Made by a program: the position numbers and the translations under genes | Shown: positions 1-64,000 of the stretch, piece by piece | How the letters are laid out: the number at the start of each line of letters is the position of its first letter | Numbering within the stretch: the first letter of the stretch is position 1 | IMG/VR virus record: IMGVR_UViG_3300028416_000015 | Direction: 5' to 3' (one strand) | DNA length: 64,000 nt | Origin: an uncultured virus (IMG/VR IMGVR_UViG_3300028416_000015) | Lineage: Duplodnaviria; Heunggongvirae; Uroviricota; Caudoviricetes; Crassvirales | The notes under the pieces: model-generated | Told to the model about the DNA's origin: nothing | What the model saw: only the letters and a program-made list of their open reading frames with translations | The model's database searches: none

Positions 1-2
1 TA

Positions 3-131
3 ATTGAGACTATAAGAGTTGTAGATGGAGGAAGTATCCAGATATGGATAGAAAAAAACTCAGAAGTAATACTTTGGAAGTCTTTTAATGAGACTATCCC
101 TAAAGTAATTGAATTTAATATAAACTTTTAA
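3..131 (+). CDS. 3' end of hypothetical protein (truncated by window edge)
   Basis: Open frame IETIRVVDGG...IEFNINF* ends 4 nt before the next ATG. Confidence 0.6.
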   Translation: METIRVVDGGSIQIWIEKNSEVILWKSFNETIPKVIEFNINF

Positions 132-135
132 TCAA

Positions 136-702
136 ATGAAATCCCCACATTATTTTATTATCGAGCCTTTTGAAGGTAAGCGGTACGACAACGTGCGTAA
201 GTATGGTGAGTGTGAATTTATAATCAGCTCTTCTTTGGAGGATCATAGAGTAACACAGAGAGTAGGTGTCGTTATAGACGTGCCTATATTCTATGATGGA
301 CCAGTAAAGAAAGGAGACTTAGTAATTGTTCACCATAACGTATTCAGAGTTTATTACGACATGAGTGGTAAGGAACGTAGTGCTTGGCATTATTATAAAG
401 AGGGTGTGTATTTAATTGAACAAGAACAGTTATATTTGTATAGAAATGCAGATGATAATAAATGGACAGCACCTTACCCTTATTGCTTTGTAGAGCCATT
501 GAAGAAGAAAGAGTCTTATAGAGCGTCTTTGGGTGTTGAGGAGGAATTAATGGGTAAGGTTGTCTATTTCCCTAAGATTAATAACTCGTTGGTTAGTATA
601 GATGATACCGTTTCGTTTAGACCAGATAGTGAGTATGAGTTCAGAATAGATGATAGAAAGTTGTACAGAATGAAAGTTAGTAGCTTATGTCTGAAAGTTT
701 AA
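136..702 (+). CDS. hypothetical protein, possibly tandem GroES-like domains
   Basis: Two halves share the pattern F(I/V)(I/-)EP...G-x-V-(I/V)...V-x-x-(G/D)D-x-V, which resembles Cpn10. Confidence 0.45.
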   Translation: MKSPHYFIIEPFEGKRYDNVRKYGECEFIISSSLEDHRVTQRVGVVIDVPIFYDGPVKKGDLVIVHHNVFRVYYDMSGKERSAWHYYKEGVYLIEQEQLYLYRNADDNKWTAPYPYCFVEPLKKKESYRASLGVEEELMGKVVYFPKINNSLVSIDDTVSFRPDSEYEFRIDDRKLYRMKVSSLCLKV

Positions 703-983
703 AATCAAAACAGAATAGAATATTAGATGCAGCAGAGTTAGCTGTAGATGAGCTTATTAAGGTTTTGAAAGAGCCTATAATAAGAAATGCTGAAGAAGAT
801 ATTACAGCAGATAAAATGAAGAACGCAGCATCAGCCAAGAAGTTAGCTTTCTTGGACGCTATGGAGATATTAGATAAGATTCAAGAGATAAGAGATAGAG
901 TTGATGAGACTATTATCAACATACCAGACACTACTAAAGGTGGTTGGGCTGAGAATGCTGCTAAAAATAGTAAGAAGAAATGA
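687..983 (+). CDS. putative terminase small subunit
   Basis: 98-aa helical protein overlapping the TerL start (ATGA). Confidence 0.45.
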   Translation: MSESLKSKQNRILDAAELAVDELIKVLKEPIIRNAEEDITADKMKNAASAKKLAFLDAMEILDKIQEIRDRVDETIINIPDTTKGGWAENAAKNSKKK

Positions 984-3190
984 TACCTGAAAAATACGCA
1001 TTATATACCGTAGAACAGATTGAAGGAAAGAAGCGTCATTTTGACTATGGTTACAATAAGGAGTATGACATTGTGGTAATATCTAAATCTGGTAAAATAT
1101 CAGGAGAGATATATAATATTAATGGTGTTAGGATTGCTTTACCAGAACAACCTGCAAAAATAGAGAAAGGAGCTAACAAATGGGTAGCTGAGGAGTATCC
1201 TAAAGAACTATCTAAAATAAAGACTATATTTGATTGGAACAGGAAAGAAAACTCATTTAAAGCGAAATATGTAGATTATATAGAAAGAGAGTTTGAACGT
1301 AGGGATCAAGGGCATTGGTTTATGAATAATGGTCAGCCTACATATATAACTGGAAGTCACTATATGTATTTACAATTTTCTAAGATTGATATAGGTTTAC
1401 CTGATTTTCGTGAGTCAAATAGGATATTCTTTATATTTTGGGAAGCTTGTAAGGCAGATAGTAGGTCTTTTGGAATGGTGTATCTTAAGAATAGACGTTC
1501 TGGGTTTTCTTTTATGAGTTCAGCTGAAATATCTAACATTGGTACTTTAGCTAAAGATGCACGTTTAGGAATGTGCTCCAAGACAGGTAATGATGCTAAG
1601 AAGATGTTTACTGATAAGGTTGTGCCTATCGTAAACAATTACCCATTCTTCTTTCAGCCTGTGAGAGATGGTATGACTAATCCAAAGACAGAGATAGCTT
1701 TTCGTGTTCCTGCTAGTAAGATCACTAAAAAGAACATGGATGAAGTCCATGGTGAGGAGATGGAGGGGTTAGATACTTCTATTGACTGGAAGAATACATC
1801 TGACAACGCATACGATGGTGAGAAGCTACTTATGCTTGTGGAAGATGAGGCAGCTAAGTTGGAAAAACCTATGAATATACTTAATGGTTGGCGAGTTAGA
1901 AAGACTTGTTTACGTTTAGGTAGTAGGGTTATAGGTAAATGTATGATGGGTTCTACATCTAATGCTTTATCTAAAGGTGGGGGTAATTACAAGGATTTAT
2001 ACCTAGATTCAGATCCACATAAGCGTTCTAAGAATGGTCAGACTAAAAGTGGTCTATATTCGTTATTCATACCTATGGAGTGGAACTTTGAGGGTTATAT
2101 AGATGAGTATGGAATGCCTGTATTTGAAACTCCAGAAGAACCTATAGTAGGTATGGATGGAGAGATGATAGATATGGGTGTTATTGAGTATTGGAATAAT
2201 GAGGTTGAAGCTTTAAAGAATGACTCAGATGCTCTTAATGAATTTTACAGACAATTCCCTAGAACTGAATCTCATGCGTTTAGAGATGAATCAAAAGAAT
2301 CTTTATTCAATCTTACGAAGATATATTCTCAGATAGATTACAATGATGGTTTAATTAAGGAGAAATTCTTGACTAGAGGTAGTTTCCATTGGAAAAATGG
2401 TGTACAAGACTCTGAAGTGGTTTGGACTCCTGATAGAAATGGTAGGTTCTTAGTTTCATGGTTACCTCCTGTGAATTTAAGGAATAATGTTATAACTAAG
2501 AATGGGAAGAAATATCCTGGGAATGACCACTTAGGAAAGTTCGGTTGTGATAGTTACGATATATCTGGAGTTGTAGGTGGTGGGGGATCTAATGGTGCTC
2601 TGCATGGAATGACAGCTTATCACATGGACAATGCTCCTGTAAATGAGTTCTTTTTAGAATATGTTGCTAGACCTAGTACAGCTGAGATATTTTATGAGGA
2701 GGTTTTAATGGCGTTAGTTTTTTATGGTATGTCTATACTTGCAGAGAATAATAAGCCAAGATTGCTTTATCATTTAAAGACTAGGGGTTACAGAGGTTAT
2801 TCTATGAATAGACCAGATAAACATATTAGTAAGTTGTCAAAAACAGAGTTAGAGCTTGGTGGAATACCTAACTCATCTGAAGATGTAAGACAAGCTCACG
2901 CAACAGCTATTGAATCTTATATTGAGGAATATGTTGGTATAGACACTGAGGGAGTGTATAGACCTCAAGATGAAGTTGGTAGTATGTATTTTACTAGAAC
3001 TTTAGAGGACTGGGCTAAGTTTGAATTTAACAATAGAACTAAGTATGATGCTTCTATTAGCTCTGGGTTGGCGATAATGGCTAATCGTAAGCACAGGTTT
3101 GTTCAAGAGGTAAAAAAGTCAAAAATAAATGTTAATTTTGCTAGATATAATAACAGTGGTGGACAGAGCCAAATAAGTAAATATGAATAA
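980..3190 (+). CDS. terL: terminase large subunit
   Basis: Walker A-like KNRRSGFS, Walker B LMLVEDEAAK, nuclease FGCDSYD; lies before the portal. Confidence 0.9.
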   Translation: MIPEKYALYTVEQIEGKKRHFDYGYNKEYDIVVISKSGKISGEIYNINGVRIALPEQPAKIEKGANKWVAEEYPKELSKIKTIFDWNRKENSFKAKYVDYIEREFERRDQGHWFMNNGQPTYITGSHYMYLQFSKIDIGLPDFRESNRIFFIFWEACKADSRSFGMVYLKNRRSGFSFMSSAEISNIGTLAKDARLGMCSKTGNDAKKMFTDKVVPIVNNYPFFFQPVRDGMTNPKTEIAFRVPASKITKKNMDEVHGEEMEGLDTSIDWKNTSDNAYDGEKLLMLVEDEAAKLEKPMNILNGWRVRKTCLRLGSRVIGKCMMGSTSNALSKGGGNYKDLYLDSDPHKRSKNGQTKSGLYSLFIPMEWNFEGYIDEYGMPVFETPEEPIVGMDGEMIDMGVIEYWNNEVEALKNDSDALNEFYRQFPRTESHAFRDESKESLFNLTKIYSQIDYNDGLIKEKFLTRGSFHWKNGVQDSEVVWTPDRNGRFLVSWLPPVNLRNNVITKNGKKYPGNDHLGKFGCDSYDISGVVGGGGSNGALHGMTAYHMDNAPVNEFFLEYVARPSTAEIFYEEVLMALVFYGMSILAENNKPRLLYHLKTRGYRGYSMNRPDKHISKLSKTELELGGIPNSSEDVRQAHATAIESYIEEYVGIDTEGVYRPQDEVGSMYFTRTLEDWAKFEFNNRTKYDASISSGLAIMANRKHRFVQEVKKSKINVNFARYNNSGGQSQISKYE

Positions 3191-5612
3191 AGGACCTATT
3201 ATAAAAAATACTTCGTTCCCAAACCAAATGGCAACGGATGCTGAGAAAGCAACTAATGAGTACGGATTAACTGTTGCTCATGCTATTCAATCAGAATGGT
3301 TCAAGAGAAGGGGAGAAGGGTGTAGGTACTACAGTCAGTTTGGTGACTTCCATAGAATGAGATTATATGCTCGTGGAGAGCAGCCAATAGGTAAGTATAA
3401 GAATGAAATGGCTGTTAATGGCGATAGTTCTCATCTTAATTTAGATTGGTCTATTGTTCCTATTATACCTAAGTTTGTTGATATTGTTGTGAATGGTATG
3501 AATGACCGTTTATACGCAATAAAGGCAGAATCTCAAGATGTAATGTCTGCAGAGAAAAAGAACTCTTTCCAAGAAACTATAGAGAAAGATATGAAAGCTA
3601 AACCATTCTTAAGTCAAATGAAGAATGAGCTAGGTGTAGATGCTTTTAATATTCCTGAAGAAGAGATTCCAGAGACAGATGATGAGTTGTCTTTATATAT
3701 GCAGCTTAAGTATAAGCCAGGGATAGAGATAGCAGAAGAGGTTGCTATAGATACGTTGTTCGAGATGAATGACTATAAATATAGAATTAAGCCTGATGTA
3801 GACATGGACTTAACGGTATTAGGTATTGGTGCTGTTAGACATACGTTTGATTCTGTACAAGGTGTTAAACTTCAGTATGTTGATCCTGCTAATCTTATAT
3901 ATAGTGATGGAGAAGAAAAAGACTTTTCCGACAGATATTATTTTGGAGAGGTAAAGAGAGTACATTATACAGAGTTAGTTAAAATTAAGCCTAATATTAC
4001 TAAAGAAGAATTAGAGAGCATTAGGAATAGTGGTGATGCTTGGGATCAAGAGTACCCAATATCTACTAGATATAATGATGATGTTCTTGGTGGTGAAATG
4101 GTAAACTTGTTATATTTTAACTATAAAACTAACAAGCGTTTCATTTATAAGAAGAAGAAATTAGATAATGGTGGAGAGAGATTAATAAGAAGAGATGAAA
4201 GTTTCAATCCTCCAGAATCAGAGGAAGATAGATTTGAAAGAGTAGAGGTTGTAAAAGACGTTTGGTATGATGGTGTAATTGTACTTGGTACAGATATTAT
4301 GCTAAAATGGGAATTACTTAAGAATATGGTAAGACCTAAGTCAGCTAGTCAAGATGCTCTACCTAATTATATTGTTAATGCTCCTAGACTATATAGAGGT
4401 AATATAGAGTCGTTAACTAAAAGAATGATTCCGTTTGCTGACCAAATACAGCTTACACATCTTAAGATACAACAAGTAATGTCGAGAGTTGTTCCTGATG
4501 GTGTATTTATTGATGCTGATGGTATTAACGAGGTTGATTTAGGTAATGGAGCAGAATATAGTCCACAAGATGCTCTTAATCTTTACTTCCAAACAGGTAG
4601 TGTTGTAGGTAGGAGTTATACTGGCGAGGGTGAGTTTAATAACGCACGAGTTCCAATTCAAGAGTTATCATCTAATAGTGGTCAAGGGAAATTACAAGCA
4701 TTAATAGGTGTTTACAACTACAACCTTAATATGATTAGGGATGTAACAGGCTTAAATGAAGCTAGAGATGCTTCAACACCGAATCCAGATGCTTTAGTAG
4801 GATTGCAGAAGTTAGCAGCTTTAAACAGTAATACAGCAACAAAACATATACTTGATGGTGGTCTTACTATAACAAGAGTTCTTTCTAAGTGTTTATCCCT
4901 AAGAATAGCTGATATTTTAGAGTACGCAGATTTCAGAGAAGAGTTCGCTATGCAGATTGGTAAGTATAACTTATCTATTCTTAACGATATAAAAGATTTA
5001 TACTTACATTCTTTTGGTATATTCTTGGAATTAGAGCCAGATGAAGAAGAGAGAGCACAGTTAGAGGCTAATATACAGATGGCATTAAGTAGGGATCAGA
5101 TTGATTTAGAAGATGCTATAGATATTAGAATGGTTAAGAACCTTAAATTAGCTAATGAGTTACTTAAGGTTAAGAGACGTAAGAAGCAAGAGCGTGAGGT
5201 TAAGATGCAGAAAGATAAGGAACAAATGCAAATGCAGTTTAATCTACAGTCTCAAAAAGCATCATCTGAAGCTCAAGCACAGAAAGTACAAATGGAGGCT
5301 CAGTCTAAAATATCTATTGAGGAGGCTAAGTCTAATTATGAGATAGCTAAATTAAATGCTGAGGTTGCTGCTAAAAAAGAATTAATGGCTGTCGAATTTG
5401 AATACAATATGCAGCTTAGAGGAATGGAGGCAGAAACATTAATGAAGCGAGAAGACAAGAAAGAAGAAGCTAAAGACAAACGTGTTGATATTCAAGCTAC
5501 TAAGCAGTCTAAGCTAATTGAACAAAGACAGAAAGGCTTACCTCCTGTTGATTTTGAATCTTCAGAAGATGACATATCAGGTTTTGATTTATCAAGTTTT
5601 AATCCAAAATAG
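3183..5612 (+). CDS. portal protein
   Basis: 809 aa after TerL; W..VPIIPKFVDIVVNG motif; C-terminal coiled-coil barrel. Confidence 0.85.
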   Translation: MNKGPIIKNTSFPNQMATDAEKATNEYGLTVAHAIQSEWFKRRGEGCRYYSQFGDFHRMRLYARGEQPIGKYKNEMAVNGDSSHLNLDWSIVPIIPKFVDIVVNGMNDRLYAIKAESQDVMSAEKKNSFQETIEKDMKAKPFLSQMKNELGVDAFNIPEEEIPETDDELSLYMQLKYKPGIEIAEEVAIDTLFEMNDYKYRIKPDVDMDLTVLGIGAVRHTFDSVQGVKLQYVDPANLIYSDGEEKDFSDRYYFGEVKRVHYTELVKIKPNITKEELESIRNSGDAWDQEYPISTRYNDDVLGGEMVNLLYFNYKTNKRFIYKKKKLDNGGERLIRRDESFNPPESEEDRFERVEVVKDVWYDGVIVLGTDIMLKWELLKNMVRPKSASQDALPNYIVNAPRLYRGNIESLTKRMIPFADQIQLTHLKIQQVMSRVVPDGVFIDADGINEVDLGNGAEYSPQDALNLYFQTGSVVGRSYTGEGEFNNARVPIQELSSNSGQGKLQALIGVYNYNLNMIRDVTGLNEARDASTPNPDALVGLQKLAALNSNTATKHILDGGLTITRVLSKCLSLRIADILEYADFREEFAMQIGKYNLSILNDIKDLYLHSFGIFLELEPDEEERAQLEANIQMALSRDQIDLEDAIDIRMVKNLKLANELLKVKRRKKQEREVKMQKDKEQMQMQFNLQSQKASSEAQAQKVQMEAQSKISIEEAKSNYEIAKLNAEVAAKKELMAVEFEYNMQLRGMEAETLMKREDKKEEAKDKRVDIQATKQSKLIEQRQKGLPPVDFESSEDDISGFDLSSFNPK

Positions 5613-5614
5613 TT

Positions 5615-5878
5615 ATGATAAATAAAAGCAAAATGAAGTGCAATAAGCCAAAAAAGACTCCTACTCATAAAACTAAGAGTCATGTGGTAAAGGCTTGTTC
5701 TAAAGGAGAAGAGAAGATTATTAGGTTTGGTCAACAAGGGGTTTCAGGATCTCCTAAGAAAAAAGGAGAATCTAAGGCTGATAAAGCTAGACGAAGTTCT
5801 TTTAAGGCTCGTCATGCTAAGAATATATCTAAAGGCAAGATGTCAGCAGCTTATTGGGCAGATAAAGTGAAGTGGTAA
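5615..5878 (+). CDS. small basic phage protein
   Basis: IIRFGQQG...RRSSFKARH...SAAYWADKVKW; very Lys-rich. Confidence 0.7.
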   Translation: MINKSKMKCNKPKKTPTHKTKSHVVKACSKGEEKIIRFGQQGVSGSPKKKGESKADKARRSSFKARHAKNISKGKMSAAYWADKVKW

Positions 5879-5898
5879 TTAATAAAAAATAAATAGTT

Positions 5899-6030
5899 AT
5901 GCCGATAAAAAAAGGAAAAAGTTGTAACAAAGGAATGAGTCACAATAAAGCAGCAAGAAAAGCTGATGGAAGTAGATTAGTTCAAGCTATAAGACGCAAG
6001 AAAAGTGGCGTGAGTAAAAAAAAGAAATAA
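5899..6030 (+). CDS. 43-aa basic protein (not in ORF track)
   Basis: MPIKKGKSCNKG...VSKKKK*; AT-rich leader; fills the intergenic gap. Confidence 0.5.
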   Translation: MPIKKGKSCNKGMSHNKAARKADGSRLVQAIRRKKSGVSKKKK

Positions 6031-6035
6031 TTGTT

Positions 6036-6043
6036 TAACTTTG
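6036..6043 (+). promoter_or_regulatory. Bacteroidetes-type -7 promoter box
   Basis: TAACTTTG (TAnnTTTG) 20 nt before the scaffold ATG. Like boxes on + at 3133, 9423, 9808, 19282, 50297, 53181, 57994. Confidence 0.6.
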
Positions 6044-6063
6044 TTAAAAATAATTCTAATTAA

Positions 6064-7164
6064 ATGAAAGTAAGAGCAGTAGAGTACGATGAGAAGCCTT
6101 TATCTGAACAAGAGAGAGAAGCTATCGAAAAAGCAGAAGAAGCTAAAAAAGTAGAAGAAAATATTGAGGATAAGGACAACCCTCCTGTAGAAAATCCTCC
6201 TATTAAAGATGAAGACGAAGAAATTAAAGAGACTCCTAAGTTAGATATTGATGATAGTGCAGTATTGGACTATTTAAAATCAAAGACTGGTAAAGAGTTA
6301 GATTCGTTGGATTCTTTATTTGAAGAAAAGAAAGTAGAGTTGCCTGAAGATGTTGAGGCGTTCTATAAATATAAAAAAGAAACTGGTCGTAGTTTGAGCG
6401 ACTTCATAGAACTGAATAGAGACTTTGATGCAGCAGATGCTGATAAGGTTTTATTTAAGTATATAAAAGACAATAACCCATCATTAGATGATGATGATAT
6501 TGCTTTTGAAATGGAGAGATTCAAATACGATGAAGATATGGATGATGAGGCAACTATTAAAGCTGCTAAATTATCTAAAAAGAAAGAACTTGCTAAGGCA
6601 AAGGATTATTTTAATGGTCTAAAAGAACAATACAAAGCACCTCTTGAGTCAAGAGATCCTTTAGTTCCAGAAGATGAGTTAGAACAATACAATGCTTACA
6701 AGGAATATAAAGGTAAGTTATCTACCGAGCAAGAAGAACAGTTGAAGCGTTCTGAGTATTTTGCTAAAAAGACAGATGAGTTATTCTCTGATAAATTTGA
6801 AGGTTTCGGATTTAACATTGATGAGGATAATAAAGTTGTTTATAAACCAGCAGATGCAAAGACAGTTAAGGAGCAACAGTCAGATTTAAAGACTTTCGTA
6901 GGGAAGTTCTTAAATGAAGAAGGTTACCTTAGTGATGCAGAGGCTTTTCATAAGGCTATAGCGATAGCAAATGATCCTGATAAGTTTGCTAAATTCTTCT
7001 ATGAGAAGGGTAAGGCAGACAGCACAGATGGTTTTGAGAAAGAATCTAAAAATATAGACATGGTTCGTAAACAAAGCACAAGTGTTAAAAAAGATGGACC
7101 AGTTGTTAGAGCGGTTGATAGCTCATCAGGAAATGGGTTAAAATATAAAACACGTAAAAACTAA
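6064..7164 (+). CDS. putative capsid scaffolding protein
   Basis: Acidic helical protein directly upstream of the MCP. Confidence 0.6.
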   Translation: MKVRAVEYDEKPLSEQEREAIEKAEEAKKVEENIEDKDNPPVENPPIKDEDEEIKETPKLDIDDSAVLDYLKSKTGKELDSLDSLFEEKKVELPEDVEAFYKYKKETGRSLSDFIELNRDFDAADADKVLFKYIKDNNPSLDDDDIAFEMERFKYDEDMDDEATIKAAKLSKKKELAKAKDYFNGLKEQYKAPLESRDPLVPEDELEQYNAYKEYKGKLSTEQEEQLKRSEYFAKKTDELFSDKFEGFGFNIDEDNKVVYKPADAKTVKEQQSDLKTFVGKFLNEEGYLSDAEAFHKAIAIANDPDKFAKFFYEKGKADSTDGFEKESKNIDMVRKQSTSVKKDGPVVRAVDSSSGNGLKYKTRKN

Positions 7165-7170
7165 AACAAA

Positions 7171-8583
7171 ATGGCTGGAACATTAGCAACAAGTCCAGGT
7201 GTAAACATTACACCATCATCAGTTAAAGCGGCATTGCCGACTAACTACATTACAAACTTTGATTTCTTAAATCAATACTTACCTGACACTTACGAACAAG
7301 ATTTCGAGCGTTACGGTAATAGAACAATGGCATCTTTCTTAAGAAATGTGTCTGCTGAAATCCCAACGACATCTGACCTTATTAAATGGAACGAGCAAGG
7401 GCGTTTACATACTAAATACACTGCTGTAGTTCCTGACTCTGCTATCACTACTGATACTGCGTTATTTTCTATCGCTGGTGCAACTGCGTGTGTATTCCGT
7501 AAAAACCAAACAGTTTTCTTAGTATCTGAATCTACTACTGCTGCGGCAAAAGCTATTATTTCAGGTGTTGGTACTGCTGATGGTTTAGCTGATGACCAAC
7601 AGTTCCAAGTTAAGTTTTATGAAGCGGCTGGTTCTCCATTCGTTCAAACTACTGAAACTGTAACTGCATTCGTTTATGGTTCTGAGTTCAAGAAAGGATC
7701 TAACGGAATGGAAGGTTCTTTAGAGGCTGACGTTGATATTTTCTCTACTAAACCAATTATCATCAAAGATAAGTACGCTGTTTCTGGTTCAGATATGGCT
7801 CAAATCGGATGGGTAGAAGTAGAAGGTGATAACGGAATGGGGTACTTATGGTACTTAAAGTCTGAGCATGAGACTCGTCAACGTTTCGAGGATTACTTAG
7901 AAATGGCAATGATTGAGGCTGTACCTGCTGAGAATGGTTCTGCTGCTGAAGCTTATTTATCTTCTAACACTGGTGGTGGTAACGCTGGTACTGAAGGTTT
8001 ATTTGAATCTATTGAGACAAGAGGTAACGTATGGTCAGGTGGTAACCCATCTACACTTGCTGACTTCGACTTAGTAGTTGACCGTTTAGATAAGCAAGGA
8101 GCTATCGCTGAGAATGTATTGTTCCAAAACAGACAGTTTTCTTTTGATACTGACGATATGTTAGGTGACTTAAGTTCAGCTACAGGTACTTCTTATGGTA
8201 TGTTTGACAACAACAAAGAGATGGCGTTAAACTTAGGGTTCACAGGATTCAGAAGAGGTTACGACTTCTACAAAACTGACTGGAAATACCTTAACGATGC
8301 TGCTTTAAGAGGTGGTTTAACTGCTGGTAAAGTAAATGGTGTATTAGTACCTGCTGGAACTACTTCTGTTTATGACGAAGTAATGGGTTCTAAGGTTAAG
8401 AGACCATTCTTACACGTACGTTACAAATCATCTGCACAAGAAGATCGTAAGTTAAAAACTTGGATTACTGGTTCAGCTGGTGGAGCATCTAATACTGATG
8501 AAGATGCAATGAATGTTCACTTCTTATCTGAGAGAGCATTATGTACATTAGGAGCTAATAACTTCTTTATCTTTAAAGGATAG
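7171..8583 (+). CDS. major capsid protein
   Basis: 470 aa; strongly biased high-expression codon use; position; followed by a terminator. Confidence 0.85.
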   Translation: MAGTLATSPGVNITPSSVKAALPTNYITNFDFLNQYLPDTYEQDFERYGNRTMASFLRNVSAEIPTTSDLIKWNEQGRLHTKYTAVVPDSAITTDTALFSIAGATACVFRKNQTVFLVSESTTAAAKAIISGVGTADGLADDQQFQVKFYEAAGSPFVQTTETVTAFVYGSEFKKGSNGMEGSLEADVDIFSTKPIIIKDKYAVSGSDMAQIGWVEVEGDNGMGYLWYLKSEHETRQRFEDYLEMAMIEAVPAENGSAAEAYLSSNTGGGNAGTEGLFESIETRGNVWSGGNPSTLADFDLVVDRLDKQGAIAENVLFQNRQFSFDTDDMLGDLSSATGTSYGMFDNNKEMALNLGFTGFRRGYDFYKTDWKYLNDAALRGGLTAGKVNGVLVPAGTTSVYDEVMGSKVKRPFLHVRYKSSAQEDRKLKTWITGSAGGASNTDEDAMNVHFLSERALCTLGANNFFIFKG

Positions 8584-8589
8584 AATATA

Positions 8590-8630
8590 AAGAGAGGGGG
8601 GTTTAAAAAGTCTCCCTCTTATTTTTTTTT
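8590..8630 (+). terminator. intrinsic terminator
   Basis: AAGAGAGGGGG...TCTCCCTCTT stem followed by a T tract. Confidence 0.75.
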
Positions 8631-8650
8631 AAATTCAAATTAAAATTCAA

Positions 8651-9418
8651 ATGAAAAAACAATCACAACAAAAAGACAGAACTTACCTATTGAAAGGTAA
8701 ATCACCATTAAGTTTATCTATTGCATCAAGAGATTCAGCTAGATTTAGATTATTGTACCACGATACAGAAGCTAATGAAGGTAGGGGAGCTAACAGAGCA
8801 TTAAGATATGCTAAAAATCAAAACTCTCCATTCCAAGATGAGCAAGATGACACAGCTATATTAGAACCTATTGTATTTGAGGATGGTAAATTATTTGTAC
8901 CAAAAACAAATCCAGTATTACAAGAATTTTTAAGTTACCACCCAGGGAACGTTGAAAACGGTGGAACTGAATTTTATGAGTTTGACCCTGAGAAGGTTGC
9001 TCAAGAAAACATTGAGAATTTAAACTTAGAGGTTGATGCACTTATTGCTGCTAGATCAATGGACTTAAACACTATGAAATCAATAGGTAGAGTTCATTTG
9101 AATGGTAATGTAGATAAGATGACTTCTTCTGAGTTAAAACATGATATATTACTTTTCGCTAAACAGAATCCTGTAGAGTTCTTGGAAGCTATTGATGATC
9201 CAGAGCTAAACGTTAGTAATATTGCTTCAAGAGCAATGTCTGAGGGATATGTTCAGTTAAGAGGTGGTAAAGACTTATTTTACGCACTTCCAGACAATAA
9301 GAAGAAGATTATGACTATACCTTTTGGTCAAAAACCTGAAGATGCTTTATCTGAATGGTTGCATTCTGACAAGGGTAAAGATTTCTTCGTATTCTTATCT
9401 GAAAAGTTAGAAGATTAA
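8651..9418 (+). CDS. hypothetical virion-associated protein
   Basis: 255-aa ORF in the structural operon. Confidence 0.7.
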   Translation: MKKQSQQKDRTYLLKGKSPLSLSIASRDSARFRLLYHDTEANEGRGANRALRYAKNQNSPFQDEQDDTAILEPIVFEDGKLFVPKTNPVLQEFLSYHPGNVENGGTEFYEFDPEKVAQENIENLNLEVDALIAARSMDLNTMKSIGRVHLNGNVDKMTSSELKHDILLFAKQNPVEFLEAIDDPELNVSNIASRAMSEGYVQLRGGKDLFYALPDNKKKIMTIPFGQKPEDALSEWLHSDKGKDFFVFLSEKLED

Positions 9419-9461
9419 TTACTATATTTGCACTTTATTAATAACCAAAAATTTTTACACA

Positions 9462-9752
9462 ATGGCACAATTTTTATCAATCCCTGTAACTTCAGAAGGG
9501 AATCAATTAATTTCAGCGAGAAACGTATTGTTGGTTGAACAAGCTTCAACAACAACTGTAACAGTAACTTATGCTTCAGGTTCTACAGGAGCTGACGTTC
9601 TTACTATTACTCACGCTACACAAGCAAGTGGTTACGAAATGAGAGATGTTATTCAAAACGCTCTAATTAGTGCTCACGACAAAAAAACAAGCCCAGATGT
9701 TATCATTGAGGTAACACCAACAAAAGCTGTATCTGGTATTGCAATAGCATAA
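9462..9752 (+). CDS. small beta-rich virion protein (possible decoration protein)
   Basis: Own promoter box (9423) and terminator; high-expression codons. Confidence 0.55.
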   Translation: MAQFLSIPVTSEGNQLISARNVLLVEQASTTTVTVTYASGSTGADVLTITHATQASGYEMRDVIQNALISAHDKKTSPDVIIEVTPTKAVSGIAIA

Positions 9753-9772
9753 TCGTTTTTCTTTCATAGCTT

Positions 9773-9805
9773 AAAGGGGCACTGCATTTTTGTAGTGCCT
9801 TTTTT
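9773..9805 (+). terminator. intrinsic terminator
   Basis: GGCACTGCA-TTTT-TGTAGTGCC followed by a T tract. Confidence 0.75.
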
Positions 9806-9832
9806 ATTATCTTTGTATTTAAAATATTACAC

Positions 9833-10573
9833 ATGATAAATAACGTAAGGAATACAGTTTTATCTATAATCAGCAAAGACAATAGAGGATATATAACTCC
9901 AGAAGAATTTAACCAATTTGCAACACAGGCACAGTTGGAGATATTTGAGAAATACTTCTATGATTATAGTGTTGCTTTAAATGCTCAGAACAATGGTAGA
10001 GTTTACACAGTTGTATCTCATGGTTCTGGATATTCAGATATTCCTGCAAGATTAGCTGAAGTAATTGATAGCTTTGTTACAAGTAATGTATTACATTATA
10101 ATGGTGCTACTTTGAAGTTTTATAAACCAGGTGAAGATCCTGCGTTTCCCAATGAAGATTTAGCTTATAAGATTGATAGGGTTATATACAACGACACTGT
10201 AGAGGTTGAGAAGGTAGATAGACATAGAATGATAAATATGACTAATAGTTTGGTTGCACCATCTGTTCTTTACCCAGTATATACTCTTGACAATCAAGGT
10301 TTAAAGGTTTATCCATCTACTATTGTAAATAATTGTATTGTAGAGTACATAAGGTATCCTAAGACTCCGAAATGGACATATACTTCATTATCAGGAGGAG
10401 AGCCTTTATTCAATCAGTCGGCATCAGATTACCAAGACTTTGAGTTACCAGAGAACGATGAGACTAATCTAATAATAAAGATTTTACAATATGCAGGTGT
10501 TTCAATTAGAGAGCCTGAAGTTGTTGCTATGGCTAAACAAGACGAATTACAAAATAACGCAGAAAAGAAATAA
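9833..10573 (+). CDS. tail tubular/ring protein
   Basis: GYITPEEFN..A..AQ and YIRYP..P.W motifs typical of crAss-like ring proteins; position. Confidence 0.6.
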   Translation: MINNVRNTVLSIISKDNRGYITPEEFNQFATQAQLEIFEKYFYDYSVALNAQNNGRVYTVVSHGSGYSDIPARLAEVIDSFVTSNVLHYNGATLKFYKPGEDPAFPNEDLAYKIDRVIYNDTVEVEKVDRHRMINMTNSLVAPSVLYPVYTLDNQGLKVYPSTIVNNCIVEYIRYPKTPKWTYTSLSGGEPLFNQSASDYQDFELPENDETNLIIKILQYAGVSIREPEVVAMAKQDELQNNAEKK

Positions 10574-10577
10574 TTAG

Positions 10578-11480
10578 ATGGCATATATAACTCCGTATCA
10601 GTATTATACAAATGGTGGTGTTACACCTACAGATGATAATTGGGGATCTTACCAATATGTATCTCTTGATGAGATAATGAATAATTTTTTACTAATGTAT
10701 GTTGGTAACGACAAGCAATTAAATAATGTGAAAAGACATGAGGTTTTATTCCATGCTAAACAAGCTATCAAAGGGCTTAGTTATGATGCAATGCGTAATA
10801 ACAAGACAGTTGAATTATTTGTTGGTGATGACCTTAAATTTATACTACCACATGACTACGTTGACTATATTCGTATATCGCTGTATGTTAATGGTGTACT
10901 AAGACCACTTACTGAGAATAGGAGAGCTAACTCAGCACAAGGTTATCTTCAAGATAATAATAACGATGTAATGTTTGATTCTGATGGTCAAGTATTGGTT
11001 GGTCAGTCTAGGCTTGATTTTGATAGACTTAATCAAACAGTTTACACAGGTACAGGTATTTATAACGGTCAGTTAGGCTGGTGTGTTGATGATAATTGGT
11101 ACTTCGGTTATCAAGTAGGGGCTAGATATGGTTTAGATCCATCAGAAGCTAATGCAAATCCAACTTTCAGAATACAGAACGGAGTAATTGACTTTAGTTC
11201 AGGAGTTAACAATCAGTTGGTTGTTTTAGAATATGTATCTGATGGTATGGCTAACGGTAATGAGTCTGATGTGGTTGTACATAAGTTTGCAGAAGAGTAT
11301 GCTTACAGATACATTAAGTTTGGCTTACTTAACGCTAAAGCTAACGTTAATCAGTATGAAAGACAGTTAGCTAAGAAAGAGAAAGATGCAGAGCTTAGGA
11401 ACGCTAAGATAAGATTAAAAGGGATACACCCTTCAAGATTGTTAATGAGTTTAAGAGGTCAAGGTAAAATAATTAAATAA
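10578..11480 (+). CDS. tail ring/adaptor protein
   Basis: LPHDYVDYIRIS motif; position. Confidence 0.55.
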   Translation: MAYITPYQYYTNGGVTPTDDNWGSYQYVSLDEIMNNFLLMYVGNDKQLNNVKRHEVLFHAKQAIKGLSYDAMRNNKTVELFVGDDLKFILPHDYVDYIRISLYVNGVLRPLTENRRANSAQGYLQDNNNDVMFDSDGQVLVGQSRLDFDRLNQTVYTGTGIYNGQLGWCVDDNWYFGYQVGARYGLDPSEANANPTFRIQNGVIDFSSGVNNQLVVLEYVSDGMANGNESDVVVHKFAEEYAYRYIKFGLLNAKANVNQYERQLAKKEKDAELRNAKIRLKGIHPSRLLMSLRGQGKIIK

Positions 11481-11482
11481 GA

Positions 11483-14400
11483 ATGGCTGAATTAAAGAAT
11501 AGCTTTATAGCTGGTAAGATGAATAAAGACCTTGATGAAAGGTTGATTAAAAACGGTGAGTATAGAGATGCTTTAAATATAATAGTTAATTCATCTGAGG
11601 GGTCTGAGGTTGGTTCTGTTCAGAATCTTACGGGTAATACCAAAAGAGCTGATATAGCTACTCTTTCTGGAAGAACTGTATCTGATGCAAAATGTATAGG
11701 TACAGTAAAGAATGAGCCATTAGGGTTAGTTTATTGGTTTGTAGCATCTGATTTCTTTGATGGTATATATGAGTACAATCTAAACACAGGTGTATCTCAA
11801 AGAATACTTCAATCAAATAAAGCTACAGCGAATGATGTAAGTAAGCTTAATTTCAGTCAAGAATATTTAATAACAGGTGTTAATTTTATAGATGGTTTTA
11901 TTTATTGGACCGATAACTACAATCCACCAAGAAAAATAAATATATCGAGGGTTAGGTCTTACTTTGTTGATGATAGTCGTATAGATGATGATATAAGTGT
12001 AATACTAGCACCACCATTATCTTCTCCAAAGATAGAACTATCCTCAGATGGTAATGAGAACTCTAATAATATGGAGGAGAAATTTTTATATTTTTCTTAT
12101 AGGTATAAATATATTGATGATCAATATAGTGCTATATCTCCATTTTCAGCTGTAGCATTTACTCCTAGTTCATTTGGTTTTGATTACGAGAAAGGGAATA
12201 ATATCTCTATGAGTAATGTTTATAACAAAGCAAAGATATACTTCAATACTGGTGGTGTAAATGTAAAAGAGGTTCAGTTACTTGTTAGAGATACTAGAAG
12301 TCTTAATGTATCAATCATAGAAACATTGAGTAAAGAGAAGTACGGATATAATGATTTTACTGAGCAGTTTTTTGAATTTGAAAATAATAAGACTTATTCT
12401 ACGATAACTTCAGACCAAGTTACTAGGTTATTTGACAACGTACCTGTTTTAGCTAAGGCTCAGGACTTTGTTGGTAATAGGTTAATGTATGGTAACTATA
12501 CTCAGTTTTTTGATATAAAAGATGATAATGGTGAAGATATTAAGATAGATTTAAGTTTAAACCTTGTTGATGGGATACCTACAGTTGAAGATACTCCTAT
12601 ACAGACATTTAGATCTGATAGAGAGTATGAGATTGGTATAGAGTATTTAGATGATTACGGAAGAACATCTACTGTACTCACCTCTCCAAAGAATACAGCA
12701 TATATACCACCTTCAAGGTCTACTGTTGGTAATAGTTTAATGGTGGAGGTTAAGAACAAACCACCTTATTGGGCGACTAAGTTTAGGTTCTTAATGAAGC
12801 AGAACAAGGGAGAGTATTATAATATATTCCCTATATTATTTTATTCTGACGCACTTTATAGGTATTTTAAAATAAATGATTCAGATTTAGATAAATTAAA
12901 GGTAGGAGATTATGTTATACTTAAATCAGATGCTTCTGTTCCTACGTTATCTAATAAAGAATATAAAGTATTAGAAGTAGACACAAAGGGAATAGGGTTC
13001 TTGGGTGGTAGTGAATTAAGCGGTCTTTACTTCAAAATAAAAGTTGATAACGTAACAGAGATAGATGGTGGTCAAGTAACAAGGATTGGATCTAGTGGAT
13101 ATGGGGCAGGTTTTGTTAGAAGGTTATTAACTAATAGAAGCCCTAGGAAGTTGTTTAACACAAATAACGGAAGACCAGTAAATTATGCAGAAACTCCTAT
13201 CCATTATGGTAACGGTAATCCAGATGCTGTAACATTAGTTAACGCTGCTACTACTGCCACTTTATCTTCTAGGTATACTATTTATATTACTTCACTTACA
13301 GAATTTAAGATATATAAGAGAGTTATAAACGAGGACTCTTCATCTTTAGGAGTATTAGTCTATACAGGTACAATATCTCAAGGTACTACAATTACTTTGG
13401 GAGGTATTCCATTTTCTTTTAAATTCTCATCAACTTCATTGGTTGTAGGTGATAGATATATAGTAAATTTTAGGGGATACCTATTAAGAGATGTGTATTA
13501 CGACAATACATATGATGGGTACAATACAGCTGTACTTCCTGTTAATTCTGCTCCAAATTTTGAAATAAAAAGAGGAGCTGTTATAACTTTAAGAGTTGTT
13601 ACTGATAAGTTTAATAATTACGTCAATACTACATCACAAACTTTTGATCCTTCACCAGCTGACTATCTAAATATAGAGGAGTGGTGGCATGAGTCTGGAG
13701 CTAGTGATGATTTTATATTCTATAGTAAAGGTGGAACAAATGTAGGAGAGAGAGCTGTTACTTTCGCTAGAGGTAACGTAGGTAGAGCTGGAGGAACTAA
13801 CTCAAATATAACTAACAACTTTATTACACAAGCTGATACTATAAACAATACTAGATTGCTTCCATTAAATATGTTGGTTTCATCTACAGTTTTAGTTAAC
13901 GACAGTGATTCTTTCCCTAGTAATACACAGCCAGAATTAGTGGTTAATCTTTCAATAACTCAGTCTGATAAGTCTATAGTGTTTGAAACAGAAGGGAAGT
14001 CAATAGATAGCGATATATTCCATGAATTAAGTAACACCTATAGAATAGAGAGTAATTTACACAAAGTGTTTTGGTCTTACGAAGATTATACTGTTGCTGC
14101 AGGTTCTCTAACTAATCTAGGTCAAGCAGTACCAGGTACAACACCAACAGCTTCAGATGTACCTCATAGGTTCTCAGTTGGTGAGAGTATATACGTGTTG
14201 TCTGATGACACTAATAATATGCCAACAGGTACATATACCATAACATCTATTCCAGATGCTTATAACGTAATTATTGATTTAGCTTTCCCTGGCTCTGGAC
14301 CAGTTACAGGAGGTAGAATATCTTATACTTTTGAGGACCAAGACCAAGCAAATTATTCTACTCAACCATTAAAGGTTAGGCTGAATAACGTAGGAACTAA

Positions 14401-15409
14401 GAATACTGATTATAATGCTTGGGCTTTTGGTAATGGGTTAGAGTCTAACAGAATTTTAGATGATTGGAATGAAACAACTTTAGATTATAGTCTAAGAGTT
14501 AATTCTTTTGTAGAGGACTACAAAGAGAGACATAGTTTTAACGCAATTTGTTACAGTGGTATATACGGAGAGAACACAGGTGTAGATAGGCTTAATGAGT
14601 TTAACTTGTCTTTAGCTAATTTCAAATACTTAGACTTAGATTTCGGATCTATACAGAGATTACACGCTAGAGATAACGACTTACTTGTTTTACAGCAAGA
14701 TAAAATATCTAAATTACTTTATGGTAAAAACTTATTATTTGATGCTGTAGGTGGAGGTCAAGTAGCTTCCATACCTGAAGTATTAGGTAATCAAATATCA
14801 TATCCTTATGAGTATGGTATAAGTAATAATCCAGAAAGTTTTGCTGTATGGGGTAATGAGTTATTCTTTACTGATGAGCGAAGAGGTTCTGTAATTAAAA
14901 TACAAGGAGATAGTTTAGATGTAATATCTAAATATGGAATGAGAGGTCATTTTAGAGATTTAATGATAGAGAATAAGAATACTCAGAAATTAGGTGCTTA
15001 TGATCCATTCTTAAATATGTATGTACTTTCTAGTAATACAAACTCTATAAATCCATGTAATTTAAGAATTAGCAGAAATGAGTTTACATACAATAGAGAT
15101 GCTTATCCTCAAACTGCTCTTTTTAAGATAATTACAGACCAAGCTTGGAGTATATCACTTGCAAGTGATGGATTTGGGACTGATTGGGTTTCAACACTTA
15201 CTTCTCTTAGTGGGACTGGAGATAAAGTAGTTTCTGCATCTATAGCAAGAAATAACACTGGTTCACCAAGAACTTTAAGATACATTGTAACATATTGTGA
15301 CAAAACAGTTACCTTTACACTTAGACAAGGAACGTCTAGCTACAAAGAGATTGTTAACATCGTTTTCAATAATAACACTCGTGGCGTAGGTGATAGTTCT
15401 GCAGGATAA
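11483..15409 (+). CDS. tail stabilization (muzzle) protein, N-terminal/major part
   Basis: N-terminal F..GKMNKDLDERL...GEYRDALN and late YGISNNPESFA...FTD..RG.V motifs. Confidence 0.7.
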   Translation: MAELKNSFIAGKMNKDLDERLIKNGEYRDALNIIVNSSEGSEVGSVQNLTGNTKRADIATLSGRTVSDAKCIGTVKNEPLGLVYWFVASDFFDGIYEYNLNTGVSQRILQSNKATANDVSKLNFSQEYLITGVNFIDGFIYWTDNYNPPRKINISRVRSYFVDDSRIDDDISVILAPPLSSPKIELSSDGNENSNNMEEKFLYFSYRYKYIDDQYSAISPFSAVAFTPSSFGFDYEKGNNISMSNVYNKAKIYFNTGGVNVKEVQLLVRDTRSLNVSIIETLSKEKYGYNDFTEQFFEFENNKTYSTITSDQVTRLFDNVPVLAKAQDFVGNRLMYGNYTQFFDIKDDNGEDIKIDLSLNLVDGIPTVEDTPIQTFRSDREYEIGIEYLDDYGRTSTVLTSPKNTAYIPPSRSTVGNSLMVEVKNKPPYWATKFRFLMKQNKGEYYNIFPILFYSDALYRYFKINDSDLDKLKVGDYVILKSDASVPTLSNKEYKVLEVDTKGIGFLGGSELSGLYFKIKVDNVTEIDGGQVTRIGSSGYGAGFVRRLLTNRSPRKLFNTNNGRPVNYAETPIHYGNGNPDAVTLVNAATTATLSSRYTIYITSLTEFKIYKRVINEDSSSLGVLVYTGTISQGTTITLGGIPFSFKFSSTSLVVGDRYIVNFRGYLLRDVYYDNTYDGYNTAVLPVNSAPNFEIKRGAVITLRVVTDKFNNYVNTTSQTFDPSPADYLNIEEWWHESGASDDFIFYSKGGTNVGERAVTFARGNVGRAGGTNSNITNNFITQADTINNTRLLPLNMLVSSTVLVNDSDSFPSNTQPELVVNLSITQSDKSIVFETEGKSIDSDIFHELSNTYRIESNLHKVFWSYEDYTVAAGSLTNLGQAVPGTTPTASDVPHRFSVGESIYVLSDDTNNMPTGTYTITSIPDAYNVIIDLAFPGSGPVTGGRISYTFEDQDQANYSTQPLKVRLNNVGTKNTDYNAWAFGNGLESNRILDDWNETTLDYSLRVNSFVEDYKERHSFNAICYSGIYGENTGVDRLNEFNLSLANFKYLDLDFGSIQRLHARDNDLLVLQQDKISKLLYGKNLLFDAVGGGQVASIPEVLGNQISYPYEYGISNNPESFAVWGNELFFTDERRGSVIKIQGDSLDVISKYGMRGHFRDLMIENKNTQKLGAYDPFLNMYVLSSNTNSINPCNLRISRNEFTYNRDAYPQTALFKIITDQAWSISLASDGFGTDWVSTLTSLSGTGDKVVSASIARNNTGSPRTLRYIVTYCDKTVTFTLRQGTSSYKEIVNIVFNNNTRGVGDSSAG

Positions 15410-15421
15410 TAAATATATAAT

Positions 15422-18361
15422 ATGAAAACAGATCAAAAATTTTCCTACACAGGTAGTGACACTTATGAGCTTAGTAATGTATCTTTAACAGATAATGGTA
15501 TATCTTTATTTGACTCTATCTCAGGCACAGGTGGAGTTGGGTATATACCTAACAATGGTGATACGGTTACAGTAAAGACAGGTGCTATAACTGCTACGGA
15601 TAATACAAAAATATTTGAACCATCTCTAAGTAATAAGATATATTATTTAGTTAGTGATGTTAGATACACAGAGTCAGATAAGGCAACTATATTGTCTTTG
15701 GCTACAGAGATAACAGTATATCTTAACGGTAGTAATGAATATGAGGGTTCTTTTGTTTATAATAACCCAGATGACTTACCTTATATCTATTTAATATTCG
15801 ACTATACAGATAAATTTGTGGGCAATGTTGTATCTTATTCTGGTGGAGCGAACACTAAGTTTATAGATGTAGATTTCGGCACTGATGTAGGTAGAGCTGA
15901 TATTAATTACAACAACACTGGTTCGCCTAGTAGGTTTGTTCTTAAATGGAATGGTGTTCAAGTTGGAGATACAGGGTATGTTGGTTTAAACAGCACTGCT
16001 AACTATGATGCTTTAATAGCATTAGGTGTAGATGACTCAGAAATATCGCTACAATTACCTTTAGATGGATTGGTTAATAATGGAGCAGGTAATATAGACT
16101 TTAAGAAATATTCCTCTTCCTTAAATGAAGCATCATTGGAGGTTTATTCTCCATTAGCTTCTGTTAGTTGGTCTGTTACAAAGACTGACCCACAGTTGAC
16201 TAGCTTTTATATTGACACAGATAACGGTACTTTAGCAGACATAGACACGCAATTCGCTGATACTCAATACTATCACAATGGCTCAAATCCATTACCTACA
16301 ACTGGGGATAGTATTTACACAGATGCAGATGGTCTACTTCCTTTTGATGGAGGTAACGCTTTACATTTAATTAGTACGGTTATTCAAGCTTCTCCTCCTG
16401 CTTCAGGTGGTGAATATGTTTCTATTGATGATAATGGTTTAATATACGATGAGGGTTTTGTAGACTGTCAAGAAACAGCTGTTCCTTTTATAAACCAAAC
16501 TGATATAACTTTTACTACTTCTAGTATTGTTAATTATAAGCTACAAGCATCAGGAAATCCAACATCTTGGGCTTTAACTACCGACTGTGTTGAGTATGAA
16601 TTAGATGGAGGATCTAAAGGTAGTATTTTTAGTTACATAACTTGTAAAGGAGAGTCAAGAGATATATCTGTAGGTGTAGATGAGACCATTACAGTTAATT
16701 CTAGTGTTAATCCGACATTATCTTTAGGTAATGGTACTTATGTATCTTTAGGATCAAATTATAACGACGTTCTGCCAAATGGTTTATTCTTTGATGAGAG
16801 TGAAGGATTATTGTATGGTCAAACAGAAGGCTCTTGCTCTTACTCGTTTGAGTTTACTGCTACTAACTGTTTTGGAGATAGTTCTCCTAAAACTGTAGCT
16901 ATTAATTTCATATCTGATAGTAAGTTAACACCATTCGCTATAGATGTAGAGAATGTTGGTGATACAGGTGATGCTGCTTGTGTTGTAACTCCAATATACA
17001 CTTTACTTTATCATACAGGTCTTGGTAGAGTTCCAGATGTAGGTGATTATATTTATACAACTCCTAATGGGGAAACACCTCTTATGGGTGGTAATGTTTG
17101 GTATAAGATTGATAATTCCACATACACAATTAAAGTTTGTGAGAATGGAGAAGTGTGTGATAAGAACGAGTGCCCTGCAGTGACTACTACTACGACTACT
17201 ACAACTACAACTACGACTACTACAACTTTACCTGCAACTGGAAATTGGTACACAGCCGAGTTGTGCTCAGATAGTTCAGTTACAGCTGTTCTATATGACT
17301 CAACTTCAGCAACAATAGTAGCTACAGATATAGTTAAAACTACAGATAATAACTGTTGGGAGATAACTGGAACAACTACTGCTAGTTATCCTTACGTATC
17401 TATAGAGAATCCTGTTGTTATTTACGCAGATTGCGATACTTGTTTGAGTATTACAACTACAACTACTACAACTACTACGACTGCTGCTCCAACTTGTACA
17501 GGGTACGACATGGGTGATATAGCTAGAGCTACTTCATTCTTAGCTTGTACTAATGATCCAGGAGTTTATACTACATATTATCATAACGGTTCAGGAGCTA
17601 AACCTATAGTCAATGATTTCATATCTACAGATGCAGCTTGTACCACACCATTCAACGGTGCTAGTAGTTGGTATTATATGCCGAACACTGGTGATTATGC
17701 GATAAGGATAGCATCTACAGGTCAAGTATTAGATGTTGTTGATTGTTCTGGTGTTACAACAACTACAACCACTACAACTGCTGCTTTTACTAGGTATTTA
17801 GGAGATAGATGTGATGGAGGAGGTACAGATTATCCATTAGAGTACGCATCAGCAACACTATTAGAAGTTGGTGATGTTGTTAAAGATAATACAGGTGTGT
17901 GTTACACTATAACAGAAGTTAGTCCTTTAACTATTACGTGGGATGAAGCGGTTATTTTTTATGGAGGTTTTACTTATATTTTATTTACTTATGGGAATTG
18001 TGTTGATTGTGCTGATACTACGACAACTACGACTACTACTACTACTACAAGTACGACTACTACGAGCACTACGACTACGAGTACGACGACGACTACGACA
18101 ACTACTTTACCTCCGTTGACAGCTGTTAACTTAAGGTATTATTTTAATGCAGCAGATGCAACTGATTCTTATCCTGTGTTTTCTGGAACTATATCTACTT
18201 ATTATATAGATGGTCCTGTGGGAACAAATCCTAACAAGATATACCAATGGACAGGAACTGAGTATGGATTAGTCGGTAAAGGATGGTTTAATCAAGTAGG
18301 ATCTTCTACAGGTTATTTTTGGGGAGGTGGTGATTACTCAGGAGGAACTGTTACAAAATGA
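15422..18361 (+). CDS. Cys-rich virion/adhesin-like protein with four poly-Thr (mucin-like) tracts
   Basis: Tracts of 15, 10, 8 and 30 (T/S) residues; three YH.G...P..(G/N)D.I.T repeats; Ig-like LP.GL.FD...G.LYG. Confidence 0.75.
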   Translation: MKTDQKFSYTGSDTYELSNVSLTDNGISLFDSISGTGGVGYIPNNGDTVTVKTGAITATDNTKIFEPSLSNKIYYLVSDVRYTESDKATILSLATEITVYLNGSNEYEGSFVYNNPDDLPYIYLIFDYTDKFVGNVVSYSGGANTKFIDVDFGTDVGRADINYNNTGSPSRFVLKWNGVQVGDTGYVGLNSTANYDALIALGVDDSEISLQLPLDGLVNNGAGNIDFKKYSSSLNEASLEVYSPLASVSWSVTKTDPQLTSFYIDTDNGTLADIDTQFADTQYYHNGSNPLPTTGDSIYTDADGLLPFDGGNALHLISTVIQASPPASGGEYVSIDDNGLIYDEGFVDCQETAVPFINQTDITFTTSSIVNYKLQASGNPTSWALTTDCVEYELDGGSKGSIFSYITCKGESRDISVGVDETITVNSSVNPTLSLGNGTYVSLGSNYNDVLPNGLFFDESEGLLYGQTEGSCSYSFEFTATNCFGDSSPKTVAINFISDSKLTPFAIDVENVGDTGDAACVVTPIYTLLYHTGLGRVPDVGDYIYTTPNGETPLMGGNVWYKIDNSTYTIKVCENGEVCDKNECPAVTTTTTTTTTTTTTTTLPATGNWYTAELCSDSSVTAVLYDSTSATIVATDIVKTTDNNCWEITGTTTASYPYVSIENPVVIYADCDTCLSITTTTTTTTTTAAPTCTGYDMGDIARATSFLACTNDPGVYTTYYHNGSGAKPIVNDFISTDAACTTPFNGASSWYYMPNTGDYAIRIASTGQVLDVVDCSGVTTTTTTTTAAFTRYLGDRCDGGGTDYPLEYASATLLEVGDVVKDNTGVCYTITEVSPLTITWDEAVIFYGGFTYILFTYGNCVDCADTTTTTTTTTTTSTTTTSTTTTSTTTTTTTTLPPLTAVNLRYYFNAADATDSYPVFSGTISTYYIDGPVGTNPNKIYQWTGTEYGLVGKGWFNQVGSSTGYFWGGGDYSGGTVTK

Positions 18362-19275
18362 ATCTAAGATTATTATCAGCCCAACCTGCTACAGATTATT
18401 ATGCGTGGCAGGTTGAGGTTTACCTACATAATTTCTTGAAGCTAGGATATAACGGTAACTACATAGATGTAGTATCAGGTTATAGAGGATTAGTGCCAGA
18501 GTCTTGGAGGAAGATTCAGCAGAAATTCCCCTACGTTAGATTCTTCTTTTACGAAAATAAAATGGCAGATGGGCTGTATTCACCTGCTATTCAAGCACAT
18601 ATACTAGAACAACACTTTAAACAACACCCATATTTACAAAATGATGCAATCTTTTTCCACGACTGTGATTTTATCTTTACGAAGTTTTTTGATTTCAGCC
18701 CTTATCTTAATGACGATAATTGGTATTTTTCTGACACAATTTCTTACATTGGTAGTGAATACATCAGAAGCAAAGGCGAGGAAGTTCTTGATGCTATGTG
18801 TAAGACTATCGGAATATCTAAAGAGATTGTCATACAGAACCAAAAGAAAAGTGGTGGAGCTCAAAAATTAATGAAGAATGTAACAGCAGATTATTGGAGA
18901 GAAGTATATGAAAACTCTATTAATCTGTATGAAACTCTAAAGTCAGTAAGCCATATCAAAAAAGAAGGAGATCCAAACGGAATACAAGTATGGACAGCTA
19001 GTATGTGGTCTGAACTATGGACAGCTTGGAAGAGAGGTTTCAATACAGAAGTACCTAGAGAGTTTGACTTCTGTTGGGCTACTTGTCCGATAGAAAGATG
19101 GAGCGATGTTTCATTCTTCCATAACGCTGGGGTTGCAGACAACAAGAGTGGTATGTTCTTTAAAGCTGAATATATAGACAAGCTTCCATACGCAACAAAT
19201 CTACAGATTAATGATAAGAGATGCTCTTACAACTACTACAAACAGTTGAAAAGTATTAACTCTTGTTTGGTATAA
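18358..19275 (+). CDS. GT-A glycosyltransferase, HPAT/SERGT (GT95/GT96)-like
   Basis: N-terminal YY.WQ..V..H.F, DxD (FFHDCDFIF), W..SMW and FFH motifs. Confidence 0.65.
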   Translation: MNLRLLSAQPATDYYAWQVEVYLHNFLKLGYNGNYIDVVSGYRGLVPESWRKIQQKFPYVRFFFYENKMADGLYSPAIQAHILEQHFKQHPYLQNDAIFFHDCDFIFTKFFDFSPYLNDDNWYFSDTISYIGSEYIRSKGEEVLDAMCKTIGISKEIVIQNQKKSGGAQKLMKNVTADYWREVYENSINLYETLKSVSHIKKEGDPNGIQVWTASMWSELWTAWKRGFNTEVPREFDFCWATCPIERWSDVSFFHNAGVADNKSGMFFKAEYIDKLPYATNLQINDKRCSYNYYKQLKSINSCLV

Positions 19276-19293
19276 TATTCTTATATTTGCATA

Positions 19294-20037
19294 ATGGCTA
19301 ATGAAACAATAACATATTCAAGTGGTAATCAAGGCTGGACTTCTTTTTGGTCATATTTGCCTGATTTTATGGTTGGTATAAACAGTACCTTCTTGACGAT
19401 GAAAGATGGTAGTCTTTACGAGCACAACTCTAATGCTACTAGAAATGATTTCTATGGAGCACAATATGAATCTAGTGTAACAACTGTATTCAATCAAGGT
19501 AACACAGAAGTTAAGATGTTTAAGACGTTAGAACTAGATGGTAATCTTCCATGGATGGCTACAACTACAACAGACTTAGATAATGGAACTATTGACTCAA
19601 GTTATTTTGATGAGAAAGAAGGGTCTTGGTTTGCGTACATAAGAAGACCAGATGATGGCTCTTATGACGCTAGAGCAATATCTACTCAAGGAATAGGAGA
19701 AACTAGTTTTGGATCATCTTTCCCTGTACCAAACACTATTGATTTTGCTTTCAATATACAGTCATCAGTAGCTGTTGGAGATAAGGTTTACAGAATTAAC
19801 AATGGTTCGTTAGAATTATTAGGAACAGTTTTGGTGCATAGTCAGAGATCCATAACTATGAACAACCTATCTGGTGTTTCAGCTGTAATGGGAGACATGA
19901 TAGTTATAGCTAAAAACTCACAAGCAGAGTCGTTTGGTGCTAGAGGTTATTACATGGAGGTTAAGCTAGATGTTACTTCTTCTAGTGAAGCAGAACTATT
20001 CGCTGTTACAAGTCAGATATTTAAAAGTTATCCATGA
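19294..20037 (+). CDS. stabilization-protein C-terminal-like virion protein
   Basis: TITYS....GWTSF.SY.P...G.LY.H...RN.FYG...VK.F.TL.L.G pattern. Confidence 0.6.
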   Translation: MANETITYSSGNQGWTSFWSYLPDFMVGINSTFLTMKDGSLYEHNSNATRNDFYGAQYESSVTTVFNQGNTEVKMFKTLELDGNLPWMATTTTDLDNGTIDSSYFDEKEGSWFAYIRRPDDGSYDARAISTQGIGETSFGSSFPVPNTIDFAFNIQSSVAVGDKVYRINNGSLELLGTVLVHSQRSITMNNLSGVSAVMGDMIVIAKNSQAESFGARGYYMEVKLDVTSSSEAELFAVTSQIFKSYP

Positions 20038-20441
20038 AAGTAAGACCTTTAGAATTTAATGATTATGACAATATTCTCTCAAAATGGTGGAAAGATTGGA
20101 GATGGGAAGCACCACCTAGAGATATGTTACCAGAGAACGGAACAGGAGGAGTTATTGTATCTATAGATGGAGTAGATGTTTGTGCAGGATTTCTGTATTT
20201 AACAAACTCTAATACAGCATGGGTAGAATTTATAATATCCAACTTTGAGTATAAAAATAAAGATAGACATGAAGCTATAATTTTCTTAATAAATGTATTA
20301 ACAGAATTAGCTAAATCAAAAGGAAATAAGTATATTTACACATCATTAAAGAACGCAAGTTTGATAGGTAAATATGAAGAATGTGGTTTTAAAAAAGGCA
20401 GTGATAATTGCCAAGAAATGATAAAAATATTATGGCAGTAG
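20034..20441 (+). CDS. GNAT-fold protein
   Basis: VCAGFLY...AW.EFI...LAK.KG.KYI...YE.CGF pattern; precedes the ejection genes. Confidence 0.55.
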   Translation: MKVRPLEFNDYDNILSKWWKDWRWEAPPRDMLPENGTGGVIVSIDGVDVCAGFLYLTNSNTAWVEFIISNFEYKNKDRHEAIIFLINVLTELAKSKGNKYIYTSLKNASLIGKYEECGFKKGSDNCQEMIKILWQ

Positions 20442-21148
20442 CAACATCAACAATAGCAGCAGGTACAGCTTTAGCAGGACTAGGAATGTCTGCAAGTCAA
20501 GCTGTAAAAGCACAGAAAGATAGAAAGAACGCTCAAGCAGCAGCTTCTAAAGCAGCTAGAGAGATAAGAGATATGGAGCAAATGAATGCTTATTCAGACT
20601 TACAAGTTCCTACATTAGGATTTGAATTAGCTCAACAAGGGTTAGACAAGTCTACTATTGCTGCATTACAAACAGCACAAGGAGCAGGGGCAGAAGGAGT
20701 TATTGGTGGTGTAGGTAGGATAAATGAAGCAGCAAACGCTCAACAGTTGAAATTAGCATCTGAGGCTGAGAAAGCTGAGTTCGATAGAGATAAATTGATA
20801 GCAAGTGCACAGCAAGACATATATGACACTAAGTTTGAACAATTATCTGACTTAGAATTGTCTAGGTTGACTGGTGCACAATTAGAAGCGTATAATGCTC
20901 AACTAAGAAGAAACCAAGCAATAGAAGGTGCGTTTGGCTCAGGAGTAGCTGCTTTAGGTTACGCTAATGACTCTATAGATTTGTACAAGAAAGCTAAGGA
21001 TATACCTAATTTAGCTAAATATGCTCCAGAAGGTACGTATACAACTACAGATTCAAAAGGGAATCTTATAAGTACAAACGTAAAGCCTGTTGGTGGGGAC
21101 ATTGATTGGATGTCAAGTTCACCAGGATTAACTAACTTACCAAAATAA
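20432..21148 (+). CDS. putative ejection/internal virion protein
   Basis: Ala/Gly-rich hydrophobic N-terminus MAVATSTIAAG; ATG at 20432 preferred over TTG at 20408. Confidence 0.6.
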   Translation: MAVATSTIAAGTALAGLGMSASQAVKAQKDRKNAQAAASKAAREIRDMEQMNAYSDLQVPTLGFELAQQGLDKSTIAALQTAQGAGAEGVIGGVGRINEAANAQQLKLASEAEKAEFDRDKLIASAQQDIYDTKFEQLSDLELSRLTGAQLEAYNAQLRRNQAIEGAFGSGVAALGYANDSIDLYKKAKDIPNLAKYAPEGTYTTTDSKGNLISTNVKPVGGDIDWMSSSPGLTNLPK

Positions 21149-21151
21149 GAA

Positions 21152-22657
21152 ATGGAATACGCAGGATATAAAGGTCTATCGGAGGGGTTAGATATTGCAG
21201 GTCTTACTGGTGATATAGCTAGTAAGATAGACGAGATTGGTAAAGATAGAAAAAGAAGAAAAGAAGAACTAGACCAATTAGCTACGGATACGTCTAGGGA
21301 ATTTTCAGAAATGGAGATGACCAAGACCGAAAGTTTAAATGATAAATTACTAGACTTAGGTAACGAAGGTAGAGAGAAAATAAACTTATGGAATACCGAA
21401 CTAAAAGCAGGTAGACTTTCTCCTTCTGAATACAGAAAAAGAATGTCAAGTATCTCTGAATATACTTCTTTGGTTGGATCTACAGCTAAGAATTTTGATG
21501 CTATGATGCAAGAATATGTTAAGCGTCAAGCAGATGGCACAGGTAGTGCAGCTGAACTTGGTGTTATGGATAAGTTTGGTAAATTAGCAAATATTAAGGA
21601 TACTCAATACCAAGTGCTTGATGATGGTCGTATATCTATTGGTTTATTAGACCCAGAAACAGGTGAGGTTATAAGTCAAGAAGACTTAAGAGTAATCAAT
21701 AAGGCTGAGAATTTAATGATACCAAGAATGGAACTCGGTAAAGAAGTAAACGGTATTGTTAAAAACTGGGGTAAAGATGGTATTATCAACTACCTAGGTA
21801 ATGGTGGATATAAATCTAGTGCATCCGCAGCTAACGATCCAAAGTACGGATTAGCTAAAGGAAGAGTAGTAGATGCTCTTGTTAATCAGAATGCGATAAG
21901 TTTACTTGTTGACAATGGAGGTATTTCTTCTATTGATTATGCGTTTAGTGAGAGTGATAAAGAAAAGAAGATAGCTCAAGCTATAGCTAAAGATGAAAAG
22001 ATAAAAGGCTCTAAACTTACTAAAGAAGAGCGAGAAGATATTGAAATAGGATTAATATTAATGGGAGCTGATGGTAAGCCATTACTTACTGATAGACAGA
22101 TAGAGAAAGCGAAAGAAATTGCTGAAGCAGAGATTGATTTACAAGTAGATAATGAGTTAAAAACAGTAGCTCCTCAGAACTGGAATAGGCAGACTTATTC
22201 AGATGGAGAAAAAGAAAGAAAGCAAAATGACACTTCTACTTACGAGAGATTAAAAGATCTTTGGGAGTTATCAGAAGACGATGCAATGAGAAGTGCTGAA
22301 GGGCTAAGTGCTTTATCGGGTACTCATAGATTTGAGTGGGTAGGTGCTACAAAAGCAAGTGGGATACCAGGTATTACTAAAGGTGCTGACGCTTACAAAC
22401 CAGCAGCCCCAGCAGGTTTGAAGATATACAAATTGGAGACAGCTACAAAAGATGGTAAGGTTATTACAAACATGACGCCTATAGCTGTTGTTGACAAATT
22501 AGAAGATATAGCTCCGTATATGTATGGAGGGTCTGACATAAAGGGGAAAGATGACGCAATCAATAGATTCAATTTTGAGAGAAATCTATTCAGCAAGAAG
22601 AATAAGGGGAGTGAGTCTGATGACGATCCTTTAAAATTAGAATTAGATAATAATTAA
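21152..22657 (+). CDS. putative ejection/internal virion protein
   Basis: 501 aa, helical; position. Confidence 0.55.
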   Translation: MEYAGYKGLSEGLDIAGLTGDIASKIDEIGKDRKRRKEELDQLATDTSREFSEMEMTKTESLNDKLLDLGNEGREKINLWNTELKAGRLSPSEYRKRMSSISEYTSLVGSTAKNFDAMMQEYVKRQADGTGSAAELGVMDKFGKLANIKDTQYQVLDDGRISIGLLDPETGEVISQEDLRVINKAENLMIPRMELGKEVNGIVKNWGKDGIINYLGNGGYKSSASAANDPKYGLAKGRVVDALVNQNAISLLVDNGGISSIDYAFSESDKEKKIAQAIAKDEKIKGSKLTKEEREDIEIGLILMGADGKPLLTDRQIEKAKEIAEAEIDLQVDNELKTVAPQNWNRQTYSDGEKERKQNDTSTYERLKDLWELSEDDAMRSAEGLSALSGTHRFEWVGATKASGIPGITKGADAYKPAAPAGLKIYKLETATKDGKVITNMTPIAVVDKLEDIAPYMYGGSDIKGKDDAINRFNFERNLFSKKNKGSESDDDPLKLELDNN

Positions 22658-22669
22658 TAAGAATAATAT

Positions 22670-25600
22670 ATGCCGTTAGACGTAAATACATTTGCTGAAA
22701 AAATCAAAGCTAAATATCCAGCATACAAAGATGTTGATAACCAAACATTAGCTGAGAAAATTGTAGAAAAATATCCAACATATAAGTCACAAGTAGATTT
22801 AACTCCTGTAAAAAAAAAAGAAGTTACGGAATCAGCTACAGAGGATGGTTCTTTGGATACACCACAAGTGGAAACGCAAAAGCCTTCGGAATCTTTAGAT
22901 TTAGATAATGGGGAATTTACAGGTTATCCTGGTAAAGAAAAGAATAAGTACAAGTTAGTAGATAATGAGTGGCATGACTTTGATCCTGAAGCTAATGAGC
23001 CTAGAAAAATAAAAAGTGAAGGGCGTATAAACGCACTTAATAAGTATTTCAAACAAGATGCTTACTTAAGCCAGTCTGACAAAATGGTCAAAGAGGCTGA
23101 GGCTAGATTATCTAAAATATTAGGTGATGATAAAACTGATGTAGATGTATCTAAATCTGCAACATCTAAGCCTGAATATCTACAAATAGCTGAAGCCGCA
23201 CAAGAAGGAAACAAAGAAGCGTTAGCTAAGGCATTAGAGAATAAAAAAACTAATGATATAATTAGAAAGAAAAAGGAATTAGAATCTATAGAGAAGAAGA
23301 AATTTGAAGATGAAGCCTGGAGTGCAGTTGATGTGCCTTTTGAAAATGAGGAAGACTTTGCTGAAGAGATGAATAAAAGATTTAATAAACATGGCTTTTA
23401 TTTTGAAGAGACAGGATTTGGAGACAGAGTTGTAGGCAAATATTCTCCTGATGGGGGCTTTACTATTACGAATGAAGTTGAGTTTACACCTGATAATATT
23501 GGTCAAGATAAGTTCTTGTTTTTTATGGACTCAAAGCTATCTAAGTCAGAAGCAGAAGCTTTAACAGTGTCAGGAGGTAAGACTGACGAAGAAAGAAAGA
23601 GAAACTACTACGAGACCATAAAAGTGCGTATGGAGTTGATGTCTGAAAACCCAGATAGATATGGTAAAGATTTAATATCTGAAGGTGATGCTGCTAAAGT
23701 CATTAATAGAGAAGCTAAAATACTTACAAATAAAAGTAATCAACTTTCAAAAGAGTATGAAGAATTATCTAAGTATATAGATGAATATGAAAAATCACCA
23801 ACACCAGAGGGTAGGCTATTCATAAAAAATAAATCAGCTGAATTAGGTCTAAAAGAAATATCTATAGCTAAAGGGTATGATGACCTTAATAAACTAGAGA
23901 GTAATTTCAACAAAGCTTTAAGTGTTTACAAACAAACAGATGAAGAAAAAGGTACGTTTTTAGGTAATTTAGGTGCTAATTTTGTTTCAGGTGCGACAAA
24001 TCTTGAAAGAATGATTACTGAGAAATCTATTGATTTACTTCCATACGTAGAAGATTTAATTTCTGGCGATATGGACTTTTCAGATAATGACAAAAAATCT
24101 AAACAATTAAAAAGAGATATACTTCCAAATTTAGAAGAAGGATTACTTAAAATAGGGTCATTAGGTACTACGACTAAAGAATACCAACAATCAGATGAAA
24201 GAGGTGTTATTGAAACCACGCTAGGATTTCTTTCTGAATCTATAGGTACAGCTATTTCAGCTGGAGGCAATCCTTTATTATTAAAGGCAGGTTTTTTTGC
24301 TCAATCTTACAACTCTATCAAAAAAGAAATGAGAGGAGAGGAGTTCGATGGATTAACTGAAGCTCAAAAAGAATTAGTAGCTGTGCCTTACGCTATGACA
24401 ATAGGTGCTTTAGAGAAACTAGGTTTCAAGATGTCTACATCATTAGCTAAAAAAGGAGTTAGTAACGCTGTAATTAATGGTGTAATAAGAAAAACATTTA
24501 CGTCTCTTCCAAAGGGGACAAGTAGAGAGATTATTGAGGCAACTATACAAAAAAACATACTAGCTGCTGTTACAGATAAAGCCTTGAAAATTACAAGTGG
24601 TGGTGTAATAGAAGGTGTTACGGAAGGATTACAAGAATACGCTGACGTAGGAACTAAAAATCTAGCTAACTATTTATCTGGACATGAATATTTTAAAGAT
24701 GTACCATTATTAAATACACCTGAAGGATTTATGAAAGCTTCAGAAATGGCTCTTGAAAGTTTTGGATATGGTATGTTAGGAGGTAACTTTATGACTGCTG
24801 GTTCAATGGCAAAAGAAGGTATTAAGAGTAGTATTTTAGAAACTGGTTTAAATAGAAGTTTCAAAAAAGACTATGAAAATATAATGGATGAAGGGTATAG
24901 AGCTTCAGAAAAAGAAGCTATAAATATATCATTAAGAAATGGAGAAATATCTGAAAAAGAAGCTGAAGAACAGAAGAAAGAAATTGATGAGAAGTACGTT
25001 GTTTATTCTCAATTAAGTGACGATTTATTTAAGAAAAATGTAAATAAAGCACGAAAAGCTGCAGAACTAATAAAAGAGAAGAATGACATAACTTCAGCTA
25101 TAGAAGGAAAGGATAAAGCTTTGGTCTCTTCACAGACTGAAAGAATTAACGCTATAAATGAAGAACTAGCTATATTAGGACAAACTGAAGAGACTGTAGA
25201 TATTACTGAGGAACAAATAGATGCTCTGAATGATAGCGAGGAGATAGCACTTTCGTACACATCTGAGGAGTCTATTCCTGAGTTTTTAAAACCTTTTGCA
25301 GAAAAAGGATTGTCAGGTACAGCGAAGAAAGGTTTATTCGGTAAGACGAAAGAAATCCAAACTTACAAAGTAAATGCAACTGGTAAGCAGATTAAAGATG
25401 CTTACTATGCTTATAATAAATCTATAGGACAATATGAGAAAACAGATACTACTACTGATGGAGACGTTCAACCTGGAGTTGAGCCAAGTGAAGCACAAGG
25501 GGAAGGTACAGACGTTCAAGAGACCGTTGAGCCTACAGGAAGTGAAGAGCAAGTTGAGGAAGTAGCTGTAGACGTTAACAGAAATACAAATTTATTCCCC

Positions 25601-28600
25601 GAAACATCTGAATTTGCAGACGTTGTAGGTGGTAGCGGTAGAGTTTCTAATATATCTAACTATAGAGAGGTAAATGGAATAGGTATATCTGAATATACTA
25701 ACCCAGAAAACGGACTTGTAGATGTAATAACGTCAGGAACATCTGACTCTGATTACGTAGGCTACGTTAGGATATATAAAAACGGCAAACCTACAAATAG
25801 ATGGACTTCTAAAATGGAGAACGCATCTAATAATAAAACAAACTTCAAAACAATGCTATCTGAAGTTCAAAAATTACTACCTGAAAACCATGAATATACA
25901 GAGAAAACAAGTATATCTACAGATGGTTTAAGGATTTACGGTCAACAATTAAACAGAGGATATGAGTATGCTTTAGATGAGAACGGTAATAGGCTTACTA
26001 ATAGAGTGGCTATAAATGGGGATTCTAGACAGAATATATTAGGTATTAATGTAAATATTGGTAGATTCTATAATATATCTGTAACTAATAATAATGATTT
26101 TGATAAGGTTAAAAAAGCATTAATTCCTTTAATATCATCACTAGGATTGAACGAGTCTAATATACATTGGGAGAATGGTACTGTAAAGATTGATTTGCCA
26201 GTGTTAAGAAATACATCAAAACAAAAAGAAAGCACAGAGCAACAGCAAGAAATAGCCGAGGTTAAAGAAGTTAAACAATACAAAGGTCAGAAGGCACTTG
26301 ATTGGTTAGATAATTTTGAGAGTAAGCTAGATGACATTACAGACCCTAAGAACTTCAATGATGCCACAAGGGTAATACCTGCTATGGCATTAAAAGGTAT
26401 TGTAAAAGCTCTCAAAGCATCCATTAAAGCTGGTATGACTATCAATAAAGCGATAGATAAGTACTTCAACGAAAATACCGAATATACTAAGGAACAGTTT
26501 GAGGAAGCAATGAGTATTCCTTCTAAGGTTAAGTCGGTTATTACTCAGTCTGCTAAAGATGAAAAGAAAGCATTTAAGGAAGGTAAAAAAGAAGGTAAGG
26601 TTGCAGCTGAAGAAAAATTAAAGCCAGTTATAGCCAAGCTAAAAGAACTAAAGAAAGACCAGGTTGCAGCTAAGAAATATATCTTAGAGCAAATTAAAGA
26701 GTTTGAAGGTAAGAAAGTTTTGAATGCTAAAGCTGTACTTAACAGACTTATGAGAGTGAACCTTAATAATCCAGTTGCTGTAGATAACTTTATCGAGTAT
26801 GCAGAGAAAGCTTTCAAGAATGCAGCGTATGTAGATAGGGTCAACGCTATTATTAAAATGAACAAATCTAGTAAGAAGAACTCTAAGAATCAACAGAATG
26901 CTGTAAAAGAGATGGCTAAAAGATTAGCTAGTATTGATCCTGTAATGGTTGAAGATTTAGATAAACTAGAAGTAATATCTTTGGAGGTTAAAGGTGCTAC
27001 TAAGAATGGATTTAAAGAACCTGCAGATATATCTAAAGTAAACGAGTACATAGATAAAGTTGAGGCTGAGATTAAAGAAAAGAAACGTCTTAATCTACTA
27101 GGAGAATTTTCTGAGTTAGTGAATGATGGTATCATCAACAAGAACTCTACATTAGAAGAGATAATGGAGGTGGTAGATAACTTAGAATCAAATGAAAATG
27201 TAGATGGTAAATCTATAGAAGAAAAGAAAGCTGAATTAAAACAAAAGTTTGAAAGTCAAAAGATAGAAGTACAGATGGCTATAAGAGAAAGTAAAACTGA
27301 TTTAGCGAAAAGTAAAGTCAAAGAAGCTTTAGATATAGACATAGATAAACTATCAATTTCCGATGCTTATAAATTAGTCACAGCTTTGGATAACTTTATA
27401 GTTAACGACATTGCTGATGGTTTAGGTCCTATTGTTAATAAAAGCATTGGTATTAAGAATGCAGAGAAATTTGCAAGACTAAAATATATAGCTCCTAGCT
27501 TTAACGCTATAACAAGAACTTTTGCAGATGTCTACAGTTCTATACCATTACTTGCTGATACTATGTTTGGTAACGTTAAAAAGGGAACAGCTTTTTTAAG
27601 AACAGCTGGATTTAACGCAATGCAAAGAATGTCGGTTACAGCTAGAATGAACGCCAAGAGAATAAATGACAACTATGTAAGTAAGTTTTATAAAACAATG
27701 CCAAATGGTGAGAAGTTCTTCTCTGTGAATAATATCTTTGAAAGAGGAGTAATTGCAGATATGCTTAGAACTAATGGTGATCCAAGAGACTTCAAAAGAA
27801 AGAAAGATCTTTTGTTTCAATCTGCTGATGCTTTACTTAAAGGAAATAAAGAAGAGGTTAAAAAAGGAACAGCATACAAGGAGGTTTTTGAAAAGATAGG
27901 TTTAGAACAAGCAGAGAATATTGATGACCTTAAAGTAGACCCTATAAATACAAGTGCTGTAAAATTCTGGATAAAAGAATGGTCTAAAATATATAGTGAC
28001 TTAAAAGAATTAAATAGTGTCGTTTATAATACTAGCCTTGAAAACGACATAGATTATACAACTAAAAGAATGTCTACTTTAAGCTACAAAGACAAAAGAC
28101 TGACTGAGGCTGATATAAAAGAAGCTAGTTCACTTGCTTTAGATTTAGGGATTGTTTCTGCTCAAGCTGGAACATTAAAAGAAGTTACTAGACCAAGTGC
28201 TATAAAGGATAGATATGTAGACCTTGATTTTGATATGTCTCAATCTAAATCAATGTTGGCTTCTCAGTTAGATTTACACACAACAGATATATCCCAACAA
28301 ATAAAAGCCTTCCTTGATAGCGAAGACTTTAATAAATCATTTGAGAAACCTGCTGATGCTGCAATGGTTAGAAGCAGAATGTCAGATCATGTAAATATGA
28401 CTAGAATGAAGAAAGGATTCTCTAGTAAAAAAGAGAATAAGATGATAATGGATTCTTTAGGTACTTTATCAAAAATAGCTACTAGGTGGACTTTAGGTGG
28501 TATAGCAGCAATACCAAAACAAACTATACCTGTTTTTACAAATACATTTTTTAATACTATTGCTTCACCTGACTTATTCTTCAAAGGTTTTATTAATCCT

Positions 28601-30094
28601 TTAATGGGTAAATCATCTATGAATGAGTGGATAGAAAATAATGACTTACCTATAACTATAAGAGGGCTAGAATCAAGAACAGTTATAGAGAGATCTGACA
28701 ATCTGCTTAAAGATTCTAAAGCAAAAAGTAAATTCAAGAAAGCAGGGGAGAGTATTGATAAGATATGGCTAGAAAAGTTTTTAGGTAACTCAGATGTATA
28801 TGCTGCTCGTTCTTCATTTATGACTTACTATCTACAGAGTTTAAGAAATCAAGGGCTAACAACAAATGTAAATTGGGATAATCATACACCTAATGAGAAA
28901 GCTGTAGAATATGCTCAACACATGGTAGATAGACAGCAGAATATATCTGATATTGCTGCAGCTGGTAGGCTTTTTTCTAGTGATAATGGGGCTGTAAAAT
29001 TTATTAGACAAGCGTTCTTCCCTTTCTCTTCATTTTTAACGAACTCAAAAGCTAAACTATTTGCTGATGTTAGATCGTTATCTGTACAAGATAGAAAAGA
29101 GTTAGCTAAAATAATTAAATCTGGTAAAATACCACAAGAAATAGGTGCTCCTTTATTGTCAATAATAGCCACACTTGCTGAGATTTCAATGTTCCAAGTA
29201 ATAGGTGTATACTTAAGAGATCTATACAAAGAAACATATAACTCACTTACAGGTAATGAGGAAGAAGAAGAAGATAAAGAAAAAAGAGAAAAATGGAATA
29301 TAGAAAGATTTCTAAAGCAAACTTTTGCAGATGTGGTTTCACCAGCTCCAGCTGTTGACTTCCTTGTTCTAAATACAATAAACTCCTTATATGAAAGTGT
29401 GTCAAAATCTACTTTTAATGAAGATAATCCTGAATACAAGGAACTTCTGGAAGAGGAAATGAAAAAATACGAGTACGAAACAAAAGAAGTTAAAAAGTTT
29501 AGGGAAGAAGAGTTTAAGAAAAAGTATCAAGATGAAGAGATGTTTGACTTATCTAATACATGGGAGGCTAGTGATCTTGATAAATTCGGTACGTTTGCAA
29601 TACCAGCACAAGTAGGTTTAGATATTATTGAAGGTGTTAAAGAATTAATCAATGGATACTACGAGAAAGAGTTTATGGGTACAGCTTCTAAAAAGTATTT
29701 TACGGAAGAACAGAAGGATATGAATAAAGAGATATTCGCTGGGAAGCTAATCACTAGGTTTTTACTTCCAGATCAAAGTTTAAGGAATATAGTAAATATT
29801 TACGATAGAGAGAATAAAAAGAATGCTCTTAACTCTAACCAATACCAAGAGTACATCAATCTAGACAAGAAAGCTTCTGATGATGAGGTGGCATTGATTA
29901 AGAAGGGGTATGATGCTGTAGATATAAAGGACTACATTAGGGTAGATGTTAAAGGTCTGAACGATAAACAGAAAGATACATACTTTGAGGTTATGCGTAA
30001 GGGTAAAAAGAGTGATGTATATACAGATGACTTAAAGTTATATGTAAAGAAAGGGTATTCGGCTAAGAAGATACTTGAGAAGCTTGAGGAGTAA
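22670..30094 (+). CDS. very large internal virion/ejection (polyvalent-type) protein
   Basis: 2474 aa; last gene of the structural arm; hydrophobic Gly/Ala segments plus long helical regions. Confidence 0.65.
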   Translation: MPLDVNTFAEKIKAKYPAYKDVDNQTLAEKIVEKYPTYKSQVDLTPVKKKEVTESATEDGSLDTPQVETQKPSESLDLDNGEFTGYPGKEKNKYKLVDNEWHDFDPEANEPRKIKSEGRINALNKYFKQDAYLSQSDKMVKEAEARLSKILGDDKTDVDVSKSATSKPEYLQIAEAAQEGNKEALAKALENKKTNDIIRKKKELESIEKKKFEDEAWSAVDVPFENEEDFAEEMNKRFNKHGFYFEETGFGDRVVGKYSPDGGFTITNEVEFTPDNIGQDKFLFFMDSKLSKSEAEALTVSGGKTDEERKRNYYETIKVRMELMSENPDRYGKDLISEGDAAKVINREAKILTNKSNQLSKEYEELSKYIDEYEKSPTPEGRLFIKNKSAELGLKEISIAKGYDDLNKLESNFNKALSVYKQTDEEKGTFLGNLGANFVSGATNLERMITEKSIDLLPYVEDLISGDMDFSDNDKKSKQLKRDILPNLEEGLLKIGSLGTTTKEYQQSDERGVIETTLGFLSESIGTAISAGGNPLLLKAGFFAQSYNSIKKEMRGEEFDGLTEAQKELVAVPYAMTIGALEKLGFKMSTSLAKKGVSNAVINGVIRKTFTSLPKGTSREIIEATIQKNILAAVTDKALKITSGGVIEGVTEGLQEYADVGTKNLANYLSGHEYFKDVPLLNTPEGFMKASEMALESFGYGMLGGNFMTAGSMAKEGIKSSILETGLNRSFKKDYENIMDEGYRASEKEAINISLRNGEISEKEAEEQKKEIDEKYVVYSQLSDDLFKKNVNKARKAAELIKEKNDITSAIEGKDKALVSSQTERINAINEELAILGQTEETVDITEEQIDALNDSEEIALSYTSEESIPEFLKPFAEKGLSGTAKKGLFGKTKEIQTYKVNATGKQIKDAYYAYNKSIGQYEKTDTTTDGDVQPGVEPSEAQGEGTDVQETVEPTGSEEQVEEVAVDVNRNTNLFPETSEFADVVGGSGRVSNISNYREVNGIGISEYTNPENGLVDVITSGTSDSDYVGYVRIYKNGKPTNRWTSKMENASNNKTNFKTMLSEVQKLLPENHEYTEKTSISTDGLRIYGQQLNRGYEYALDENGNRLTNRVAINGDSRQNILGINVNIGRFYNISVTNNNDFDKVKKALIPLISSLGLNESNIHWENGTVKIDLPVLRNTSKQKESTEQQQEIAEVKEVKQYKGQKALDWLDNFESKLDDITDPKNFNDATRVIPAMALKGIVKALKASIKAGMTINKAIDKYFNENTEYTKEQFEEAMSIPSKVKSVITQSAKDEKKAFKEGKKEGKVAAEEKLKPVIAKLKELKKDQVAAKKYILEQIKEFEGKKVLNAKAVLNRLMRVNLNNPVAVDNFIEYAEKAFKNAAYVDRVNAIIKMNKSSKKNSKNQQNAVKEMAKRLASIDPVMVEDLDKLEVISLEVKGATKNGFKEPADISKVNEYIDKVEAEIKEKKRLNLLGEFSELVNDGIINKNSTLEEIMEVVDNLESNENVDGKSIEEKKAELKQKFESQKIEVQMAIRESKTDLAKSKVKEALDIDIDKLSISDAYKLVTALDNFIVNDIADGLGPIVNKSIGIKNAEKFARLKYIAPSFNAITRTFADVYSSIPLLADTMFGNVKKGTAFLRTAGFNAMQRMSVTARMNAKRINDNYVSKFYKTMPNGEKFFSVNNIFERGVIADMLRTNGDPRDFKRKKDLLFQSADALLKGNKEEVKKGTAYKEVFEKIGLEQAENIDDLKVDPINTSAVKFWIKEWSKIYSDLKELNSVVYNTSLENDIDYTTKRMSTLSYKDKRLTEADIKEASSLALDLGIVSAQAGTLKEVTRPSAIKDRYVDLDFDMSQSKSMLASQLDLHTTDISQQIKAFLDSEDFNKSFEKPADAAMVRSRMSDHVNMTRMKKGFSSKKENKMIMDSLGTLSKIATRWTLGGIAAIPKQTIPVFTNTFFNTIASPDLFFKGFINPLMGKSSMNEWIENNDLPITIRGLESRTVIERSDNLLKDSKAKSKFKKAGESIDKIWLEKFLGNSDVYAARSSFMTYYLQSLRNQGLTTNVNWDNHTPNEKAVEYAQHMVDRQQNISDIAAAGRLFSSDNGAVKFIRQAFFPFSSFLTNSKAKLFADVRSLSVQDRKELAKIIKSGKIPQEIGAPLLSIIATLAEISMFQVIGVYLRDLYKETYNSLTGNEEEEEDKEKREKWNIERFLKQTFADVVSPAPAVDFLVLNTINSLYESVSKSTFNEDNPEYKELLEEEMKKYEYETKEVKKFREEEFKKKYQDEEMFDLSNTWEASDLDKFGTFAIPAQVGLDIIEGVKELINGYYEKEFMGTASKKYFTEEQKDMNKEIFAGKLITRFLLPDQSLRNIVNIYDRENKKNALNSNQYQEYINLDKKASDDEVALIKKGYDAVDIKDYIRVDVKGLNDKQKDTYFEVMRKGKKSDVYTDDLKLYVKKGYSAKKILEKLEE

Positions 30095-30100
30095 ATAATG

Positions 30101-30129
30101 AAGGGTAGCTAATAACTACCCTTTTTTTT
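30101..30129. terminator. terminator between the convergent arms
   Basis: AAGGGTAG-CTAATAA-CTACCCTT followed by a T tract. Confidence 0.75.
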
Positions 30130-30424
30130 ATTCCTTAATGAAACTACCATCCACTAACTTACCTTTCCTATCTTTAATCTCATTGTAGGCACTATTAAGG
30201 CAATCAGACATGTTTAGACCTAATTGCTCACAAAGTATTATTAACACTATATTAATATCTCCTATCGCATCAATAGTTTCATAAGGGTCTTTTTTAAGTA
30301 AAGCACTTGCTAGTTCTCCAACCTCTTCAGTTAGCTTAATAAACTGCTTAGGTGCGTTTTCTTCTTTGATTAAACCTCTTTCGGTTGCCCACTCAATTAC
30401 TTTTCTTTCTGTTAAACTTTTCAT
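30128..30424 (-). CDS. MazG-like NTP pyrophosphohydrolase
   Basis: KL.EEVGELA...DAIGD...AYNEIKDRKG motif; likely start 30424. Confidence 0.85.
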   Translation of the reverse strand: MKSLTERKVIEWATERGLIKEENAPKQFIKLTEEVGELASALLKKDPYETIDAIGDINIVLIILCEQLGLNMSDCLNSAYNEIKDRKGKLVDGSFIKE

Positions 30425-30627
30425 AATTTCTCTATTTCTTTTTTTACTTCTTCCCAATATTCTACAAATGACATTTCATCATTTTTAGATGGATAACAAT
30501 AACAAATTGTTTTAATTATTTCATTAACTGCAATTAATGCACATTGTTTTGAATCTTCCCACCCATCACTATACAATGATGATTGCATATCATTTACTAA
30601 CTGTTCTGCTTTTTCTTTTGGCGTCAT
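30421..30627 (-). CDS. hypothetical protein
   Basis: MTPKEKA..L...KQCALIAV.EI...YW.EVK.EIEKL. Confidence 0.75.
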   Translation of the reverse strand: MTPKEKAEQLVNDMQSSLYSDGWEDSKQCALIAVNEIIKTICYCYPSKNDEMSFVEYWEEVKKEIEKL

Positions 30628-30630
30628 AAT

Positions 30631-30786
30631 CTATCCATCTAAAGCTACATGATAAGCGTAGCATAATTTATTTAATTGTTCTTGTAATGTAAATGGGTGA
30701 TAATTTATCTGTATTCTTACAGATACACCTTTCTTTTTATAGATGAACTGCTCTACAACATGGCACATCTCTTCAACTGTTAACAT
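30631..30786 (-). CDS. 51-aa hypothetical protein (not in ORF track)
   Basis: MLTVEEMCHVVEQFIY...ALDG* fills the gap, closely abutting both neighbours. Confidence 0.55.
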   Translation of the reverse strand: MLTVEEMCHVVEQFIYKKKGVSVRIQINYHPFTLQEQLNKLCYAYHVALDG

Positions 30787-31055
30787 TCTTTCTTAAATTT
30801 TGGTGAACATCCTAAAGCAACTGTCGTTCTAAATAGCTTTCTTCTACCTACTGGAATCCTGTGAGCTTTTAAGATATTTGTTACTATCTCTTCATAAACA
30901 TTCCCCTCAATCTCGTGATCCATATATGGTATAACTTTCTGTCCCCACTCATTAGTCTCTGCCTCTTCCATTAGCTTATCAAAATCAGCCGATGGTTTAG
31001 ACGCTTTATACAGCTGCCTATATATCTCGAGTAATACTTTATCGTCTTTTTTCAT
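30780..31055 (-). CDS. hypothetical protein
   Basis: Likely start MKKDDKVLL after an A-rich leader. Confidence 0.65.
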   Translation of the reverse strand: MKKDDKVLLEIYRQLYKASKPSADFDKLMEEAETNEWGQKVIPYMDHEIEGNVYEEIVTNILKAHRIPVGRRKLFRTTVALGCSPKFKKEC

Positions 31056-31259
31056 TTCATTTTTTTTTAAAAATAATAACACCTCCCACCTACCAATGTT
31101 ATTTATGTTACAAGTCTATATGGTAACACCCGATGCCACGACAATTAGGCTGTCTGCATTCCCTCAAATGAAATTCCTAATTCATTTTTGAGCCAGTTGT
31201 TTTGGCTAATATATTAGTCAAATATAGTGTTTTTAACCCTAAATGAATAATATATTAGT

Positions 31260-32510
31260 CTAAAATAAATGTGTTAGACGGGCTACCTGCCCATATTTTG
31301 GGTGATGAATAAATCCTTCTACTGCTTTTGGAGATATAAAACCGTTACGGCTGTGCCAACCATCTGACCCTGAAGGGCTTCTTAGTGATTCTAAGGTAAC
31401 ACCAGGATGATCTTTTGAGGTTTTGTGGTGGACATGGTGAGTATATATATATCTGTGTTTAGTGTCTCCCCACATTTTAGGGTTCTCAGTAGCTAATAAT
31501 ATTGGAAGGATTGCATTTTTTGCACCATCACCATGAGTAGTTCCTATCATATTATCTCCGTATTGATACACTTTTCTGTGCATTAAATCACAATCAAACG
31601 TAATGTTATCACAATCTTTGTAATAAGTTTGAATTACGTCAGCTAATAAAGTACCTATCATCCAATCATGATTACTTGGATTGTGTACAAAATGTACGTC
31701 AGCTACTTCCAATAATCTATCTAGAACTTCAATATATAACTTCTTCGCTGTAGCGAATGCTGTGTACCAATTAGAATCTACATCTTGAGGTGTGCCTGAA
31801 GTAGTTGTCTTCTTTGGGTTATCTGTATGAAGAATATCATTACCCCCAACAAAGAGAATCTTGTCTATGTTAAACCCAGAAGATTTTTCAATCAATCCTT
31901 CTACACCCTCTCTTACTCTTTTACAAGCAATCTTACTGTTATATGAGTCACCTGTTTCAAAAACTGTAGCTAACTTCTGTATATGTACATCAGCAGGATC
32001 TACTACTAATAAATGTCCGTCTTTACTGTTTCTATCACTCCTAACAATAGTTTTAGGTAAAGTTGATATTTCCTTTATACTTTCAATTAAAGTATCTTTA
32101 AACTCTTGTGATCCATCTGTGTTCCTAACGTCAGAGGAAGCTATATTGTAATAAGCACCTTTACCAGTATGTGTTACAAGCTTATAAGTTTTAACTTGAC
32201 TTAATGGTATATTGTAATACTCACAATACTCATCTATTGACATTATAGTGCCATCCTCTCTTAGTGCAGATAATATAGATTTAGCACCACTTCCATACTG
32301 ATTAGTGTTAGTCTCTGTCACATTCTCTGTGTCCTTGCTTGAGTTTATTATCTTACTAGCCATCGCTCGAAAGGACTCTGTGTATTCAACTCCTTTGTCT
32401 TGGCATAACTTACGAGCAGCCTTCGCTATACTAGAAATATCTTCGTAGTTATTAAAAAGCTCTTCTTCGTTCTCTAGTAAGAACTCTTTTATATTAATCT
32501 TTGTATTCAT
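31260..32510 (-). CDS. calcineurin-like metallophosphoesterase
   Basis: DVH, GND..H, NHD, HGD and H.HH motifs. Confidence 0.8.
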   Translation of the reverse strand: MNTKINIKEFLLENEEELFNNYEDISSIAKAARKLCQDKGVEYTESFRAMASKIINSSKDTENVTETNTNQYGSGAKSILSALREDGTIMSIDEYCEYYNIPLSQVKTYKLVTHTGKGAYYNIASSDVRNTDGSQEFKDTLIESIKEISTLPKTIVRSDRNSKDGHLLVVDPADVHIQKLATVFETGDSYNSKIACKRVREGVEGLIEKSSGFNIDKILFVGGNDILHTDNPKKTTTSGTPQDVDSNWYTAFATAKKLYIEVLDRLLEVADVHFVHNPSNHDWMIGTLLADVIQTYYKDCDNITFDCDLMHRKVYQYGDNMIGTTHGDGAKNAILPILLATENPKMWGDTKHRYIYTHHVHHKTSKDHPGVTLESLRSPSGSDGWHSRNGFISPKAVEGFIHHPKYGQVARLTHLF

Positions 32511-32661
32511 TACAACTTCTTTTTACATCTCTTATTGTCTGTGACAACTTTATACATATTTGGTCTATAACACAAAACTCCCTGTCCATCAGAGCTTCGT
32601 AAAGTTCATCAGTCAGAGAGTTTATTTCTTCCATCGTTGAGTTAACGTAATTTAATTCCAT
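32494..32661 (-). CDS. 55-aa hypothetical protein (not in ORF track)
   Basis: MELNYVNSTMEEINSLTDELYEALMD...; TATCTTTG box at 32674-32681. Confidence 0.55.
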   Translation of the reverse strand: MELNYVNSTMEEINSLTDELYEALMDREFCVIDQICIKLSQTIRDVKRSCNEYKD

Positions 32662-32770
32662 CAGTTTTTATCTCAAAGATAGTAGTTTTTATTTAGATAC
32701 AGTGTATTTTTTATGGATTTTTAATACATTATATTCAATAGTAAACTGATTAAGTTTGTCACGTTTTATA

Positions 32771-33202
32771 CTACTTTTTGTTACTGATCTTATCAGTCGC
32801 TTTAGACTTTCTGGGTCTGCCTGGCTTTCGTTTAACATTTTTAACGGTCTCAGTGTCTCCTTGTATATCAGTCGCTCTTTCTTCAGTTTCAACCTTCTCG
32901 ACAGTGTCAGGTTTATGTCCACTATCGCCAAGAACGTCTTTGATGTAGTTTCTGTAGTGTATTTGTCCATAGCTTTGGTTGTTTGATCTGTTGTCTTTTT
33001 CACTCTCATAATGTTCGTCAGTCTCGAAAGACAACCTAGAGTTTAATTCTCTATCTGCGTTTCTTATTTTAGTTATCAGCATTCGGCTTGTCTTAGCCAT
33101 ATCGTGTCTGAATATCTTGTTATCTACTAGATCCTCTAGGAAGTCTGCCATTACTGGTAGGTGTAGATAAAGTGCTCTTAATTTTTCTTCTAAGCTTAAC
33201 AT
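32771..33202 (-). CDS. hypothetical protein with AT-hook-like KPGRPRK tail
   Basis: ORF track; motif. Confidence 0.6.
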   Translation of the reverse strand: MLSLEEKLRALYLHLPVMADFLEDLVDNKIFRHDMAKTSRMLITKIRNADRELNSRLSFETDEHYESEKDNRSNNQSYGQIHYRNYIKDVLGDSGHKPDTVEKVETEERATDIQGDTETVKNVKRKPGRPRKSKATDKISNKK

Positions 33203-33207
33203 AATTT

Positions 33208-33393
33208 TTATTTTTTTAAGTTTGTTAATTGTTTAAATTCTTCATCACTAATATACCTAACAGAATCCTCTGCAATGTTTAGTGCAATTTTAACTGCATC
33301 TTGTGTTTTAGGTTTTGGATTTCCGTTTAGTCTGCAAATCTTTTTGAAGAAGGCAATTTGTTCTTCATCTAATAATAATGTGTTTTTTACCAT
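33208..33393 (-). CDS. small hypothetical protein, possibly ribbon-helix-helix-like
   Basis: 61 aa; TACATTTG box at 33411-33418. Confidence 0.5.
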   Translation of the reverse strand: MVKNTLLLDEEQIAFFKKICRLNGNPKPKTQDAVKIALNIAEDSVRYISDEEFKQLTNLKK

Positions 33394-33462
33394 GTCTTTA
33401 ATGTTTTAAACAAATGTAGTGATTAATGTTATTACAACAATAGAAAAAGTTGTAATTGTTGT

Positions 33463-33500
33463 AAAATAAAACGCAACTAACTGAAAAACAGTAGTTGCGT
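33463..33500 (-). terminator. intrinsic terminator downstream of the cassette array
   Basis: ACGCAACTACTG-TTTTT-CAGTTAGTTGCGT followed by TTTATTTT on the minus strand. Confidence 0.6.
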
Positions 33501-33528
33501 ATATATAGTTGTTAGCGGTAATACACTA

Positions 33529-33702
33529 CTAACTATTATACATATCATCATATATTCTTTTACTGCAATCTAAGCATTCATATTCTATATACGCATCTGG
33601 GTAGTCTCTATACACCTCTTTTTTGTTCAGGTGCTTACATTTATTAGAAGTAATACCGCTAACAATGTGTAAAATCCATGTTTTTAATTTTTTAAGTAAC
33701 AT
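33529..33702 (-). CDS. 57-aa Cys/His small protein starting inside an attC-like loop (not in ORF track)
   Basis: MLLKKLKTWILHIVSGITSNKCKH...ECLDCSK...NS*. Confidence 0.55.
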   Translation of the reverse strand: MLLKKLKTWILHIVSGITSNKCKHLNKKEVYRDYPDAYIEYECLDCSKRIYDDMYNS

Positions 33703-33791
33703 ATCTACTTGTTTTTAAGGCTATTACTATTTGGTAGTGTCGAGCGTGTGACGAGCAAAAACACGTATCTTACACTCAACGTTATAGGTAA

Positions 33792-34412
33792 TCACTTGTT
33801 AGCTTCATAAAACGCTTTTGCGAACCCTTGACTACACCAACTTCTTATACTCATATCATCATTAATTAAATGCTTTGCCCATTCCATCTCTGGTATTAGT
33901 TCTTTACTTGATTTATGTAATATTGCTAAAGATGGTTTTTTTCTTGTTGGTCTTATATATAATTTTTCATTTTTTGGAACATCTTCCCACTTATTATAAA
34001 CTTTTTCTGGTATATTAAAATCACCCCATAAAGCAGTGTGTTTAGTCCAAGCCGAACCATATTCCCAAGGTTGATATTTAATAGTTGGTTTACCTAAAAA
34101 TTTATGTAAATCACCTTTAGCAGGGTTTTCTATTACCCAAAATTTAGGTTTACATTGTTTTATTATTCTTAAACAATGATTAACTAAAAACATTCCTTTT
34201 TCATAATTTTTTTTATCTTCACTTCTTCCTTGTATATTACTAAATTCAGTACATACTGGATTAGCTATAATTCCATAAACATTGTCTGGTGGTGTATAGT
34301 TTTCTACACCAATATCAATACCTATCTTTATAACTTCATAATTATTATCTAATTGATAATATCTACTATCACTTCCTATATCTGCACATAAATGCAGTAT
34401 TATTTTTTTCAT
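33792..34412 (-). CDS. C5 cytosine DNA methyltransferase-like protein
   Basis: ANPVC.EFS (motif IV-like) and WVIENP (motif VI); degenerate motif I; likely start MKKIILHLCAD. Confidence 0.65.
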   Translation of the reverse strand: MKKIILHLCADIGSDSRYYQLDNNYEVIKIGIDIGVENYTPPDNVYGIIANPVCTEFSNIQGRSEDKKNYEKGMFLVNHCLRIIKQCKPKFWVIENPAKGDLHKFLGKPTIKYQPWEYGSAWTKHTALWGDFNIPEKVYNKWEDVPKNEKLYIRPTRKKPSLAILHKSSKELIPEMEWAKHLINDDMSIRSWCSQGFAKAFYEANK

Positions 34413-34478
34413 ATCTTTATTATTAAATAACCTATAACACATTATAAAATTCATTAAAACGAAATTTTATAATTCACG

Positions 34479-34664
34479 TTATATGCAATACTCATTGTAA
34501 GTAATCAACCAACCACTATTGTTATACCATTCAATTAACTCTACTCTTTCTTTTTTAGTAATTGTAATATAAATCATTTTAAATTCACCATTAGGAAAGT
34601 TAACTCTATAACAGTCGTTAATTGTATTATCTTCTTCAAAATCAATATCTCTTATGTACTGCAT
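34479..34664 (-). CDS. hypothetical cassette protein
   Basis: ATG and TAA both lie inside the cassette terminal repeats. Confidence 0.65.
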   Translation of the reverse strand: MQYIRDIDFEEDNTINDCYRVNFPNGEFKMIYITITKKERVELIEWYNNSGWLITYNEYCI

Positions 34665-34714
34665 ATAACATTATTTAAAAATCATTGAAACGCTTTTTAC
34701 ATTTAGCGTTAGCT

Positions 34715-35140
34715 TTATTGTTTCAACTGCTTTATCGCAAAATTTGCGTAGTCTATAATTTTTCTAAAGTCATCTTCATCTTGACCTTTTTTTCTCCAAT
34801 TGTACTTATCTATGTTGAACCTAACACAAGCCAACAACTCTTCCTTAGTCATGTTAGCCTCAGATCTCTCGAAAGTGTCGATTCCGATATTGTATTGATG
34901 TGGTTTGGTAGATGGCTCTTCTTTAATTTTAAATATTCTACTATTTGCATCTGAGAACTCAAATAAAGGTCCATTGGGTAATTCTGCCTTTACAGTAAAA
35001 CTATCTATGCCTACTGTAATTACTTCATATTCTTTACCTTCAATAATGGCAAATTGATTATTATCCATGATACAATCATCTACTGCAATCAACTTTGTAC
35101 CTACTTTTATTTCACTTATACTCTTTCCATTCTCCATCAT
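34715..35140 (-). CDS. protein with C-terminal DUF3310-like domain
   Basis: P..Y..GID......F...NI.KY.WR.K.Q..DD..K...Y pattern. Confidence 0.55.
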   Translation of the reverse strand: MMENGKSISEIKVGTKLIAVDDCIMDNNQFAIIEGKEYEVITVGIDSFTVKAELPNGPLFEFSDANSRIFKIKEEPSTKPHQYNIGIDTFERSEANMTKEELLACVRFNIDKYNWRKKGQDEDDFRKIIDYANFAIKQLKQ

Positions 35141-35369
35141 ATAACTTTGTTTTAATTCCTAATTTACTTAACTCATCAGCTCTGTAGACCTGAAGTGGTC
35201 TTAGCTTCTTTCCTTTCTGTTTAACCTCTACAAATAACACATCGCTATTCTTAGGGATAGCTATCAAGTCTGCAATACCATTTTTATTTGTAGATATTAG
35301 CTTAATCACATAATAATTATCCTTCTCTAACTCTTTAATACATTTTGATTGTATTTTACTTTCTAACAT
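35112..35369 (-). CDS. VRR-NUC (PD-(D/E)xK) nuclease
   Basis: E..IQ...GIADL...FVEVK....L.PLQ; start MLESKIQ. Confidence 0.85.
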   Translation of the reverse strand: MLESKIQSKCIKELEKDNYYVIKLISTNKNGIADLIAIPKNSDVLFVEVKQKGKKLRPLQVYRADELSKLGIKTKLYDGEWKEYK

Positions 35370-36594
35370 TATAATCCTTTTTAAAAATGTTAACTGTGTA
35401 TTTCTTTTTCTTCTGGACCACCTTATAGATATTCTCCTCAAGACCACCCTCAGCAAATACCCAATACACTTTATTCACTAACCTATCCTTTGTAGTCAAT
35501 CTATCTCTAGCTTGAAAGTAGCTGACTGCAGAGTGCTGTATGTTATACATTACCAGGCAATCAGCCTTACTTAAGTTGATACCCTCTCTCGAACTAACAA
35601 CCTGACCAACAAAGTGTTTGTCTGTAGAATTAAATTCATCTATGTCGTTAGTGACATTATCTTCACCAAATACTTGAGTCAATAAATTCAGCTCCTCTTT
35701 GAACACATAGATTATAGCTAACTTTTTACCAGAGAATCTCTCCTTTATAAACTCAGCCTTAGTTGTATCTATAATCATAGAGTTGCCTGACTCAAACTTT
35801 ATTGTACCACTTGATAGTTGGTGTATCTTCTGCATTAACTTAGCTGCTGTATCTGCAAGAACAACTTCACTCTCACCATTTATGACTAAATCCTCTTTTA
35901 TCTTCTTAATTAATCCGTAAGTTACAGGTTTCATTTTAACTTTCAAAACTTCTTCGTCTATAGATGTAGAAAAACCTGCTTCTTCTTGAGTAAGCTTAAT
36001 AATCAAATGACTTATATCGCCCATTATCTTGTCCTCTAATCCACCTGAATAGTCGTTGTGAAGACGTTGACCTATACGTTTCTGCTTAAGCATTACATAA
36101 TCATTAGCCCATTTATAGAAATTAGTGTATCTACTCCATGGTGAATACATCGACACCCACATCTGATGATAGAACTGACTGTAAGACTCTGGGCTCATCG
36201 TTCCAGATAATAGTATCATTGGTTTAGATGAGAACCTAGCCTTTAAATCTTTAGCCATCTTACAAGGCTTAGGGAAAGAACCTAGTCTGTGTGACTCATC
36301 CATAACAATAAGATCAAAATCATTATCCTCAAGCTTATGTAGTGATTCATTGTTTATTACAATAAGATCAAACTTATTATCATAACCGAAATTAGAGTAG
36401 TCGCTAACAATACTAGGTATAGCTTTCTTTTTAGTCAAAAACAATACCTTTTTAGCGTTATAAAGACTGCAAGTGTTTAGAGCCATTAATGTTTTTCCGA
36501 CTCTCACTTCGCAAGACAAAGCAACTAAATTAAATTCTCTGAGTATTTTAACAGCCCTATTAGATACATCTATTTGATAATCACGCAGTTTCAT
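35356..36594 (-). CDS. SF2 (SNF2-like) helicase
   Basis: LRDYQ, VGKT, DESH, LSGT, EGINL and Q.RDR motifs. Confidence 0.85.
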   Translation of the reverse strand: MKLRDYQIDVSNRAVKILREFNLVALSCEVRVGKTLMALNTCSLYNAKKVLFLTKKKAIPSIVSDYSNFGYDNKFDLIVINNESLHKLEDNDFDLIVMDESHRLGSFPKPCKMAKDLKARFSSKPMILLSGTMSPESYSQFYHQMWVSMYSPWSRYTNFYKWANDYVMLKQKRIGQRLHNDYSGGLEDKIMGDISHLIIKLTQEEAGFSTSIDEEVLKVKMKPVTYGLIKKIKEDLVINGESEVVLADTAAKLMQKIHQLSSGTIKFESGNSMIIDTTKAEFIKERFSGKKLAIIYVFKEELNLLTQVFGEDNVTNDIDEFNSTDKHFVGQVVSSREGINLSKADCLVMYNIQHSAVSYFQARDRLTTKDRLVNKVYWVFAEGGLEENIYKVVQKKKKYTVNIFKKDYNVRK

Positions 36595-38972
36595 ATCTTT
36601 AAACTATTTTGTGTTGGTACATATCTTTCAAATTTTACGCATCTAGCATTTATAGATGAGTCTCTCTCTTCTGTTGGCTTCTGACCATAAGCAAAGTCTC
36701 CCCAAGCATAAAGCCAATGCCTGAACTTTATAATAGGCATACTATACTTACCTCTAGGACCAAAATCAGGATTATCTTGACCAAACTGAGTGTATATCTC
36801 ATTTATGGTGTAACAACCACCCACCTTAGTGTATTTGTTCTGTGGATCTTTAGCCCATTCATAGAAATCATGGTGAGTTTGAGCAATAAATTTACGCTCC
36901 TCAAGATTCTTAAACTTACTTTTCCTTAGACCATACTTAAGGTACATCTGTAAATTACCTATCATATAGCTATCAAATTTGTTCCACTCTTCTTTAGACC
37001 AATCGCTAAATAAGTAGTGACCAAACTCATCCTCTGGAGTAAAGTTCTTACTGTAATACTGACTAAACTCTAGCTCCCACTTACGTCTCTCGAATGAATT
37101 ACCTACACCTTTTATGGCATAGTTGGTAGTGATTACTGTCTTAGGAGAACGTTCAAATGGTATGTATATCTCATCCTTGTTCTTCTTCTCTAGGGTTATA
37201 CCCTCAGTAATAATAGAGAACAACTTCTCAAAGTCAAACCCTTTATTAACATCATCGAATACAAGTAACTGAGTATCAGCAGATACACGTTGGTAAGGAA
37301 ATGATTTTGTAAAACTGAACGTCTTACCATCAATATTTACTTTCCTTTTCATGTGACCAATAGCCGACACAAACATACCTTTACCTGTACCACCTTCTGG
37401 ATTGTCACTTATCACCTCATCATTTATAATGACTGCTGGACAATACCCACTTGGCTTATAACTATGTAACAAAAAACCTATAGTACTCTCTATAGAATTA
37501 ATACGCTCCTCATCTCCTCCTCCTACATTATTAATAAATTTCCTGTACTCAGAGTCAGAGCTATCGACTAATTTAAAGTCACGATCAATCTTTTGATTAT
37601 CCCATACTAATCCTTTCACACTCATATAGTCTAAGGTTTCTATACCTTTCGCTGTAACCTTAACTACACAGTTGTTGTAGTAAAGATAAGCTTCTTCTTT
37701 TGTGTCTCTCATAATACTTGGTTCTACTCTATCTAAGAAAGACAAATGGTCCTCCTTAAACAGTTTTGTTTTATCAGCGAAGTAATTATAAATAGATAAG
37801 TCATCCATACCATAAAGGTCATCTAATGTCGAATCTTTAATATTATCATCTGTCGCATCACTTATTATATTATTATTAATATTAACAAATACGAAGTTCT
37901 TACCTCCTTCAACATAATACTTAAAGAATCCTTTTGACTGTAGGTATTCTTTGTACAAGTGGTTAACGTGCTTAACTTCTCCTCTACTGTTCTTCATCCA
38001 GAAATTAGAATCAGATGAATTAGAGCTCACAACAGACTCAATCTGTTCTGTTGGCACATCTTTATGTAATTGTATTATATCTTCTTTAGGTACTCCCTTA
38101 CGCACCATCTCGTTAATGCTATCAATCTTTTTATCGTCTTCGTAGAACTTAGTTCCAAACTTAGCGATGTCCTTGTAAGCTGAGTCTATTATTGTTCTTA
38201 TTTCATTAATAGGAAAGTCTTCAGAAGAAAACTCCGACAACTTAGTAACTGCATCAATCTTATCAACGCCATACTCATTAAAAGCTGATGCTAATATGAA
38301 TACATTGTTACTCCTTTGCCCAGGTATTAAACCAAACTTACCATCCCACCATTTCATTAAACGTCTAATAACCTCGTTATTATCATCCAACTTAATAGTA
38401 GGTCGAGATGTATTAACGTCAAACGTCTGATGCTCCTCTACAAGAATTTCGTTCCACTCTTCACTCTCATAGTTTACATAAACCTCAGGATCATAAGACT
38501 CATAACATACTCTTGATATATTTTTTGAAGTTATATCAAACTCCTTGCAATCGTAATACTTCTCTAGCGATAGGAAGTAATTCTTATGGTTCTTAACGTC
38601 TTTTGGTATCTTCACTAATACTTTCATACCATCACCTGATGGAGATGTAAATACAGCGAATGAATATTTGTCATTACAAAATTTGTGTCGTGCGTTAAGC
38701 ATATCCCATTCATCATCATAACCATCAAAGTCAATACAGATGAACCCAGAGTGCTCTAATATTGAGTTGTCAGATCTTTTATTGAATTTTCCTGAGAAAC
38801 AAATTGCAGGTAAACCTTTCTTAATTTCATTTCTTTTAGTCTTGTCTTTTTCATTTCTTACCTTCTCAACAATATTTTTTGAAGCACCATTCCTTATTCT
38901 ATCTATAGCCTTTTCAACAGTTACGAAGAAAGGTTGTCCAGTCTTTTGGACAGATTCAAAATATGTTATCAT
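36591..38972 (-). CDS. primase-helicase (VirE/BT4734-like primase + PriCT + P-loop helicase)
   Basis: SGFICIDFD, F.SPSGDG.K, G.R.N..F, GGTGKG and FDD motifs. Confidence 0.85.
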   Translation of the reverse strand: MITYFESVQKTGQPFFVTVEKAIDRIRNGASKNIVEKVRNEKDKTKRNEIKKGLPAICFSGKFNKRSDNSILEHSGFICIDFDGYDDEWDMLNARHKFCNDKYSFAVFTSPSGDGMKVLVKIPKDVKNHKNYFLSLEKYYDCKEFDITSKNISRVCYESYDPEVYVNYESEEWNEILVEEHQTFDVNTSRPTIKLDDNNEVIRRLMKWWDGKFGLIPGQRSNNVFILASAFNEYGVDKIDAVTKLSEFSSEDFPINEIRTIIDSAYKDIAKFGTKFYEDDKKIDSINEMVRKGVPKEDIIQLHKDVPTEQIESVVSSNSSDSNFWMKNSRGEVKHVNHLYKEYLQSKGFFKYYVEGGKNFVFVNINNNIISDATDDNIKDSTLDDLYGMDDLSIYNYFADKTKLFKEDHLSFLDRVEPSIMRDTKEEAYLYYNNCVVKVTAKGIETLDYMSVKGLVWDNQKIDRDFKLVDSSDSEYRKFINNVGGGDEERINSIESTIGFLLHSYKPSGYCPAVIINDEVISDNPEGGTGKGMFVSAIGHMKRKVNIDGKTFSFTKSFPYQRVSADTQLLVFDDVNKGFDFEKLFSIITEGITLEKKNKDEIYIPFERSPKTVITTNYAIKGVGNSFERRKWELEFSQYYSKNFTPEDEFGHYLFSDWSKEEWNKFDSYMIGNLQMYLKYGLRKSKFKNLEERKFIAQTHHDFYEWAKDPQNKYTKVGGCYTINEIYTQFGQDNPDFGPRGKYSMPIIKFRHWLYAWGDFAYGQKPTEERDSSINARCVKFERYVPTQNSLKI

Positions 38973-38984
38973 GCTATTTGAGAT

Positions 38985-39009
38985 TAAAAGAGGGGCTATT
39001 AACCCCTCG
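38985..39009 (-). terminator. intrinsic terminator after the SSB gene
   Basis: GAGGGG-TTAATAG-CCCCTC followed by TTTT on the minus strand. Confidence 0.6.
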
Positions 39010-39032
39010 TAAATATATTATTTCAGTAATTA

Positions 39033-39386
39033 TTAAAATGGTAGAGGATCACCATCCTCTCCTTCTGTATCTACTGGAGTTGGAGCTGGAGTTGGAGTTG
39101 ATCCTCCTACTGCATCTATCTTCCAACCTTCTAAAGTGTTGAAGAATTTAGTCTCTCCTTTAGGACTCTCCCATCTTCTACCTCTAAGATTAAAAGAAAT
39201 CTCAACCTCTTGACCCTCTCCAAAACTATCAAGTAAGTCGCACTTATCTTGAGTAAATTGGAACATTACTTCTTGTGGATACTTCTCTCCATCATCTGTT
39301 AAGACTACCTCTCTTTTAGCAAATTTATCACTAATTTGTTGTTTCTCTCCTATCATTACGATAGTTCCTTGCATTTTGTAACTCAT
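39033..39386 (-). CDS. single-stranded DNA-binding protein (DUF3127-like)
   Basis: F.KRE.V...YPQ...FNLRGR.W...FN.L.GWKI and acidic D.LPF tail. Confidence 0.85.
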   Translation of the reverse strand: MSYKMQGTIVMIGEKQQISDKFAKREVVLTDDGEKYPQEVMFQFTQDKCDLLDSFGEGQEVEISFNLRGRRWESPKGETKFFNTLEGWKIDAVGGSTPTPAPTPVDTEGEDGDPLPF

Positions 39387-39388
39387 AC

Positions 39389-39799
39389 TTATTTATTTAA
39401 TTGTTGTTTTAACTCTTCTAATTCTTGTTCTAACTGTTCTATTTTTTCTTCTACTTCGTTAATTGGTTTCATTTGTACATATCCTCTAGCTATAATGTTT
39501 GATCTACCTTCCAAATATCCTGTTTCATCATCAAACTCCACAACTACATATCTTTTGAAAAATTGCTCTCCTAAGTCATGTAATAAAATTCTTTTTTTCC
39601 ATTCTTCGCTTTTAAAATCTTTTACCATTACATATTTAGGCTCTTTAACTTCTTCGAATGAGAATTTCGGTTTAAGACGCTCATACCCAACATCATCTTT
39701 AAAATAATAATATTCATTACTACTATCTTCTATAACATTATAAACTTTACCTGATGTCATGTCTATATCTTCGCTGCCTATGTATCTTCCTTTCTTCAT
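39389..39799 (-). CDS. hypothetical protein
   Basis: ORF track; operon coupling. Confidence 0.7.
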   Translation of the reverse strand: MKKGRYIGSEDIDMTSGKVYNVIEDSSNEYYYFKDDVGYERLKPKFSFEEVKEPKYVMVKDFKSEEWKKRILLHDLGEQFFKRYVVVEFDDETGYLEGRSNIIARGYVQMKPINEVEEKIEQLEQELEELKQQLNK

Positions 39800-40524
39800 T
39801 TACTCTCTAATTTCAATTTATACTCATCATAATACTTAGCTGCTGCATCAATACGTCCTTTCATAAACTTCTTGTCTGCATCAGTTAACTCTACATCTAC
39901 TATCGTCACTCTCATTCGGTCATCCAAATGCTCTACATAATGTAAAGTGTCATCATCCCATTCGTTTAATAACCCCTCTGGTGTATTCACTAAACAGTAA
40001 GCAATCTGACCTTTAGACCAACCTAACATCATTAAGTATGTCTTTACTTGCCACTCGTATGTGCTGTTCTTAGCTTGTTCTGGTAGCTTTGGAAAGGTTT
40101 TCTTAGACCAACTAGACTTGATGTCTATAATCATCTCAGAAGATTCATCCAAAATGTCGGGATGACCAGATACATTATCCATCTGTAAAGACATCTCTGA
40201 CTTCTGATAGTCAGTAAAGAACACTCGGTTGTAAAGATGGATACTCTCATCCTCGACTAACGTTCCTTTCTCCATCTCCTTACTTGAGATAATATCGTCA
40301 TACCCATAGACCTCTTTCTCTACTAACCCTTCTACATAAGACTTCGCTCCTTGAGGTAGATCAATAGGTGCATCTCTCTTAGCAATCAACTCATCTCTAG
40401 TCTCTGCCTGTTTTTCTGTTAGCTTAATCTTAGCTAACAAATCATTCAACTTATCTGACTGCTTATCTGTTAAGCCATCAGTACCTGTGAAAAGTGCTCC
40501 TACACTACTTGCTCTAAATTTCAT
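39796..40524 (-). CDS. YqaJ/lambda-exonuclease-like nuclease
   Basis: RASS, M.KG..VE, G.PD, IDIK and Y.WQV..Y motifs. Confidence 0.8.
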   Translation of the reverse strand: MKFRASSVGALFTGTDGLTDKQSDKLNDLLAKIKLTEKQAETRDELIAKRDAPIDLPQGAKSYVEGLVEKEVYGYDDIISSKEMEKGTLVEDESIHLYNRVFFTDYQKSEMSLQMDNVSGHPDILDESSEMIIDIKSSWSKKTFPKLPEQAKNSTYEWQVKTYLMMLGWSKGQIAYCLVNTPEGLLNEWDDDTLHYVEHLDDRMRVTIVDVELTDADKKFMKGRIDAAAKYYDEYKLKLESK

Positions 40525-41005
40525 TTTGAATTGTTTTTAATTGTTCTTTAGTAATCTCTCTTGTTGCTTGTAACTTCTCTAAACTTATTGCACCAGACTT
40601 AATTGACTCTATTGCTTTCGGTAGATCTGCATCTGCGATAGGTGATTTAGTTGGTTGAGCAGCTTTTGGTAATGGTCGTGTTGAGAATCTTAATGCTTTG
40701 TGCATCTCACCAAATGCTTTAACATCTTCAACTCCTAAAACTATCTGTTTGCCTACAAAATCACTCTCATCAAATGAATTAAAAAACTTCTCGAGTCGGC
40801 GATAATTTTGAATATTCATTACCATTGGTAGTTTAAACTCTTTAAGTTTTACAAACCTTTTTTTCTCAGTACCGTTTGTCCCTGTTATTTCTCCATCTAG
40901 AAATCTATCTATAGTTACTACTACAGGTTGGTACTTACCATCCTTCTCAAGTGTGTGAGCCCCGATCGCTTTGTCGGTAGCTGCGAAATTTTTTCTCCAA
41001 TGCAT
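40514..41005 (-). CDS. putative recombination/ssDNA-annealing protein
   Basis: Directly upstream of the exonuclease gene in the exonuclease-SSB cluster. Confidence 0.45.
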   Translation of the reverse strand: MHWRKNFAATDKAIGAHTLEKDGKYQPVVVTIDRFLDGEITGTNGTEKKRFVKLKEFKLPMVMNIQNYRRLEKFFNSFDESDFVGKQIVLGVEDVKAFGEMHKALRFSTRPLPKAAQPTKSPIADADLPKAIESIKSGAISLEKLQATREITKEQLKTIQNEI

Positions 41006-41009
41006 AACT

Positions 41010-41549
41010 TTATTTTATTTTTAAATTTAACTTAAGATTTATTAATGCTTTATAAGCTTCATCTTCTTCAATATAACTTTTTGTAAAAAACTGCTTTCCG
41101 TTTTTCCATATAGAACCTCTCCATCTTATGTTTGAATGTTTTATGTATTTACTTACACCTATATATTTAGAAGTTTTATTTTTTTTATCCAAAGATTTTA
41201 TTGTATTATCTCTCTGCGTTATTATTTGAATATTTTTAATGTTATTATTAAACTTATTTCCATCTATATGATCAATAACCAATCCCAAACTTTTATCGTA
41301 TCTATGATTAAAGAATGCAAGAGCTACCAATCTATGAATAGTAAAAGTTTCTCTTTTTGAATTTACAGATAAAACTGTTGATAAATACCCTCTACCGTTT
41401 ATATGTGGACTCATAAGTTTACCTTTTTTTATAAACTTATATTTACCTTTCATCATAACCAACCTATCCAAACTTCTAACGTTACCTAGATCACTCACCT
41501 GATAAATCCCTTCATACCCAGGGACGTCTTTCCAAATTTCTTCTTGCAT
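41010..41549 (-). CDS. NUMOD4-HNH(-AP2-like) homing endonuclease family protein
   Basis: E.WKDVPGYEG.YQVS.LG.V.S, IHRLVA..F, DHIDG.K.NN, SKY.GV. Confidence 0.85.
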   Translation of the reverse strand: MQEEIWKDVPGYEGIYQVSDLGNVRSLDRLVMMKGKYKFIKKGKLMSPHINGRGYLSTVLSVNSKRETFTIHRLVALAFFNHRYDKSLGLVIDHIDGNKFNNNIKNIQIITQRDNTIKSLDKKNKTSKYIGVSKYIKHSNIRWRGSIWKNGKQFFTKSYIEEDEAYKALINLKLNLKIK

Positions 41550-41696
41550 ATTTTTGCGTTTAAATAATTGCGTTTAAATAAATGAAATGGGGAAACCGTA
41601 AACGCTTCGGCTTTCGATAAGGTAATTACTCCTCGTCTATCCCCATCGCAAATATAATAATTTATTTTAAAAGTCAAGTATTTTTTTAATTTAATT

Positions 41697-41789
41697 AAAA
41701 AACCTGTACTTCAGAGGTGGAAGACTCATCATACAGGCTTTTGTAATGAATTTCTTTAAACGCTTCCACTCGTTTGTTCGTCAAATGTA
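41697..41789 (-). ncRNA. kissing-loop structured RNA, copy C
   Basis: Promoter box, hairpin with loop AGTGGAAG, second hairpin whose loop contains CTTCCAC, then a U tract. Confidence 0.55.
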
Positions 41790-41830
41790 TATTTAATTAT
41801 CTAATAATACAAATTATTTATAAAAAATAT

Positions 41831-41965
41831 TTATACCTCATCATCTTTAAGACCTGTCTTTACAATAACAGTATAATGAACATTATACATCCTGTTCCAT
41901 TTAGCTCTTAAAACTAATGCTTGTCTTAATCTTCTAGTAATCTCTCCTCTTCTAAGTCTATACAT
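41831..41965 (-). CDS. 44-aa hypothetical protein (not in ORF track)
   Basis: MYRLRRGEITRRLRQALVL...DDEV*. Confidence 0.35.
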   Translation of the reverse strand: MYRLRRGEITRRLRQALVLRAKWNRMYNVHYTVIVKTGLKDDEV

Positions 41966-42411
41966 AATTGCTTTGTGTTTTCTTCGTAATCAATAGTTGG
42001 TGTTCTCTTGTCTATTAAATGAATGATTGTTGAGTGCTTACCTATGCCTGAATAACCCAACTCATCAGCTGCATTGTCAAGCGTCTTAATCTCCTTGAAC
42101 TCTCTAATGTTCTTATCCCACCACTGTAACAAGAACTGTCTCTGATCGACAACAAGTGAACGTCTTGTCCTCTTACTTAAATCATACTTCTCTACAGCTA
42201 GTCTAAACAAGTCATCATAATTAATGTCAGACTCATATAAACGTCTTGTAAGCTCTTCTATCTTCTGGTCCATAGTAAGAGACGTTTTTAAATTTATACG
42301 TCTCCATAGGTCTTTTGTTGCTGTGGGGATTTCTTCCCATGCTCTAATGCTTTCTTCTAAATTCATATTTTCTTCTGTGTTTTGGTAAATGACCCTGGAT
42401 TCTTTCTTCAA
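41926..42411 (-). CDS. hypothetical protein, possible DnaA-C-like HTH
   Basis: R.R..V..RQ...A..LG....HSTIIH pattern. Confidence 0.55.
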   Translation of the reverse strand: MKKESRVIYQNTEENMNLEESIRAWEEIPTATKDLWRRINLKTSLTMDQKIEELTRRLYESDINYDDLFRLAVEKYDLSKRTRRSLVVDQRQFLLQWWDKNIREFKEIKTLDNAADELGYSGIGKHSTIIHLIDKRTPTIDYEENTKQLCIDLEEERLLED

Positions 42412-42706
42412 TCTCTTCCTCCATTGCCGACATTCTATTACTACTCTTTCTCATTTTCTGTACTGTCAAAGTAATTAACTCTTGACTGCACCTCATTATA
42501 TGTGCTACGACTACTATCTTTATATTCATATTAACAACCAAGTGGTATATGATATGATGTTTCAACATTGTGTCAATCTTATCTGGGCTATTCATCTCAT
42601 CCCGAAAGACCTCTCTAACTCTATCTCTTAAAGTTATCATGTTCTGATAGTATTCTATCCGCTTCTCTAAGAAGTCTATCCGTAGCCATGGCTTTTTAAT
42701 TATCAT
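42344..42706 (-). CDS. hypothetical protein
   Basis: ORF track. Confidence 0.6.
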   Translation of the reverse strand: MIIKKPWLRIDFLEKRIEYYQNMITLRDRVREVFRDEMNSPDKIDTMLKHHIIYHLVVNMNIKIVVVAHIMRCSQELITLTVQKMRKSSNRMSAMEEEIEERIQGHLPKHRRKYEFRRKH

Positions 42707-42720
42707 AACTTAATTGTTGT

Positions 42721-43029
42721 TTAATAACCCATATTTTGACAATCACCTACTTTTGGTAATTGTTCTTTTGTATAATAGTCTTTTGAATAATTAAACTCTC
42801 TAAATTTTTGCATTTTATTACAATCATTTATTGTTGTTATATGACACCAAAAATAAGAGCTTGTTCCTGATTGAGCATCGCCAATCATATTAAATACTTT
42901 AATGCTTACAATTCTATCACAATTACAATCTTGAGTATTTTCTTGATTACTTTGTTCATTTGGTTTAATTTCTTCTTTATCACAACTAAATAAAGCTGCT
43001 AATCCTAATACTAATAATACTCTTTTCAT
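42721..43029 (-). CDS. lipoprotein
   Basis: MKRVLLVLGLAALFSC lipobox followed by an acidic DKEE segment. Confidence 0.75.
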   Translation of the reverse strand: MKRVLLVLGLAALFSCDKEEIKPNEQSNQENTQDCNCDRIVSIKVFNMIGDAQSGTSSYFWCHITTINDCNKMQKFREFNYSKDYYTKEQLPKVGDCQNMGY

Positions 43030-43037
43030 AATCTTCT

Positions 43038-43397
43038 TTAATCTAATTCAATCTCGTCACTAGCCAAGTCAATCTCTGCATCCATCTCTCTCAAGAATGA
43101 ACTACTGAAAGGTGGTAAGACCTCTTTAAAGTCATACCAATGGCTTATATTATCGTTCTGCTCGTCCTCATAACTCAAATAAGCTGATCTAATAACCAAC
43201 TCTAAGTTCATAAAGTTCTCCTCCTCATCCTGCAGAACCAAATAACCATCCTCAACTCTAGGCTCAATGCTCTCACTCTCATTCATCTCTAACTCCAGAC
43301 AATCACGTCTACCTCTAGCTCCCATCATTATACACATATCTAATGACTTATACACTATACCATCATACATCCAAACTGTTCTCATATCAAACCACAT
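43038..43397 (-). CDS. hypothetical protein
   Basis: ORF track. Confidence 0.6.
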   Translation of the reverse strand: MWFDMRTVWMYDGIVYKSLDMCIMMGARGRRDCLELEMNESESIEPRVEDGYLVLQDEEENFMNLELVIRSAYLSYEDEQNDNISHWYDFKEVLPPFSSSFLREMDAEIDLASDEIELD

Positions 43398-43546
43398 AAA
43401 AAATTAATCCAACATACCAGTGCCGCCATAAGCAACAAATATATAGATATACTCAATAAATAACTACCTTTTTTTAAAATAAATGGCAAACTAAATGCCG
43501 TTAAACCAAATGCTATCATTAGCAAAAAATACATAAATGTTTCCAT
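43382..43546 (-). CDS. 54-aa two-TM membrane protein (not in ORF track)
   Basis: METFMYFLLMIAFGL...CGLI*, hydrophobic. Confidence 0.5.
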   Translation of the reverse strand: METFMYFLLMIAFGLTAFSLPFILKKGSYLLSISIYLLLMAALVCWINFLCGLI

Positions 43547-43944
43547 ACTCCTATTTATTGCACACAGAAAATGTTACACTCCTACGTCTAGAACTCTTCT
43601 GTATGCCTTATTAATACTATAAATCTTAATACTCCTACATATCGCACACACCTCATCACAAACTTTTTTTATTTTTTCTCTCTTTATATATATTTTATTT
43701 TCAAAAAACATTACGAAAAATGTATTCAATATGTAGGAGTCTCAGCTATCCCTTACTACCACTAGCTTTAAACACTCTTGTTACACTGTGTTCTAACAAT
43801 AGGAGTTTCGTTTTTGTTACATTTACCTAACACTTAAAGTGCTGATAATCAATACCTATTTACTCCTATTTGTAGCCTATATTCTCAGCAAAAACTACCC
43901 TAAAATTGACTCCTTACCTAGGAACTGTAACATCGAAAACTAGC
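43547..43944. repeat. iteron-like module, copy 1
   Basis: ACTCCTA x4 and TAGGAGT x2 around an AT-rich core; colinear with 49864-50236. Confidence 0.7.
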
Positions 43945-44207
43945 AGGTCTTCATCACTTTCACTCTCATCCATGTAATATCGACCAGGAGATATGTCAAA
44001 ACTATTAACACAAAAGCTACGCCATCCGTATTTACTTATCGCACTTGTTTTATATAATTTAGCATTGTAGTCAATGGTTGGTATCGATAATTTTATATAT
44101 CCGTCCTCTATTTTAACGATCAAGTATTCGTTCTTAAACATCAAATGTTTAGAGCTTACCACATAATTATTAGCTCTACTATGTTTATTTATATTTATAT
44201 AATTCAT
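43914..44207 (-). CDS. hypothetical protein
   Basis: ORF track. Confidence 0.6.
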   Translation of the reverse strand: MNYININKHSRANNYVVSSKHLMFKNEYLIVKIEDGYIKLSIPTIDYNAKLYKTSAISKYGWRSFCVNSFDISPGRYYMDESESDEDLLVFDVTVPR

Positions 44208-44875
44208 ATTTTATTTAATTTAATTAACGCATCCTGATAATATTTGCTAGCTTCTTCTTCTGAATCAAAACTACCTAGGTGTTTTAATTTACCGTTTATT
44301 CTTATTTGTGATACCCATTTACTTCTCTGTTTACGCCAAAAAACACCTTTATATTTAGAAGAGTATTTATGTTTCTTGATTTTCACTTCAGTACCTTCTT
44401 CTATAGATTTTAATGCATTCTGATAATATTTATTGGCTTCTTCTTCTAAATCAAAATAACCTAAGAATTTTGATTTTCCGTTTATTTCTATTGATGACAT
44501 CCATTTATTGCTATTTTTACTCCAACAAACACCAGTGTACTTTGATGATCCCTTCCTATCTTTACTTGTGTTTTCTCTAACACTTATAAGCTGTAAATTA
44601 GATAATCTATTGTTTAACTTATCATTATCTATATGATCTACTATTATTTTCATTGTGCCATCTGGAGCATGATTCAAGAATGCCATCGCTACCAATTGGT
44701 GTATTTTAACATTTTTTACTTTTTCTTTATCACAAAGATTAAGACATAAATAACCCTTGTTATTTACAGATGGTTTTAAAATTTTTTCTCTGTTAAATTT
44801 AAGGCTCTTAACTCTACCTAGGTCACTCACTTGATAACTGCCTTCGTAACCAGGTACATCTTTAAATATTTCCAT
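44204..44875 (-). CDS. NUMOD4-HNH-AP2x2 endonuclease family protein
   Basis: MEIFKDVPGYEG.YQVS, DHIDNDKLNN, two SKY.GV.W...KW...I.INGK...LG.F..EEEA repeats. Confidence 0.85.
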   Translation of the reverse strand: MEIFKDVPGYEGSYQVSDLGRVKSLKFNREKILKPSVNNKGYLCLNLCDKEKVKNVKIHQLVAMAFLNHAPDGTMKIIVDHIDNDKLNNRLSNLQLISVRENTSKDRKGSSKYTGVCWSKNSNKWMSSIEINGKSKFLGYFDLEEEANKYYQNALKSIEEGTEVKIKKHKYSSKYKGVFWRKQRSKWVSQIRINGKLKHLGSFDSEEEASKYYQDALIKLNKI

Positions 44876-44977
44876 AAACAAAAAGCCCATCAAGTTTTCA
44901 GGGTAGTGCATCCTTACTCACTTAATGGGTCTTCAATAATGTTTTTAATACTGGCACTACTCAGTTATACAAAGATA
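44876..44977 (-). ncRNA. kissing-loop structured leader RNA, copy B
   Basis: Loop AGTAGTGC pairs with GCACTAC in the second hairpin loop. Confidence 0.6.
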
Positions 44978-45005
44978 ACTAAATAATTCATATTATTTTC
45001 AATTT

Positions 45006-45239
45006 CTAATCTATTAGTTCAACTTCGCTCGGGTCATATTCAACACCATCGACCTCTATATATCCACAAGTGTCAAACAATTCTCTTACAGTAATTGCCT
45101 TGCCATCGTACAAATATTCATACAACATACACCCTGCATTGTTAATATCTGTATCATCCATAAAGTACCAATCAAGGAACTGTCTCTTTGTTATCTTTGC
45201 TTTCATAACCTCTGGCTTTTTATAATTCATAACTACCAT
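45006..45239 (-). CDS. hypothetical protein
   Basis: ORF track. Confidence 0.6.
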   Translation of the reverse strand: MVVMNYKKPEVMKAKITKRQFLDWYFMDDTDINNAGCMLYEYLYDGKAITVRELFDTCGYIEVDGVEYDPSEVELID

Positions 45240-45550
45240 GAAACCTCTACTGAATAGCTAGGCGACCACAATATAACACGAAAACCCTTTTCTTCTAAGT
45301 AAGGCTTCATCTCTGTTTCTACTAATGTTTGAATAGTGAACTTGTTATTGAATAATTCTCGCATTAATTCATAATTATTGTTTCTTGATAAGTTATCTGT
45401 TAATCTTATTTTATTCTTTTTAAGCTTTTTAGCATAACTTTTAAATTCTGGTAGCAGTACCTCATTAAATACTCTGTCTAGCTTTTTAATATCTATATCT
45501 TTACTCACTGTACTACTTAATTCTTGTAACTCTTGTATAATATCTTTCAT
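45233..45550 (-). CDS. hypothetical protein
   Basis: ORF track. Confidence 0.65.
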   Translation of the reverse strand: MKDIIQELQELSSTVSKDIDIKKLDRVFNEVLLPEFKSYAKKLKKNKIRLTDNLSRNNNYELMRELFNNKFTIQTLVETEMKPYLEEKGFRVILWSPSYSVEVSW

Positions 45551-45585
45551 AACCTTTAATCTATTAATTCATAACCTTATTTATT

Positions 45586-46323
45586 TTACATTTCAAATTC
45601 AATCCACTTACCTCTATTTTCATAGTAGAAAGCTTTCTCTACAATTTCCTTGCTTACACCACTGTTTTCAGCAATTCCATCAATATCCTCTCCATAGAAT
45701 CCACCACAACCATCGTAATGATCCCACTCAATTTCATCCTCTACACCCTCAAACCTACTTGCATTAAAATCCTCTCTAGTAAGCTTCACTATTTCAGTTG
45801 CCTCCTCTACCTCAAATCTATAAACATCCCCCCATGCCCAGGCATCAAATAGTTTTCGAGAACCTTCTAGTATCTCTTCATACCTATTTCTATCACAACC
45901 AGTTCTTTCATAAAAATCATCTGTTAAGACTAATAACACCTCAGCCCAATCCCTTTGACTGTAACCTATTGATTCGTGATGAGAGTGATGTATGTTAAAC
46001 AGTTCACATAAATCTACTAACTGCTCTATACTTAAACTATCATCAATCTCCCACCTAATCTCGTCAGCCTTCTCATCTTTAGTAAGCTCACGTTCACATA
46101 AGTAGTCATGATCAATCTCTAAAATGTCACATAAAGTCACTTGATGCTTTATGATTTGTCCATTTGTAGGAAAATCTTTTATAAACTTAACTATCCTACC
46201 ATTACTACAATCATTTACGTCATTTCTTTCGTATCTGTAAATTAGCTCAGGTTCACAGTCCCAAGCTTCAAATGGATTCTCTGACCAATCATCTCTCTCT
46301 ATTTTAATTCTATATTTATTCAT
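45586..46323 (-). CDS. acidic hypothetical early protein
   Basis: ORF track; GYSQ.DW and W.WGDVY motifs. Confidence 0.7.
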   Translation of the reverse strand: MNKYRIKIERDDWSENPFEAWDCEPELIYRYERNDVNDCSNGRIVKFIKDFPTNGQIIKHQVTLCDILEIDHDYLCERELTKDEKADEIRWEIDDSLSIEQLVDLCELFNIHHSHHESIGYSQRDWAEVLLVLTDDFYERTGCDRNRYEEILEGSRKLFDAWAWGDVYRFEVEEATEIVKLTREDFNASRFEGVEDEIEWDHYDGCGGFYGEDIDGIAENSGVSKEIVEKAFYYENRGKWIEFEM

Positions 46324-47135
46324 AACTTCATCCCTATTTCGTTAACACTATCTCTATTTATTTTGTGGCATCCTATTGTTAATGTACCATTCAAACTAGT
46401 TACTGTGTACCCATCTATCCTATGACCTACAATATCTATATTATTCTCGATAGCTTGATACAATTTCTTAGCTTCTAGCCTGTCTACACTTACACCTTGA
46501 GATGTTTCTACCTTAGTTTTATCTTTACTTAGTCTTAAATAATCTTCATTACCTACTCTGAAAGACCTTATCTCATGGTTCATAAACTTTGGAAGTACCT
46601 CAGCTAGTTTCTTTTTAGCTAATTGCTTTTTTCGTTCGTCTTGTTTTTTAGCCTCAGCTTTGATTAAGTCTAAGTACTCTGGCTTGTTTAACGCCTTATA
46701 TATCTTCCTTATCTCTTTATACTCCTCGCTAAGACCTTTAATCTTAGAATAAGTCCTCCACTCCATGTATTTCTCGTAAAGGCTTGTAATATTATTTATA
46801 TAAGTAATAGGTTTCCTTGCACGTGCTAATTTACCTTTTAATTCAAGGATCCTATCACGTACTAGGTGTATATCTGTTTCAGTCTTGTAAAATTGCTTGT
46901 ACTGTCTTGTTGCTCCAATGGTTATACCTATATGCTTGTTTGTAGTTGAACTATACCCTTTATCATTGATAATGATTGCCTTACCGCTATCAATAAACTC
47001 AGCTAAAAGATAATGTTTTCCATAACTGTATAACATATCTCCTTCAAAGAATACATTACTACATCTTCCTTCTTCCTGACTTCTTTGTGCAAAAACGTGA
47101 ATTGTATCACTTGCACTACTAAATACTTTTTTCAT
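46320..47135 (-). CDS. hypothetical early protein
   Basis: YSYG.H..., YS.TT.KH and IGCH.I motifs. Confidence 0.7.
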   Translation of the reverse strand: MKKVFSSASDTIHVFAQRSQEEGRCSNVFFEGDMLYSYGKHYLLAEFIDSGKAIIINDKGYSSTTNKHIGITIGATRQYKQFYKTETDIHLVRDRILELKGKLARARKPITYINNITSLYEKYMEWRTYSKIKGLSEEYKEIRKIYKALNKPEYLDLIKAEAKKQDERKKQLAKKKLAEVLPKFMNHEIRSFRVGNEDYLRLSKDKTKVETSQGVSVDRLEAKKLYQAIENNIDIVGHRIDGYTVTSLNGTLTIGCHKINRDSVNEIGMKL

Positions 47136-47143
47136 AACTCTAT

Positions 47144-47500
47144 TTATTTTAATTTGTTTCTTAATTCTCTCATTTCACTAGTATGACACTGACCAGCACA
47201 ATAGCTGATTCTAGCATCACTTTTTTTATACTTACTTACAAAGAACCTATCTAAAGCCCAATGCTGAGGACTCTCAAATTTCAACGTGATTCTGACATCT
47301 CTCTTTGTTCTCTCGTGTCCACCTATTTGGTCAACTAGATCATCTATTAAACTATCCCTAAATTCGTCAGTCAGTTTTACTTTTGACCAGCCAGACGTTT
47401 TTAAATACATTCTACCATTCAATAACTGTTGTGCTGATATTTGTCCACCTGCTACCTTCCATGCCTTGTTAAGGCTATCTATTTTTGTTAATCTTCCCAT
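47144..47500 (-). CDS. hypothetical protein
   Basis: ORF track. Confidence 0.65.
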   Translation of the reverse strand: MGRLTKIDSLNKAWKVAGGQISAQQLLNGRMYLKTSGWSKVKLTDEFRDSLIDDLVDQIGGHERTKRDVRITLKFESPQHWALDRFFVSKYKKSDARISYCAGQCHTSEMRELRNKLK

Positions 47501-47506
47501 TGCTAT

Positions 47507-47788
47507 TTATTTTTTAAAACGTCTTATAGATATACCATAACATCTATTTTTATTTACCTGTAATTCTGGGTAACCATGTTCATCTTCAATACAAGTCAAT
47601 AAGTCAGGCTCTATTTTAGACATGATATGATATATTTGATAGTCAATCATGTTTTCAGTTGTTTCAAACGTGTGCTCTATAACTCCACCATCGTTAAGTA
47701 GTATATATATAATTACTACATTTTCTAGTATTTTATTCATAACTCTATTTATTTTTTGTCGTTTAAATTCTTGATATGTTTTATCCAT
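47507..47788 (-). CDS. hypothetical protein
   Basis: ORF track. Confidence 0.55.
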   Translation of the reverse strand: MDKTYQEFKRQKINRVMNKILENVVIIYILLNDGGVIEHTFETTENMIDYQIYHIMSKIEPDLLTCIEDEHGYPELQVNKNRCYGISIRRFKK

Positions 47789-48031
47789 TCATTGAATGAA
47801 TAGATCGGATTTTTTGGTAATGTTGTTTTCATATTTCTTTGTTTTTAAGGTTAACATTTCATCGTATGTGAATACACCTGTTTCTAAGTATTGATATACC
47901 TCAGGCTTATATGCATATTCAATTATTGTATCATCATCACATTGGATATTGTACATCTGCCTTCCATCGTTTACATCTCCTAGTACTATCTTACCTATGA
48001 AGATAAGATATATAAATTTTAGTGTTATCAT
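47789..48031 (-). CDS. hypothetical protein
   Basis: ORF track. Confidence 0.55.
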   Translation of the reverse strand: MITLKFIYLIFIGKIVLGDVNDGRQMYNIQCDDDTIIEYAYKPEVYQYLETGVFTYDEMLTLKTKKYENNITKKSDLFIQ

Positions 48032-48032
48032 T

Positions 48033-48254
48033 TTAATGTGTCTTTTTTAATTCGTCATACTTATCTTGATACAATTCAACCTCTCTCTCGAAATTAAAGT
48101 TGTGTATATCTACTAAACATAAATTATCTAATCTATGTTTGTTTGCTTTGTAGTATTCTAAACGGTCATTTTTACCGTGTTTATTACCTACTATCTTATT
48201 GATCCTTTCTACTATCTTATTATATAGATAGTCTTGTTTACTTATTGTATTCAT
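48033..48254 (-). CDS. hypothetical protein
   Basis: ORF track. Confidence 0.6.
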   Translation of the reverse strand: MNTISKQDYLYNKIVERINKIVGNKHGKNDRLEYYKANKHRLDNLCLVDIHNFNFEREVELYQDKYDELKKTH

Positions 48255-48256
48255 AA

Positions 48257-48598
48257 CTATTTATTTAAATAATTCACTTGAATGGTTTCTTTGTTCTTAT
48301 GGATATGCATTAATATCTTATAACTCGAATACTCTCCTTTTTTATTTGGTTCTATATTCGCTTTAAAATATTCATACAGGTCCTTTCTTTTACTTTGTCT
48401 TATTACCTCTTCTATTATAGGACAAACCTCAAACTTTTGTTCGTCCTTAAACTTTACAATATTGTCTAATTGCTTTCTTAATGTATATAAATTCGCTTTG
48501 TACATTTGGTTAAAAAGTTGTACTTCTTTGTATTCGCTAATGAATGGTAAATCCATACCTTTAATGTAGTCACCGATTTTTTTAATTACTTTTTTCAT
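48257..48598 (-). CDS. hypothetical protein (first gene of the leftward arm)
   Basis: ORF track; A-rich leader. Confidence 0.65.
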   Translation of the reverse strand: MKKVIKKIGDYIKGMDLPFISEYKEVQLFNQMYKANLYTLRKQLDNIVKFKDEQKFEVCPIIEEVIRQSKRKDLYEYFKANIEPNKKGEYSSYKILMHIHKNKETIQVNYLNK

Positions 48599-49058
48599 AA
48601 CTTTTATTTTTATTTATTTATTAATTTAATTATTTGTACCTATACAACAAACCAATGTTATATAGGTATATATAATAAGCCACGTGAAACTGCTTACACT
48701 CTATTAATCCCTTATCTTTTTGGATAGGTTTTGACTATATACCAACTGAGAATTGTATTTATAGCCCTACAACTTGGACGGTATTTTATGCCCCGTTTTT
48801 TGCAGCCAGGGCAAAACTAAATTAATAGTTAAGAGTTTACCCCTGTTAATTATACTTTTATATTTCAATGAACGACTTACGCAATTAAATGCAGCCTTAA
48901 ATACTCAATTCTAGTCTGACAAATAGTCTGAACAGTCTTATTCCATTACGTTTGCCCTCGCATCCGTTAACTTGTTACTGTTATTTATTTGCCGTTAAAA
49001 ATCTTTAGATTCTTTTTTCAAGGATTAAACAACTCGTTTGTTGTTCGTTTTGTTGTTA

Positions 49059-49302
49059 CAAAGATATGTATTAAGTTTTGATTGTGCAAGCTTTTTTTAA
49101 TATTTATTTTCTTAGTGTGCCTATTTTGCCATTTCTTCAAATGTTGTCTATTCATAAGAGACTATTAAAGTAAGATAATTAAATTTATTAACTACCTATA
49201 TTAATATGCCTTTTAAATACTAAACTTGTCAATTTTAAACTTCGCTACCGTTGTAACTACATTACAAAGATAGTAAACAAATGTTAATAAACAAGCTTTT
49301 TA
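49059..49302 (-). promoter_or_regulatory. tandem leftward early promoters
   Basis: TATCTTTG boxes at 49059-49066 and 49265-49272, each preceded by AAAAAGCTTG. Confidence 0.6.
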
Positions 49303-49863
49303 TAAAAAATTATTAGTCCGATTTTTTGACAAAATTTAACAATCGCTTGATAGTTAGATGTTTAAATCGCTCTGAAGGGCAAAAATAAATTTTTTAAAGT
49401 GGGGAGAGGGAGGGAGGGGTGTCATAATGTCAGTACTAAATGTATCTAACCAACAAAAAAAGTTGGCAACATGACAGAATGACAGACTGACAGGCGTTTG
49501 GCTTGTAAATAAATAGGCAATTAAATAGATAGGTAGACAATAAGCAACAGAACGACCGATCGACAAACAGAACGACCGAAAAAGAAACCTACCTATCTAA
49601 ATAAAGCCAAAACAAAAAGCCAAAAACGTGGAGCGAAAAAACAAAACTCAAGCACCCCCATACGAAAATAAGATCGGTTTCCCTTTTCAAAAGTTTTTGT
49701 AAAATGCTACTATTACCCAAACCCTCCGAATTTCTGACAATTACACCAAATGTTACAGTTAAAAGCTCTACAGCCCACGTCAGCTGTACAATCGGGCGAA
49801 AACGGCTGTTTCTAGACCAATAGCAAAGTGGGTTCTATCCCTTGCTATGACTGAATATCCGAA

Positions 49864-50236
49864 ACTCCTACATGGTTCATATCACAGCTCCTACGTCGGG
49901 ATACAGCGCTACGACTAGGAAACATATACTCCTACGGGGCGCACCACCTCTTTCGAACTTTTTTTTATTTTTCTATATATATATATATATTTTATTTTGA
50001 AATCTATTGAAAAAAGTAGGTTAGTGGTAGGAGTCATCGTCAAACCTAGATACAGTAAGGGCTAGAGTACAATATGTTCAGTTTGTGCACTGCTTAGGAG
50101 TTTCGGGATTTGTTACATTTGCGATTACATAAACCCTAGTGTTTATAGGGGGTCTTTACTCCTATTGGGTGCACATATCCTCAGCTGAGAGCGTAAAAAT
50201 ATGACTCCCTTCCTAGGAACTCTACACACTACTAGC
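49864..50236. repeat. iteron-like module, copy 2 (candidate origin)
   Basis: Same motif order and similar spacing as 43547-43944; (TA)n core. Confidence 0.7.
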
Positions 50237-50320
50237 GTTGCACCCCGAAAGGTACAAATAAATCAGTATTTTCTTGCATAGTTAAAAAAAAGGCGTTACA
50301 TTTGTCAAAAATTCAATATT

Positions 50321-51046
50321 ATGAGAGAAGGAAAATTTATGGGTCACAGAGTGACTAGCGACGGAAAAATCTTCGGAAAGCGTAATCCTAATGTTACACT
50401 TAAACCGTATTTGAGCCATGGGAAGTTGGCATTAAAGATCAACAGAGAGACACATTATTTGCATAGAATTGTTGCAGAGGTGTTCAATTTGAATGGTTTT
50501 AATAAGTATGACAAGAGTAAGGTTGTGTTATTTAACGATGGAGATTCTATGAACTGTTCTTTGGATAATTTATATGTTCAAGATTTAGAGGATAGGATGA
50601 ACGAGGTTAGACAGGAGATGGTTTTAGATATGGGTAGAGGTGTTAAGACTTCTATGTATTCTTATGTTTATGCTAAGAAGGATAAATGGGTTGGTAAGTA
50701 TAAGGGTAAATACTTAGGTACTTTTAAGAATGAGGATGATGCTTACTATGCTGTTGAGGAGCATAGGAGATCAGTTGATACAGTTCCAGTTCATAAGTTC
50801 GATGGTTTGTATAAGGTTAATAGGCTTGGTGACATTTTTAGTGTTAGGTATAATAAGGTGTTGTCTCAAGGTGCGCTTGATGGGTCTGTTTCACTTACTG
50901 ACAAGGATGGTAAGCGTACACGCAGGTCTATTGGGCTGTTGGTGTATAATTCGTTTAATAGGAAGAACCCAGCGAAGAGGGTAACACATATAGATGGTGA
51001 CCCGATGAATAATATGTTAGGTAATTTGAAGGGGGAGAAGGCATGA
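50321..51046 (+). CDS. degenerate tandem HNH/AP2-like protein
   Basis: LHRIVAEVF...DGD..N..LDNL, YLGTF..E.DA, VTHIDGDPMNN.L.NL. Confidence 0.65.
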   Translation: MREGKFMGHRVTSDGKIFGKRNPNVTLKPYLSHGKLALKINRETHYLHRIVAEVFNLNGFNKYDKSKVVLFNDGDSMNCSLDNLYVQDLEDRMNEVRQEMVLDMGRGVKTSMYSYVYAKKDKWVGKYKGKYLGTFKNEDDAYYAVEEHRRSVDTVPVHKFDGLYKVNRLGDIFSVRYNKVLSQGALDGSVSLTDKDGKRTRRSIGLLVYNSFNRKNPAKRVTHIDGDPMNNMLGNLKGEKA

Positions 51047-51171
51047 GTAAATTAATTATAATAATAGCTTGTATATTATTTCTGACAGGATGTGTATCTT
51101 CGTCAGAGATATATGATGGCTACAGTAGAGGTGGTCATCCATTGGGTAAAAGTAAATATAAGGGGAAATGA
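51043..51171 (+). CDS. 42-aa lipoprotein (not in ORF track)
   Basis: MSKLIIIIACILFLTGC lipobox; ATGA overlaps on both sides. Confidence 0.6.
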   Translation: MSKLIIIIACILFLTGCVSSSEIYDGYSRGGHPLGKSKYKGK

Positions 51172-51347
51172 GAGAACAAGAACTACAGGAAGAGATAGAA
51201 AGACTTAGAGCTACATTAAAAGGCGATATATTTGCCGATGGAGAGACTATGCAGAAGATCTATGAGATTAAGAAGATGTTGAATCCAGCTATCGTTGAGC
51301 GTCCAGAATTGGATGAAGATGATGAGTGTCTTAGTTGTGGTGCGTAA
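51168..51347 (+). CDS. 59-aa protein with C-terminal CxxC (not in ORF track)
   Basis: MREQELQEEIERL...DEDDECLSCGA*. Confidence 0.6.
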   Translation: MREQELQEEIERLRATLKGDIFADGETMQKIYEIKKMLNPAIVERPELDEDDECLSCGA

Positions 51348-51625
51348 TGTTTGGAGTATTAAGAGCACCAAAAGAGAAGCTCACTAAGGCTGTATATCAG
51401 AAGAAGAAGATGACTTATGAGGATGCTGTTATGTACTACAATCCACAATGGATTGAGCGTAAGGCACTTAAGTATTTAAAAAAGAATCACAGACGACTTA
51501 TGAGTATGGATGACTTCTTGGACGAGCTGTATGAGCAGTTTAAGCATAGGATAGTAAATTTACCTATGTATAAGAATAAGAATGGTAATGGCTATGTAGG
51601 TCAAGTTTATAAAGAGAGAGTATGA
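51347..51625 (+). CDS. hypothetical protein
   Basis: Start MFGVLRAP coupled by a TAATG overlap. Confidence 0.55.
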   Translation: MFGVLRAPKEKLTKAVYQKKKMTYEDAVMYYNPQWIERKALKYLKKNHRRLMSMDDFLDELYEQFKHRIVNLPMYKNKNGNGYVGQVYKERV

Positions 51626-51773
51626 TAAGATTTTTGGTTACATATAAGAGAGTTCACAATTTCGAGATTACTACAGAACCTTTAACTGTTGTGGAGAAGA
51701 ACTTGTTTGAAAGAGAGTTGTTGAAGGATAGTAACGTTGAGTATGCTTACTCGACACAAATACAGATAATAAA

Positions 51774-51968
51774 ATGATAAATAAGATAGGATTGGTATTT
51801 GGGGTTGTTCTTATGATAGTATTTTACTACATAACGTTCAACCCTCAGATATTAGACGTAGAGACAGAGTTTGATCGCTTGTACAGGATAATAGGTACAT
51901 TTGTAGCTAGTCATGGTTTTTTTGGTGCATATTTATGGATAAATTATAAGGAATGGAGAGGATATTAA
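51774..51968 (+). CDS. small membrane protein
   Basis: Two hydrophobic segments. Confidence 0.6.
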   Translation: MINKIGLVFGVVLMIVFYYITFNPQILDVETEFDRLYRIIGTFVASHGFFGAYLWINYKEWRGY

Positions 51969-52327
51969 TAAATAACGAGTGGTACGTAAAGGAATCTAGT
52001 CAAGCACCTAAAGAAGATATTAAGGTTGACTTTATGTTTAGTAACTCATGCATTGTAGAGACAGATAAGTTCTGTTTTGAAGCTACTAGATGTATGAAAG
52101 ATGGTAATGTAGAGTATTATCCAGACATATCTATAGATGTTACAAAAAAAGAAGGTGATAGAAAGGATTGGGGCAAAGAATATTGGGATGGTAATGAATG
52201 GATGAGAGGCGTGTTAAATGGAGACACTAAATGTTTAGCAGGTCTAGCAGAATATGTAACAGACGCTTACAATCAGAAGGTGTTTATGAAATTATTAAAG
52301 AAACTAGGTGAAATAGGTTGGTTATGA
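51953..52327 (+). CDS. hypothetical protein
   Basis: ORF track. Confidence 0.65.
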   Translation: MERILINNEWYVKESSQAPKEDIKVDFMFSNSCIVETDKFCFEATRCMKDGNVEYYPDISIDVTKKEGDRKDWGKEYWDGNEWMRGVLNGDTKCLAGLAEYVTDAYNQKVFMKLLKKLGEIGWL

Positions 52328-52719
52328 TAGTATTAGGTGTAATTTTAGTAGGATTAGCAGGATTTTTTAAAGCTGTGATGGATAAACTTCAGTTCCATTG
52401 GCATAGATCTGTGTTTGCTGTGAATCCTGTTCGTTATAGGGAGTTGTTTTGGAATCCATCTATCAGCTGGATAAACAAGTATGAGCCAGGGACTAACTAT
52501 AAGGAAGAAAGGTTTAAATTCTCAACAACATTGTTAGTATTTTTAACAGATGCTTGGCATTTGGCACAAATGAGTATGACGTTATTGCTTTTTGTTGGTA
52601 TTGGTATGATAGGCTATATGTCTGATAGCTTTTTACAGTTATTATTGTTCGTATCTTTGGCTAGAATACTATACGGAGTTACATTTGAGTTGAGTTTTAA
52701 ATATTTATTAGAAGCATAA
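52318..52719 (+). CDS. membrane protein
   Basis: Hydrophobic segments; W.NKY and TDAWH motifs. Confidence 0.7.
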   Translation: MVMIVLGVILVGLAGFFKAVMDKLQFHWHRSVFAVNPVRYRELFWNPSISWINKYEPGTNYKEERFKFSTTLLVFLTDAWHLAQMSMTLLLFVGIGMIGYMSDSFLQLLLFVSLARILYGVTFELSFKYLLEA

Positions 52720-52852
52720 TGGTTAGATTTGTTGATAAGTTCGCTACTACTAGTTGTTTGACTCTAGGGAATTATTATATAGTAGACCGTGTTGAAGGAA
52801 ATTACTATAGATTAGTAAACGTAAAGTATAAATATCCAAAATATTATTTCGA

Positions 52853-53164
52853 ATGAAGGTAAAAGTAAAATGCATCGATGATAGTATAAAGCCAGAATTC
52901 ATTATAGAAACAGTAAAGTATTTTAAAAATTGGCTCGTGAAGGGCGAGATATACACTGTTTATGATGTTGTAAATAACGATGGCATAGTGGAGGGGTATT
53001 TATTGGAAGAGCTAGAGAACGAGCCAGTGTATCAAAAGTTATTAGGTAAGGAACAAGAACCCGCATTCAGAACTGATCGGTTTGAAGTCGTATCTTACGA
53101 AGAAGAAGAAGAGGAGGAAGAAAGTGAAGAAGTTGAGCATCTTTTTGAAGTATTTTTGAATTAA
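52853..53164 (+). CDS. hypothetical protein
   Basis: KCIDD...L.KG..YTV...F..DRF; acidic tail. Confidence 0.7.
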   Translation: MKVKVKCIDDSIKPEFIIETVKYFKNWLVKGEIYTVYDVVNNDGIVEGYLLEELENEPVYQKLLGKEQEPAFRTDRFEVVSYEEEEEEEESEEVEHLFEVFLN

Positions 53165-53180
53165 ATTAAAAAATAATTAC

Positions 53181-53280
53181 TATCTTTGTAACCGTTGAGT
53201 CGTACCAACATTTATGAAATTATTTAAAATCCCAGCAATGATAGGAAGTACGACCCTTGATTTGTTGGGTTTTTTATTAT
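53181..53280 (+). ncRNA. kissing-loop structured leader RNA, copy A
   Basis: Loop AGTCGTAC pairs with GTACGAC in the second hairpin loop. Confidence 0.6.
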
Positions 53281-53947
53281 ATGGAAATATTTAAAGACAT
53301 ACCTGGTTATGAGGGTATTTATCAAGTTAGTGATTTAGGTAGAGTTAAGAGCCTTAAGTTTAACAAAGAAAAAATATTAAAGCCAGGAGTAAATAATCAT
53401 GGTTATTATACTGTAGTATTATGCAAAGGAAAACGAAAAACTATTAATGTACATCAATTGGTAGCTATGGCTTTTTTAAATCATGAGCCTTGTGGTTATA
53501 ATGGATTAATAGTAGATCACAAAGATAATAATCCTTTAAACAATAGATTATCTAATCTACAACTAATAAGTCAAAGAGAAAACACAAGTAAAGATAAAAA
53601 AGGATCATCTAAATACACTGGAGTTAGTTGGAATAACCCATAATAGTAAATGGGTTTCATCAATAGTAATAAACGGTAAATTAAAATACCTAGGTTATTT
53701 TGATTTAGAAGAAGAGGCAGGTAAATATTATCAAGATGCGTTAAAATCTATAGAGGAAGGAAGTGAAATAATAGTTAAAGAACCTAAAACATCTTCTAAG
53801 TACAATGGTGTTTGTTGGGATAAAAGAGCTAATAAATGGAGATCTGTTATAAAAATAAACGGAAAACAAAAACACTTAGGTAGTTTCAACTGTGAACTAG
53901 CAGCATCTGCTGCATATCAAAAAAAACTAGCCGAAATAAGTAAATAA
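53281..53947 (+). pseudogene. frameshifted NUMOD4-HNH-AP2x2 paralog
   Basis: Stops at 53643, but homology to 44204..44875 continues in the +1 frame (HNSKWVSSIVINGKLKYLGYFDLEEEA...) to TAA at 53947. Confidence 0.75.
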
Positions 53948-53987
53948 ATAAATAAATTGATTATCTTTATAAAAAATTTAATAGAAA

Positions 53988-55472
53988 ATGGACAAAAAAT
54001 TAGAAAAAATGGTCGTTTTTGATAAGAAAGACTTATTAGAAGGAGTTGAGACTTTAAGAAACGCAGTTGAAGTAACATTAGGACCTAAAGGGGAGTACGT
54101 TCTGCTGCAATCGCCACTCTATGTTGGCGGTAAGGCTTACACTAAGGACGGCGTAAGTGTTGCTAAGGCGGTTATCTTAGACAATAAGATTCAAGATCTT
54201 GGTATTCAAACGGTTAGAGAGGCTGCTCTTAAGACAGCTGAGGAGTCTGGTGACGGAACTAGTAATACAATCATCGTGGCTTCATCGTTGGTTGAGGCAG
54301 CAGATGACTTTATTGATGAGAGTCATAACAAGAATGAGGTTATTCGTGACATGAATGCGATAGCCAAAGAGGTTGAGAAGTATTTATTGAAGAAATCTAA
54401 GAAGTGTAATAACTTGACTTTGCGTAAAGTCGCTGAGATAGCAGGTAATGGCGATAAATCTACAGCTAAAATGGTTGCTGACTTGTATAAGAATACAGAG
54501 CAGATAATTTTAGAGAGAGGTAAAAAGTCTAGTACTTATTCAGAGGTTATTGATGGTTTAGTTATTGACCGTGGTTTTACGTCTAAGTTCTTTGTTAATA
54601 ATCAGAAGAGACAAGAGTGCGTTTTAGAGGACGCTTTAATCTTATTCACTGATACAGAGATAGATAACACTCAGTCTATTGAGCATGTATTAAAATATGT
54701 TGTTAAGGAGGATATTCCTTTACTTATCGTAGGTAATTTAACAGCTCCTGCATTGGCTACAATGAACTTGAACGTTCAGAAGGGGAATATTAAGTTTGCT
54801 AATATAATTCCACCTAGTATGGGTTATCAGAAGGAATTACTTATGACAGACTTAGCTGCTATGAGTGGTGGTATCTTCTATAGTGAGATGAGTGGTGATA
54901 ATCTTAGAGATGTTACTTTAGAAGGTCTAGGTAAAGCCTCTAAGGTTGTTGTAGGTAAAGATAAGACTATTATTATACCAAAAGAAGAGAATACAAGCTA
55001 TTTAAACGAAATCAAAGGTTCTGAACAGACAGACTTCTTAAAAGAGCGTATAAGTAAGATTTCTGGAAACTTATCTACTATATATGTAGGAGCTAAAACT
55101 GAGTCAGAGACTAATGAGTTGTATGACAGAATAGAAGATGTTATCTTGAGTTGTAAATCAGCTATCGAGCAAGGTGTATTACCTGGTGGAGGTGTAGCGT
55201 TAAAGGATGCGTTCTTGAATTGTGATATTGAAGCTAGTGATGTAGCTTATAAGATAATGAGACAAGGGTTATTCACACCTATACAAACATTATCTGGATA
55301 TAAGCCTGTGAATACGGAGAGAGGGATAGGTTATGACGCAAGAACTGGAGAAGAATGTGATGTAGCTAAGAAAGGGATTTATGATCCAACTAAAGTTACA
55401 ATATCAGTTCTTCAGAACTCTATGTCTGTAGCAACAACAATTATTAACACAAAAACTATTGTCTTACAATGA
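53988..55472 (+). CDS. groEL: phage chaperonin GroEL-like
   Basis: TLGPKG, TKDGVSVAK, GDGT, IDRGF.S.FF, GVLPGGGVAL, GIYDP.KV. Confidence 0.95.
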   Translation: MDKKLEKMVVFDKKDLLEGVETLRNAVEVTLGPKGEYVLLQSPLYVGGKAYTKDGVSVAKAVILDNKIQDLGIQTVREAALKTAEESGDGTSNTIIVASSLVEAADDFIDESHNKNEVIRDMNAIAKEVEKYLLKKSKKCNNLTLRKVAEIAGNGDKSTAKMVADLYKNTEQIILERGKKSSTYSEVIDGLVIDRGFTSKFFVNNQKRQECVLEDALILFTDTEIDNTQSIEHVLKYVVKEDIPLLIVGNLTAPALATMNLNVQKGNIKFANIIPPSMGYQKELLMTDLAAMSGGIFYSEMSGDNLRDVTLEGLGKASKVVVGKDKTIIIPKEENTSYLNEIKGSEQTDFLKERISKISGNLSTIYVGAKTESETNELYDRIEDVILSCKSAIEQGVLPGGGVALKDAFLNCDIEASDVAYKIMRQGLFTPIQTLSGYKPVNTERGIGYDARTGEECDVAKKGIYDPTKVTISVLQNSMSVATTIINTKTIVLQ

Positions 55473-55744
55473 AAGCATTAGGACACTATATATTAATAAA
55501 GCCAATAGAGAAAACTAAGGAGACCAATAAAAAGACAGGTCTCCTTCTAACCTCTACATCAGCAGAGAATGAGCGTTACCAAGAAGGTATCGTTCAACTT
55601 GTTGGAAATCAGATAGATACTATAAAAGAAGGTCAAAAAATCTCCTTCGACAAAGTCTCAGGTCATTATATCAAGATAGATGATGAGCATCTAATGATTA
55701 TAACTTTTCGAGACGTTGTTCTAGTTTTTGATGAGGAGGAATAG
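55469..55744 (+). CDS. groES: co-chaperonin GroES-like
   Basis: MKALG..ILIKP...GLLL...G.V..VG; ATGA-coupled to groEL. Confidence 0.85.
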   Translation: MKALGHYILIKPIEKTKETNKKTGLLLTSTSAENERYQEGIVQLVGNQIDTIKEGQKISFDKVSGHYIKIDDEHLMIITFRDVVLVFDEEE

Positions 55745-56210
55745 CAGCATCTATTTCTCTATTAACTGAATTGACTGCAGCTACCAGACCATTATTTTCA
55801 TAACCTGTTAGCTGCATTCTTTTTTCTCCTTTGAATAGTTCATAAGTATGCTTAACTATGTTCTTTCCTTTAAGAGTCATGTGATAAAGGTCTCTTCTCA
55901 TACCATCTTTCTTTTTACCAGCCCACAAACATATTAACCCTCTGTCTAACAGGTATTCTAACGATCCGTTACCACTAGCGTTCATTCTATAGGTTCTTAT
56001 TATGTCTGACTTACCGAAAATATGTTCTGTATATAGGTAGAACAGCACATCTAGGTCTGCCTTTTTTATTTGGTATTTATTTGATACAAACCTTATGATA
56101 ATCTTATGGTATTTCATAAAGTCGTTAGTTGGGTTTGTGTATCCGTAATTCTTGTATCTTACTTTTTTCTTTCTTTTAGTGTGTACAGGTATGTAATATC
56201 TATCGCTCAT
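55698..56210 (-). CDS. winged-helix (MarR-like) protein, antisense to the local operon
   Basis: LD.LFYL...L..LL.RGLI...LY..T.KGK; own TATCTTTG box at 56243-56250; start MSDRYY. Confidence 0.6.
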   Translation of the reverse strand: MSDRYYIPVHTKRKKKVRYKNYGYTNPTNDFMKYHKIIIRFVSNKYQIKKADLDVLFYLYTEHIFGKSDIIRTYRMNASGNGSLEYLLDRGLICLWAGKKKDGMRRDLYHMTLKGKNIVKHTYELFKGEKRMQLTGYENNGLVAAVNSVNREIDAAIPPHQKLEQRLEKL

Positions 56211-56250
56211 ATTTTTAGTATATTTGTATTTAATTTTTTTTACAAAGATA

Positions 56251-57561
56251 ATGATATTTGCTCGACCTTTAAAATATGTATTAGGTAGAATTGTCCCTTT
56301 TGGGCAGTTTGAGACTATTAATCCTATTAATTTAGGTACAGGTGAAGCAGATAGTAATAAATTTTTGAATGGAGATGGGCTTTGGGCTAATATAACTGGG
56401 GGAGATATTAATATTGACGATTTTGTTTTTGTATCTGCAAAATCTGATTTGCCTACACCAGTATCAAACGTAATAACCTTAGCAGACAACGTAACTTATT
56501 ACTTCACTACAACAGTAGATTTATTAGGAGATAGATTAGTAGGTGGGGAGAACACAGTTATACTTGGTGCTTCTTCTGAAAATAGTAGAATTAAATCAAC
56601 TGGGTTAGGTGTTGGAGTAGCTTTATTCACTACTGAATGGACAACACCAATAAGACACGTAACTTTTCAAGATGTAGATACTGCTTTAGACATAGATGGA
56701 AGTGTTAATCCTCCATTAGCTTTAGATTGGACAGGAGTAAACTTTCTAAACGTGCCTAATATAGGTAAAATTGACACTGCTGATAACTGGATATATTCTA
56801 AAGGTGCATTTCTTAATAGTCAAAATTTGCAATTTGATGGAAGTCATGGGACAATAGGAATAGACAATAGTATTTTTGTTGGTAGTGGCTCGGCTGGAAA
56901 TATATTAGATGTACTTTCGACTTGTACAATTACAAGAAGATTTAGGTTAATTTATAGTTCTGTTGTGGCTTTCGGCTCTAGTGTGGGTATAAATGTTGAT
57001 GTAAGTGCAACTATACCAACAGAGGGTTATATTTTAGATACAATAAACTTTAGTGGTGGTGGTACTTATTTAAGTGGTGTTGATTATACCGATAATAAAA
57101 CACGTTTTGTTAACTCTAAAGGTATTGATAATACTGCTGAGATAGGTAACTATTTTATGACAAATAATGCTACTACAACAACTATTTCAACAGTAGATAC
57201 ACCTGTTAAAGCATTAGGTACAACAACTGCAAACGCTATAAATCAAAAATTCACTCATACAGATAATAGACTTACTTATGTAGGTGCTTTAATTCGTGAT
57301 TTTCAAGTTACTGCTACTATATCCTTAACAAGTGGTAATAATAAGGTTATAGGTGTTTATGTAGCTAAGAATGGTACAGTAATAACATCAAGTGAAATGT
57401 ATTCAACAACTTCGGGAAGTGGTCGTGCTGAATCCGTTACTTGCCAAACTATCTTAGAATTAAACGAAAATGATTATGTTGAAATTTGGGTAGAAAATTC
57501 AAGTAATACAGATGATGTGACAGTTGAGTATTTGAACGTAATATGTAAATCTTTAAATTAA
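56251..57561 (+). CDS. tail fiber/spike-like protein with C1q/TNF-like C-terminus
   Basis: KFLNGDG.W repeat, beta-helix-like middle region, LEL.ENDYVEIWVEN. Confidence 0.6.
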   Translation: MIFARPLKYVLGRIVPFGQFETINPINLGTGEADSNKFLNGDGLWANITGGDINIDDFVFVSAKSDLPTPVSNVITLADNVTYYFTTTVDLLGDRLVGGENTVILGASSENSRIKSTGLGVGVALFTTEWTTPIRHVTFQDVDTALDIDGSVNPPLALDWTGVNFLNVPNIGKIDTADNWIYSKGAFLNSQNLQFDGSHGTIGIDNSIFVGSGSAGNILDVLSTCTITRRFRLIYSSVVAFGSSVGINVDVSATIPTEGYILDTINFSGGGTYLSGVDYTDNKTRFVNSKGIDNTAEIGNYFMTNNATTTTISTVDTPVKALGTTTANAINQKFTHTDNRLTYVGALIRDFQVTATISLTSGNNKVIGVYVAKNGTVITSSEMYSTTSGSGRAESVTCQTILELNENDYVEIWVENSSNTDDVTVEYLNVICKSLN

Positions 57562-57564
57562 ATA

Positions 57565-57741
57565 ATGATACAAGTAACAAGTAAGCAAAAAGGGCTCGGA
57601 GATACTATCGAGTACATTACCGAGAAGACAGGTATAAAATATGCTGTAGAAATGGCTACTAAGGCTGTAGGTATAAAAGATTGTGGGTGTAATAAAAGAA
57701 AAGATATACTTAATAAATATGTGAATTATGGGAGAAAGTAA
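57565..57741 (+). CDS. 58-aa small phage protein (not in ORF track)
   Basis: KGLGDTIE.IT..TGIK...DCGC.KRK..LN. Confidence 0.65.
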   Translation: MIQVTSKQKGLGDTIEYITEKTGIKYAVEMATKAVGIKDCGCNKRKDILNKYVNYGRK

Positions 57742-57988
57742 GTCAAGTAAATATTACGCATCTAATCCAGCAGCGAAAGCAAAAAAGAACGCTTACCAAA
57801 AGGAATATAACAAAACAACAGCTGCTAAGAAACACAGAGCTGAATGTAATAAAGGTAGAAAGAAGTTAGGATTAAAGAAAGGTGATAAGAGAGATGCTAG
57901 TCATACAAAGTCAGGTAAAATGGTAGCAGAAAAGAGGTCTACTAATAGAGCTAGGCAAGGAGCTGGAGGCAAAAGAAAATTGAAATAA
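57728..57988 (+). CDS. small basic protein
   Basis: GD.RD.SH...NRAR (HNH-remnant-like). Confidence 0.6.
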   Translation: MGESKSSKYYASNPAAKAKKNAYQKEYNKTTAAKKHRAECNKGRKKLGLKKGDKRDASHTKSGKMVAEKRSTNRARQGAGGKRKLK

Positions 57989-58023
57989 ATTCGTAACTTT
58001 GTATCACTTAAAAAATTACAGAA

Positions 58024-58377
58024 ATGGTAAAACAGAAACAAAGATATATACCTAAAGTTAACAATGTAGATGTTACAGGGTGGAACGCTGCAACGGACTT
58101 CACTACTGACTTTATAGAGTTCCCAGAGTCAACACAGTGGCTTTTAGATGTTCAAGATTGGGCGAGTGTAACAGCTGGAACACCAGTACTTAGCATTTTG
58201 GTAAGTAATGAGCAAGATGGAGAATATAAGAACTATAGTGCGTTAGCTTCATCTATTGACTTAACTGTTGCTAACAATAGGGTAATATATGATGAGATTT
58301 TCTCTAGTAGATATATGAAGATTCAATATACTTCAGGTGGATCTACAGGTACGTTTGATTTAATACTTAGTAAATAA
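58024..58377 (+). CDS. small beta-sandwich virion protein
   Basis: RY.KI.YT.G..TGT C-terminus; promoter box at 57994. Confidence 0.6.
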   Translation: MVKQKQRYIPKVNNVDVTGWNAATDFTTDFIEFPESTQWLLDVQDWASVTAGTPVLSILVSNEQDGEYKNYSALASSIDLTVANNRVIYDEIFSSRYMKIQYTSGGSTGTFDLILSK

Positions 58378-59555
58378 TGGATTTAAGGAAACAGAATGAC
58401 ATAGTAACTCCTAGTGAGATAGTAAATTTTGACCAAGACACTCCTACAACTGGAGGTGTTGTTTTTGATCCTAATACTCCAGCTACAACAGATGTTTTAT
58501 ATGTATCTAGTACTAATGCTAGTACTTGGATATATAACGGTTCATCTTACGTTACTTATGATGTACCTAAAGTTCAGTCTACACCATTTTTTCTTTATGG
58601 TACAGATATAGATGCTGGAGGAAATAAAACAGCCTTTATACAGCGTAATGGTCCTATATTTATTAATTCAGGTGCAGCTAACGGTAGTAGGTACGCTGGA
58701 TATATTTACAGCAGAACAACATCTGGAGTAAGTAATGGGCTTGTAGTAAAAAAGGATTTAAGAACTACGTCTGGTAATTATTTACTTTTACAAGGTCAGA
58801 ATTTTTCTACAGGTGCTACAGAGGACAAGTTTAAAGTAGATCACGATGGTAAGACATCATCTTACGGTACTCATCAACCTAATATTCAATCAGTAGTTTC
58901 TTCGGCAACAGTAACACCAAACGCAGATACGGATGATGAAGTAGTAATTACAGCACAAGCAGAAGCCTTGACTATTGCTAATCCTAGTGGTACACCAACT
59001 GATGGTCAAGCTATGTTTATAAGGATTTATGACGATGGTACAGCTAGAGGTATTACATGGGGAGTTAATTACGCAGGAACAGGTTTACCGACAACAACAG
59101 TAGTTGGAACAAGCATCTACGTTCCGATAGTGTATAATTCATCTACAAGCAAATGGGATAATATAGACCAAACAGGGGTAGTTAATTCTATTCCAGTATC
59201 TATTCAGTTAGCTATTTCAGATGAAACCACAGCACTAACAACAGGCACATCTAAATTGACTTTTAGAATGCCTCATGCTATGACTTTAACAGAGGTAAGA
59301 GCGAGTTTAACAGGAGCAGGTTCTACAAGTGGAACTACTACTTTTGATATAAATGAGGGTGGAGTGAGTGTTCTTTCAACTAAGTTGACTATTGATTTTG
59401 GAGATACTACTTCGGTTGGAGCTACAACTCCTGCTGTAATTTCAGATAGTGATTTAGCAGATGATTCTGTTATAACGATAGATATTGATGCTGTTACAGG
59501 TGGAGCAGATGAAACAGGTGGTAAAATAACATTAATAGGAACTAGGTTGTTATGA
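58377..59555 (+). CDS. multi-domain tail fiber adaptor
   Basis: Thr/Gly-rich beta domains LTIANPSGTP..GQ and SDETTALTTGT..FRMP. Confidence 0.6.
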   Translation: MDLRKQNDIVTPSEIVNFDQDTPTTGGVVFDPNTPATTDVLYVSSTNASTWIYNGSSYVTYDVPKVQSTPFFLYGTDIDAGGNKTAFIQRNGPIFINSGAANGSRYAGYIYSRTTSGVSNGLVVKKDLRTTSGNYLLLQGQNFSTGATEDKFKVDHDGKTSSYGTHQPNIQSVVSSATVTPNADTDDEVVITAQAEALTIANPSGTPTDGQAMFIRIYDDGTARGITWGVNYAGTGLPTTTVVGTSIYVPIVYNSSTSKWDNIDQTGVVNSIPVSIQLAISDETTALTTGTSKLTFRMPHAMTLTEVRASLTGAGSTSGTTTFDINEGGVSVLSTKLTIDFGDTTSVGATTPAVISDSDLADDSVITIDIDAVTGGADETGGKITLIGTRLL

Positions 59556-60229
59556 TAATAAATCCTTATATATTTGGCGGTGCTACTAATCCTCTTTGGA
59601 ATGGATTACAAGCCTACTATACAGCTGATAGTACTCCTAACGATGCAATAGGTAGCAATAACGGTACACTTGTAAACGGTGCAACTTATGGGACTGGAAT
59701 AATTAATCAAGGTTTTAGCTTAGATGGTGTTAACGATTATATTGATATGGGTACTTCATTTCCAATTATTACTGGAGATATGACTCTATCATTTTGGTTT
59801 AAAGGTTCTTTTCAAAATGCATCTGTAGGACATTTAAATAGAATGGGAGGACCTGGGTTTCGTGGTTTTTTATTTGGAGCAAATAATACTAACAATTTTT
59901 TAAGATTTGATATCTCCCCGGACGGGTTAACGTTAAAACAATTAACTTATTCACATGGTAGCACTTTTTCAGCAACAACATGGTATCATGCAGTTGCAGT
60001 TTTCAAAACTTCTAGTTATATGCGTATCTATTTAAACGGTAGTCAAGTAGCTGAAGAAACTGCTTCTATACCTTCTACTCAAACTCAGCCTAGTTCATTT
60101 GTTTTTGATATAGGCAAGAGAGGTTCATTAATGGGTGTTACAGATGAAATAGGTGTTTGGAATAGAGAATTAACACCAACAGAAGTAACAGAATTATATA
60201 ACAGTGGTTCAGCATTACAATATTCATAA
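59552..60229 (+). CDS. LamG/concanavalin A-like protein 1
   Basis: FSLDGVNDY, TLSFWFK, WYH.VAV, IYLNG, DEIGVWNREL...EV..LYN. Confidence 0.85.
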   Translation: MIINPYIFGGATNPLWNGLQAYYTADSTPNDAIGSNNGTLVNGATYGTGIINQGFSLDGVNDYIDMGTSFPIITGDMTLSFWFKGSFQNASVGHLNRMGGPGFRGFLFGANNTNNFLRFDISPDGLTLKQLTYSHGSTFSATTWYHAVAVFKTSSYMRIYLNGSQVAEETASIPSTQTQPSSFVFDIGKRGSLMGVTDEIGVWNRELTPTEVTELYNSGSALQYS

Positions 60230-60246
60230 ATAAATAAAAAAAAATC

Positions 60247-60450
60247 ATGGCATACGCAATAAAACCAATAGCAGAATTAGAAACGTTTGATTATTCACTT
60301 TGTAGTGGTTATTCAACAAAGGACACAGTTAGAAAGTCATTAGACGGTCAATTCTTCTTAGTAGAGGGAGAAACTTTCACAGACTTTACACACGCTGAAA
60401 TATTAGTGGAAATGGAAAAACCTAATTGGACAGAACAAACACCGATATAA
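60247..60450 (+). CDS. small LamG partner protein 1
   Basis: TVRKSLDG..F.V...TH.EIL..M..P.WT. Confidence 0.7.
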   Translation: MAYAIKPIAELETFDYSLCSGYSTKDTVRKSLDGQFFLVEGETFTDFTHAEILVEMEKPNWTEQTPI

Positions 60451-60452
60451 CT

Positions 60453-61151
60453 ATGAACGGATACTACAGACTTATAGCCTCGATGAGTAGGGGTGGTGGT
60501 GGAGTCAATCCTTTATGGAATGGCTTATTAGCTTATTATACTGCTGATAACACTCCTAACGATGCTTTAGGAACTTACAACGGTACACTTGTGAACGGTG
60601 CAACTTATGGAACTGGTATTATTAATCAAGGGTTTAGTCTTGATGGCGTTAATGATTATGTTGATATGGGGACTTCATTTCCTATTATAACAGGAGATAT
60701 GACTCTTTCTTTTTGGTTTAAGGGTGCTTGGCAAGGTGTTAACGTTGGTGGGTTAGGTAGGTTAGGTGGAGGTGGGGCCAGAGGTTTTCAGTTCGGGTCT
60801 AGTACACTCAATAATTTTTTGAGATTTGATTTAGCACCAGACTTATCGACATTAAAGCAATTAAGTTATTCTCATGGAAGCACATTTTCACCTACTACAT
60901 GGTATCATGCAGTCGCAGTTTTCAAAACTTCTAGTTATATGCGTATTTACTTAAATGGTAGTCAAGTAGCTGAAACAACAACGTCTATTCCATCTGCTCA
61001 GGCTCAAAGTCCAGCTATTCCGTTAACATTTAATTTTAGAGGTTTGTTAAGTGGAGTTGCAGATGAAATAGCTATCTTTAACACAGCAAAAACACCAACA
61101 GAAATTACAGAATTATATAGTGGCGGTAATGCCTTACAATATCCAAACTAA
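60453..61151 (+). CDS. LamG/concanavalin A-like protein 2
   Basis: Close paralog of 59552..60229; start MNGYYRL. Confidence 0.85.
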   Translation: MNGYYRLIASMSRGGGGVNPLWNGLLAYYTADNTPNDALGTYNGTLVNGATYGTGIINQGFSLDGVNDYVDMGTSFPIITGDMTLSFWFKGAWQGVNVGGLGRLGGGGARGFQFGSSTLNNFLRFDLAPDLSTLKQLSYSHGSTFSPTTWYHAVAVFKTSSYMRIYLNGSQVAETTTSIPSAQAQSPAIPLTFNFRGLLSGVADEIAIFNTAKTPTEITELYSGGNALQYPN

Positions 61152-61164
61152 AAAAAATAAAATT

Positions 61165-61365
61165 ATGGGATACGATATAAGACCAATAAGTGAAATAAAC
61201 ACAATAGATAAATCCTTATGTGTAGGCTATCCAGAAGTAGAATTTAACAACATATCAAAAGATGGTAATTTTTTTGTGGTAGAGGGTGAAACATTTAATA
61301 CTTTTACTCATTCTCAGATATTATTAGAATTAAAGAAACCTTATTGGACTGAACAAGAGATATAA
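61165..61365 (+). CDS. small LamG partner protein 2
   Basis: Paralog of 60247..60450; start MGYDIRP. Confidence 0.7.
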   Translation: MGYDIRPISEINTIDKSLCVGYPEVEFNNISKDGNFFVVEGETFNTFTHSQILLELKKPYWTEQEI

Positions 61366-61679
61366 TGGAAGCACCAAACTATATAATTATTTCACTTGTA
61401 ACGGTACTTTTCGGGGTTGCTCGATACTTCTTTAAAGACTTGCACAAAAGTTTCTTAGAAAGCGAAAAAAAGAATGACTTGATAAGTAATAAAGTAACTA
61501 AACTCGAAAGCAAAGTTATAAGACTTGAGGAAAAAATGCCTAGTGATATTCAGCATTTAGAAACTGTAATTAACTTGAAATTAGACGAGGTAACGAAAAC
61601 GATTAAACACTTAGAGAGGTCTCTTAACAATCAAGCAGATGCATATGTTCAGTTGTTAAAGGAATACACTAAGAAATGA
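61365..61679 (+). CDS. membrane-anchored coiled-coil protein (holin/antiholin-like)
   Basis: N-terminal TM segment plus coiled coil, in the lysis region. Confidence 0.5.
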   Translation: MEAPNYIIISLVTVLFGVARYFFKDLHKSFLESEKKNDLISNKVTKLESKVIRLEEKMPSDIQHLETVINLKLDEVTKTIKHLERSLNNQADAYVQLLKEYTKK

Positions 61680-61900
61680 AGAAACATATAATATCACTAA
61701 TTAACGACACGTTAAAGAAAGATGGGAAGTGGAGTAGAACCTCTTTAACCATGTTTAGTGCATGGTTATTGGTGGTCTATATGGTTATTTATGACTTGTA
61801 TAAAGAGGGTTTTAGATATGATGTTTTTGCTACTATGGTAGGTGTAGCTTTAGGTACTAAATTAACTGATTCAATAGGTAAAAAAATAGAAAAGAAATGA
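61676..61900 (+). CDS. putative holin
   Basis: 74 aa, two TM segments, basic tail. Confidence 0.55.
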   Translation: MKKHIISLINDTLKKDGKWSRTSLTMFSAWLLVVYMVIYDLYKEGFRYDVFATMVGVALGTKLTDSIGKKIEKK

Positions 61901-62388
61901 GGTGGAAAGAGTTAATTATAGTAATGTTAGTAGCTACTTGTATATATCTAATGTACATGAAAAGACCTATTTATTCAACTGGTAGGCTTCAAACTATTGA
62001 GCACGTTATACATGGTAAAGATAGTATTATAGTGAAATGGAAAACTAAGATAGTAGAAAACAAGTCAAAGGTTAACGGATTGAATAGTCAAATAGAACGA
62101 TTAAAAGATAGTTTAAGCGTTTCTAAGCAACTTAAAGATACTATGACTATAATAGAATACCAAGACACTATAATAAGCCAACAGGACACGATTATTAAGT
62201 TCTATGAAGGTTTAACGAGCAGATGCGACACTATAATTACAGAACAAAATAAGGTCATAGAGTTAAAAGATAGTGTTATTTTTATTCAAAAAGAAAGAAT
62301 AAAAGACTTTAAGAAAAAAAAGAAACGTAGAAAGATAAGTAGTATATTTGCATCCATTGGATTATTAACTTTATTAATTGTTAAGTAA
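61897..62388 (+). CDS. putative spanin-like protein
   Basis: N-terminal TM, coiled coil, hydrophobic C-terminus; precedes the endolysin. Confidence 0.45.
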   Translation: MRWKELIIVMLVATCIYLMYMKRPIYSTGRLQTIEHVIHGKDSIIVKWKTKIVENKSKVNGLNSQIERLKDSLSVSKQLKDTMTIIEYQDTIISQQDTIIKFYEGLTSRCDTIITEQNKVIELKDSVIFIQKERIKDFKKKKKRRKISSIFASIGLLTLLIVK

Positions 62389-62879
62389 TGGATAAAATAA
62401 CACTACAAAGAATTGAAAAGGCTCATCCTACTATTAGAGAAGAGTTGAAGCAAGATTACCTTTATTGTAACAATAGGTTATTAGGTAGGGGAGTAAGGCT
62501 GAGATTTGCATCTGTATACCGATCTAATGAAGAGCAAGATGAACTATACAGTAGAAGACCTAAAGTAACAAATGCAAAAGGTGGGCAATCTATACACAAT
62601 TACGGTTTAGCCTTCGATGTAGTTTTACTATATGACAAAGATGGCAACGGAACTTTTGAAACTGCTTCATGGGATACTATTAAAGATGGTGACAATGATG
62701 GTAAGTCTGATTGGATGGAGGTTGTTAATTTCTTCAAGGCAAAAGGTTGGTCATGGGGAGGTGACTGGCGATATTTTAAGGACAAGCCTCATTTCCAGAA
62801 AGACTTTGGGTATACATGGAGAGAATTAAAAGAGAAAGAAAAATTTATTGATAACGGGATTGAATATCCAAAATTATAA
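62388..62879 (+). CDS. endolysin, M15 L-Ala-D-Glu peptidase
   Basis: YRS..EQ..LY, S.HNYGLAFD, WGGDW..F.D.PHFQ. Confidence 0.92.
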   Translation: MDKITLQRIEKAHPTIREELKQDYLYCNNRLLGRGVRLRFASVYRSNEEQDELYSRRPKVTNAKGGQSIHNYGLAFDVVLLYDKDGNGTFETASWDTIKDGDNDGKSDWMEVVNFFKAKGWSWGGDWRYFKDKPHFQKDFGYTWRELKEKEKFIDNGIEYPKL

Positions 62880-62885
62880 GAAAAC

Positions 62886-64000
62886 ATGGGAAGAATAGAT
62901 CAAGATTACGCAACAGACGCAACCATAACAGGTACAGATAAAGTTATTGGTACAGATGCAGCAGATGGAAGCACTAAGAATTTTACTATTGATGGTATTA
63001 AGGGGTATATGGAAGGCAACTTAACTGGTGCTAGTAATTCTTACACATCTCTAGATGGCAAAACAGTCACTTCAACAAATGGCTTAACTACATCTATTAC
63101 ATCTGCGAGTATTCCTACTGACGCAACAGTTACAGCTAATGATTTATTGAGAGGTGTAGATTCAGCTGACGCAACAGTAAAAAATTATACAGTAGATAGC
63201 GTTAAAGATTATACTTTAAACGCATTAGATGTAGATAATTTAGTCTATACTGTATATGATAACATAGTAATGAATAATACTACTAGCTCATCTACAACTG
63301 TTTTGGATTATGGAGTAAATGTTATTAGAACATCAACTACAACCGATCTTGCCTGTAAACTACCTCAACCAGTTACAGGTAAGAGAGTAACAGTAGTTAA
63401 TAAATCTAGCATGGCTATAAAATTGTTTCCTTCTAATGTTGGTGGTCAAATAAATAATTATCCTATTGACACTCCAGCTATAGTACCTAATGATGGTGTA
63501 TCATATGATTTTGTATGTACAGAGAATCCATTACCTGGAGAATGGACATGGGACGCTCCAGCTACAGCACAATATGATTTCGGAAATATGTCTGTAGCTT
63601 TAGATTCAACTACGCCTTATACGTTTGGCGTAACGGTAGGTTTTGCTGGTACATCAAATGTTATAGCTAGTGGAGAAGGATCTCAAACATATACTGTGTC
63701 AAATGGTGTGAATCAATCACCAGCTTTTGCGTCTCTAACATCAGGTACGAATTATGCATTTGCTCAATTTAAGCCATTAAATAAGTGGAATGGTATGACT
63801 AAAATAAAAGTGTATACAAATGTTATAGATCAAACTGGTAGTGGTTATAACAACCCAGTGGTTAGGATTATTATGGGTAGCGGTATAGATTACTATGACC
63901 AATCTACTGGAGATTATATCACAAATGGAGGTAGAACAGGATTAGAGGAAGTTTTTTACTATAGTCTTAATAAAGTAATATCAGGCACTCCATCAGGTAC
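62886..64000 (+). CDS. tail fiber-like protein (truncated by window edge)
   Basis: ATG at 62886, long open frame with a duplicated TDAT.T..D...G.D.AD...KN.T.D..K.Y repeat. Confidence 0.65.
   Translation, partial: MGRIDQDYATDATITGTDKVIGTDAADGSTKNFTIDGIKGYMEGNLTGASNSYTSLDGKTVTSTNGLTTSITSASIPTDATVTANDLLRGVDSADATVKNYTVDSVKDYTLNALDVDNLVYTVYDNIVMNNTTSSSTTVLDYGVNVIRTSTTTDLACKLPQPVTGKRVTVVNKSSMAIKLFPSNVGGQINNYPIDTPAIVPNDGVSYDFVCTENPLPGEWTWDAPATAQYDFGNMSVALDSTTPYTFGVTVGFAGTSNVIASGEGSQTYTVSNGVNQSPAFASLTSGTNYAFAQFKPLNKWNGMTKIKVYTNVIDQTGSGYNNPVVRIIMGSGIDYYDQSTGDYITNGGRTGLEEVFYYSLNKVISGTPSG

Follow-up and report, generated by a model that had tools for sequence, protein, structure and literature searches.

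Hairpin-site gene cassettes with an integron-like organization in a crAss-like phage

Three small gene units lie side by side, separated by hairpins of a large site family, in a 64,000-nt stretch of DNA from an uncultured virus (IMG/VR record IMGVR_UViG_3300028416_000015; referred to here in its full length as the window), which represents a lytic-type, crAss-like marine phage with a probably flavobacterial host. It is likely that these units are mobile cassettes built around hairpin sites and moved by crossover within GTTA, most probably as circles, by a recombinase supplied in trans. As judged from sequence comparison, the site family is part of a widespread, barely described form of integron-like gene swapping in Bacteroidota and their phages.

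Each cassette would consist of one small gene and one folded hairpin site, the latter presumably folding as single-stranded DNA, and site-specific recombination, crossing over in the GTTA that closes the site on its 3' side, would add, remove and relocate cassettes. The intermediates would most likely be circular. Within such a circle the two ends of the cassette would pair and lengthen the stem of the site, which would account for ends that are complementary within a unit and unlike those of the adjacent units. The enzyme would have to act in trans; the best candidate is a tyrosine recombinase of Xer/IntI-like type, encoded by the Flavobacteriaceae host or by a second phage infecting the same cell.

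Integrons have been regarded as bacterial devices, and to IntegronFinder they are almost absent from Bacteroidetes, where version 2.0 is reported to have found a complete integron in one genome only, that of Salinibacter ruber. Here, an integron-style cassette logic is encountered in lytic marine phages and in the chromosomes of Flavobacteriia, with sites that are barely visible to standard tools and a candidate enzyme other than a canonical IntI. Were the proposed mechanism confirmed, virulent phages could take up and exchange anti-restriction and other accessory genes with no recombinase gene of their own, and a second lineage of hairpin-site cassette recombination would exist. Since the sites, the predicted circles and the candidate enzyme have been defined and cultured hosts (Polaribacter, Aquimarina and Cellulophaga) exist, the build-up of hypervariable phage regions should be directly testable.

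The cassette array

The three adjoining units occupy positions 33511-33663, 33781-34438 and 34478-34669, each with its own inverted ends, and the sequence check verified all coordinates that the first-pass annotation, made from the letters alone, had given for these unit-specific, self-complementary ends. The ends are GTTAGCGGTA (33511-33520) and TACCGCTAAC (33654-33663) in unit 1, GTTATAGGT (33781-33789) and ACCTATAAC (34430-34438) in unit 2, and GTTATATGCA (34478-34487) and TGCATATAAC (34660-34669) in unit 3; in an inverted-repeat search, the end repeat of unit 1 extends to 15/16 complementary positions (I8) and that of unit 3 to 21/26 (I2). If the cut is G|TTA, the cassettes, all read on the plus strand, span 33512..33781 (270 nt, comprising the ends of unit 1 and site 1), 33782..34478 (697 nt, comprising the ends of unit 2, a methylase gene and site 2) and 34479..34708 (230 nt, comprising the ends of unit 3, a 61-aa ORF and site 3).

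Cassette 1 contains a 57-aa ORF (33529..33702, minus strand) with a CxH...CxxC cysteine spacing that, by eye, appears zinc-ribbon-like. Its ATG falls within the loop insertion of site 1, and it matched no Pfam or PHROG family and had no relative among 521 loci. The 61-aa ORF of cassette 3 (34664-34479, minus strand) likewise matched no protein family in Pfam or PHROG; as reported previously, both its ATG and its TAA lie within the end repeats of unit 3.

On the left, the array is bounded by a strong hairpin (GCAACTA / TAGTTGC; 33462..33514, plus strand) followed 12 nt on by GTTG|TTAGC, with a DNA fold of -11.0 kcal/mol (z = -6.05). This boundary, which receives no score from the R1 model of the site family, is probably the insertion point and would be an attI-like site or else a degenerated member of the family. 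The exact 26-nt left-junction pattern had zero matches in metagenome contigs. On the right, the fourth GTTAGC of the first-pass annotation is indeed found at 34708..34713 (plus strand), where it forms a direct repeat of 33511-33516 and abuts the stop codon of a DUF3310 gene (34715-35140, minus strand).

Cassette 2 carries a 206-aa orphan DNA methyltransferase of cytosine-5-like type (33792..34412, minus strand), and its earlier description as methyltransferase-like is borne out by phrog_757 (E = 7.7e-25); the match to PF00145 is weak and below cut-off (E = 0.0025). Annotated homologues of 204-208 aa are present in Vibrio, Thiohalocapsa and Bacteroides phages, and the enzyme plausibly protects against host restriction. 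It was by this gene alone that GenBank phages matched the window, at 65-71% nucleotide identity, and no close relative of the window was found among them. The nearest genome, MW202828, with a primase of 50% amino acid identity, was too distant for synteny, and a further candidate relative, L023, was set aside as having the exonuclease gene alone in common with the window.

In another phage, L001, a methylase copy with 89% amino acid identity lies upstream of the DUF3310 gene of that phage, between two family sites. The homologous cassette occupies positions 5175-5975 of L001, with the alignment beginning at the GTTA end and reaching the 5' leader, so that the same type of cassette is found in a different setting. 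Its ends differ from those in the window, yet they are self-complementary at 10/12 positions. Such compensating end changes between two methylase cassettes could reflect selection for any pairing, including pairing in RNA.

Inverted repeats as such are ordinary in this DNA: 403 plain repeats of 9 nt were observed, compared with 399.5 in shuffled sequences, and a generic test for chains of inverted repeats returned chains of three in 100% of shuffles. Three abutting repeats led by GTTA occurred in 0/1000 Markov shuffles and a chain of two in 4.1%, with the reservation that the GTTA prefix was picked after the data had been seen and that chains of three are also obtained with the AT-only prefixes ATTT and TAAA. 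The case is therefore decided by the comparative evidence from end matching and breakpoints and not by the shuffle test. Over 114 related loci, GTTA-led repeats were not enriched, GTTA ranking 48 among 256 prefixes.

The hairpin-site family

The spacers between the units, described initially as TAAC-hairpin-GTTA elements, turned out to be members of a large family. The family site of approximately 46 nt comprises TAAC, a covarying stem, a CATTAAAACG loop and GTTA, and was matched by 49 viral loci under a strict pattern and by at least 131 under a loose one. As in attC sites, the hairpin is imperfect, with 5'-AAC and GTT-3' boxes at its base. None of the examined elements departs from AAC or TT, 120/139 have G as the first base of the right box, and the asymmetry of the internal loop consists of 2-3 additional bases on its 3' side; a mismatch at position 11 is conserved as well. 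In a structure that was set by hand, RNAalifold on A1 having yielded no consensus structure, the stem covariation score was 0.143 versus 0.069 in shuffles, none of 500 of which scored as high, and the pair 18-48 alternates between AU (22 sequences) and GC (13). The search of Rfam with the sites returned nothing near threshold, and an 86-nt site region used as a blastn query matched no phage sequence, the query probably being too short or masked as low-complexity sequence.

In the window, site 2 (34435..34481, plus strand) consists of TAAC, a perfect 11-bp stem, the loop CATTAAAACGA and GTTA; it scores 62.1 bits under R1 (E = 3.9e-12) and its DNA fold is -5.2 kcal/mol (z = -3.0). Site 3 (34666..34711, plus strand) is near the commonest form of the family (R1 69.8 bits, E = 5.2e-14), and its minimum-energy fold differs from the family stem. 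The hairpins of the window are weak as DNA (-4.6 to -5.6 kcal/mol). Spacers 2 and 3 are 79% alike across 29 nt (D1), and the relatedness of these short spacers noted earlier is reflected in TCATTNAAACG, which occurs in the window without mismatch at 34451 and 34682 only. The loop of site 1 (33660..33784, plus strand) is replaced by an insertion of approximately 75 nt between the arms GTGTAAAAT and ATCTTACAC, and the inverted-repeat search gave arms of 19 nt at 84% (I6). Since this site reaches only 12.8 bits under R1 (E = 4.1, over 33658-33701), it was assigned to the family by eye; its flanks match family B sites such as that of L156. According to R1, the whole window holds just two full site copies and one disrupted copy, all at these cassettes.

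All three sites of the window lie on the plus strand, and many other viral and bacterial loci similarly carry 2-4 sites on one strand. Among relatives of the phage the sites are rare (3/100 loci), and neither this phage nor its lineage uses the site as a general signal. In Bacteroidota chromosomes, R1-validated sites are found in same-strand arrays whose cargo includes redoxin, amine oxidase, SRPBCC and GNAT genes. The orientation of the cargo differs between the two settings: the longest ORF runs opposite to the site in 39/40 phage units, with the site 15-20 nt 5' of the start codon and a conserved leader often present, whereas in bacterial units the ORF is co-oriented with the site and upstream of it in 8/9.

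Cassette ends and breakpoints

Pairing between the ends of a unit extends well beyond the window. In 23 distinct units of at most 700 nt, taken from many contigs, positions 5-10 after GTTA were complementary to the far end of the same unit at a mean of 4.22/6, and 70% of the units reached 5/6. The corresponding means were 2.04 across the site (n=139) and 2.34 in random pairings (n=494), and 0/10000 permutations reached the observed value. In 17 long units the end matching was absent (mean 2.00). Bacterial units display it as well, 5/9 of them scoring 5-6 of 6.

Comparison of contigs places the limits of the exchanged segments at the same tetranucleotide. All 13 contig pairs that have the left flank alone in common keep the hairpin and diverge directly after GTTA, while in the sole pair with only the right flank in common the shared sequence begins at GTTA and the hairpins differ. 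The resolution of these breakpoints is approximately 4 nt. Homology thus stops at the 3' GTTA, as with the G|TT crossover of integrons, and the covariation of position 4 across units together with the occurrence of A at position 1 in 19/139 elements would fit a cut after position 1.

The array itself can be missing. In run X6, the contig of one relative joins 33519 to 34709, with all three units absent and the joint at GTTAGC; this is a single contig with 33 letters on the short side and unknown letters between. Contigs of relatives (runs X3 and X6) continue as far as 33516, and a contig seen in runs X4 and X5 matches 34664-34710 alone, with unlike DNA on either side. Where runs X3-X6 supplied no contigs over the window (33613-34617 for most of the runs), this was not taken as absence. 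The comparison with related phages that the first-pass annotation had proposed has thereby revealed both absence of the array and homology breaks at GTTA, and its gene-cassette reading is upheld by these breaks, the relative without the array, the membership of the spacers in a hairpin-site family, the complementarity of each unit to its own far end and the relocated methylase cassette.

The candidate recombinase

The window was said to contain no integrase, and indeed no tyrosine recombinase was found among its 74 ORFs of at least 70 aa compared with Pfam; since the ends of the window do not overlap, this result applies to the window and not to the whole genome. A recombinase was likewise not found in 3/3 complete site-bearing viral genomes. 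In the bacterial records G005, G007 and G008, which were chosen because arrays are present, a tyrosine recombinase is encoded 1.2-3.3 kb from the sites on the same strand, and in the viral record G004 a recombinase 38% identical to the array-adjoining bacterial one lies approximately 1 kb from the sites. The array-adjoining enzyme scores 199.5 bits against a TIGR02249 cut-off of 265 bits, and a stretch of 58 profile positions is represented in it by 16 aa; the approximately 42 missing positions presumably correspond to the IntI-specific insertion. The Flavobacteriaceae recombinase is about 380 aa long, an example being the Aquimarina gene at 126.9-128.1 kb of G008, and a phage recombinase of 263 aa is encoded at 4829-5620 of L150. 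An IntI-type integrase was thus found next to the array neither in the window nor in G005, G007 or G008.

A Xer-like recombinase of the kind that adjoins some bacterial arrays is the likely enzyme, its link to the sites being only partly supported, and weak outside the three genomes chosen for their arrays. Of 12 further Flavobacteriaceae genomes, 1 has R1 sites no more than 10 kb from the recombinase gene, and R1 detected zero sites within 1.5 kb of recombinase genes. A scan for generic YAAC...GTTR hairpins downstream of the gene showed no enrichment (0.12/kb on the same strand versus 0.17/kb on the opposite one), a scan with a single recombinase protein returned the query's own locus alone, and in viral DNA sites were present at 3/80 recombinase loci versus 3/100 control loci. 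Moreover, the recombinase family is present in 27/31 Flavobacteriaceae genomes, and since it is near-universal there, proximity to sites could be a coincidence.

The first-pass annotation had named an integron integrase, of the host or acting in trans, as the agent, and this part of its proposal is not supported. According to the available text of Qi et al. 2023 (PMC9892861), the site P12002L_attC1, predicted by HattCI only, was the only one of six sites to give no verified attI1 junctions with IntI1. The primer sequence of P12002L_attC1 is identical, letter for letter, to the R1 match at 30006-30059 of Polaribacter phage P12002L, and the site therefore belongs to the hairpin-site family described here. 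We know of no enzyme other than IntI1 that has been tried on it. The failure with IntI1 and the sub-threshold score of the array-adjoining recombinase leave the role of an integron integrase without support.

It is conceivable, and put forward only tentatively, that these elements constitute a distinct integron-like system of Bacteroidota and phages, combining the near-universal Xer-like recombinase of Flavobacteriaceae, without the IntI insertion, with short folded hairpin sites whose loop is conserved. A separate stock of cassettes with reversed genes (methylases and small proteins) would then be maintained by lytic phages, crAss-like ones among them, and exchanged among phages, and perhaps with host arrays, during infection by means of the host enzyme.

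Alternative explanations

The hairpins might instead be regulatory or RNA elements (promoters, terminators, or hairpins for processing or protein binding) that travel between genes, the shuffling of the genes being a passive result of homologous or microhomology recombination at the repeats, in a manner resembling the PeSL modules of T4-type phages. Such a function would suit the place of phage sites shortly before the start codon, frequently accompanied by a conserved leader, as well as the strictly conserved loop, which is unusual for attC sites, and the lack of a recombinase in the window; the stem covariation is what any functional hairpin would be expected to show. We nevertheless regard it as unlikely, given that the sites number 2-3 copies in 64 kb, all at cassettes, and are rare in relatives. 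Bacterial sites lie downstream of genes and phage sites upstream, indicating no fixed position relative to transcription. The host-type middle promoters mapped by experiment in the crAss-like phage phi14:2 have another motif, TTG...TAnnTTTG, which is seen upstream of g070, g075 and g108 and which the family sites do not contain, and the 50-100 kb region of phi14:2 holds no full-length R1 match (the best being 24 bits, E = 0.0062, over 34 nt of a 51-position model). Exchange driven by homology would predict breaks anywhere in the 46 nt and chimeric stems, whereas 13/13 breaks fall at the GTTA edge with 4-5 nt shared, and it would not predict cassette-specific complementarity across a gene.

That complementarity could be ascribed to RNA, with a long-range 5'/3' stem selected in place for translation control or processing. 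The start and stop codons of unit 3 within the paired ends are consistent with this, as are the two methylase cassettes, whose different, still self-complementary ends point to selection for pairing. Yet end pairing is also found in bacterial units with genes on the other strand, a stem of 9-10 bp around 150-650 nt would be weak, and the ending of homology at GTTA, the presence or absence of the block and the relocation of a cassette would be left unexplained, which makes this account very improbable. Slightly less credible still is single-strand transposition by a HUH/Y1 enzyme (IS200/IS605-like or REP/RAYT-like) recognising the hairpins. Enzymes of this type use hairpins of conserved sequence and short fixed cleavage motifs, and IS91-family genes do lie beside the sites in one bacterial locus (L336); against this, each unit has one hairpin rather than two subterminal ones, no Y1_Tnp or Rep match was obtained for the 74 ORFs of the window (E <= 0.001-0.01), and one-orientation arrays of many different single-gene units are better suited to cassette arrays.

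Relation to known systems

A close precedent for the hairpin-site cassettes is the lytic phage of Qi et al. 2023 (PMC9892861; Front Microbiol 14:1091391), in which, as far as the available text describes it, same-orientation AAC...GTT hairpins also separate single genes, methylases are among the cargo and no integrase is encoded. The same text contains no account of the site family, its conserved loop, end-complementarity statistics, breakpoints, reversed ORFs or a link to an Xer-like recombinase.

With sedentary chromosomal integrons, the arrays have in common imperfect hairpins based on AAC/GTT, a 3' GTT crossover, complementarity of each cassette's own ends and one-orientation arrays, and in the bacterial arrays, as in integrons, each ORF is followed by its site. 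Unlike those of integrons, the sites are short and have an invariant loop, the neighbouring recombinase scores below the TIGR02249 cut-off, and the phage ORFs are reversed. The integron interpretation of the first-pass annotation is accordingly retained for its cassette logic and left unsupported for the integron integrase, with the reversed phage ORFs as a further departure.

PeSL modules likewise place repeated intergenic stem-loops on either side of small accessory genes, in the variable parts of lytic phage genomes. They carry a promoter and act through homology between repeats; the sites described here differ in their fixed breakpoint edge of 4-5 nt, their cassette-specific ends and the lack of any promoter consensus found in them. 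In the pdif modules of Acinetobacter plasmids, which are bounded by XerC/XerD sites, an Xer-type recombinase acts in trans, as is proposed here. The pdif sites are 28-bp duplexes of alternating inverted orientation without a hairpin, whereas those of the phage array are hairpins in direct orientation.

The phage and the cassette locus

The window is phage DNA, encoding terminase, portal, crAss muzzle-protein domains, GroEL/GroES homologues and an endolysin. The closest named relatives of this phage infect Flavobacteriia, and the metagenome runs containing it are marine or estuarine. The first-pass annotation had described an array of three cassettes (33511–33663, 33781–34438 and 34478–34669), each followed by a TAAC...GTTA hairpin, and all of its array coordinates and sequence strings were correct on re-reading. 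The cassette genes, all on the minus strand, are a 57-aa ORF (33702–33529), a 206-aa DNA methyltransferase (34412–33792; phrog_757, E = 7.7e-25) and a 61-aa ORF (34664–34479). The array is bordered on one side by a further 61-aa ORF (33208–33393) and on the other by a DUF3310 gene, beyond which lie VRR-NUC, an SNF2-type helicase and a BT4734-type primase. As had been stated, no integrase is found in the window: among its 74 ORFs of at least 70 aa there were no matches to a tyrosine recombinase, nor any to Y1 transposase or Rep families. Since the window ends without overlap, a recombinase may still lie outside it.

Elsewhere in the phage, a 2474-aa ORF (22670–30094, plus strand) that follows the crAss muzzle-like genes has no PHROG or Pfam match and could, judging from its size and position, correspond to the crAss-like virion RNA polymerase. 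Four HNH/NUMOD4 homing-endonuclease-type genes, one with AP2, are dispersed over the phage (41010–41549 and 44204–44911, minus strand; 50321–51046 and 53257–53643, plus strand), none of them adjoining the cassettes. Non-coding stretches of 756 nt (48599–49353) and 249 nt (41678–41925) separate divergent or early gene blocks and may be origin or control regions.

A family of hairpin sites

The window contains about as many simple 9-nt inverted repeats as shuffled sequence does (403 versus 399.5). A chain of three abutting GTTA-led repeats of at least 9 nt occurred in none of 1000 shuffles; the GTTA prefix was picked post hoc, however, and the case therefore rests on comparative data. A pattern shared by spacers 2 and 3 has matches in 49 viral loci, and a looser one (AACA, N9–14, CATTAAAACG, N14–22, GTTA) in at least 131 viral and at least 122 genome stretches. 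Because many chance matches to the loose pattern are expected genome-wide by our own estimate, only those confirmed by a covariance model of the family (R1) were retained; among the genome matches listed, these amounted to 46 in 78 loci, nearly all from Bacteroidota.

The sites share the layout (T)ATAAC-A, a stem whose sequence varies, the loop CATTAAAACG, the returning stem strand, four to five unpaired bases and C-GTTA. Covariation in the stem scored 0.143 versus 0.069 after shuffling (0 of 500 as high), above every slid control, with a structure assigned by hand because RNAalifold predicted none for the alignment. Folded as DNA, the window hairpins are of low stability (−4.6 to −5.6 kcal/mol, z −2.2 to −3.2). 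Loop insertions occur in some family copies, including spacer 1 of the window, which was assigned to the family by eye and scores just 12.8 bits with R1. The 57-aa ORF starts (33702) within the loop insertion of this site, of about 75 nt, and crosses the 3' arm and GTTA; a start codon or signals may have come with the insertion. Rfam holds nothing resembling the site.

The site is not a general signal of the window phage. R1 found no copies in the 64-kb window beyond the array sites, sites occur in 3 of 100 loci of relatives of the helicase, DUF3310 or exonuclease genes, and complete site-bearing viral genomes carry three, five and nine copies. In the crAss-like phage phi14:2, the middle promoters that have been mapped carry a different motif, TTG...TAnnTTTG (bioRxiv 10.1101/2020.03.07.982082), and R1 gave no full-length match in phi14:2 50–100 kb (best match 24 bits with E = 0.0062, spanning 34 nt).

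Complementarity of cassette ends

Consecutive same-strand site pairs delimit 40 distinct units. For each, the 16 nt from the GTTA of the left site were compared with the 16 nt that end at the right TAAC, read in reverse complement. At the unit-specific positions 5–10, the 23 units of up to 700 nt match at a mean of 4.22 of six bases, 70% of them reaching five and 35% all six. The mean was 2.04 for both flanks of one site (n=139) and 2.34 for left and right ends taken from different loci (n=494), and none of 10000 permutations was as high as the observed value. The 17 longer units, which may span several cassettes, show no end match (mean 2.00). At position 11, 115 of 139 left ends have A and 72 of 139 right-end complements have G, which would make a conserved A–C mismatch in the paired form. 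Extrahelical bases of attC mark strand or orientation, and by analogy this mismatch might do the same.

Movement of cassettes and apparent variation at the locus

To locate breakpoints, 140 distinct sites, each with flanks of 80 nt, were compared in pairs from different contigs. In 13 pairs the left flank and the entire hairpin are common and divergence begins directly after GTTA; in one, the right flank is common from GTTA onward and the hairpins are unrelated; in two, both flanks are common. This pattern indicates that the hairpin moves with the unit to its left, and that exchange takes place at a point where just 4–5 nt are common to all sites. The geometry is that of the integron crossover, 5'-G|TTRRRY-3', as given by Qi et al. 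(2023, PMC9892861).

The methylase cassette has been relocated. The methylase encoded at another locus, L001, is 89% identical and sits directly upstream of a DUF3310 gene, whereas its window counterpart is found downstream of that gene; the two DUF3310 genes are just 48% identical. Nucleotide homology covers the GTTA end, the gene and its 5' leader, and is limited on both sides by family sites. The L001 cassette ends are unlike those of the window, yet complementary to each other at 10 of 12 positions, so that pairing itself appears, from these sequences, to be under selection. Methylases are recurrent cargo: in Polaribacter phage P12002L, R1 sites flank the annotated DNA methyltransferase genes gp35 and gp36 (29248–32284), and further sites adjoin gp54 (38118–38939).

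Contigs of four metagenome runs (X3–X6) were compared with window positions 31000–37000 at 80% likeness. One X6 contig joins 33519 to 34709, lacking 1189 nt that comprise all three units and carry GTTAGC at both borders; the short side of this joint measures 33 letters, and only the letters of the two sides, not those between, are known. Contigs in X3 and X6 end at 33516, and a contig in X4 and X5 resembles the window only at site 3 (34664–34710), with unlike flanks. These single contigs at 80% likeness are suggestive of natural variation at the locus. One contig each in X4 and X5 joins 31203 to 35064, the letters between the sides again not being known, and skips 3860 nt, a stretch reaching from the exonuclease gene across the cassettes as far as DUF3310; a second, larger variant may be responsible, or a different phage.

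A candidate recombinase

In three genomes chosen for having arrays, the best match to an integron-integrase model and an R1 site share a strand and are 1.2–3.3 kb apart, and in Aquimarina two units with the end signature were recognized by eye in intergenic regions just after the recombinase gene. The protein, of about 380 aa, scores above the cut-off of NF040815 ('site-specific tyrosine recombinase/integron integrase'; 229.1 versus 220 bits) and below that of TIGR02249 (199.5 versus 265 bits), having 16 aa against 58 profile positions at what we take to be the place of the IntI-specific insertion. This insertion is incompletely conserved in the integron-like recombinase subgroup, according to Smyshlyaev et al. 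(2021). One viral record encodes a 263-aa relative with 38% identity, and two sites are located about 1 kb away from it.

Several observations speak against a link with the sites. Of 31 Flavobacteriaceae genomes (G008 and G010–G039), 27 encode a member of this recombinase family, mostly in single copy. R1 sites lay near the recombinase in one of 12 further Flavobacteriaceae genomes. A generic hairpin scan around the gene revealed no enrichment, sites were no more frequent at viral recombinase loci (3 of 80) than at control loci (3 of 100), and PF00589 had no matches in three complete site-bearing viral genomes. R1 is narrow, being tied to one loop, so that these negatives are weak in their turn. 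On balance, the chances that this recombinase acts on the sites are roughly even. In the 31 genomes, at least 15 of 29 recombinase matches lie less than 4 kb from a contig end, as if adjacent repeats break assemblies.

Relation to integrons

The interpretation of the units as cassettes is supported by the family-wide statistics, the breakpoints, the presence or absence of the array and the relocation of one cassette. The array works in the manner of an integron, in line with the first-pass description, but differs in two of the features examined, the lack of a canonical IntI and the ORF orientation in phages. We infer circular, single-stranded intermediates and, likewise, the identity of the enzyme. 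CALINs in virulent phages are described by Qi et al. (2023, PMC9892861), whose P12002L_attC1 belongs by sequence match to the present family; there it is a HattCI-only prediction and the sole site of six without verified IntI1 junctions. With IntegronFinder 2.0, a complete integron was found in just one Bacteroidetes genome. In the literature searched, to which subscription journals and supplements may add, neither the site family nor its loop sequence is described, nor is any integron-like system in phages of Bacteroidota.

On Flavobacteriales chromosomes, the sites form same-strand arrays (four sites in each of two loci, L357 and L364) with redoxin, amine oxidase, SRPBCC, GNAT and other genes as cargo, and five of nine bacterial units match at five or six of the six end positions. 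Eight of nine bacterial units have their longest ORF in the orientation of the site, as in the classical integron layout; 39 of 40 viral units have it in the reverse orientation, which places the site upstream of the gene. The opposite orientation suggests separate phage and host cassette pools. On a Saccharicrinis chromosome (L336), identical IS91-family (Y2_Tnp) genes at 2732–3952 and 5243–6463 each adjoin an R1 site.

What the first reader, a model, noticed from the sequence alone, without database searches (positions are those of the whole stretch)
44876..44977. Covarying kissing-loop RNA family leading NUMOD4-HNH-AP2 genes
Seen in three copies (53181-53280 +, 44876-44977 -, 41697-41789 -) with one architecture. 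A TAnnTTTG box is followed by hairpin 1 with an 8-nt loop (GTTG-AGTCGTAC-CAAC; ACTG-AGTAGTGC-CAGT; AAACG-AGTGGAAG-CGTTT), then an ~20-nt A/U linker. Hairpin 2 (CCCAGCAA/TTGTTGGG; CCCATTAAGT/ACTTGATGGG; CCTGTAT/GTACAGG) has a large loop carrying the exact 7-nt complement of loop 1 (GTACGAC; GCACTAC; CTTCCAC), preceded by a GA-rich run and followed by C..TGA, then a U tract. All three pairings change sequence yet keep complementarity. In two copies the HNH ATG follows within ~10 nt. Inference: an uncharacterised structured RNA acting as attenuator, antitoxin-like or nuclease-associated RNA, each copy with its own 7-nt key.
Basis: partly seen in the sequence, partly recalled or inferred. Interest (0 to 1): 0.85.

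Follow-up and report, generated by a model that had tools for sequence, protein, structure and literature searches.

The report
Self-kissing terminator leader before phage nucleases
Three copies of a roughly 85-base folded RNA leader, whose first hairpin tip base-pairs with the tip of a transcription-stop hairpin, sit between a promoter and selfish DNA-cutting (HNH) genes of this marine phage; the fold is real and widespread, has no described function, and most likely limits how much nuclease is made.

Summary
Each copy has a Bacteroidota-type -7 promoter box, then a 5'-terminal hairpin (P1) and a ~20-nt A/U linker. A long hairpin follows (P2a, a G.A-type internal loop, a 3-bp P2b), then a U tract. 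The P2b loop carries the exact 7-nt complement of the P1 loop.

Covariance models that do not encode the loop-loop pairing found 13 further sequences in viral, metagenome and phage records. All 13 keep a perfect loop-loop complement of 7 nt or more, with differing letters. On 13 aligned sequences 99.6% of cells pair and 18 of 21 pairs change on both sides (0 of 500 shuffles). Rfam has no match.

The hosts of related phages are Bacteroidota, and a cultured phage (Flavobacterium phage FCV-1) carries the element. One copy precedes a Prim-Pol gene, not an HNH gene. About 70 of 96 related HNH genes lack the element, which argues against an antitoxin role.

The best reading is a promoter-proximal attenuator or insulator leader (0.5). 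Whether the kiss promotes or opposes termination is unknown. A bulk catalogue published in 2023 probably lists the family anonymously. Earlier agents of this scan met it in other genomes.

The parts
53181..53188 (+). Copy A: -7 promoter box TATCTTTG (a TTTG lies 22 nt upstream at 53155-53158)
   Evidence: The consensus TANNTTTG with G at -5 is taken from passages of PMC6847099, which puts the start of transcription at about 53193, 1 nt before P1.
53194..53209 (+). Copy A: hairpin P1 (GTTG/CAAC), 8-nt loop AGTCGTAC; loop bases 53199-53205 form the kiss
53210..53230 (+). Copy A: 21-nt A/U linker (holds GAAATT; A-rich 3' end next to the terminator stem)
53231..53269 (+). Copy A: hairpin P2. P2a 53231-53238 with 53262-53269; internal loop UGAU/UGAU; P2b AGG/CCU 53243-53245 with 53255-53257; apical loop with key GTACGAC 53248-53254
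53270..53275 (+). Copy A: U tract (TTTTTT) that completes an intrinsic-terminator-like site
   Evidence: A DNA-run contig diverges from the window exactly at 53275 (tables 7 and 8).
53281..53947 (+). HNH gene A: NUMOD4 and HNH_3 in 53281-53643, then a frameshift; the AP2-like part is open in another frame at 53615-53947
44970..44977 (-). Copy B: -7 promoter box TATCTTTG; the predicted start of transcription is at 44965, the first base of P1
44950..44965 (-). Copy B: hairpin P1 (ACTG/CAGT), loop AGTAGTGC
44930..44949 (-). Copy B: 20-nt A/U linker
44886..44929 (-). Copy B: hairpin P2. P2a 10 bp; internal loop GAGUA/GAAA; P2b AGG/CCU; key GCACTAC 44903-44909
   Evidence: This stretch with its promoter is 96-100% identical to the syntenic relative L058, while the flanks are 50-86% identical.
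44876..44885 (-). Copy B: U-rich tract CTTTTTGTTT that runs straight into the ATG
44204..44875 (-). HNH gene B (NUMOD4, HNH_3, two AP2 stretches); start ATG at 44875
41782..41789 (-). Copy C: -7 promoter box TACATTTG (TTTG 20 nt upstream)
41758..41775 (-). Copy C: hairpin P1 (AAACG/CGTTT), loop AGTGGAAG
41738..41757 (-). Copy C: 20-nt linker AAAGAAATTCATTACAAAAG
41703..41737 (-). Copy C: hairpin P2. P2a CCTGTAT/GTACAGG; internal loop GAU/UGAA; P2b GAG/CUC; key CTTCCAC 41717-41723
41697..41702 (-). Copy C: U tract
   Evidence: DNA-run contigs diverge from the window at 41701 (table 7).
41550..41656 (-). Second, different leader ('type 2') between copy C and HNH gene C. It has its own TATATTTG box (41656-41649), an outer terminator-like stem AUGGGGA/UCCCCAU enclosing two hairpins, and a hairpin loop GCGUUUA complementary to UAAACGC, which occurs twice just before the ATG
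   Evidence: The same design with other keys is seen in L024, L023, L018/L019 and L104.
41010..41549 (-). HNH gene C (NUMOD4 and HNH_3)

Best explanation
This is a cis-acting 5' leader RNA of about 80-90 nt. It is transcribed from its own Bacteroidota sigma-A-type promoter, and P1 lies at the very 5' end of the transcript.

Its second hairpin, with an A-rich tract before it and a U tract after it, is an intrinsic terminator placed 5-12 nt before the start codon. Transcripts from the leader's own promoter and from upstream genes all meet this terminator. Only the fraction that reads through carries the downstream gene, which is usually a free-standing NUMOD4-HNH homing endonuclease. The start codon of that fraction sits in a U-rich context next to a stable helix.

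The result would be low expression of a potentially harmful nuclease, largely independent of the surrounding genes (an attenuator or insulator).

The 7-bp loop-loop kiss between P1 and the P2b loop stacks on the 3-bp P2b and closes the otherwise large (~25-nt) top of the terminator hairpin. I infer that it sets how fast and how firmly the terminator folds, and so sets the read-through fraction.

Shown here: the fold, its covariation, its position, and the gene context. Inferred: that termination occurs, its strength, and the direction of the kiss's effect (for or against termination).
For: Structure:
- On 13 sequences, 21 pairs are 99.6% paired and 18 have changes on both sides; 0 of 500 shuffles reach this, and slid controls give 32-46% paired.
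- The kiss was not part of the models R1 and R2. Yet all 13 sequences that they found beyond the window have a Watson-Crick loop-loop complement of 7 nt or more.
- G-U pairs occur in the stems (19 of 193 cells), so the pairing is at RNA level on this strand. The kiss has none in 75 cells (Fisher p 0.0025).

Promoter phasing:
- A TAHHTTT[G/A] box lies within 40 nt upstream of P1 in 20 of 23 distinct members. The gap to P1 is 2-8 nt in 16 of those 20, most often 4 nt.
- With G at -5 (PMC6847099, passages), transcription starts 0-2 nt before P1 in the three window copies.
- TANNTTTG is enriched in the window: 120 against 83.4 +/- 9.8. Sigma-70-type sites are not: 64 against 68.4.
- The named hosts of phages related to this one are all Bacteroidota.

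Terminator anatomy:
- The base of P2a is G+C-rich (CCC.../...GGG) and is followed by 5-8 U. The ATG follows 5-12 nt later.

Context:
- Every strong model hit lies just upstream of a NUMOD4-HNH gene. This holds for the window (3 hits), G001, FCV-1 and the nine hits in metagenome loci.

Selection:
- The leader with its promoter is 96-100% identical between window B and the syntenic L058, where the flanks are 50-86% identical.

Read-through:
- RNA-library contigs of two studies (X3 44783-45383, X4 44792-45411) bridge leader B from the upstream gene into the HNH gene. These could be DNA carried in the library.

Precedent:
- T-even phage homing-endonuclease genes are held down by terminators and hairpins at their 5' ends. 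About 30% of transcripts end at the terminator inside mobE (PMC2988022, passages).
Against: - No transcript end, termination efficiency or expression level was measured. The public RNA runs are held only as contigs, which cannot show ends, strand or level.
- A plain short-looped terminator would attenuate as well, so attenuation alone does not explain why a perfect 7-bp kiss and a conserved G.A or AGUA/GAA internal loop are kept.
- The promoter lies upstream of the terminator, and copy C is followed by a second promoter. Copy C is therefore a self-contained small transcription unit, which fits a stand-alone small RNA as well.
- Genes downstream of HNH B overlap it (ATGA at 44204-44207) and would suffer from a strong terminator.
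- In the one characterised RNA of similar architecture, the guanidine-IV riboswitch, the kiss opposes the terminator (PMC11611296, passages). The sign of the effect here is open.
Confidence: 0.5

Rival explanations
1. Stand-alone stable small RNA. The product that matters is the terminated ~85-nt RNA itself. Both of its ends are buried in helices and the kiss compacts it. It would act in trans on a host or phage target through the exposed conserved linker (AAGAAAUU-like), or as a protein decoy. The HNH gene merely rides behind it.
For: - The promoter lies directly upstream of an RNA that ends in a terminator.
- Copy C is a complete unit followed by another promoter.
- P1 begins at the predicted 5' end.
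- A linker motif recurs in many members (AAGAAATT or AAGAACTT).
- The whole element, linker included, is 96-100% conserved against L058.
- DNA-run variants keep the leader but diverge right after it (53275 and 41701).
Against: - The ATG follows within 5-12 nt in nearly all members, with no room for another promoter. The downstream gene therefore depends on read-through.
- In the 10 records searched whole, the element appears only in front of genes, one copy per homing-endonuclease gene.
- No complementary target was found or sought genome-wide, because no host genome is held.
- The linker motif is absent from the Prim-Pol copy.
Confidence: 0.2
2. Conditional switch. The kiss or the G.A / loop-E-like internal loop is read by a trans factor: a phage or host protein, an antiterminator, the HNH protein itself, or a small ligand, Mg2+ or temperature. 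That factor toggles termination and so times expression during infection. This would resemble the guanidine-IV riboswitch or lambda PR'-tR' with Q (the lambda case is recalled).
For: - The architecture is that of guanidine-IV: P1 and P2 loops kiss and the terminator is built on P2.
- Non-helical features are conserved. G-A occurs on both strands of the internal loop in all 13 core sequences. An AGUA/GAA motif occurs in either strand orientation in other members.
- Two kissing pairs are invariant.
Against: - Five of the seven kiss positions vary freely, and the loops have almost no unpaired conserved bases for a ligand pocket.
- No alternative (antiterminator) pairing was found. The test for pairing between the -7 box region and the linker was null.
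- No Rfam riboswitch matches.
- No candidate factor was identified.
Confidence: 0.15
3. RNA partner of the nuclease: a type-III-antitoxin-like inhibitor, a target-site mimic or a guide. Its key would match the specificity of its own HNH enzyme.
For: - The order promoter, RNA, terminator, nuclease gene is that of type III toxin-antitoxin loci (recalled).
- The three copies in one genome have three different keys.
Against: - By the descriptor 70 of 96 non-redundant close HNH relatives have no such RNA.
- 0 of 78 HNH loci in cellular genomes have it.
- One copy leads a Prim-Pol gene.
- The same key (GUAGUGC/GCACUAC) serves HNH proteins only 43% identical, window B and FCV-1.
- There are no tandem repeats as in ToxI.
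- The HNH, NUMOD4 and AP2 domains are DNA-binding and DNA-cutting modules.
Confidence: 0.05
4. It mainly acts after transcription, on the full-length mRNA. A 5'-terminal structure would protect the message from 5'-end-dependent decay, and a helix abutting the start codon would lower translation initiation in a host without Shine-Dalgarno sequences. Termination would be incidental.
For: - P1 lies at the predicted 5' end.
- The start codon lies 5-12 nt after a stable helix in a U-rich context.
- In Flavobacterium, structure around the start codon lowers initiation and A at -3 raises it (PMC6847099, abstract and passages).
- The type-2 leader pairs a loop with repeats just before the ATG.
Against: - Copy C is not adjacent to a start codon.
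- The U tract and the G+C-rich stem base are kept, as expected for a terminator rather than a mere roadblock.
- The 2023 catalogue's terminator predictor called its probable counterpart a terminator.
Confidence: 0.08

Closest known systems
Guanidine-IV riboswitch (mepA motif)
   Same: Two hairpins whose apical loops form a kissing loop. The second hairpin is tied to an intrinsic terminator with a poly-U tail. The kiss decides termination against read-through (PMC11611296, passages read).
   Different: There the kiss depends on the ligand and competes with completion of the terminator stem. That the guanidine-IV loops are conserved is recalled, not taken from the paper passages. Here 5 of the 7 kiss positions vary, the kiss is 7 Watson-Crick pairs with no wobble, and no alternative pairing was found. 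The RNA leads phage nuclease genes, and Rfam gives no match.
Regulatory terminators and hairpins of T-even phage homing-endonuclease genes (mobE, segF, I-TevI/II/III, segB, Aeh1 mobE)
   Same: Expression of selfish endonucleases is held down by RNA structure at the 5' end of the gene. About 30% of transcripts end at the terminator inside mobE (PMC2988022, passages read).
   Different: Those are simple hairpins inside the ORF or over the ribosome-binding site, often with a late promoter inside the hairpin. None has a kissing loop. They rely on Shine-Dalgarno sequences and T4 promoter classes. Here a separate leader with its own Bacteroidota promoter lies upstream of the ORF.
Anonymous candidate structured RNA 'DNAVirus_8377' in the bulk catalogue of PMC10690425 (supplementary tables)
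   Same: It is 105 nt long, has 88 sequences, and its terminator prediction is 'yes'. The viral contigs are mostly aquatic and all 8 predicted hosts are Bacteroidetes. It lies within 25 bp upstream of genes with HNH_3 (12), NUMOD4 (9), AP2 (6) and GIY-YIG domains. It is probably this family.
   Different: Identity could not be checked, because the files that hold the sequences were not readable. The paper's main text has no occurrence of 'HNH' or 'kissing'. The fold, the loop-loop pairing and any function are therefore not described there.
Type III toxin-antitoxin loci (ToxIN-like) - recalled, not read here
   Same: The order promoter, structured RNA, terminator, nuclease gene, where the terminator sets the ratio of RNA to nuclease message.
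   Different: There are no tandem RNA repeats. The enzyme is a DNA endonuclease of a homing type. Most homologous HNH genes lack the RNA, and one copy leads a Prim-Pol gene.
Kissing-loop leaders reported by earlier agents of this scan in other phage genomes
   Same: Same architecture, context and conclusion in 8 other windows from rumen, lake and other phages.
   Different: These are unchecked AI notes and not independent evidence. This window adds three copies in one genome, a tandem arrangement with the type-2 leader, a near-identical copy in a syntenic relative, and a member in a cultured phage.

Membership tests
Any Rfam 15 family (including riboswitch, ribozyme and HEARO/omega-RNA models) | Match to a curated covariance model | tested here: not met
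   No match at gathering score in the whole window. At E<=10 on 41400-45200 there were only two unrelated weak matches, and they lie elsewhere. There was no match at E<=5 on 48400-53400.
Guanidine-IV riboswitch (mepA motif) | Conserved loop nucleotides that form the ligand-dependent kissing loop | tested here: not met
   The loop sequences differ in nearly every member: 5 of 7 positions vary. That the guanidine-IV loops are conserved is recalled, not read.
Guanidine-IV riboswitch (mepA motif) | The kiss competes with completion of the terminator stem (two exclusive folds) | tested here: inconclusive
   Constrained folds hold the kiss and the full P2a together. No alternative helix was found. 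Steric competition cannot be judged from sequence.
Intrinsic (Rho-independent) terminator | G+C-rich stem directly followed by a U tract | tested here: met
   P2a has 7-10 bp with a CCC/GGG base, followed by 5-8 U, in all three copies and in the relatives. The simple scan tool missed it because it allows only loops of 3-8 nt.
Intrinsic (Rho-independent) terminator | Transcripts end at the U tract | not testable with these tools
   The RNA runs are held as contigs only, and contigs cannot show ends.
Bacteroidota sigma-A promoter | -7 element TANNTTTG (TAHHTTTG) with G at -5, and a -33 TTTG | tested here: met
   The boxes lie at 53181-53188, 44977-44970 and 41789-41782, each with a TTTG or TTG 20-22 nt upstream. 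Across the family 20 of 23 members have a box. The consensus is from PMC6847099. Promoter activity was not measured.
Type III toxin-antitoxin RNA | Tandem repeats of the antitoxin RNA, and an obligate pairing with its toxin | tested here: not met
   There is a single unit per gene. By the descriptor 70 of 96 close HNH relatives lack it. One copy precedes a Prim-Pol gene. The defining features are recalled.
T4-type translational hairpins of homing-endonuclease genes | A hairpin sequesters the ribosome-binding site, and a late promoter inside the hairpin frees it | tested here: not met
   No TANNTTTG box lies between P1 and the ATG in copies A and B. The start codon lies outside the helix. Bacteroidota mRNAs lack Shine-Dalgarno sequences (PMC6847099 abstract).
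Catalogue entry DNAVirus_8377 (PMC10690425) | Sequence or alignment identity | not testable with these tools
   Only the summary tables could be read. Length, terminator call, hosts and downstream domains agree.

The most novel reading that the evidence does not exclude
The leader is a modular 'landing pad and lock' for accessory genes of Bacteroidota phages. It is a portable promoter-leader unit kept almost unchanged, while the gene behind it is exchanged: different HNH genes, GIY-YIG genes, a Prim-Pol gene. Its sequence-programmable 7-bp kiss would be an addressable switch. Each copy could be opened on its own by a matching trans factor or RNA, so that several otherwise identical attenuators in one genome are controlled independently.
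Probability: 0.12. Interest if true: 0.85.

Novelty: new variant of a known kind. Interest (0 to 1): 0.6.

Why it matters
Free-standing homing endonucleases are the commonest selfish genes of phages. How they are kept harmless has been studied almost only in T4-like phages of E. coli. Here a whole clade of aquatic Bacteroidota phages, including a cultured one, uses a different and more elaborate device: an intramolecular kissing loop built onto a terminator, directly behind the promoter.

For RNA biology it is a clean, strongly covarying, small tertiary motif that Rfam lacks. It combines a kiss, a 3-bp helix and a G.A or loop-E-like internal loop. It is also a natural set of mutually orthogonal loop-loop pairs.

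For phage genomics it marks homing-endonuclease cassettes and transcription-unit boundaries in genomes where promoters and terminators are rarely annotated.

If the kiss tunes termination, it offers a simple programmable attenuator for Bacteroidota, a phylum with few genetic parts.

Tried and rejected
1. MAFFT alignments of the copies were not structurally consistent. I therefore built a single-sequence model from copy A and iterated from it.

2. Loose descriptors gave many A/T-rich chance hits: 35 hits in the window, and 531 hits over 241 kb. The stricter descriptor with shuffled controls replaced them. On the reverse strand it still hits 6 of 96.

3. By eye, the linker and the 5' half of P2a looked like the HNH N-terminal coding sequence (MEIFKD.PGYEG). 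Over 22 members the mean z was 0.66. This did not differ from a control segment of the same genes (Wilcoxon p 0.22). The first version of that script took wrong start codons and is void. The idea is rejected as unsupported.

4. I tested for pairing between the -7 box region and the linker, a possible way to tell upstream read-through transcripts from those of the leader's own promoter. The 19 printed z-scores scatter around 0. The script stopped with a division error on the 20th of 22 members. Rejected.

5. RNA-library contigs:
   - Contig ends at 44783/44792 and at 41694 coincide with paralogous repeats or strain junctions, so they say nothing about RNA ends.
   - The lack of RNA-library cover over about 49520-53800, and contig depths, cannot be read as expression levels.

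6. A loose-end sequence that follows 53275 in a DNA run has no counterpart in the window. What replaces HNH A in that variant is unknown.

7. Searches that gave little:
   - Megablast of the region against phage records: no match.
   - No whole genome is held for the window.
   - Of 78 HNH loci from cellular genomes, 0 carry the element.
   - Over those loci R2 gave only FCV-1 and a weak hit that is a plain terminator (L146).

8. Five literature searches found no description of this RNA (one search was a look-up of guanidine-IV papers). Look-ups in the scan's own notes by place and by sequence returned nothing.

9. The divergent members L001, L014, L017 and L027 score only 11-18 bits with R2. 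They rest on the descriptor and on folds, not on the model.

Full report
**1. The observation**

All three copies are in the sequence as described. Each has the following parts, in order:
- a TAnnTTTG box;
- 4-6 nt later, a short hairpin P1 (4-5 bp, 8-nt loop);
- a 20-21-nt A/U-rich linker;
- a long hairpin, followed by a U tract.

ViennaRNA folds and model alignments refine the second hairpin. It has an outer stem P2a (7-10 bp, G+C-rich at its base) and an internal loop with G-A on both strands (A: UGAU/UGAU; B: GAGUA/GAAA; C: GAU/UGAA). Above that is a 3-bp helix P2b (AGG/CCU, AGG/CCU, GAG/CUC) and an 8-9-nt apical loop. The last seven bases of the apical loop are the exact complement of bases 2-8 of the P1 loop.

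- In A the ATG of a NUMOD4-HNH gene follows 5 nt after the U tract.
- In B the U-rich tract runs straight into the ATG at 44875.
- In C a second promoter box and a different leader come first, then the HNH gene.

**2. Is it more than chance, and is it an RNA?**

A covariance model built from copy A alone has only the nested helices and no term for the loop-loop pairing. It found B and C in the window and a relative in three viral contigs.

A second model built from five sequences found further members:
- nine in 80 metagenome loci fetched through HNH homologues, each ending 8-12 nt before the HNH match;
- two in the complete viral genome behind L010;
- one in the cultured Flavobacterium phage FCV-1 (49 bits, E 4e-6).

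All 13 sequences found this way beyond the window carry a perfect Watson-Crick loop-loop complement of 7 nt or more, with differing letters. These are L004 (L005 and L064 are further copies of it), L013, L010 twice, L058, L065, L075, L077, L086, L090, L097, L136 and FCV-1. For example, GUCGCUG/CAGCGAC in L077 stands against GUCGCAG/CUGCGAC in L097, and CUGGUCG stands against CUGGUAG in L004 and L065.

On the 13-row alignment A9 I counted 21 pairs, six of them in the kiss:
- 99.6% of cells pair, against 66.0% in shuffles;
- 18 of 21 pairs change on both sides;
- 0 of 500 shuffles reach any of the measures;
- slid controls give 32-46% paired.

The alignment was fitted to P1, P2a and P2b, so those counts lean towards them. 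It was not fitted to the kiss. The stems hold G-U pairs (19 of 193 cells), which are meaningful only in RNA of this strand. The kiss holds none in 75 cells (p 0.0025).

A separate descriptor (hairpin loop, complement inside a U-tailed hairpin) hits 26 of 96 non-redundant regions upstream of HNH genes. In 20 shuffles the mean is 0.45 and the largest value 1. It adds more divergent members: L001, L014, L017, L025, L027, L081, L082, L093, L115, L116, L127 and L135 (folds). It also hits 6 of 96 on the reverse strand, and a few A/T-rich hits are false.

Rfam has nothing at gathering score in the window. Nothing relevant appears at E<=10 or E<=5 around the three copies.

**3. Context**

- The three genes behind the copies are NUMOD4 + HNH_3 proteins. 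B has two AP2 stretches. A is split by a frameshift, with its AP2 part open in another frame.
- A primase-helicase of the window has relatives only in phages whose named hosts are Bacteroidota: Flavobacterium, Nonlabens, Polaribacter, Cellulophaga, Tenacibaculum, Maribacter and Bacteroides.
- TANNTTTG, the -7 element of that phylum's main promoter (PMC6847099, passages), is enriched in the window (120 against 83 +/- 10). Sigma-70-type sites are not.
- Across the family, 20 of 23 distinct members have a TAHHTTT[G/A] box within 40 nt of P1. The gap is 2-8 nt in 16 of those 20. With G at -5, transcription should start 0-2 nt before P1 in the window copies, so P1 is the 5' end of the RNA.
- In 9 other viral or phage records searched whole, strong hits occur only at the HNH gene.
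- The element is not universal. By the descriptor 70 of 96 close HNH relatives lack it, and so do 78 of 78 HNH loci in cellular genomes.
- It is not exclusive either. The second copy in L010 leads a Prim-Pol gene.
- Leader B with its promoter is 96-100% identical to that of the syntenic relative L058. The flanking genes are 50-86% identical.

**4. Evidence from public runs (weak)**

The stretch occurs in seawater metagenomes. RNA-library contigs of two studies bridge leader B from the upstream gene into the HNH gene. This shows contiguous molecules across the terminator, which could be RNA read-through or DNA carried in the library. Contigs cannot show ends or levels.

Contigs of a DNA run diverge from the window exactly at the 3' ends of leaders A (53275) and C (41701) and at the stop codon of HNH B (44203). 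This hints that what follows the leader differs between strains.

**5. Mechanism**

The order promoter, RNA, terminator, ATG, with no room for another promoter in A and B, means the downstream gene can be transcribed only by read-through. That is the anatomy of an attenuator. It fits what is known for T-even homing-endonuclease genes, which are held down by terminators and hairpins at their 5' ends (PMC2988022).

The role of the kiss is inferred. [quoted passage not shown] The sign of the effect here is therefore open.

I found no alternative pairing. The linker's resemblance to the HNH start region did not hold up.

The conserved internal loop (classified by eye) is:
- tandem G.A in 9 members;
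- AGUA/GAA in 5 members;
- the same motif with the strands swapped in 3 members;
- U.U in 4 members.

It could be a structural hinge or a protein site. The loop-E / sarcin-ricin consensus behind this reading is recalled.

Rivals are a stand-alone stable small RNA (copy C is a complete unit), a factor-dependent switch, a role in mRNA stability or translation, and a nuclease-partner RNA. The last is disfavoured by the distribution above.

**6. Comparison and novelty**

It is not a member of any Rfam family. It works most like a leader attenuator, its closest relative in architecture is guanidine-IV, and its closest relative in biology is the regulation of T4 homing-endonuclease genes.

A bulk catalogue of 10,006 candidate viral RNAs lists an unnamed 105-nt entry, DNAVirus_8377. 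It is predicted to hold a terminator, comes from viruses with Bacteroidetes hosts, and lies within 25 bp upstream of HNH_3, NUMOD4, AP2 and GIY-YIG genes. It is probably this family. I could read only the summary tables, and the paper's main text has no occurrence of 'HNH' or 'kissing'.

Eight earlier notes of this scan describe the same kind of leader in other genomes. They are not independent evidence.

My verdict is that this is a real, widespread, functionally uncharacterised RNA family: a new variant of known kinds (attenuator leaders, kissing-loop regulators).

**7. Scores**

Interest is 0.6. Confidence in the attenuator reading is 0.5.

Noticed in passing
window 41550-41656 (-); L024 554-661; L023 967-1088; L018 841-955; L104 about 500-600: A second leader family lies before NUMOD4-HNH genes. 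It has its own TATATTTG box and an outer terminator-like stem with a U tract that encloses two hairpins, one with a GGAGUAAUUACC-like sequence. The loop of the other hairpin is complementary to one or two short repeats between the U tract and the ATG. The pairs are GCGUUUA/UAAACGC x2 in the window, GCAGUUA/UAACUGC x2 in L024, GCUUAGUU/AACUAAGC in L023, CACGGU/ACCGUG in L018 and CUAAGCA/UGCUUAG in L104. In the window it stands in tandem behind kissing-leader copy C.
   Followed up: partly
window 48600-50320, especially 48681-49103 (-): This is a 1.7-kb stretch without ORFs between the diverging gene arms. RNA-library contigs there have mean depths of 43.5 (X4) and 26.5 (X3), against about 2-6 for contigs elsewhere on the minus-strand arm. 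A TATCTTTG box lies at 49066-49059 (-), about 460 nt before the first gene's ATG at 48598. It could be a long leader or an abundant non-coding RNA. Rfam has no match.
   Followed up: partly
window 50114-50320 (+): Two TACATTTG boxes (50114 and 50297) flank a ~170-nt stretch richer in G+C. It lies upstream of a fourth HNH gene (50321-51046, HNH_3 only, no NUMOD4). This may be another structured leader, and it has no kissing leader of the type studied here.
   Followed up: no
window 53281-53947 (+): HNH gene A is broken by a frameshift near 53615-53643. NUMOD4 and HNH_3 are read up to the stop at 53641-53643. The AP2-like repeats are open in another frame up to 53947. It may be a pseudogene, an assembly error or a recoding site.
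   Followed up: partly
window 53275, 41701, 44203: Contigs of a seawater DNA run match the window up to exactly the last U of leader A (53275), the U tract of leader C (41701) and the stop codon of HNH B (44203), and then continue with unlike sequence (tables 7 and 8). The population seems to hold variants in which the leader is kept and what follows is exchanged. The sequence that follows 53275 in the variant is not in the window.
   Followed up: partly
window 53988-55744 (+): The phage encodes a GroEL-like chaperonin (494 aa, Cpn60_TCP1). An adjacent 91-aa ORF (55469-55744) stands in the GroES position but was not scanned against Pfam. Both lie directly behind HNH gene A.
   Followed up: no
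L010 1374-1471 and 2503-2587: A complete 35-kb viral genome carries two kissing leaders 1 kb apart, with different keys (GAUACAG and AUCCACU). One precedes an HNH gene and one precedes a Prim-Pol gene (Pfam E 6e-6). The leader family is therefore not tied to nucleases alone.
   Followed up: yes
L137 493-576 (Flavobacterium phage FCV-1, NC_041845.1 40367-40450): A cultured phage carries the leader before its gene gp61, which is annotated as a hypothetical protein and is a NUMOD4-HNH homologue. It uses the same key as window copy B (GUAGUGC/GCACUAC), although the proteins are only 43% identical. L027 uses the same pair with the strands swapped.
   Followed up: partly
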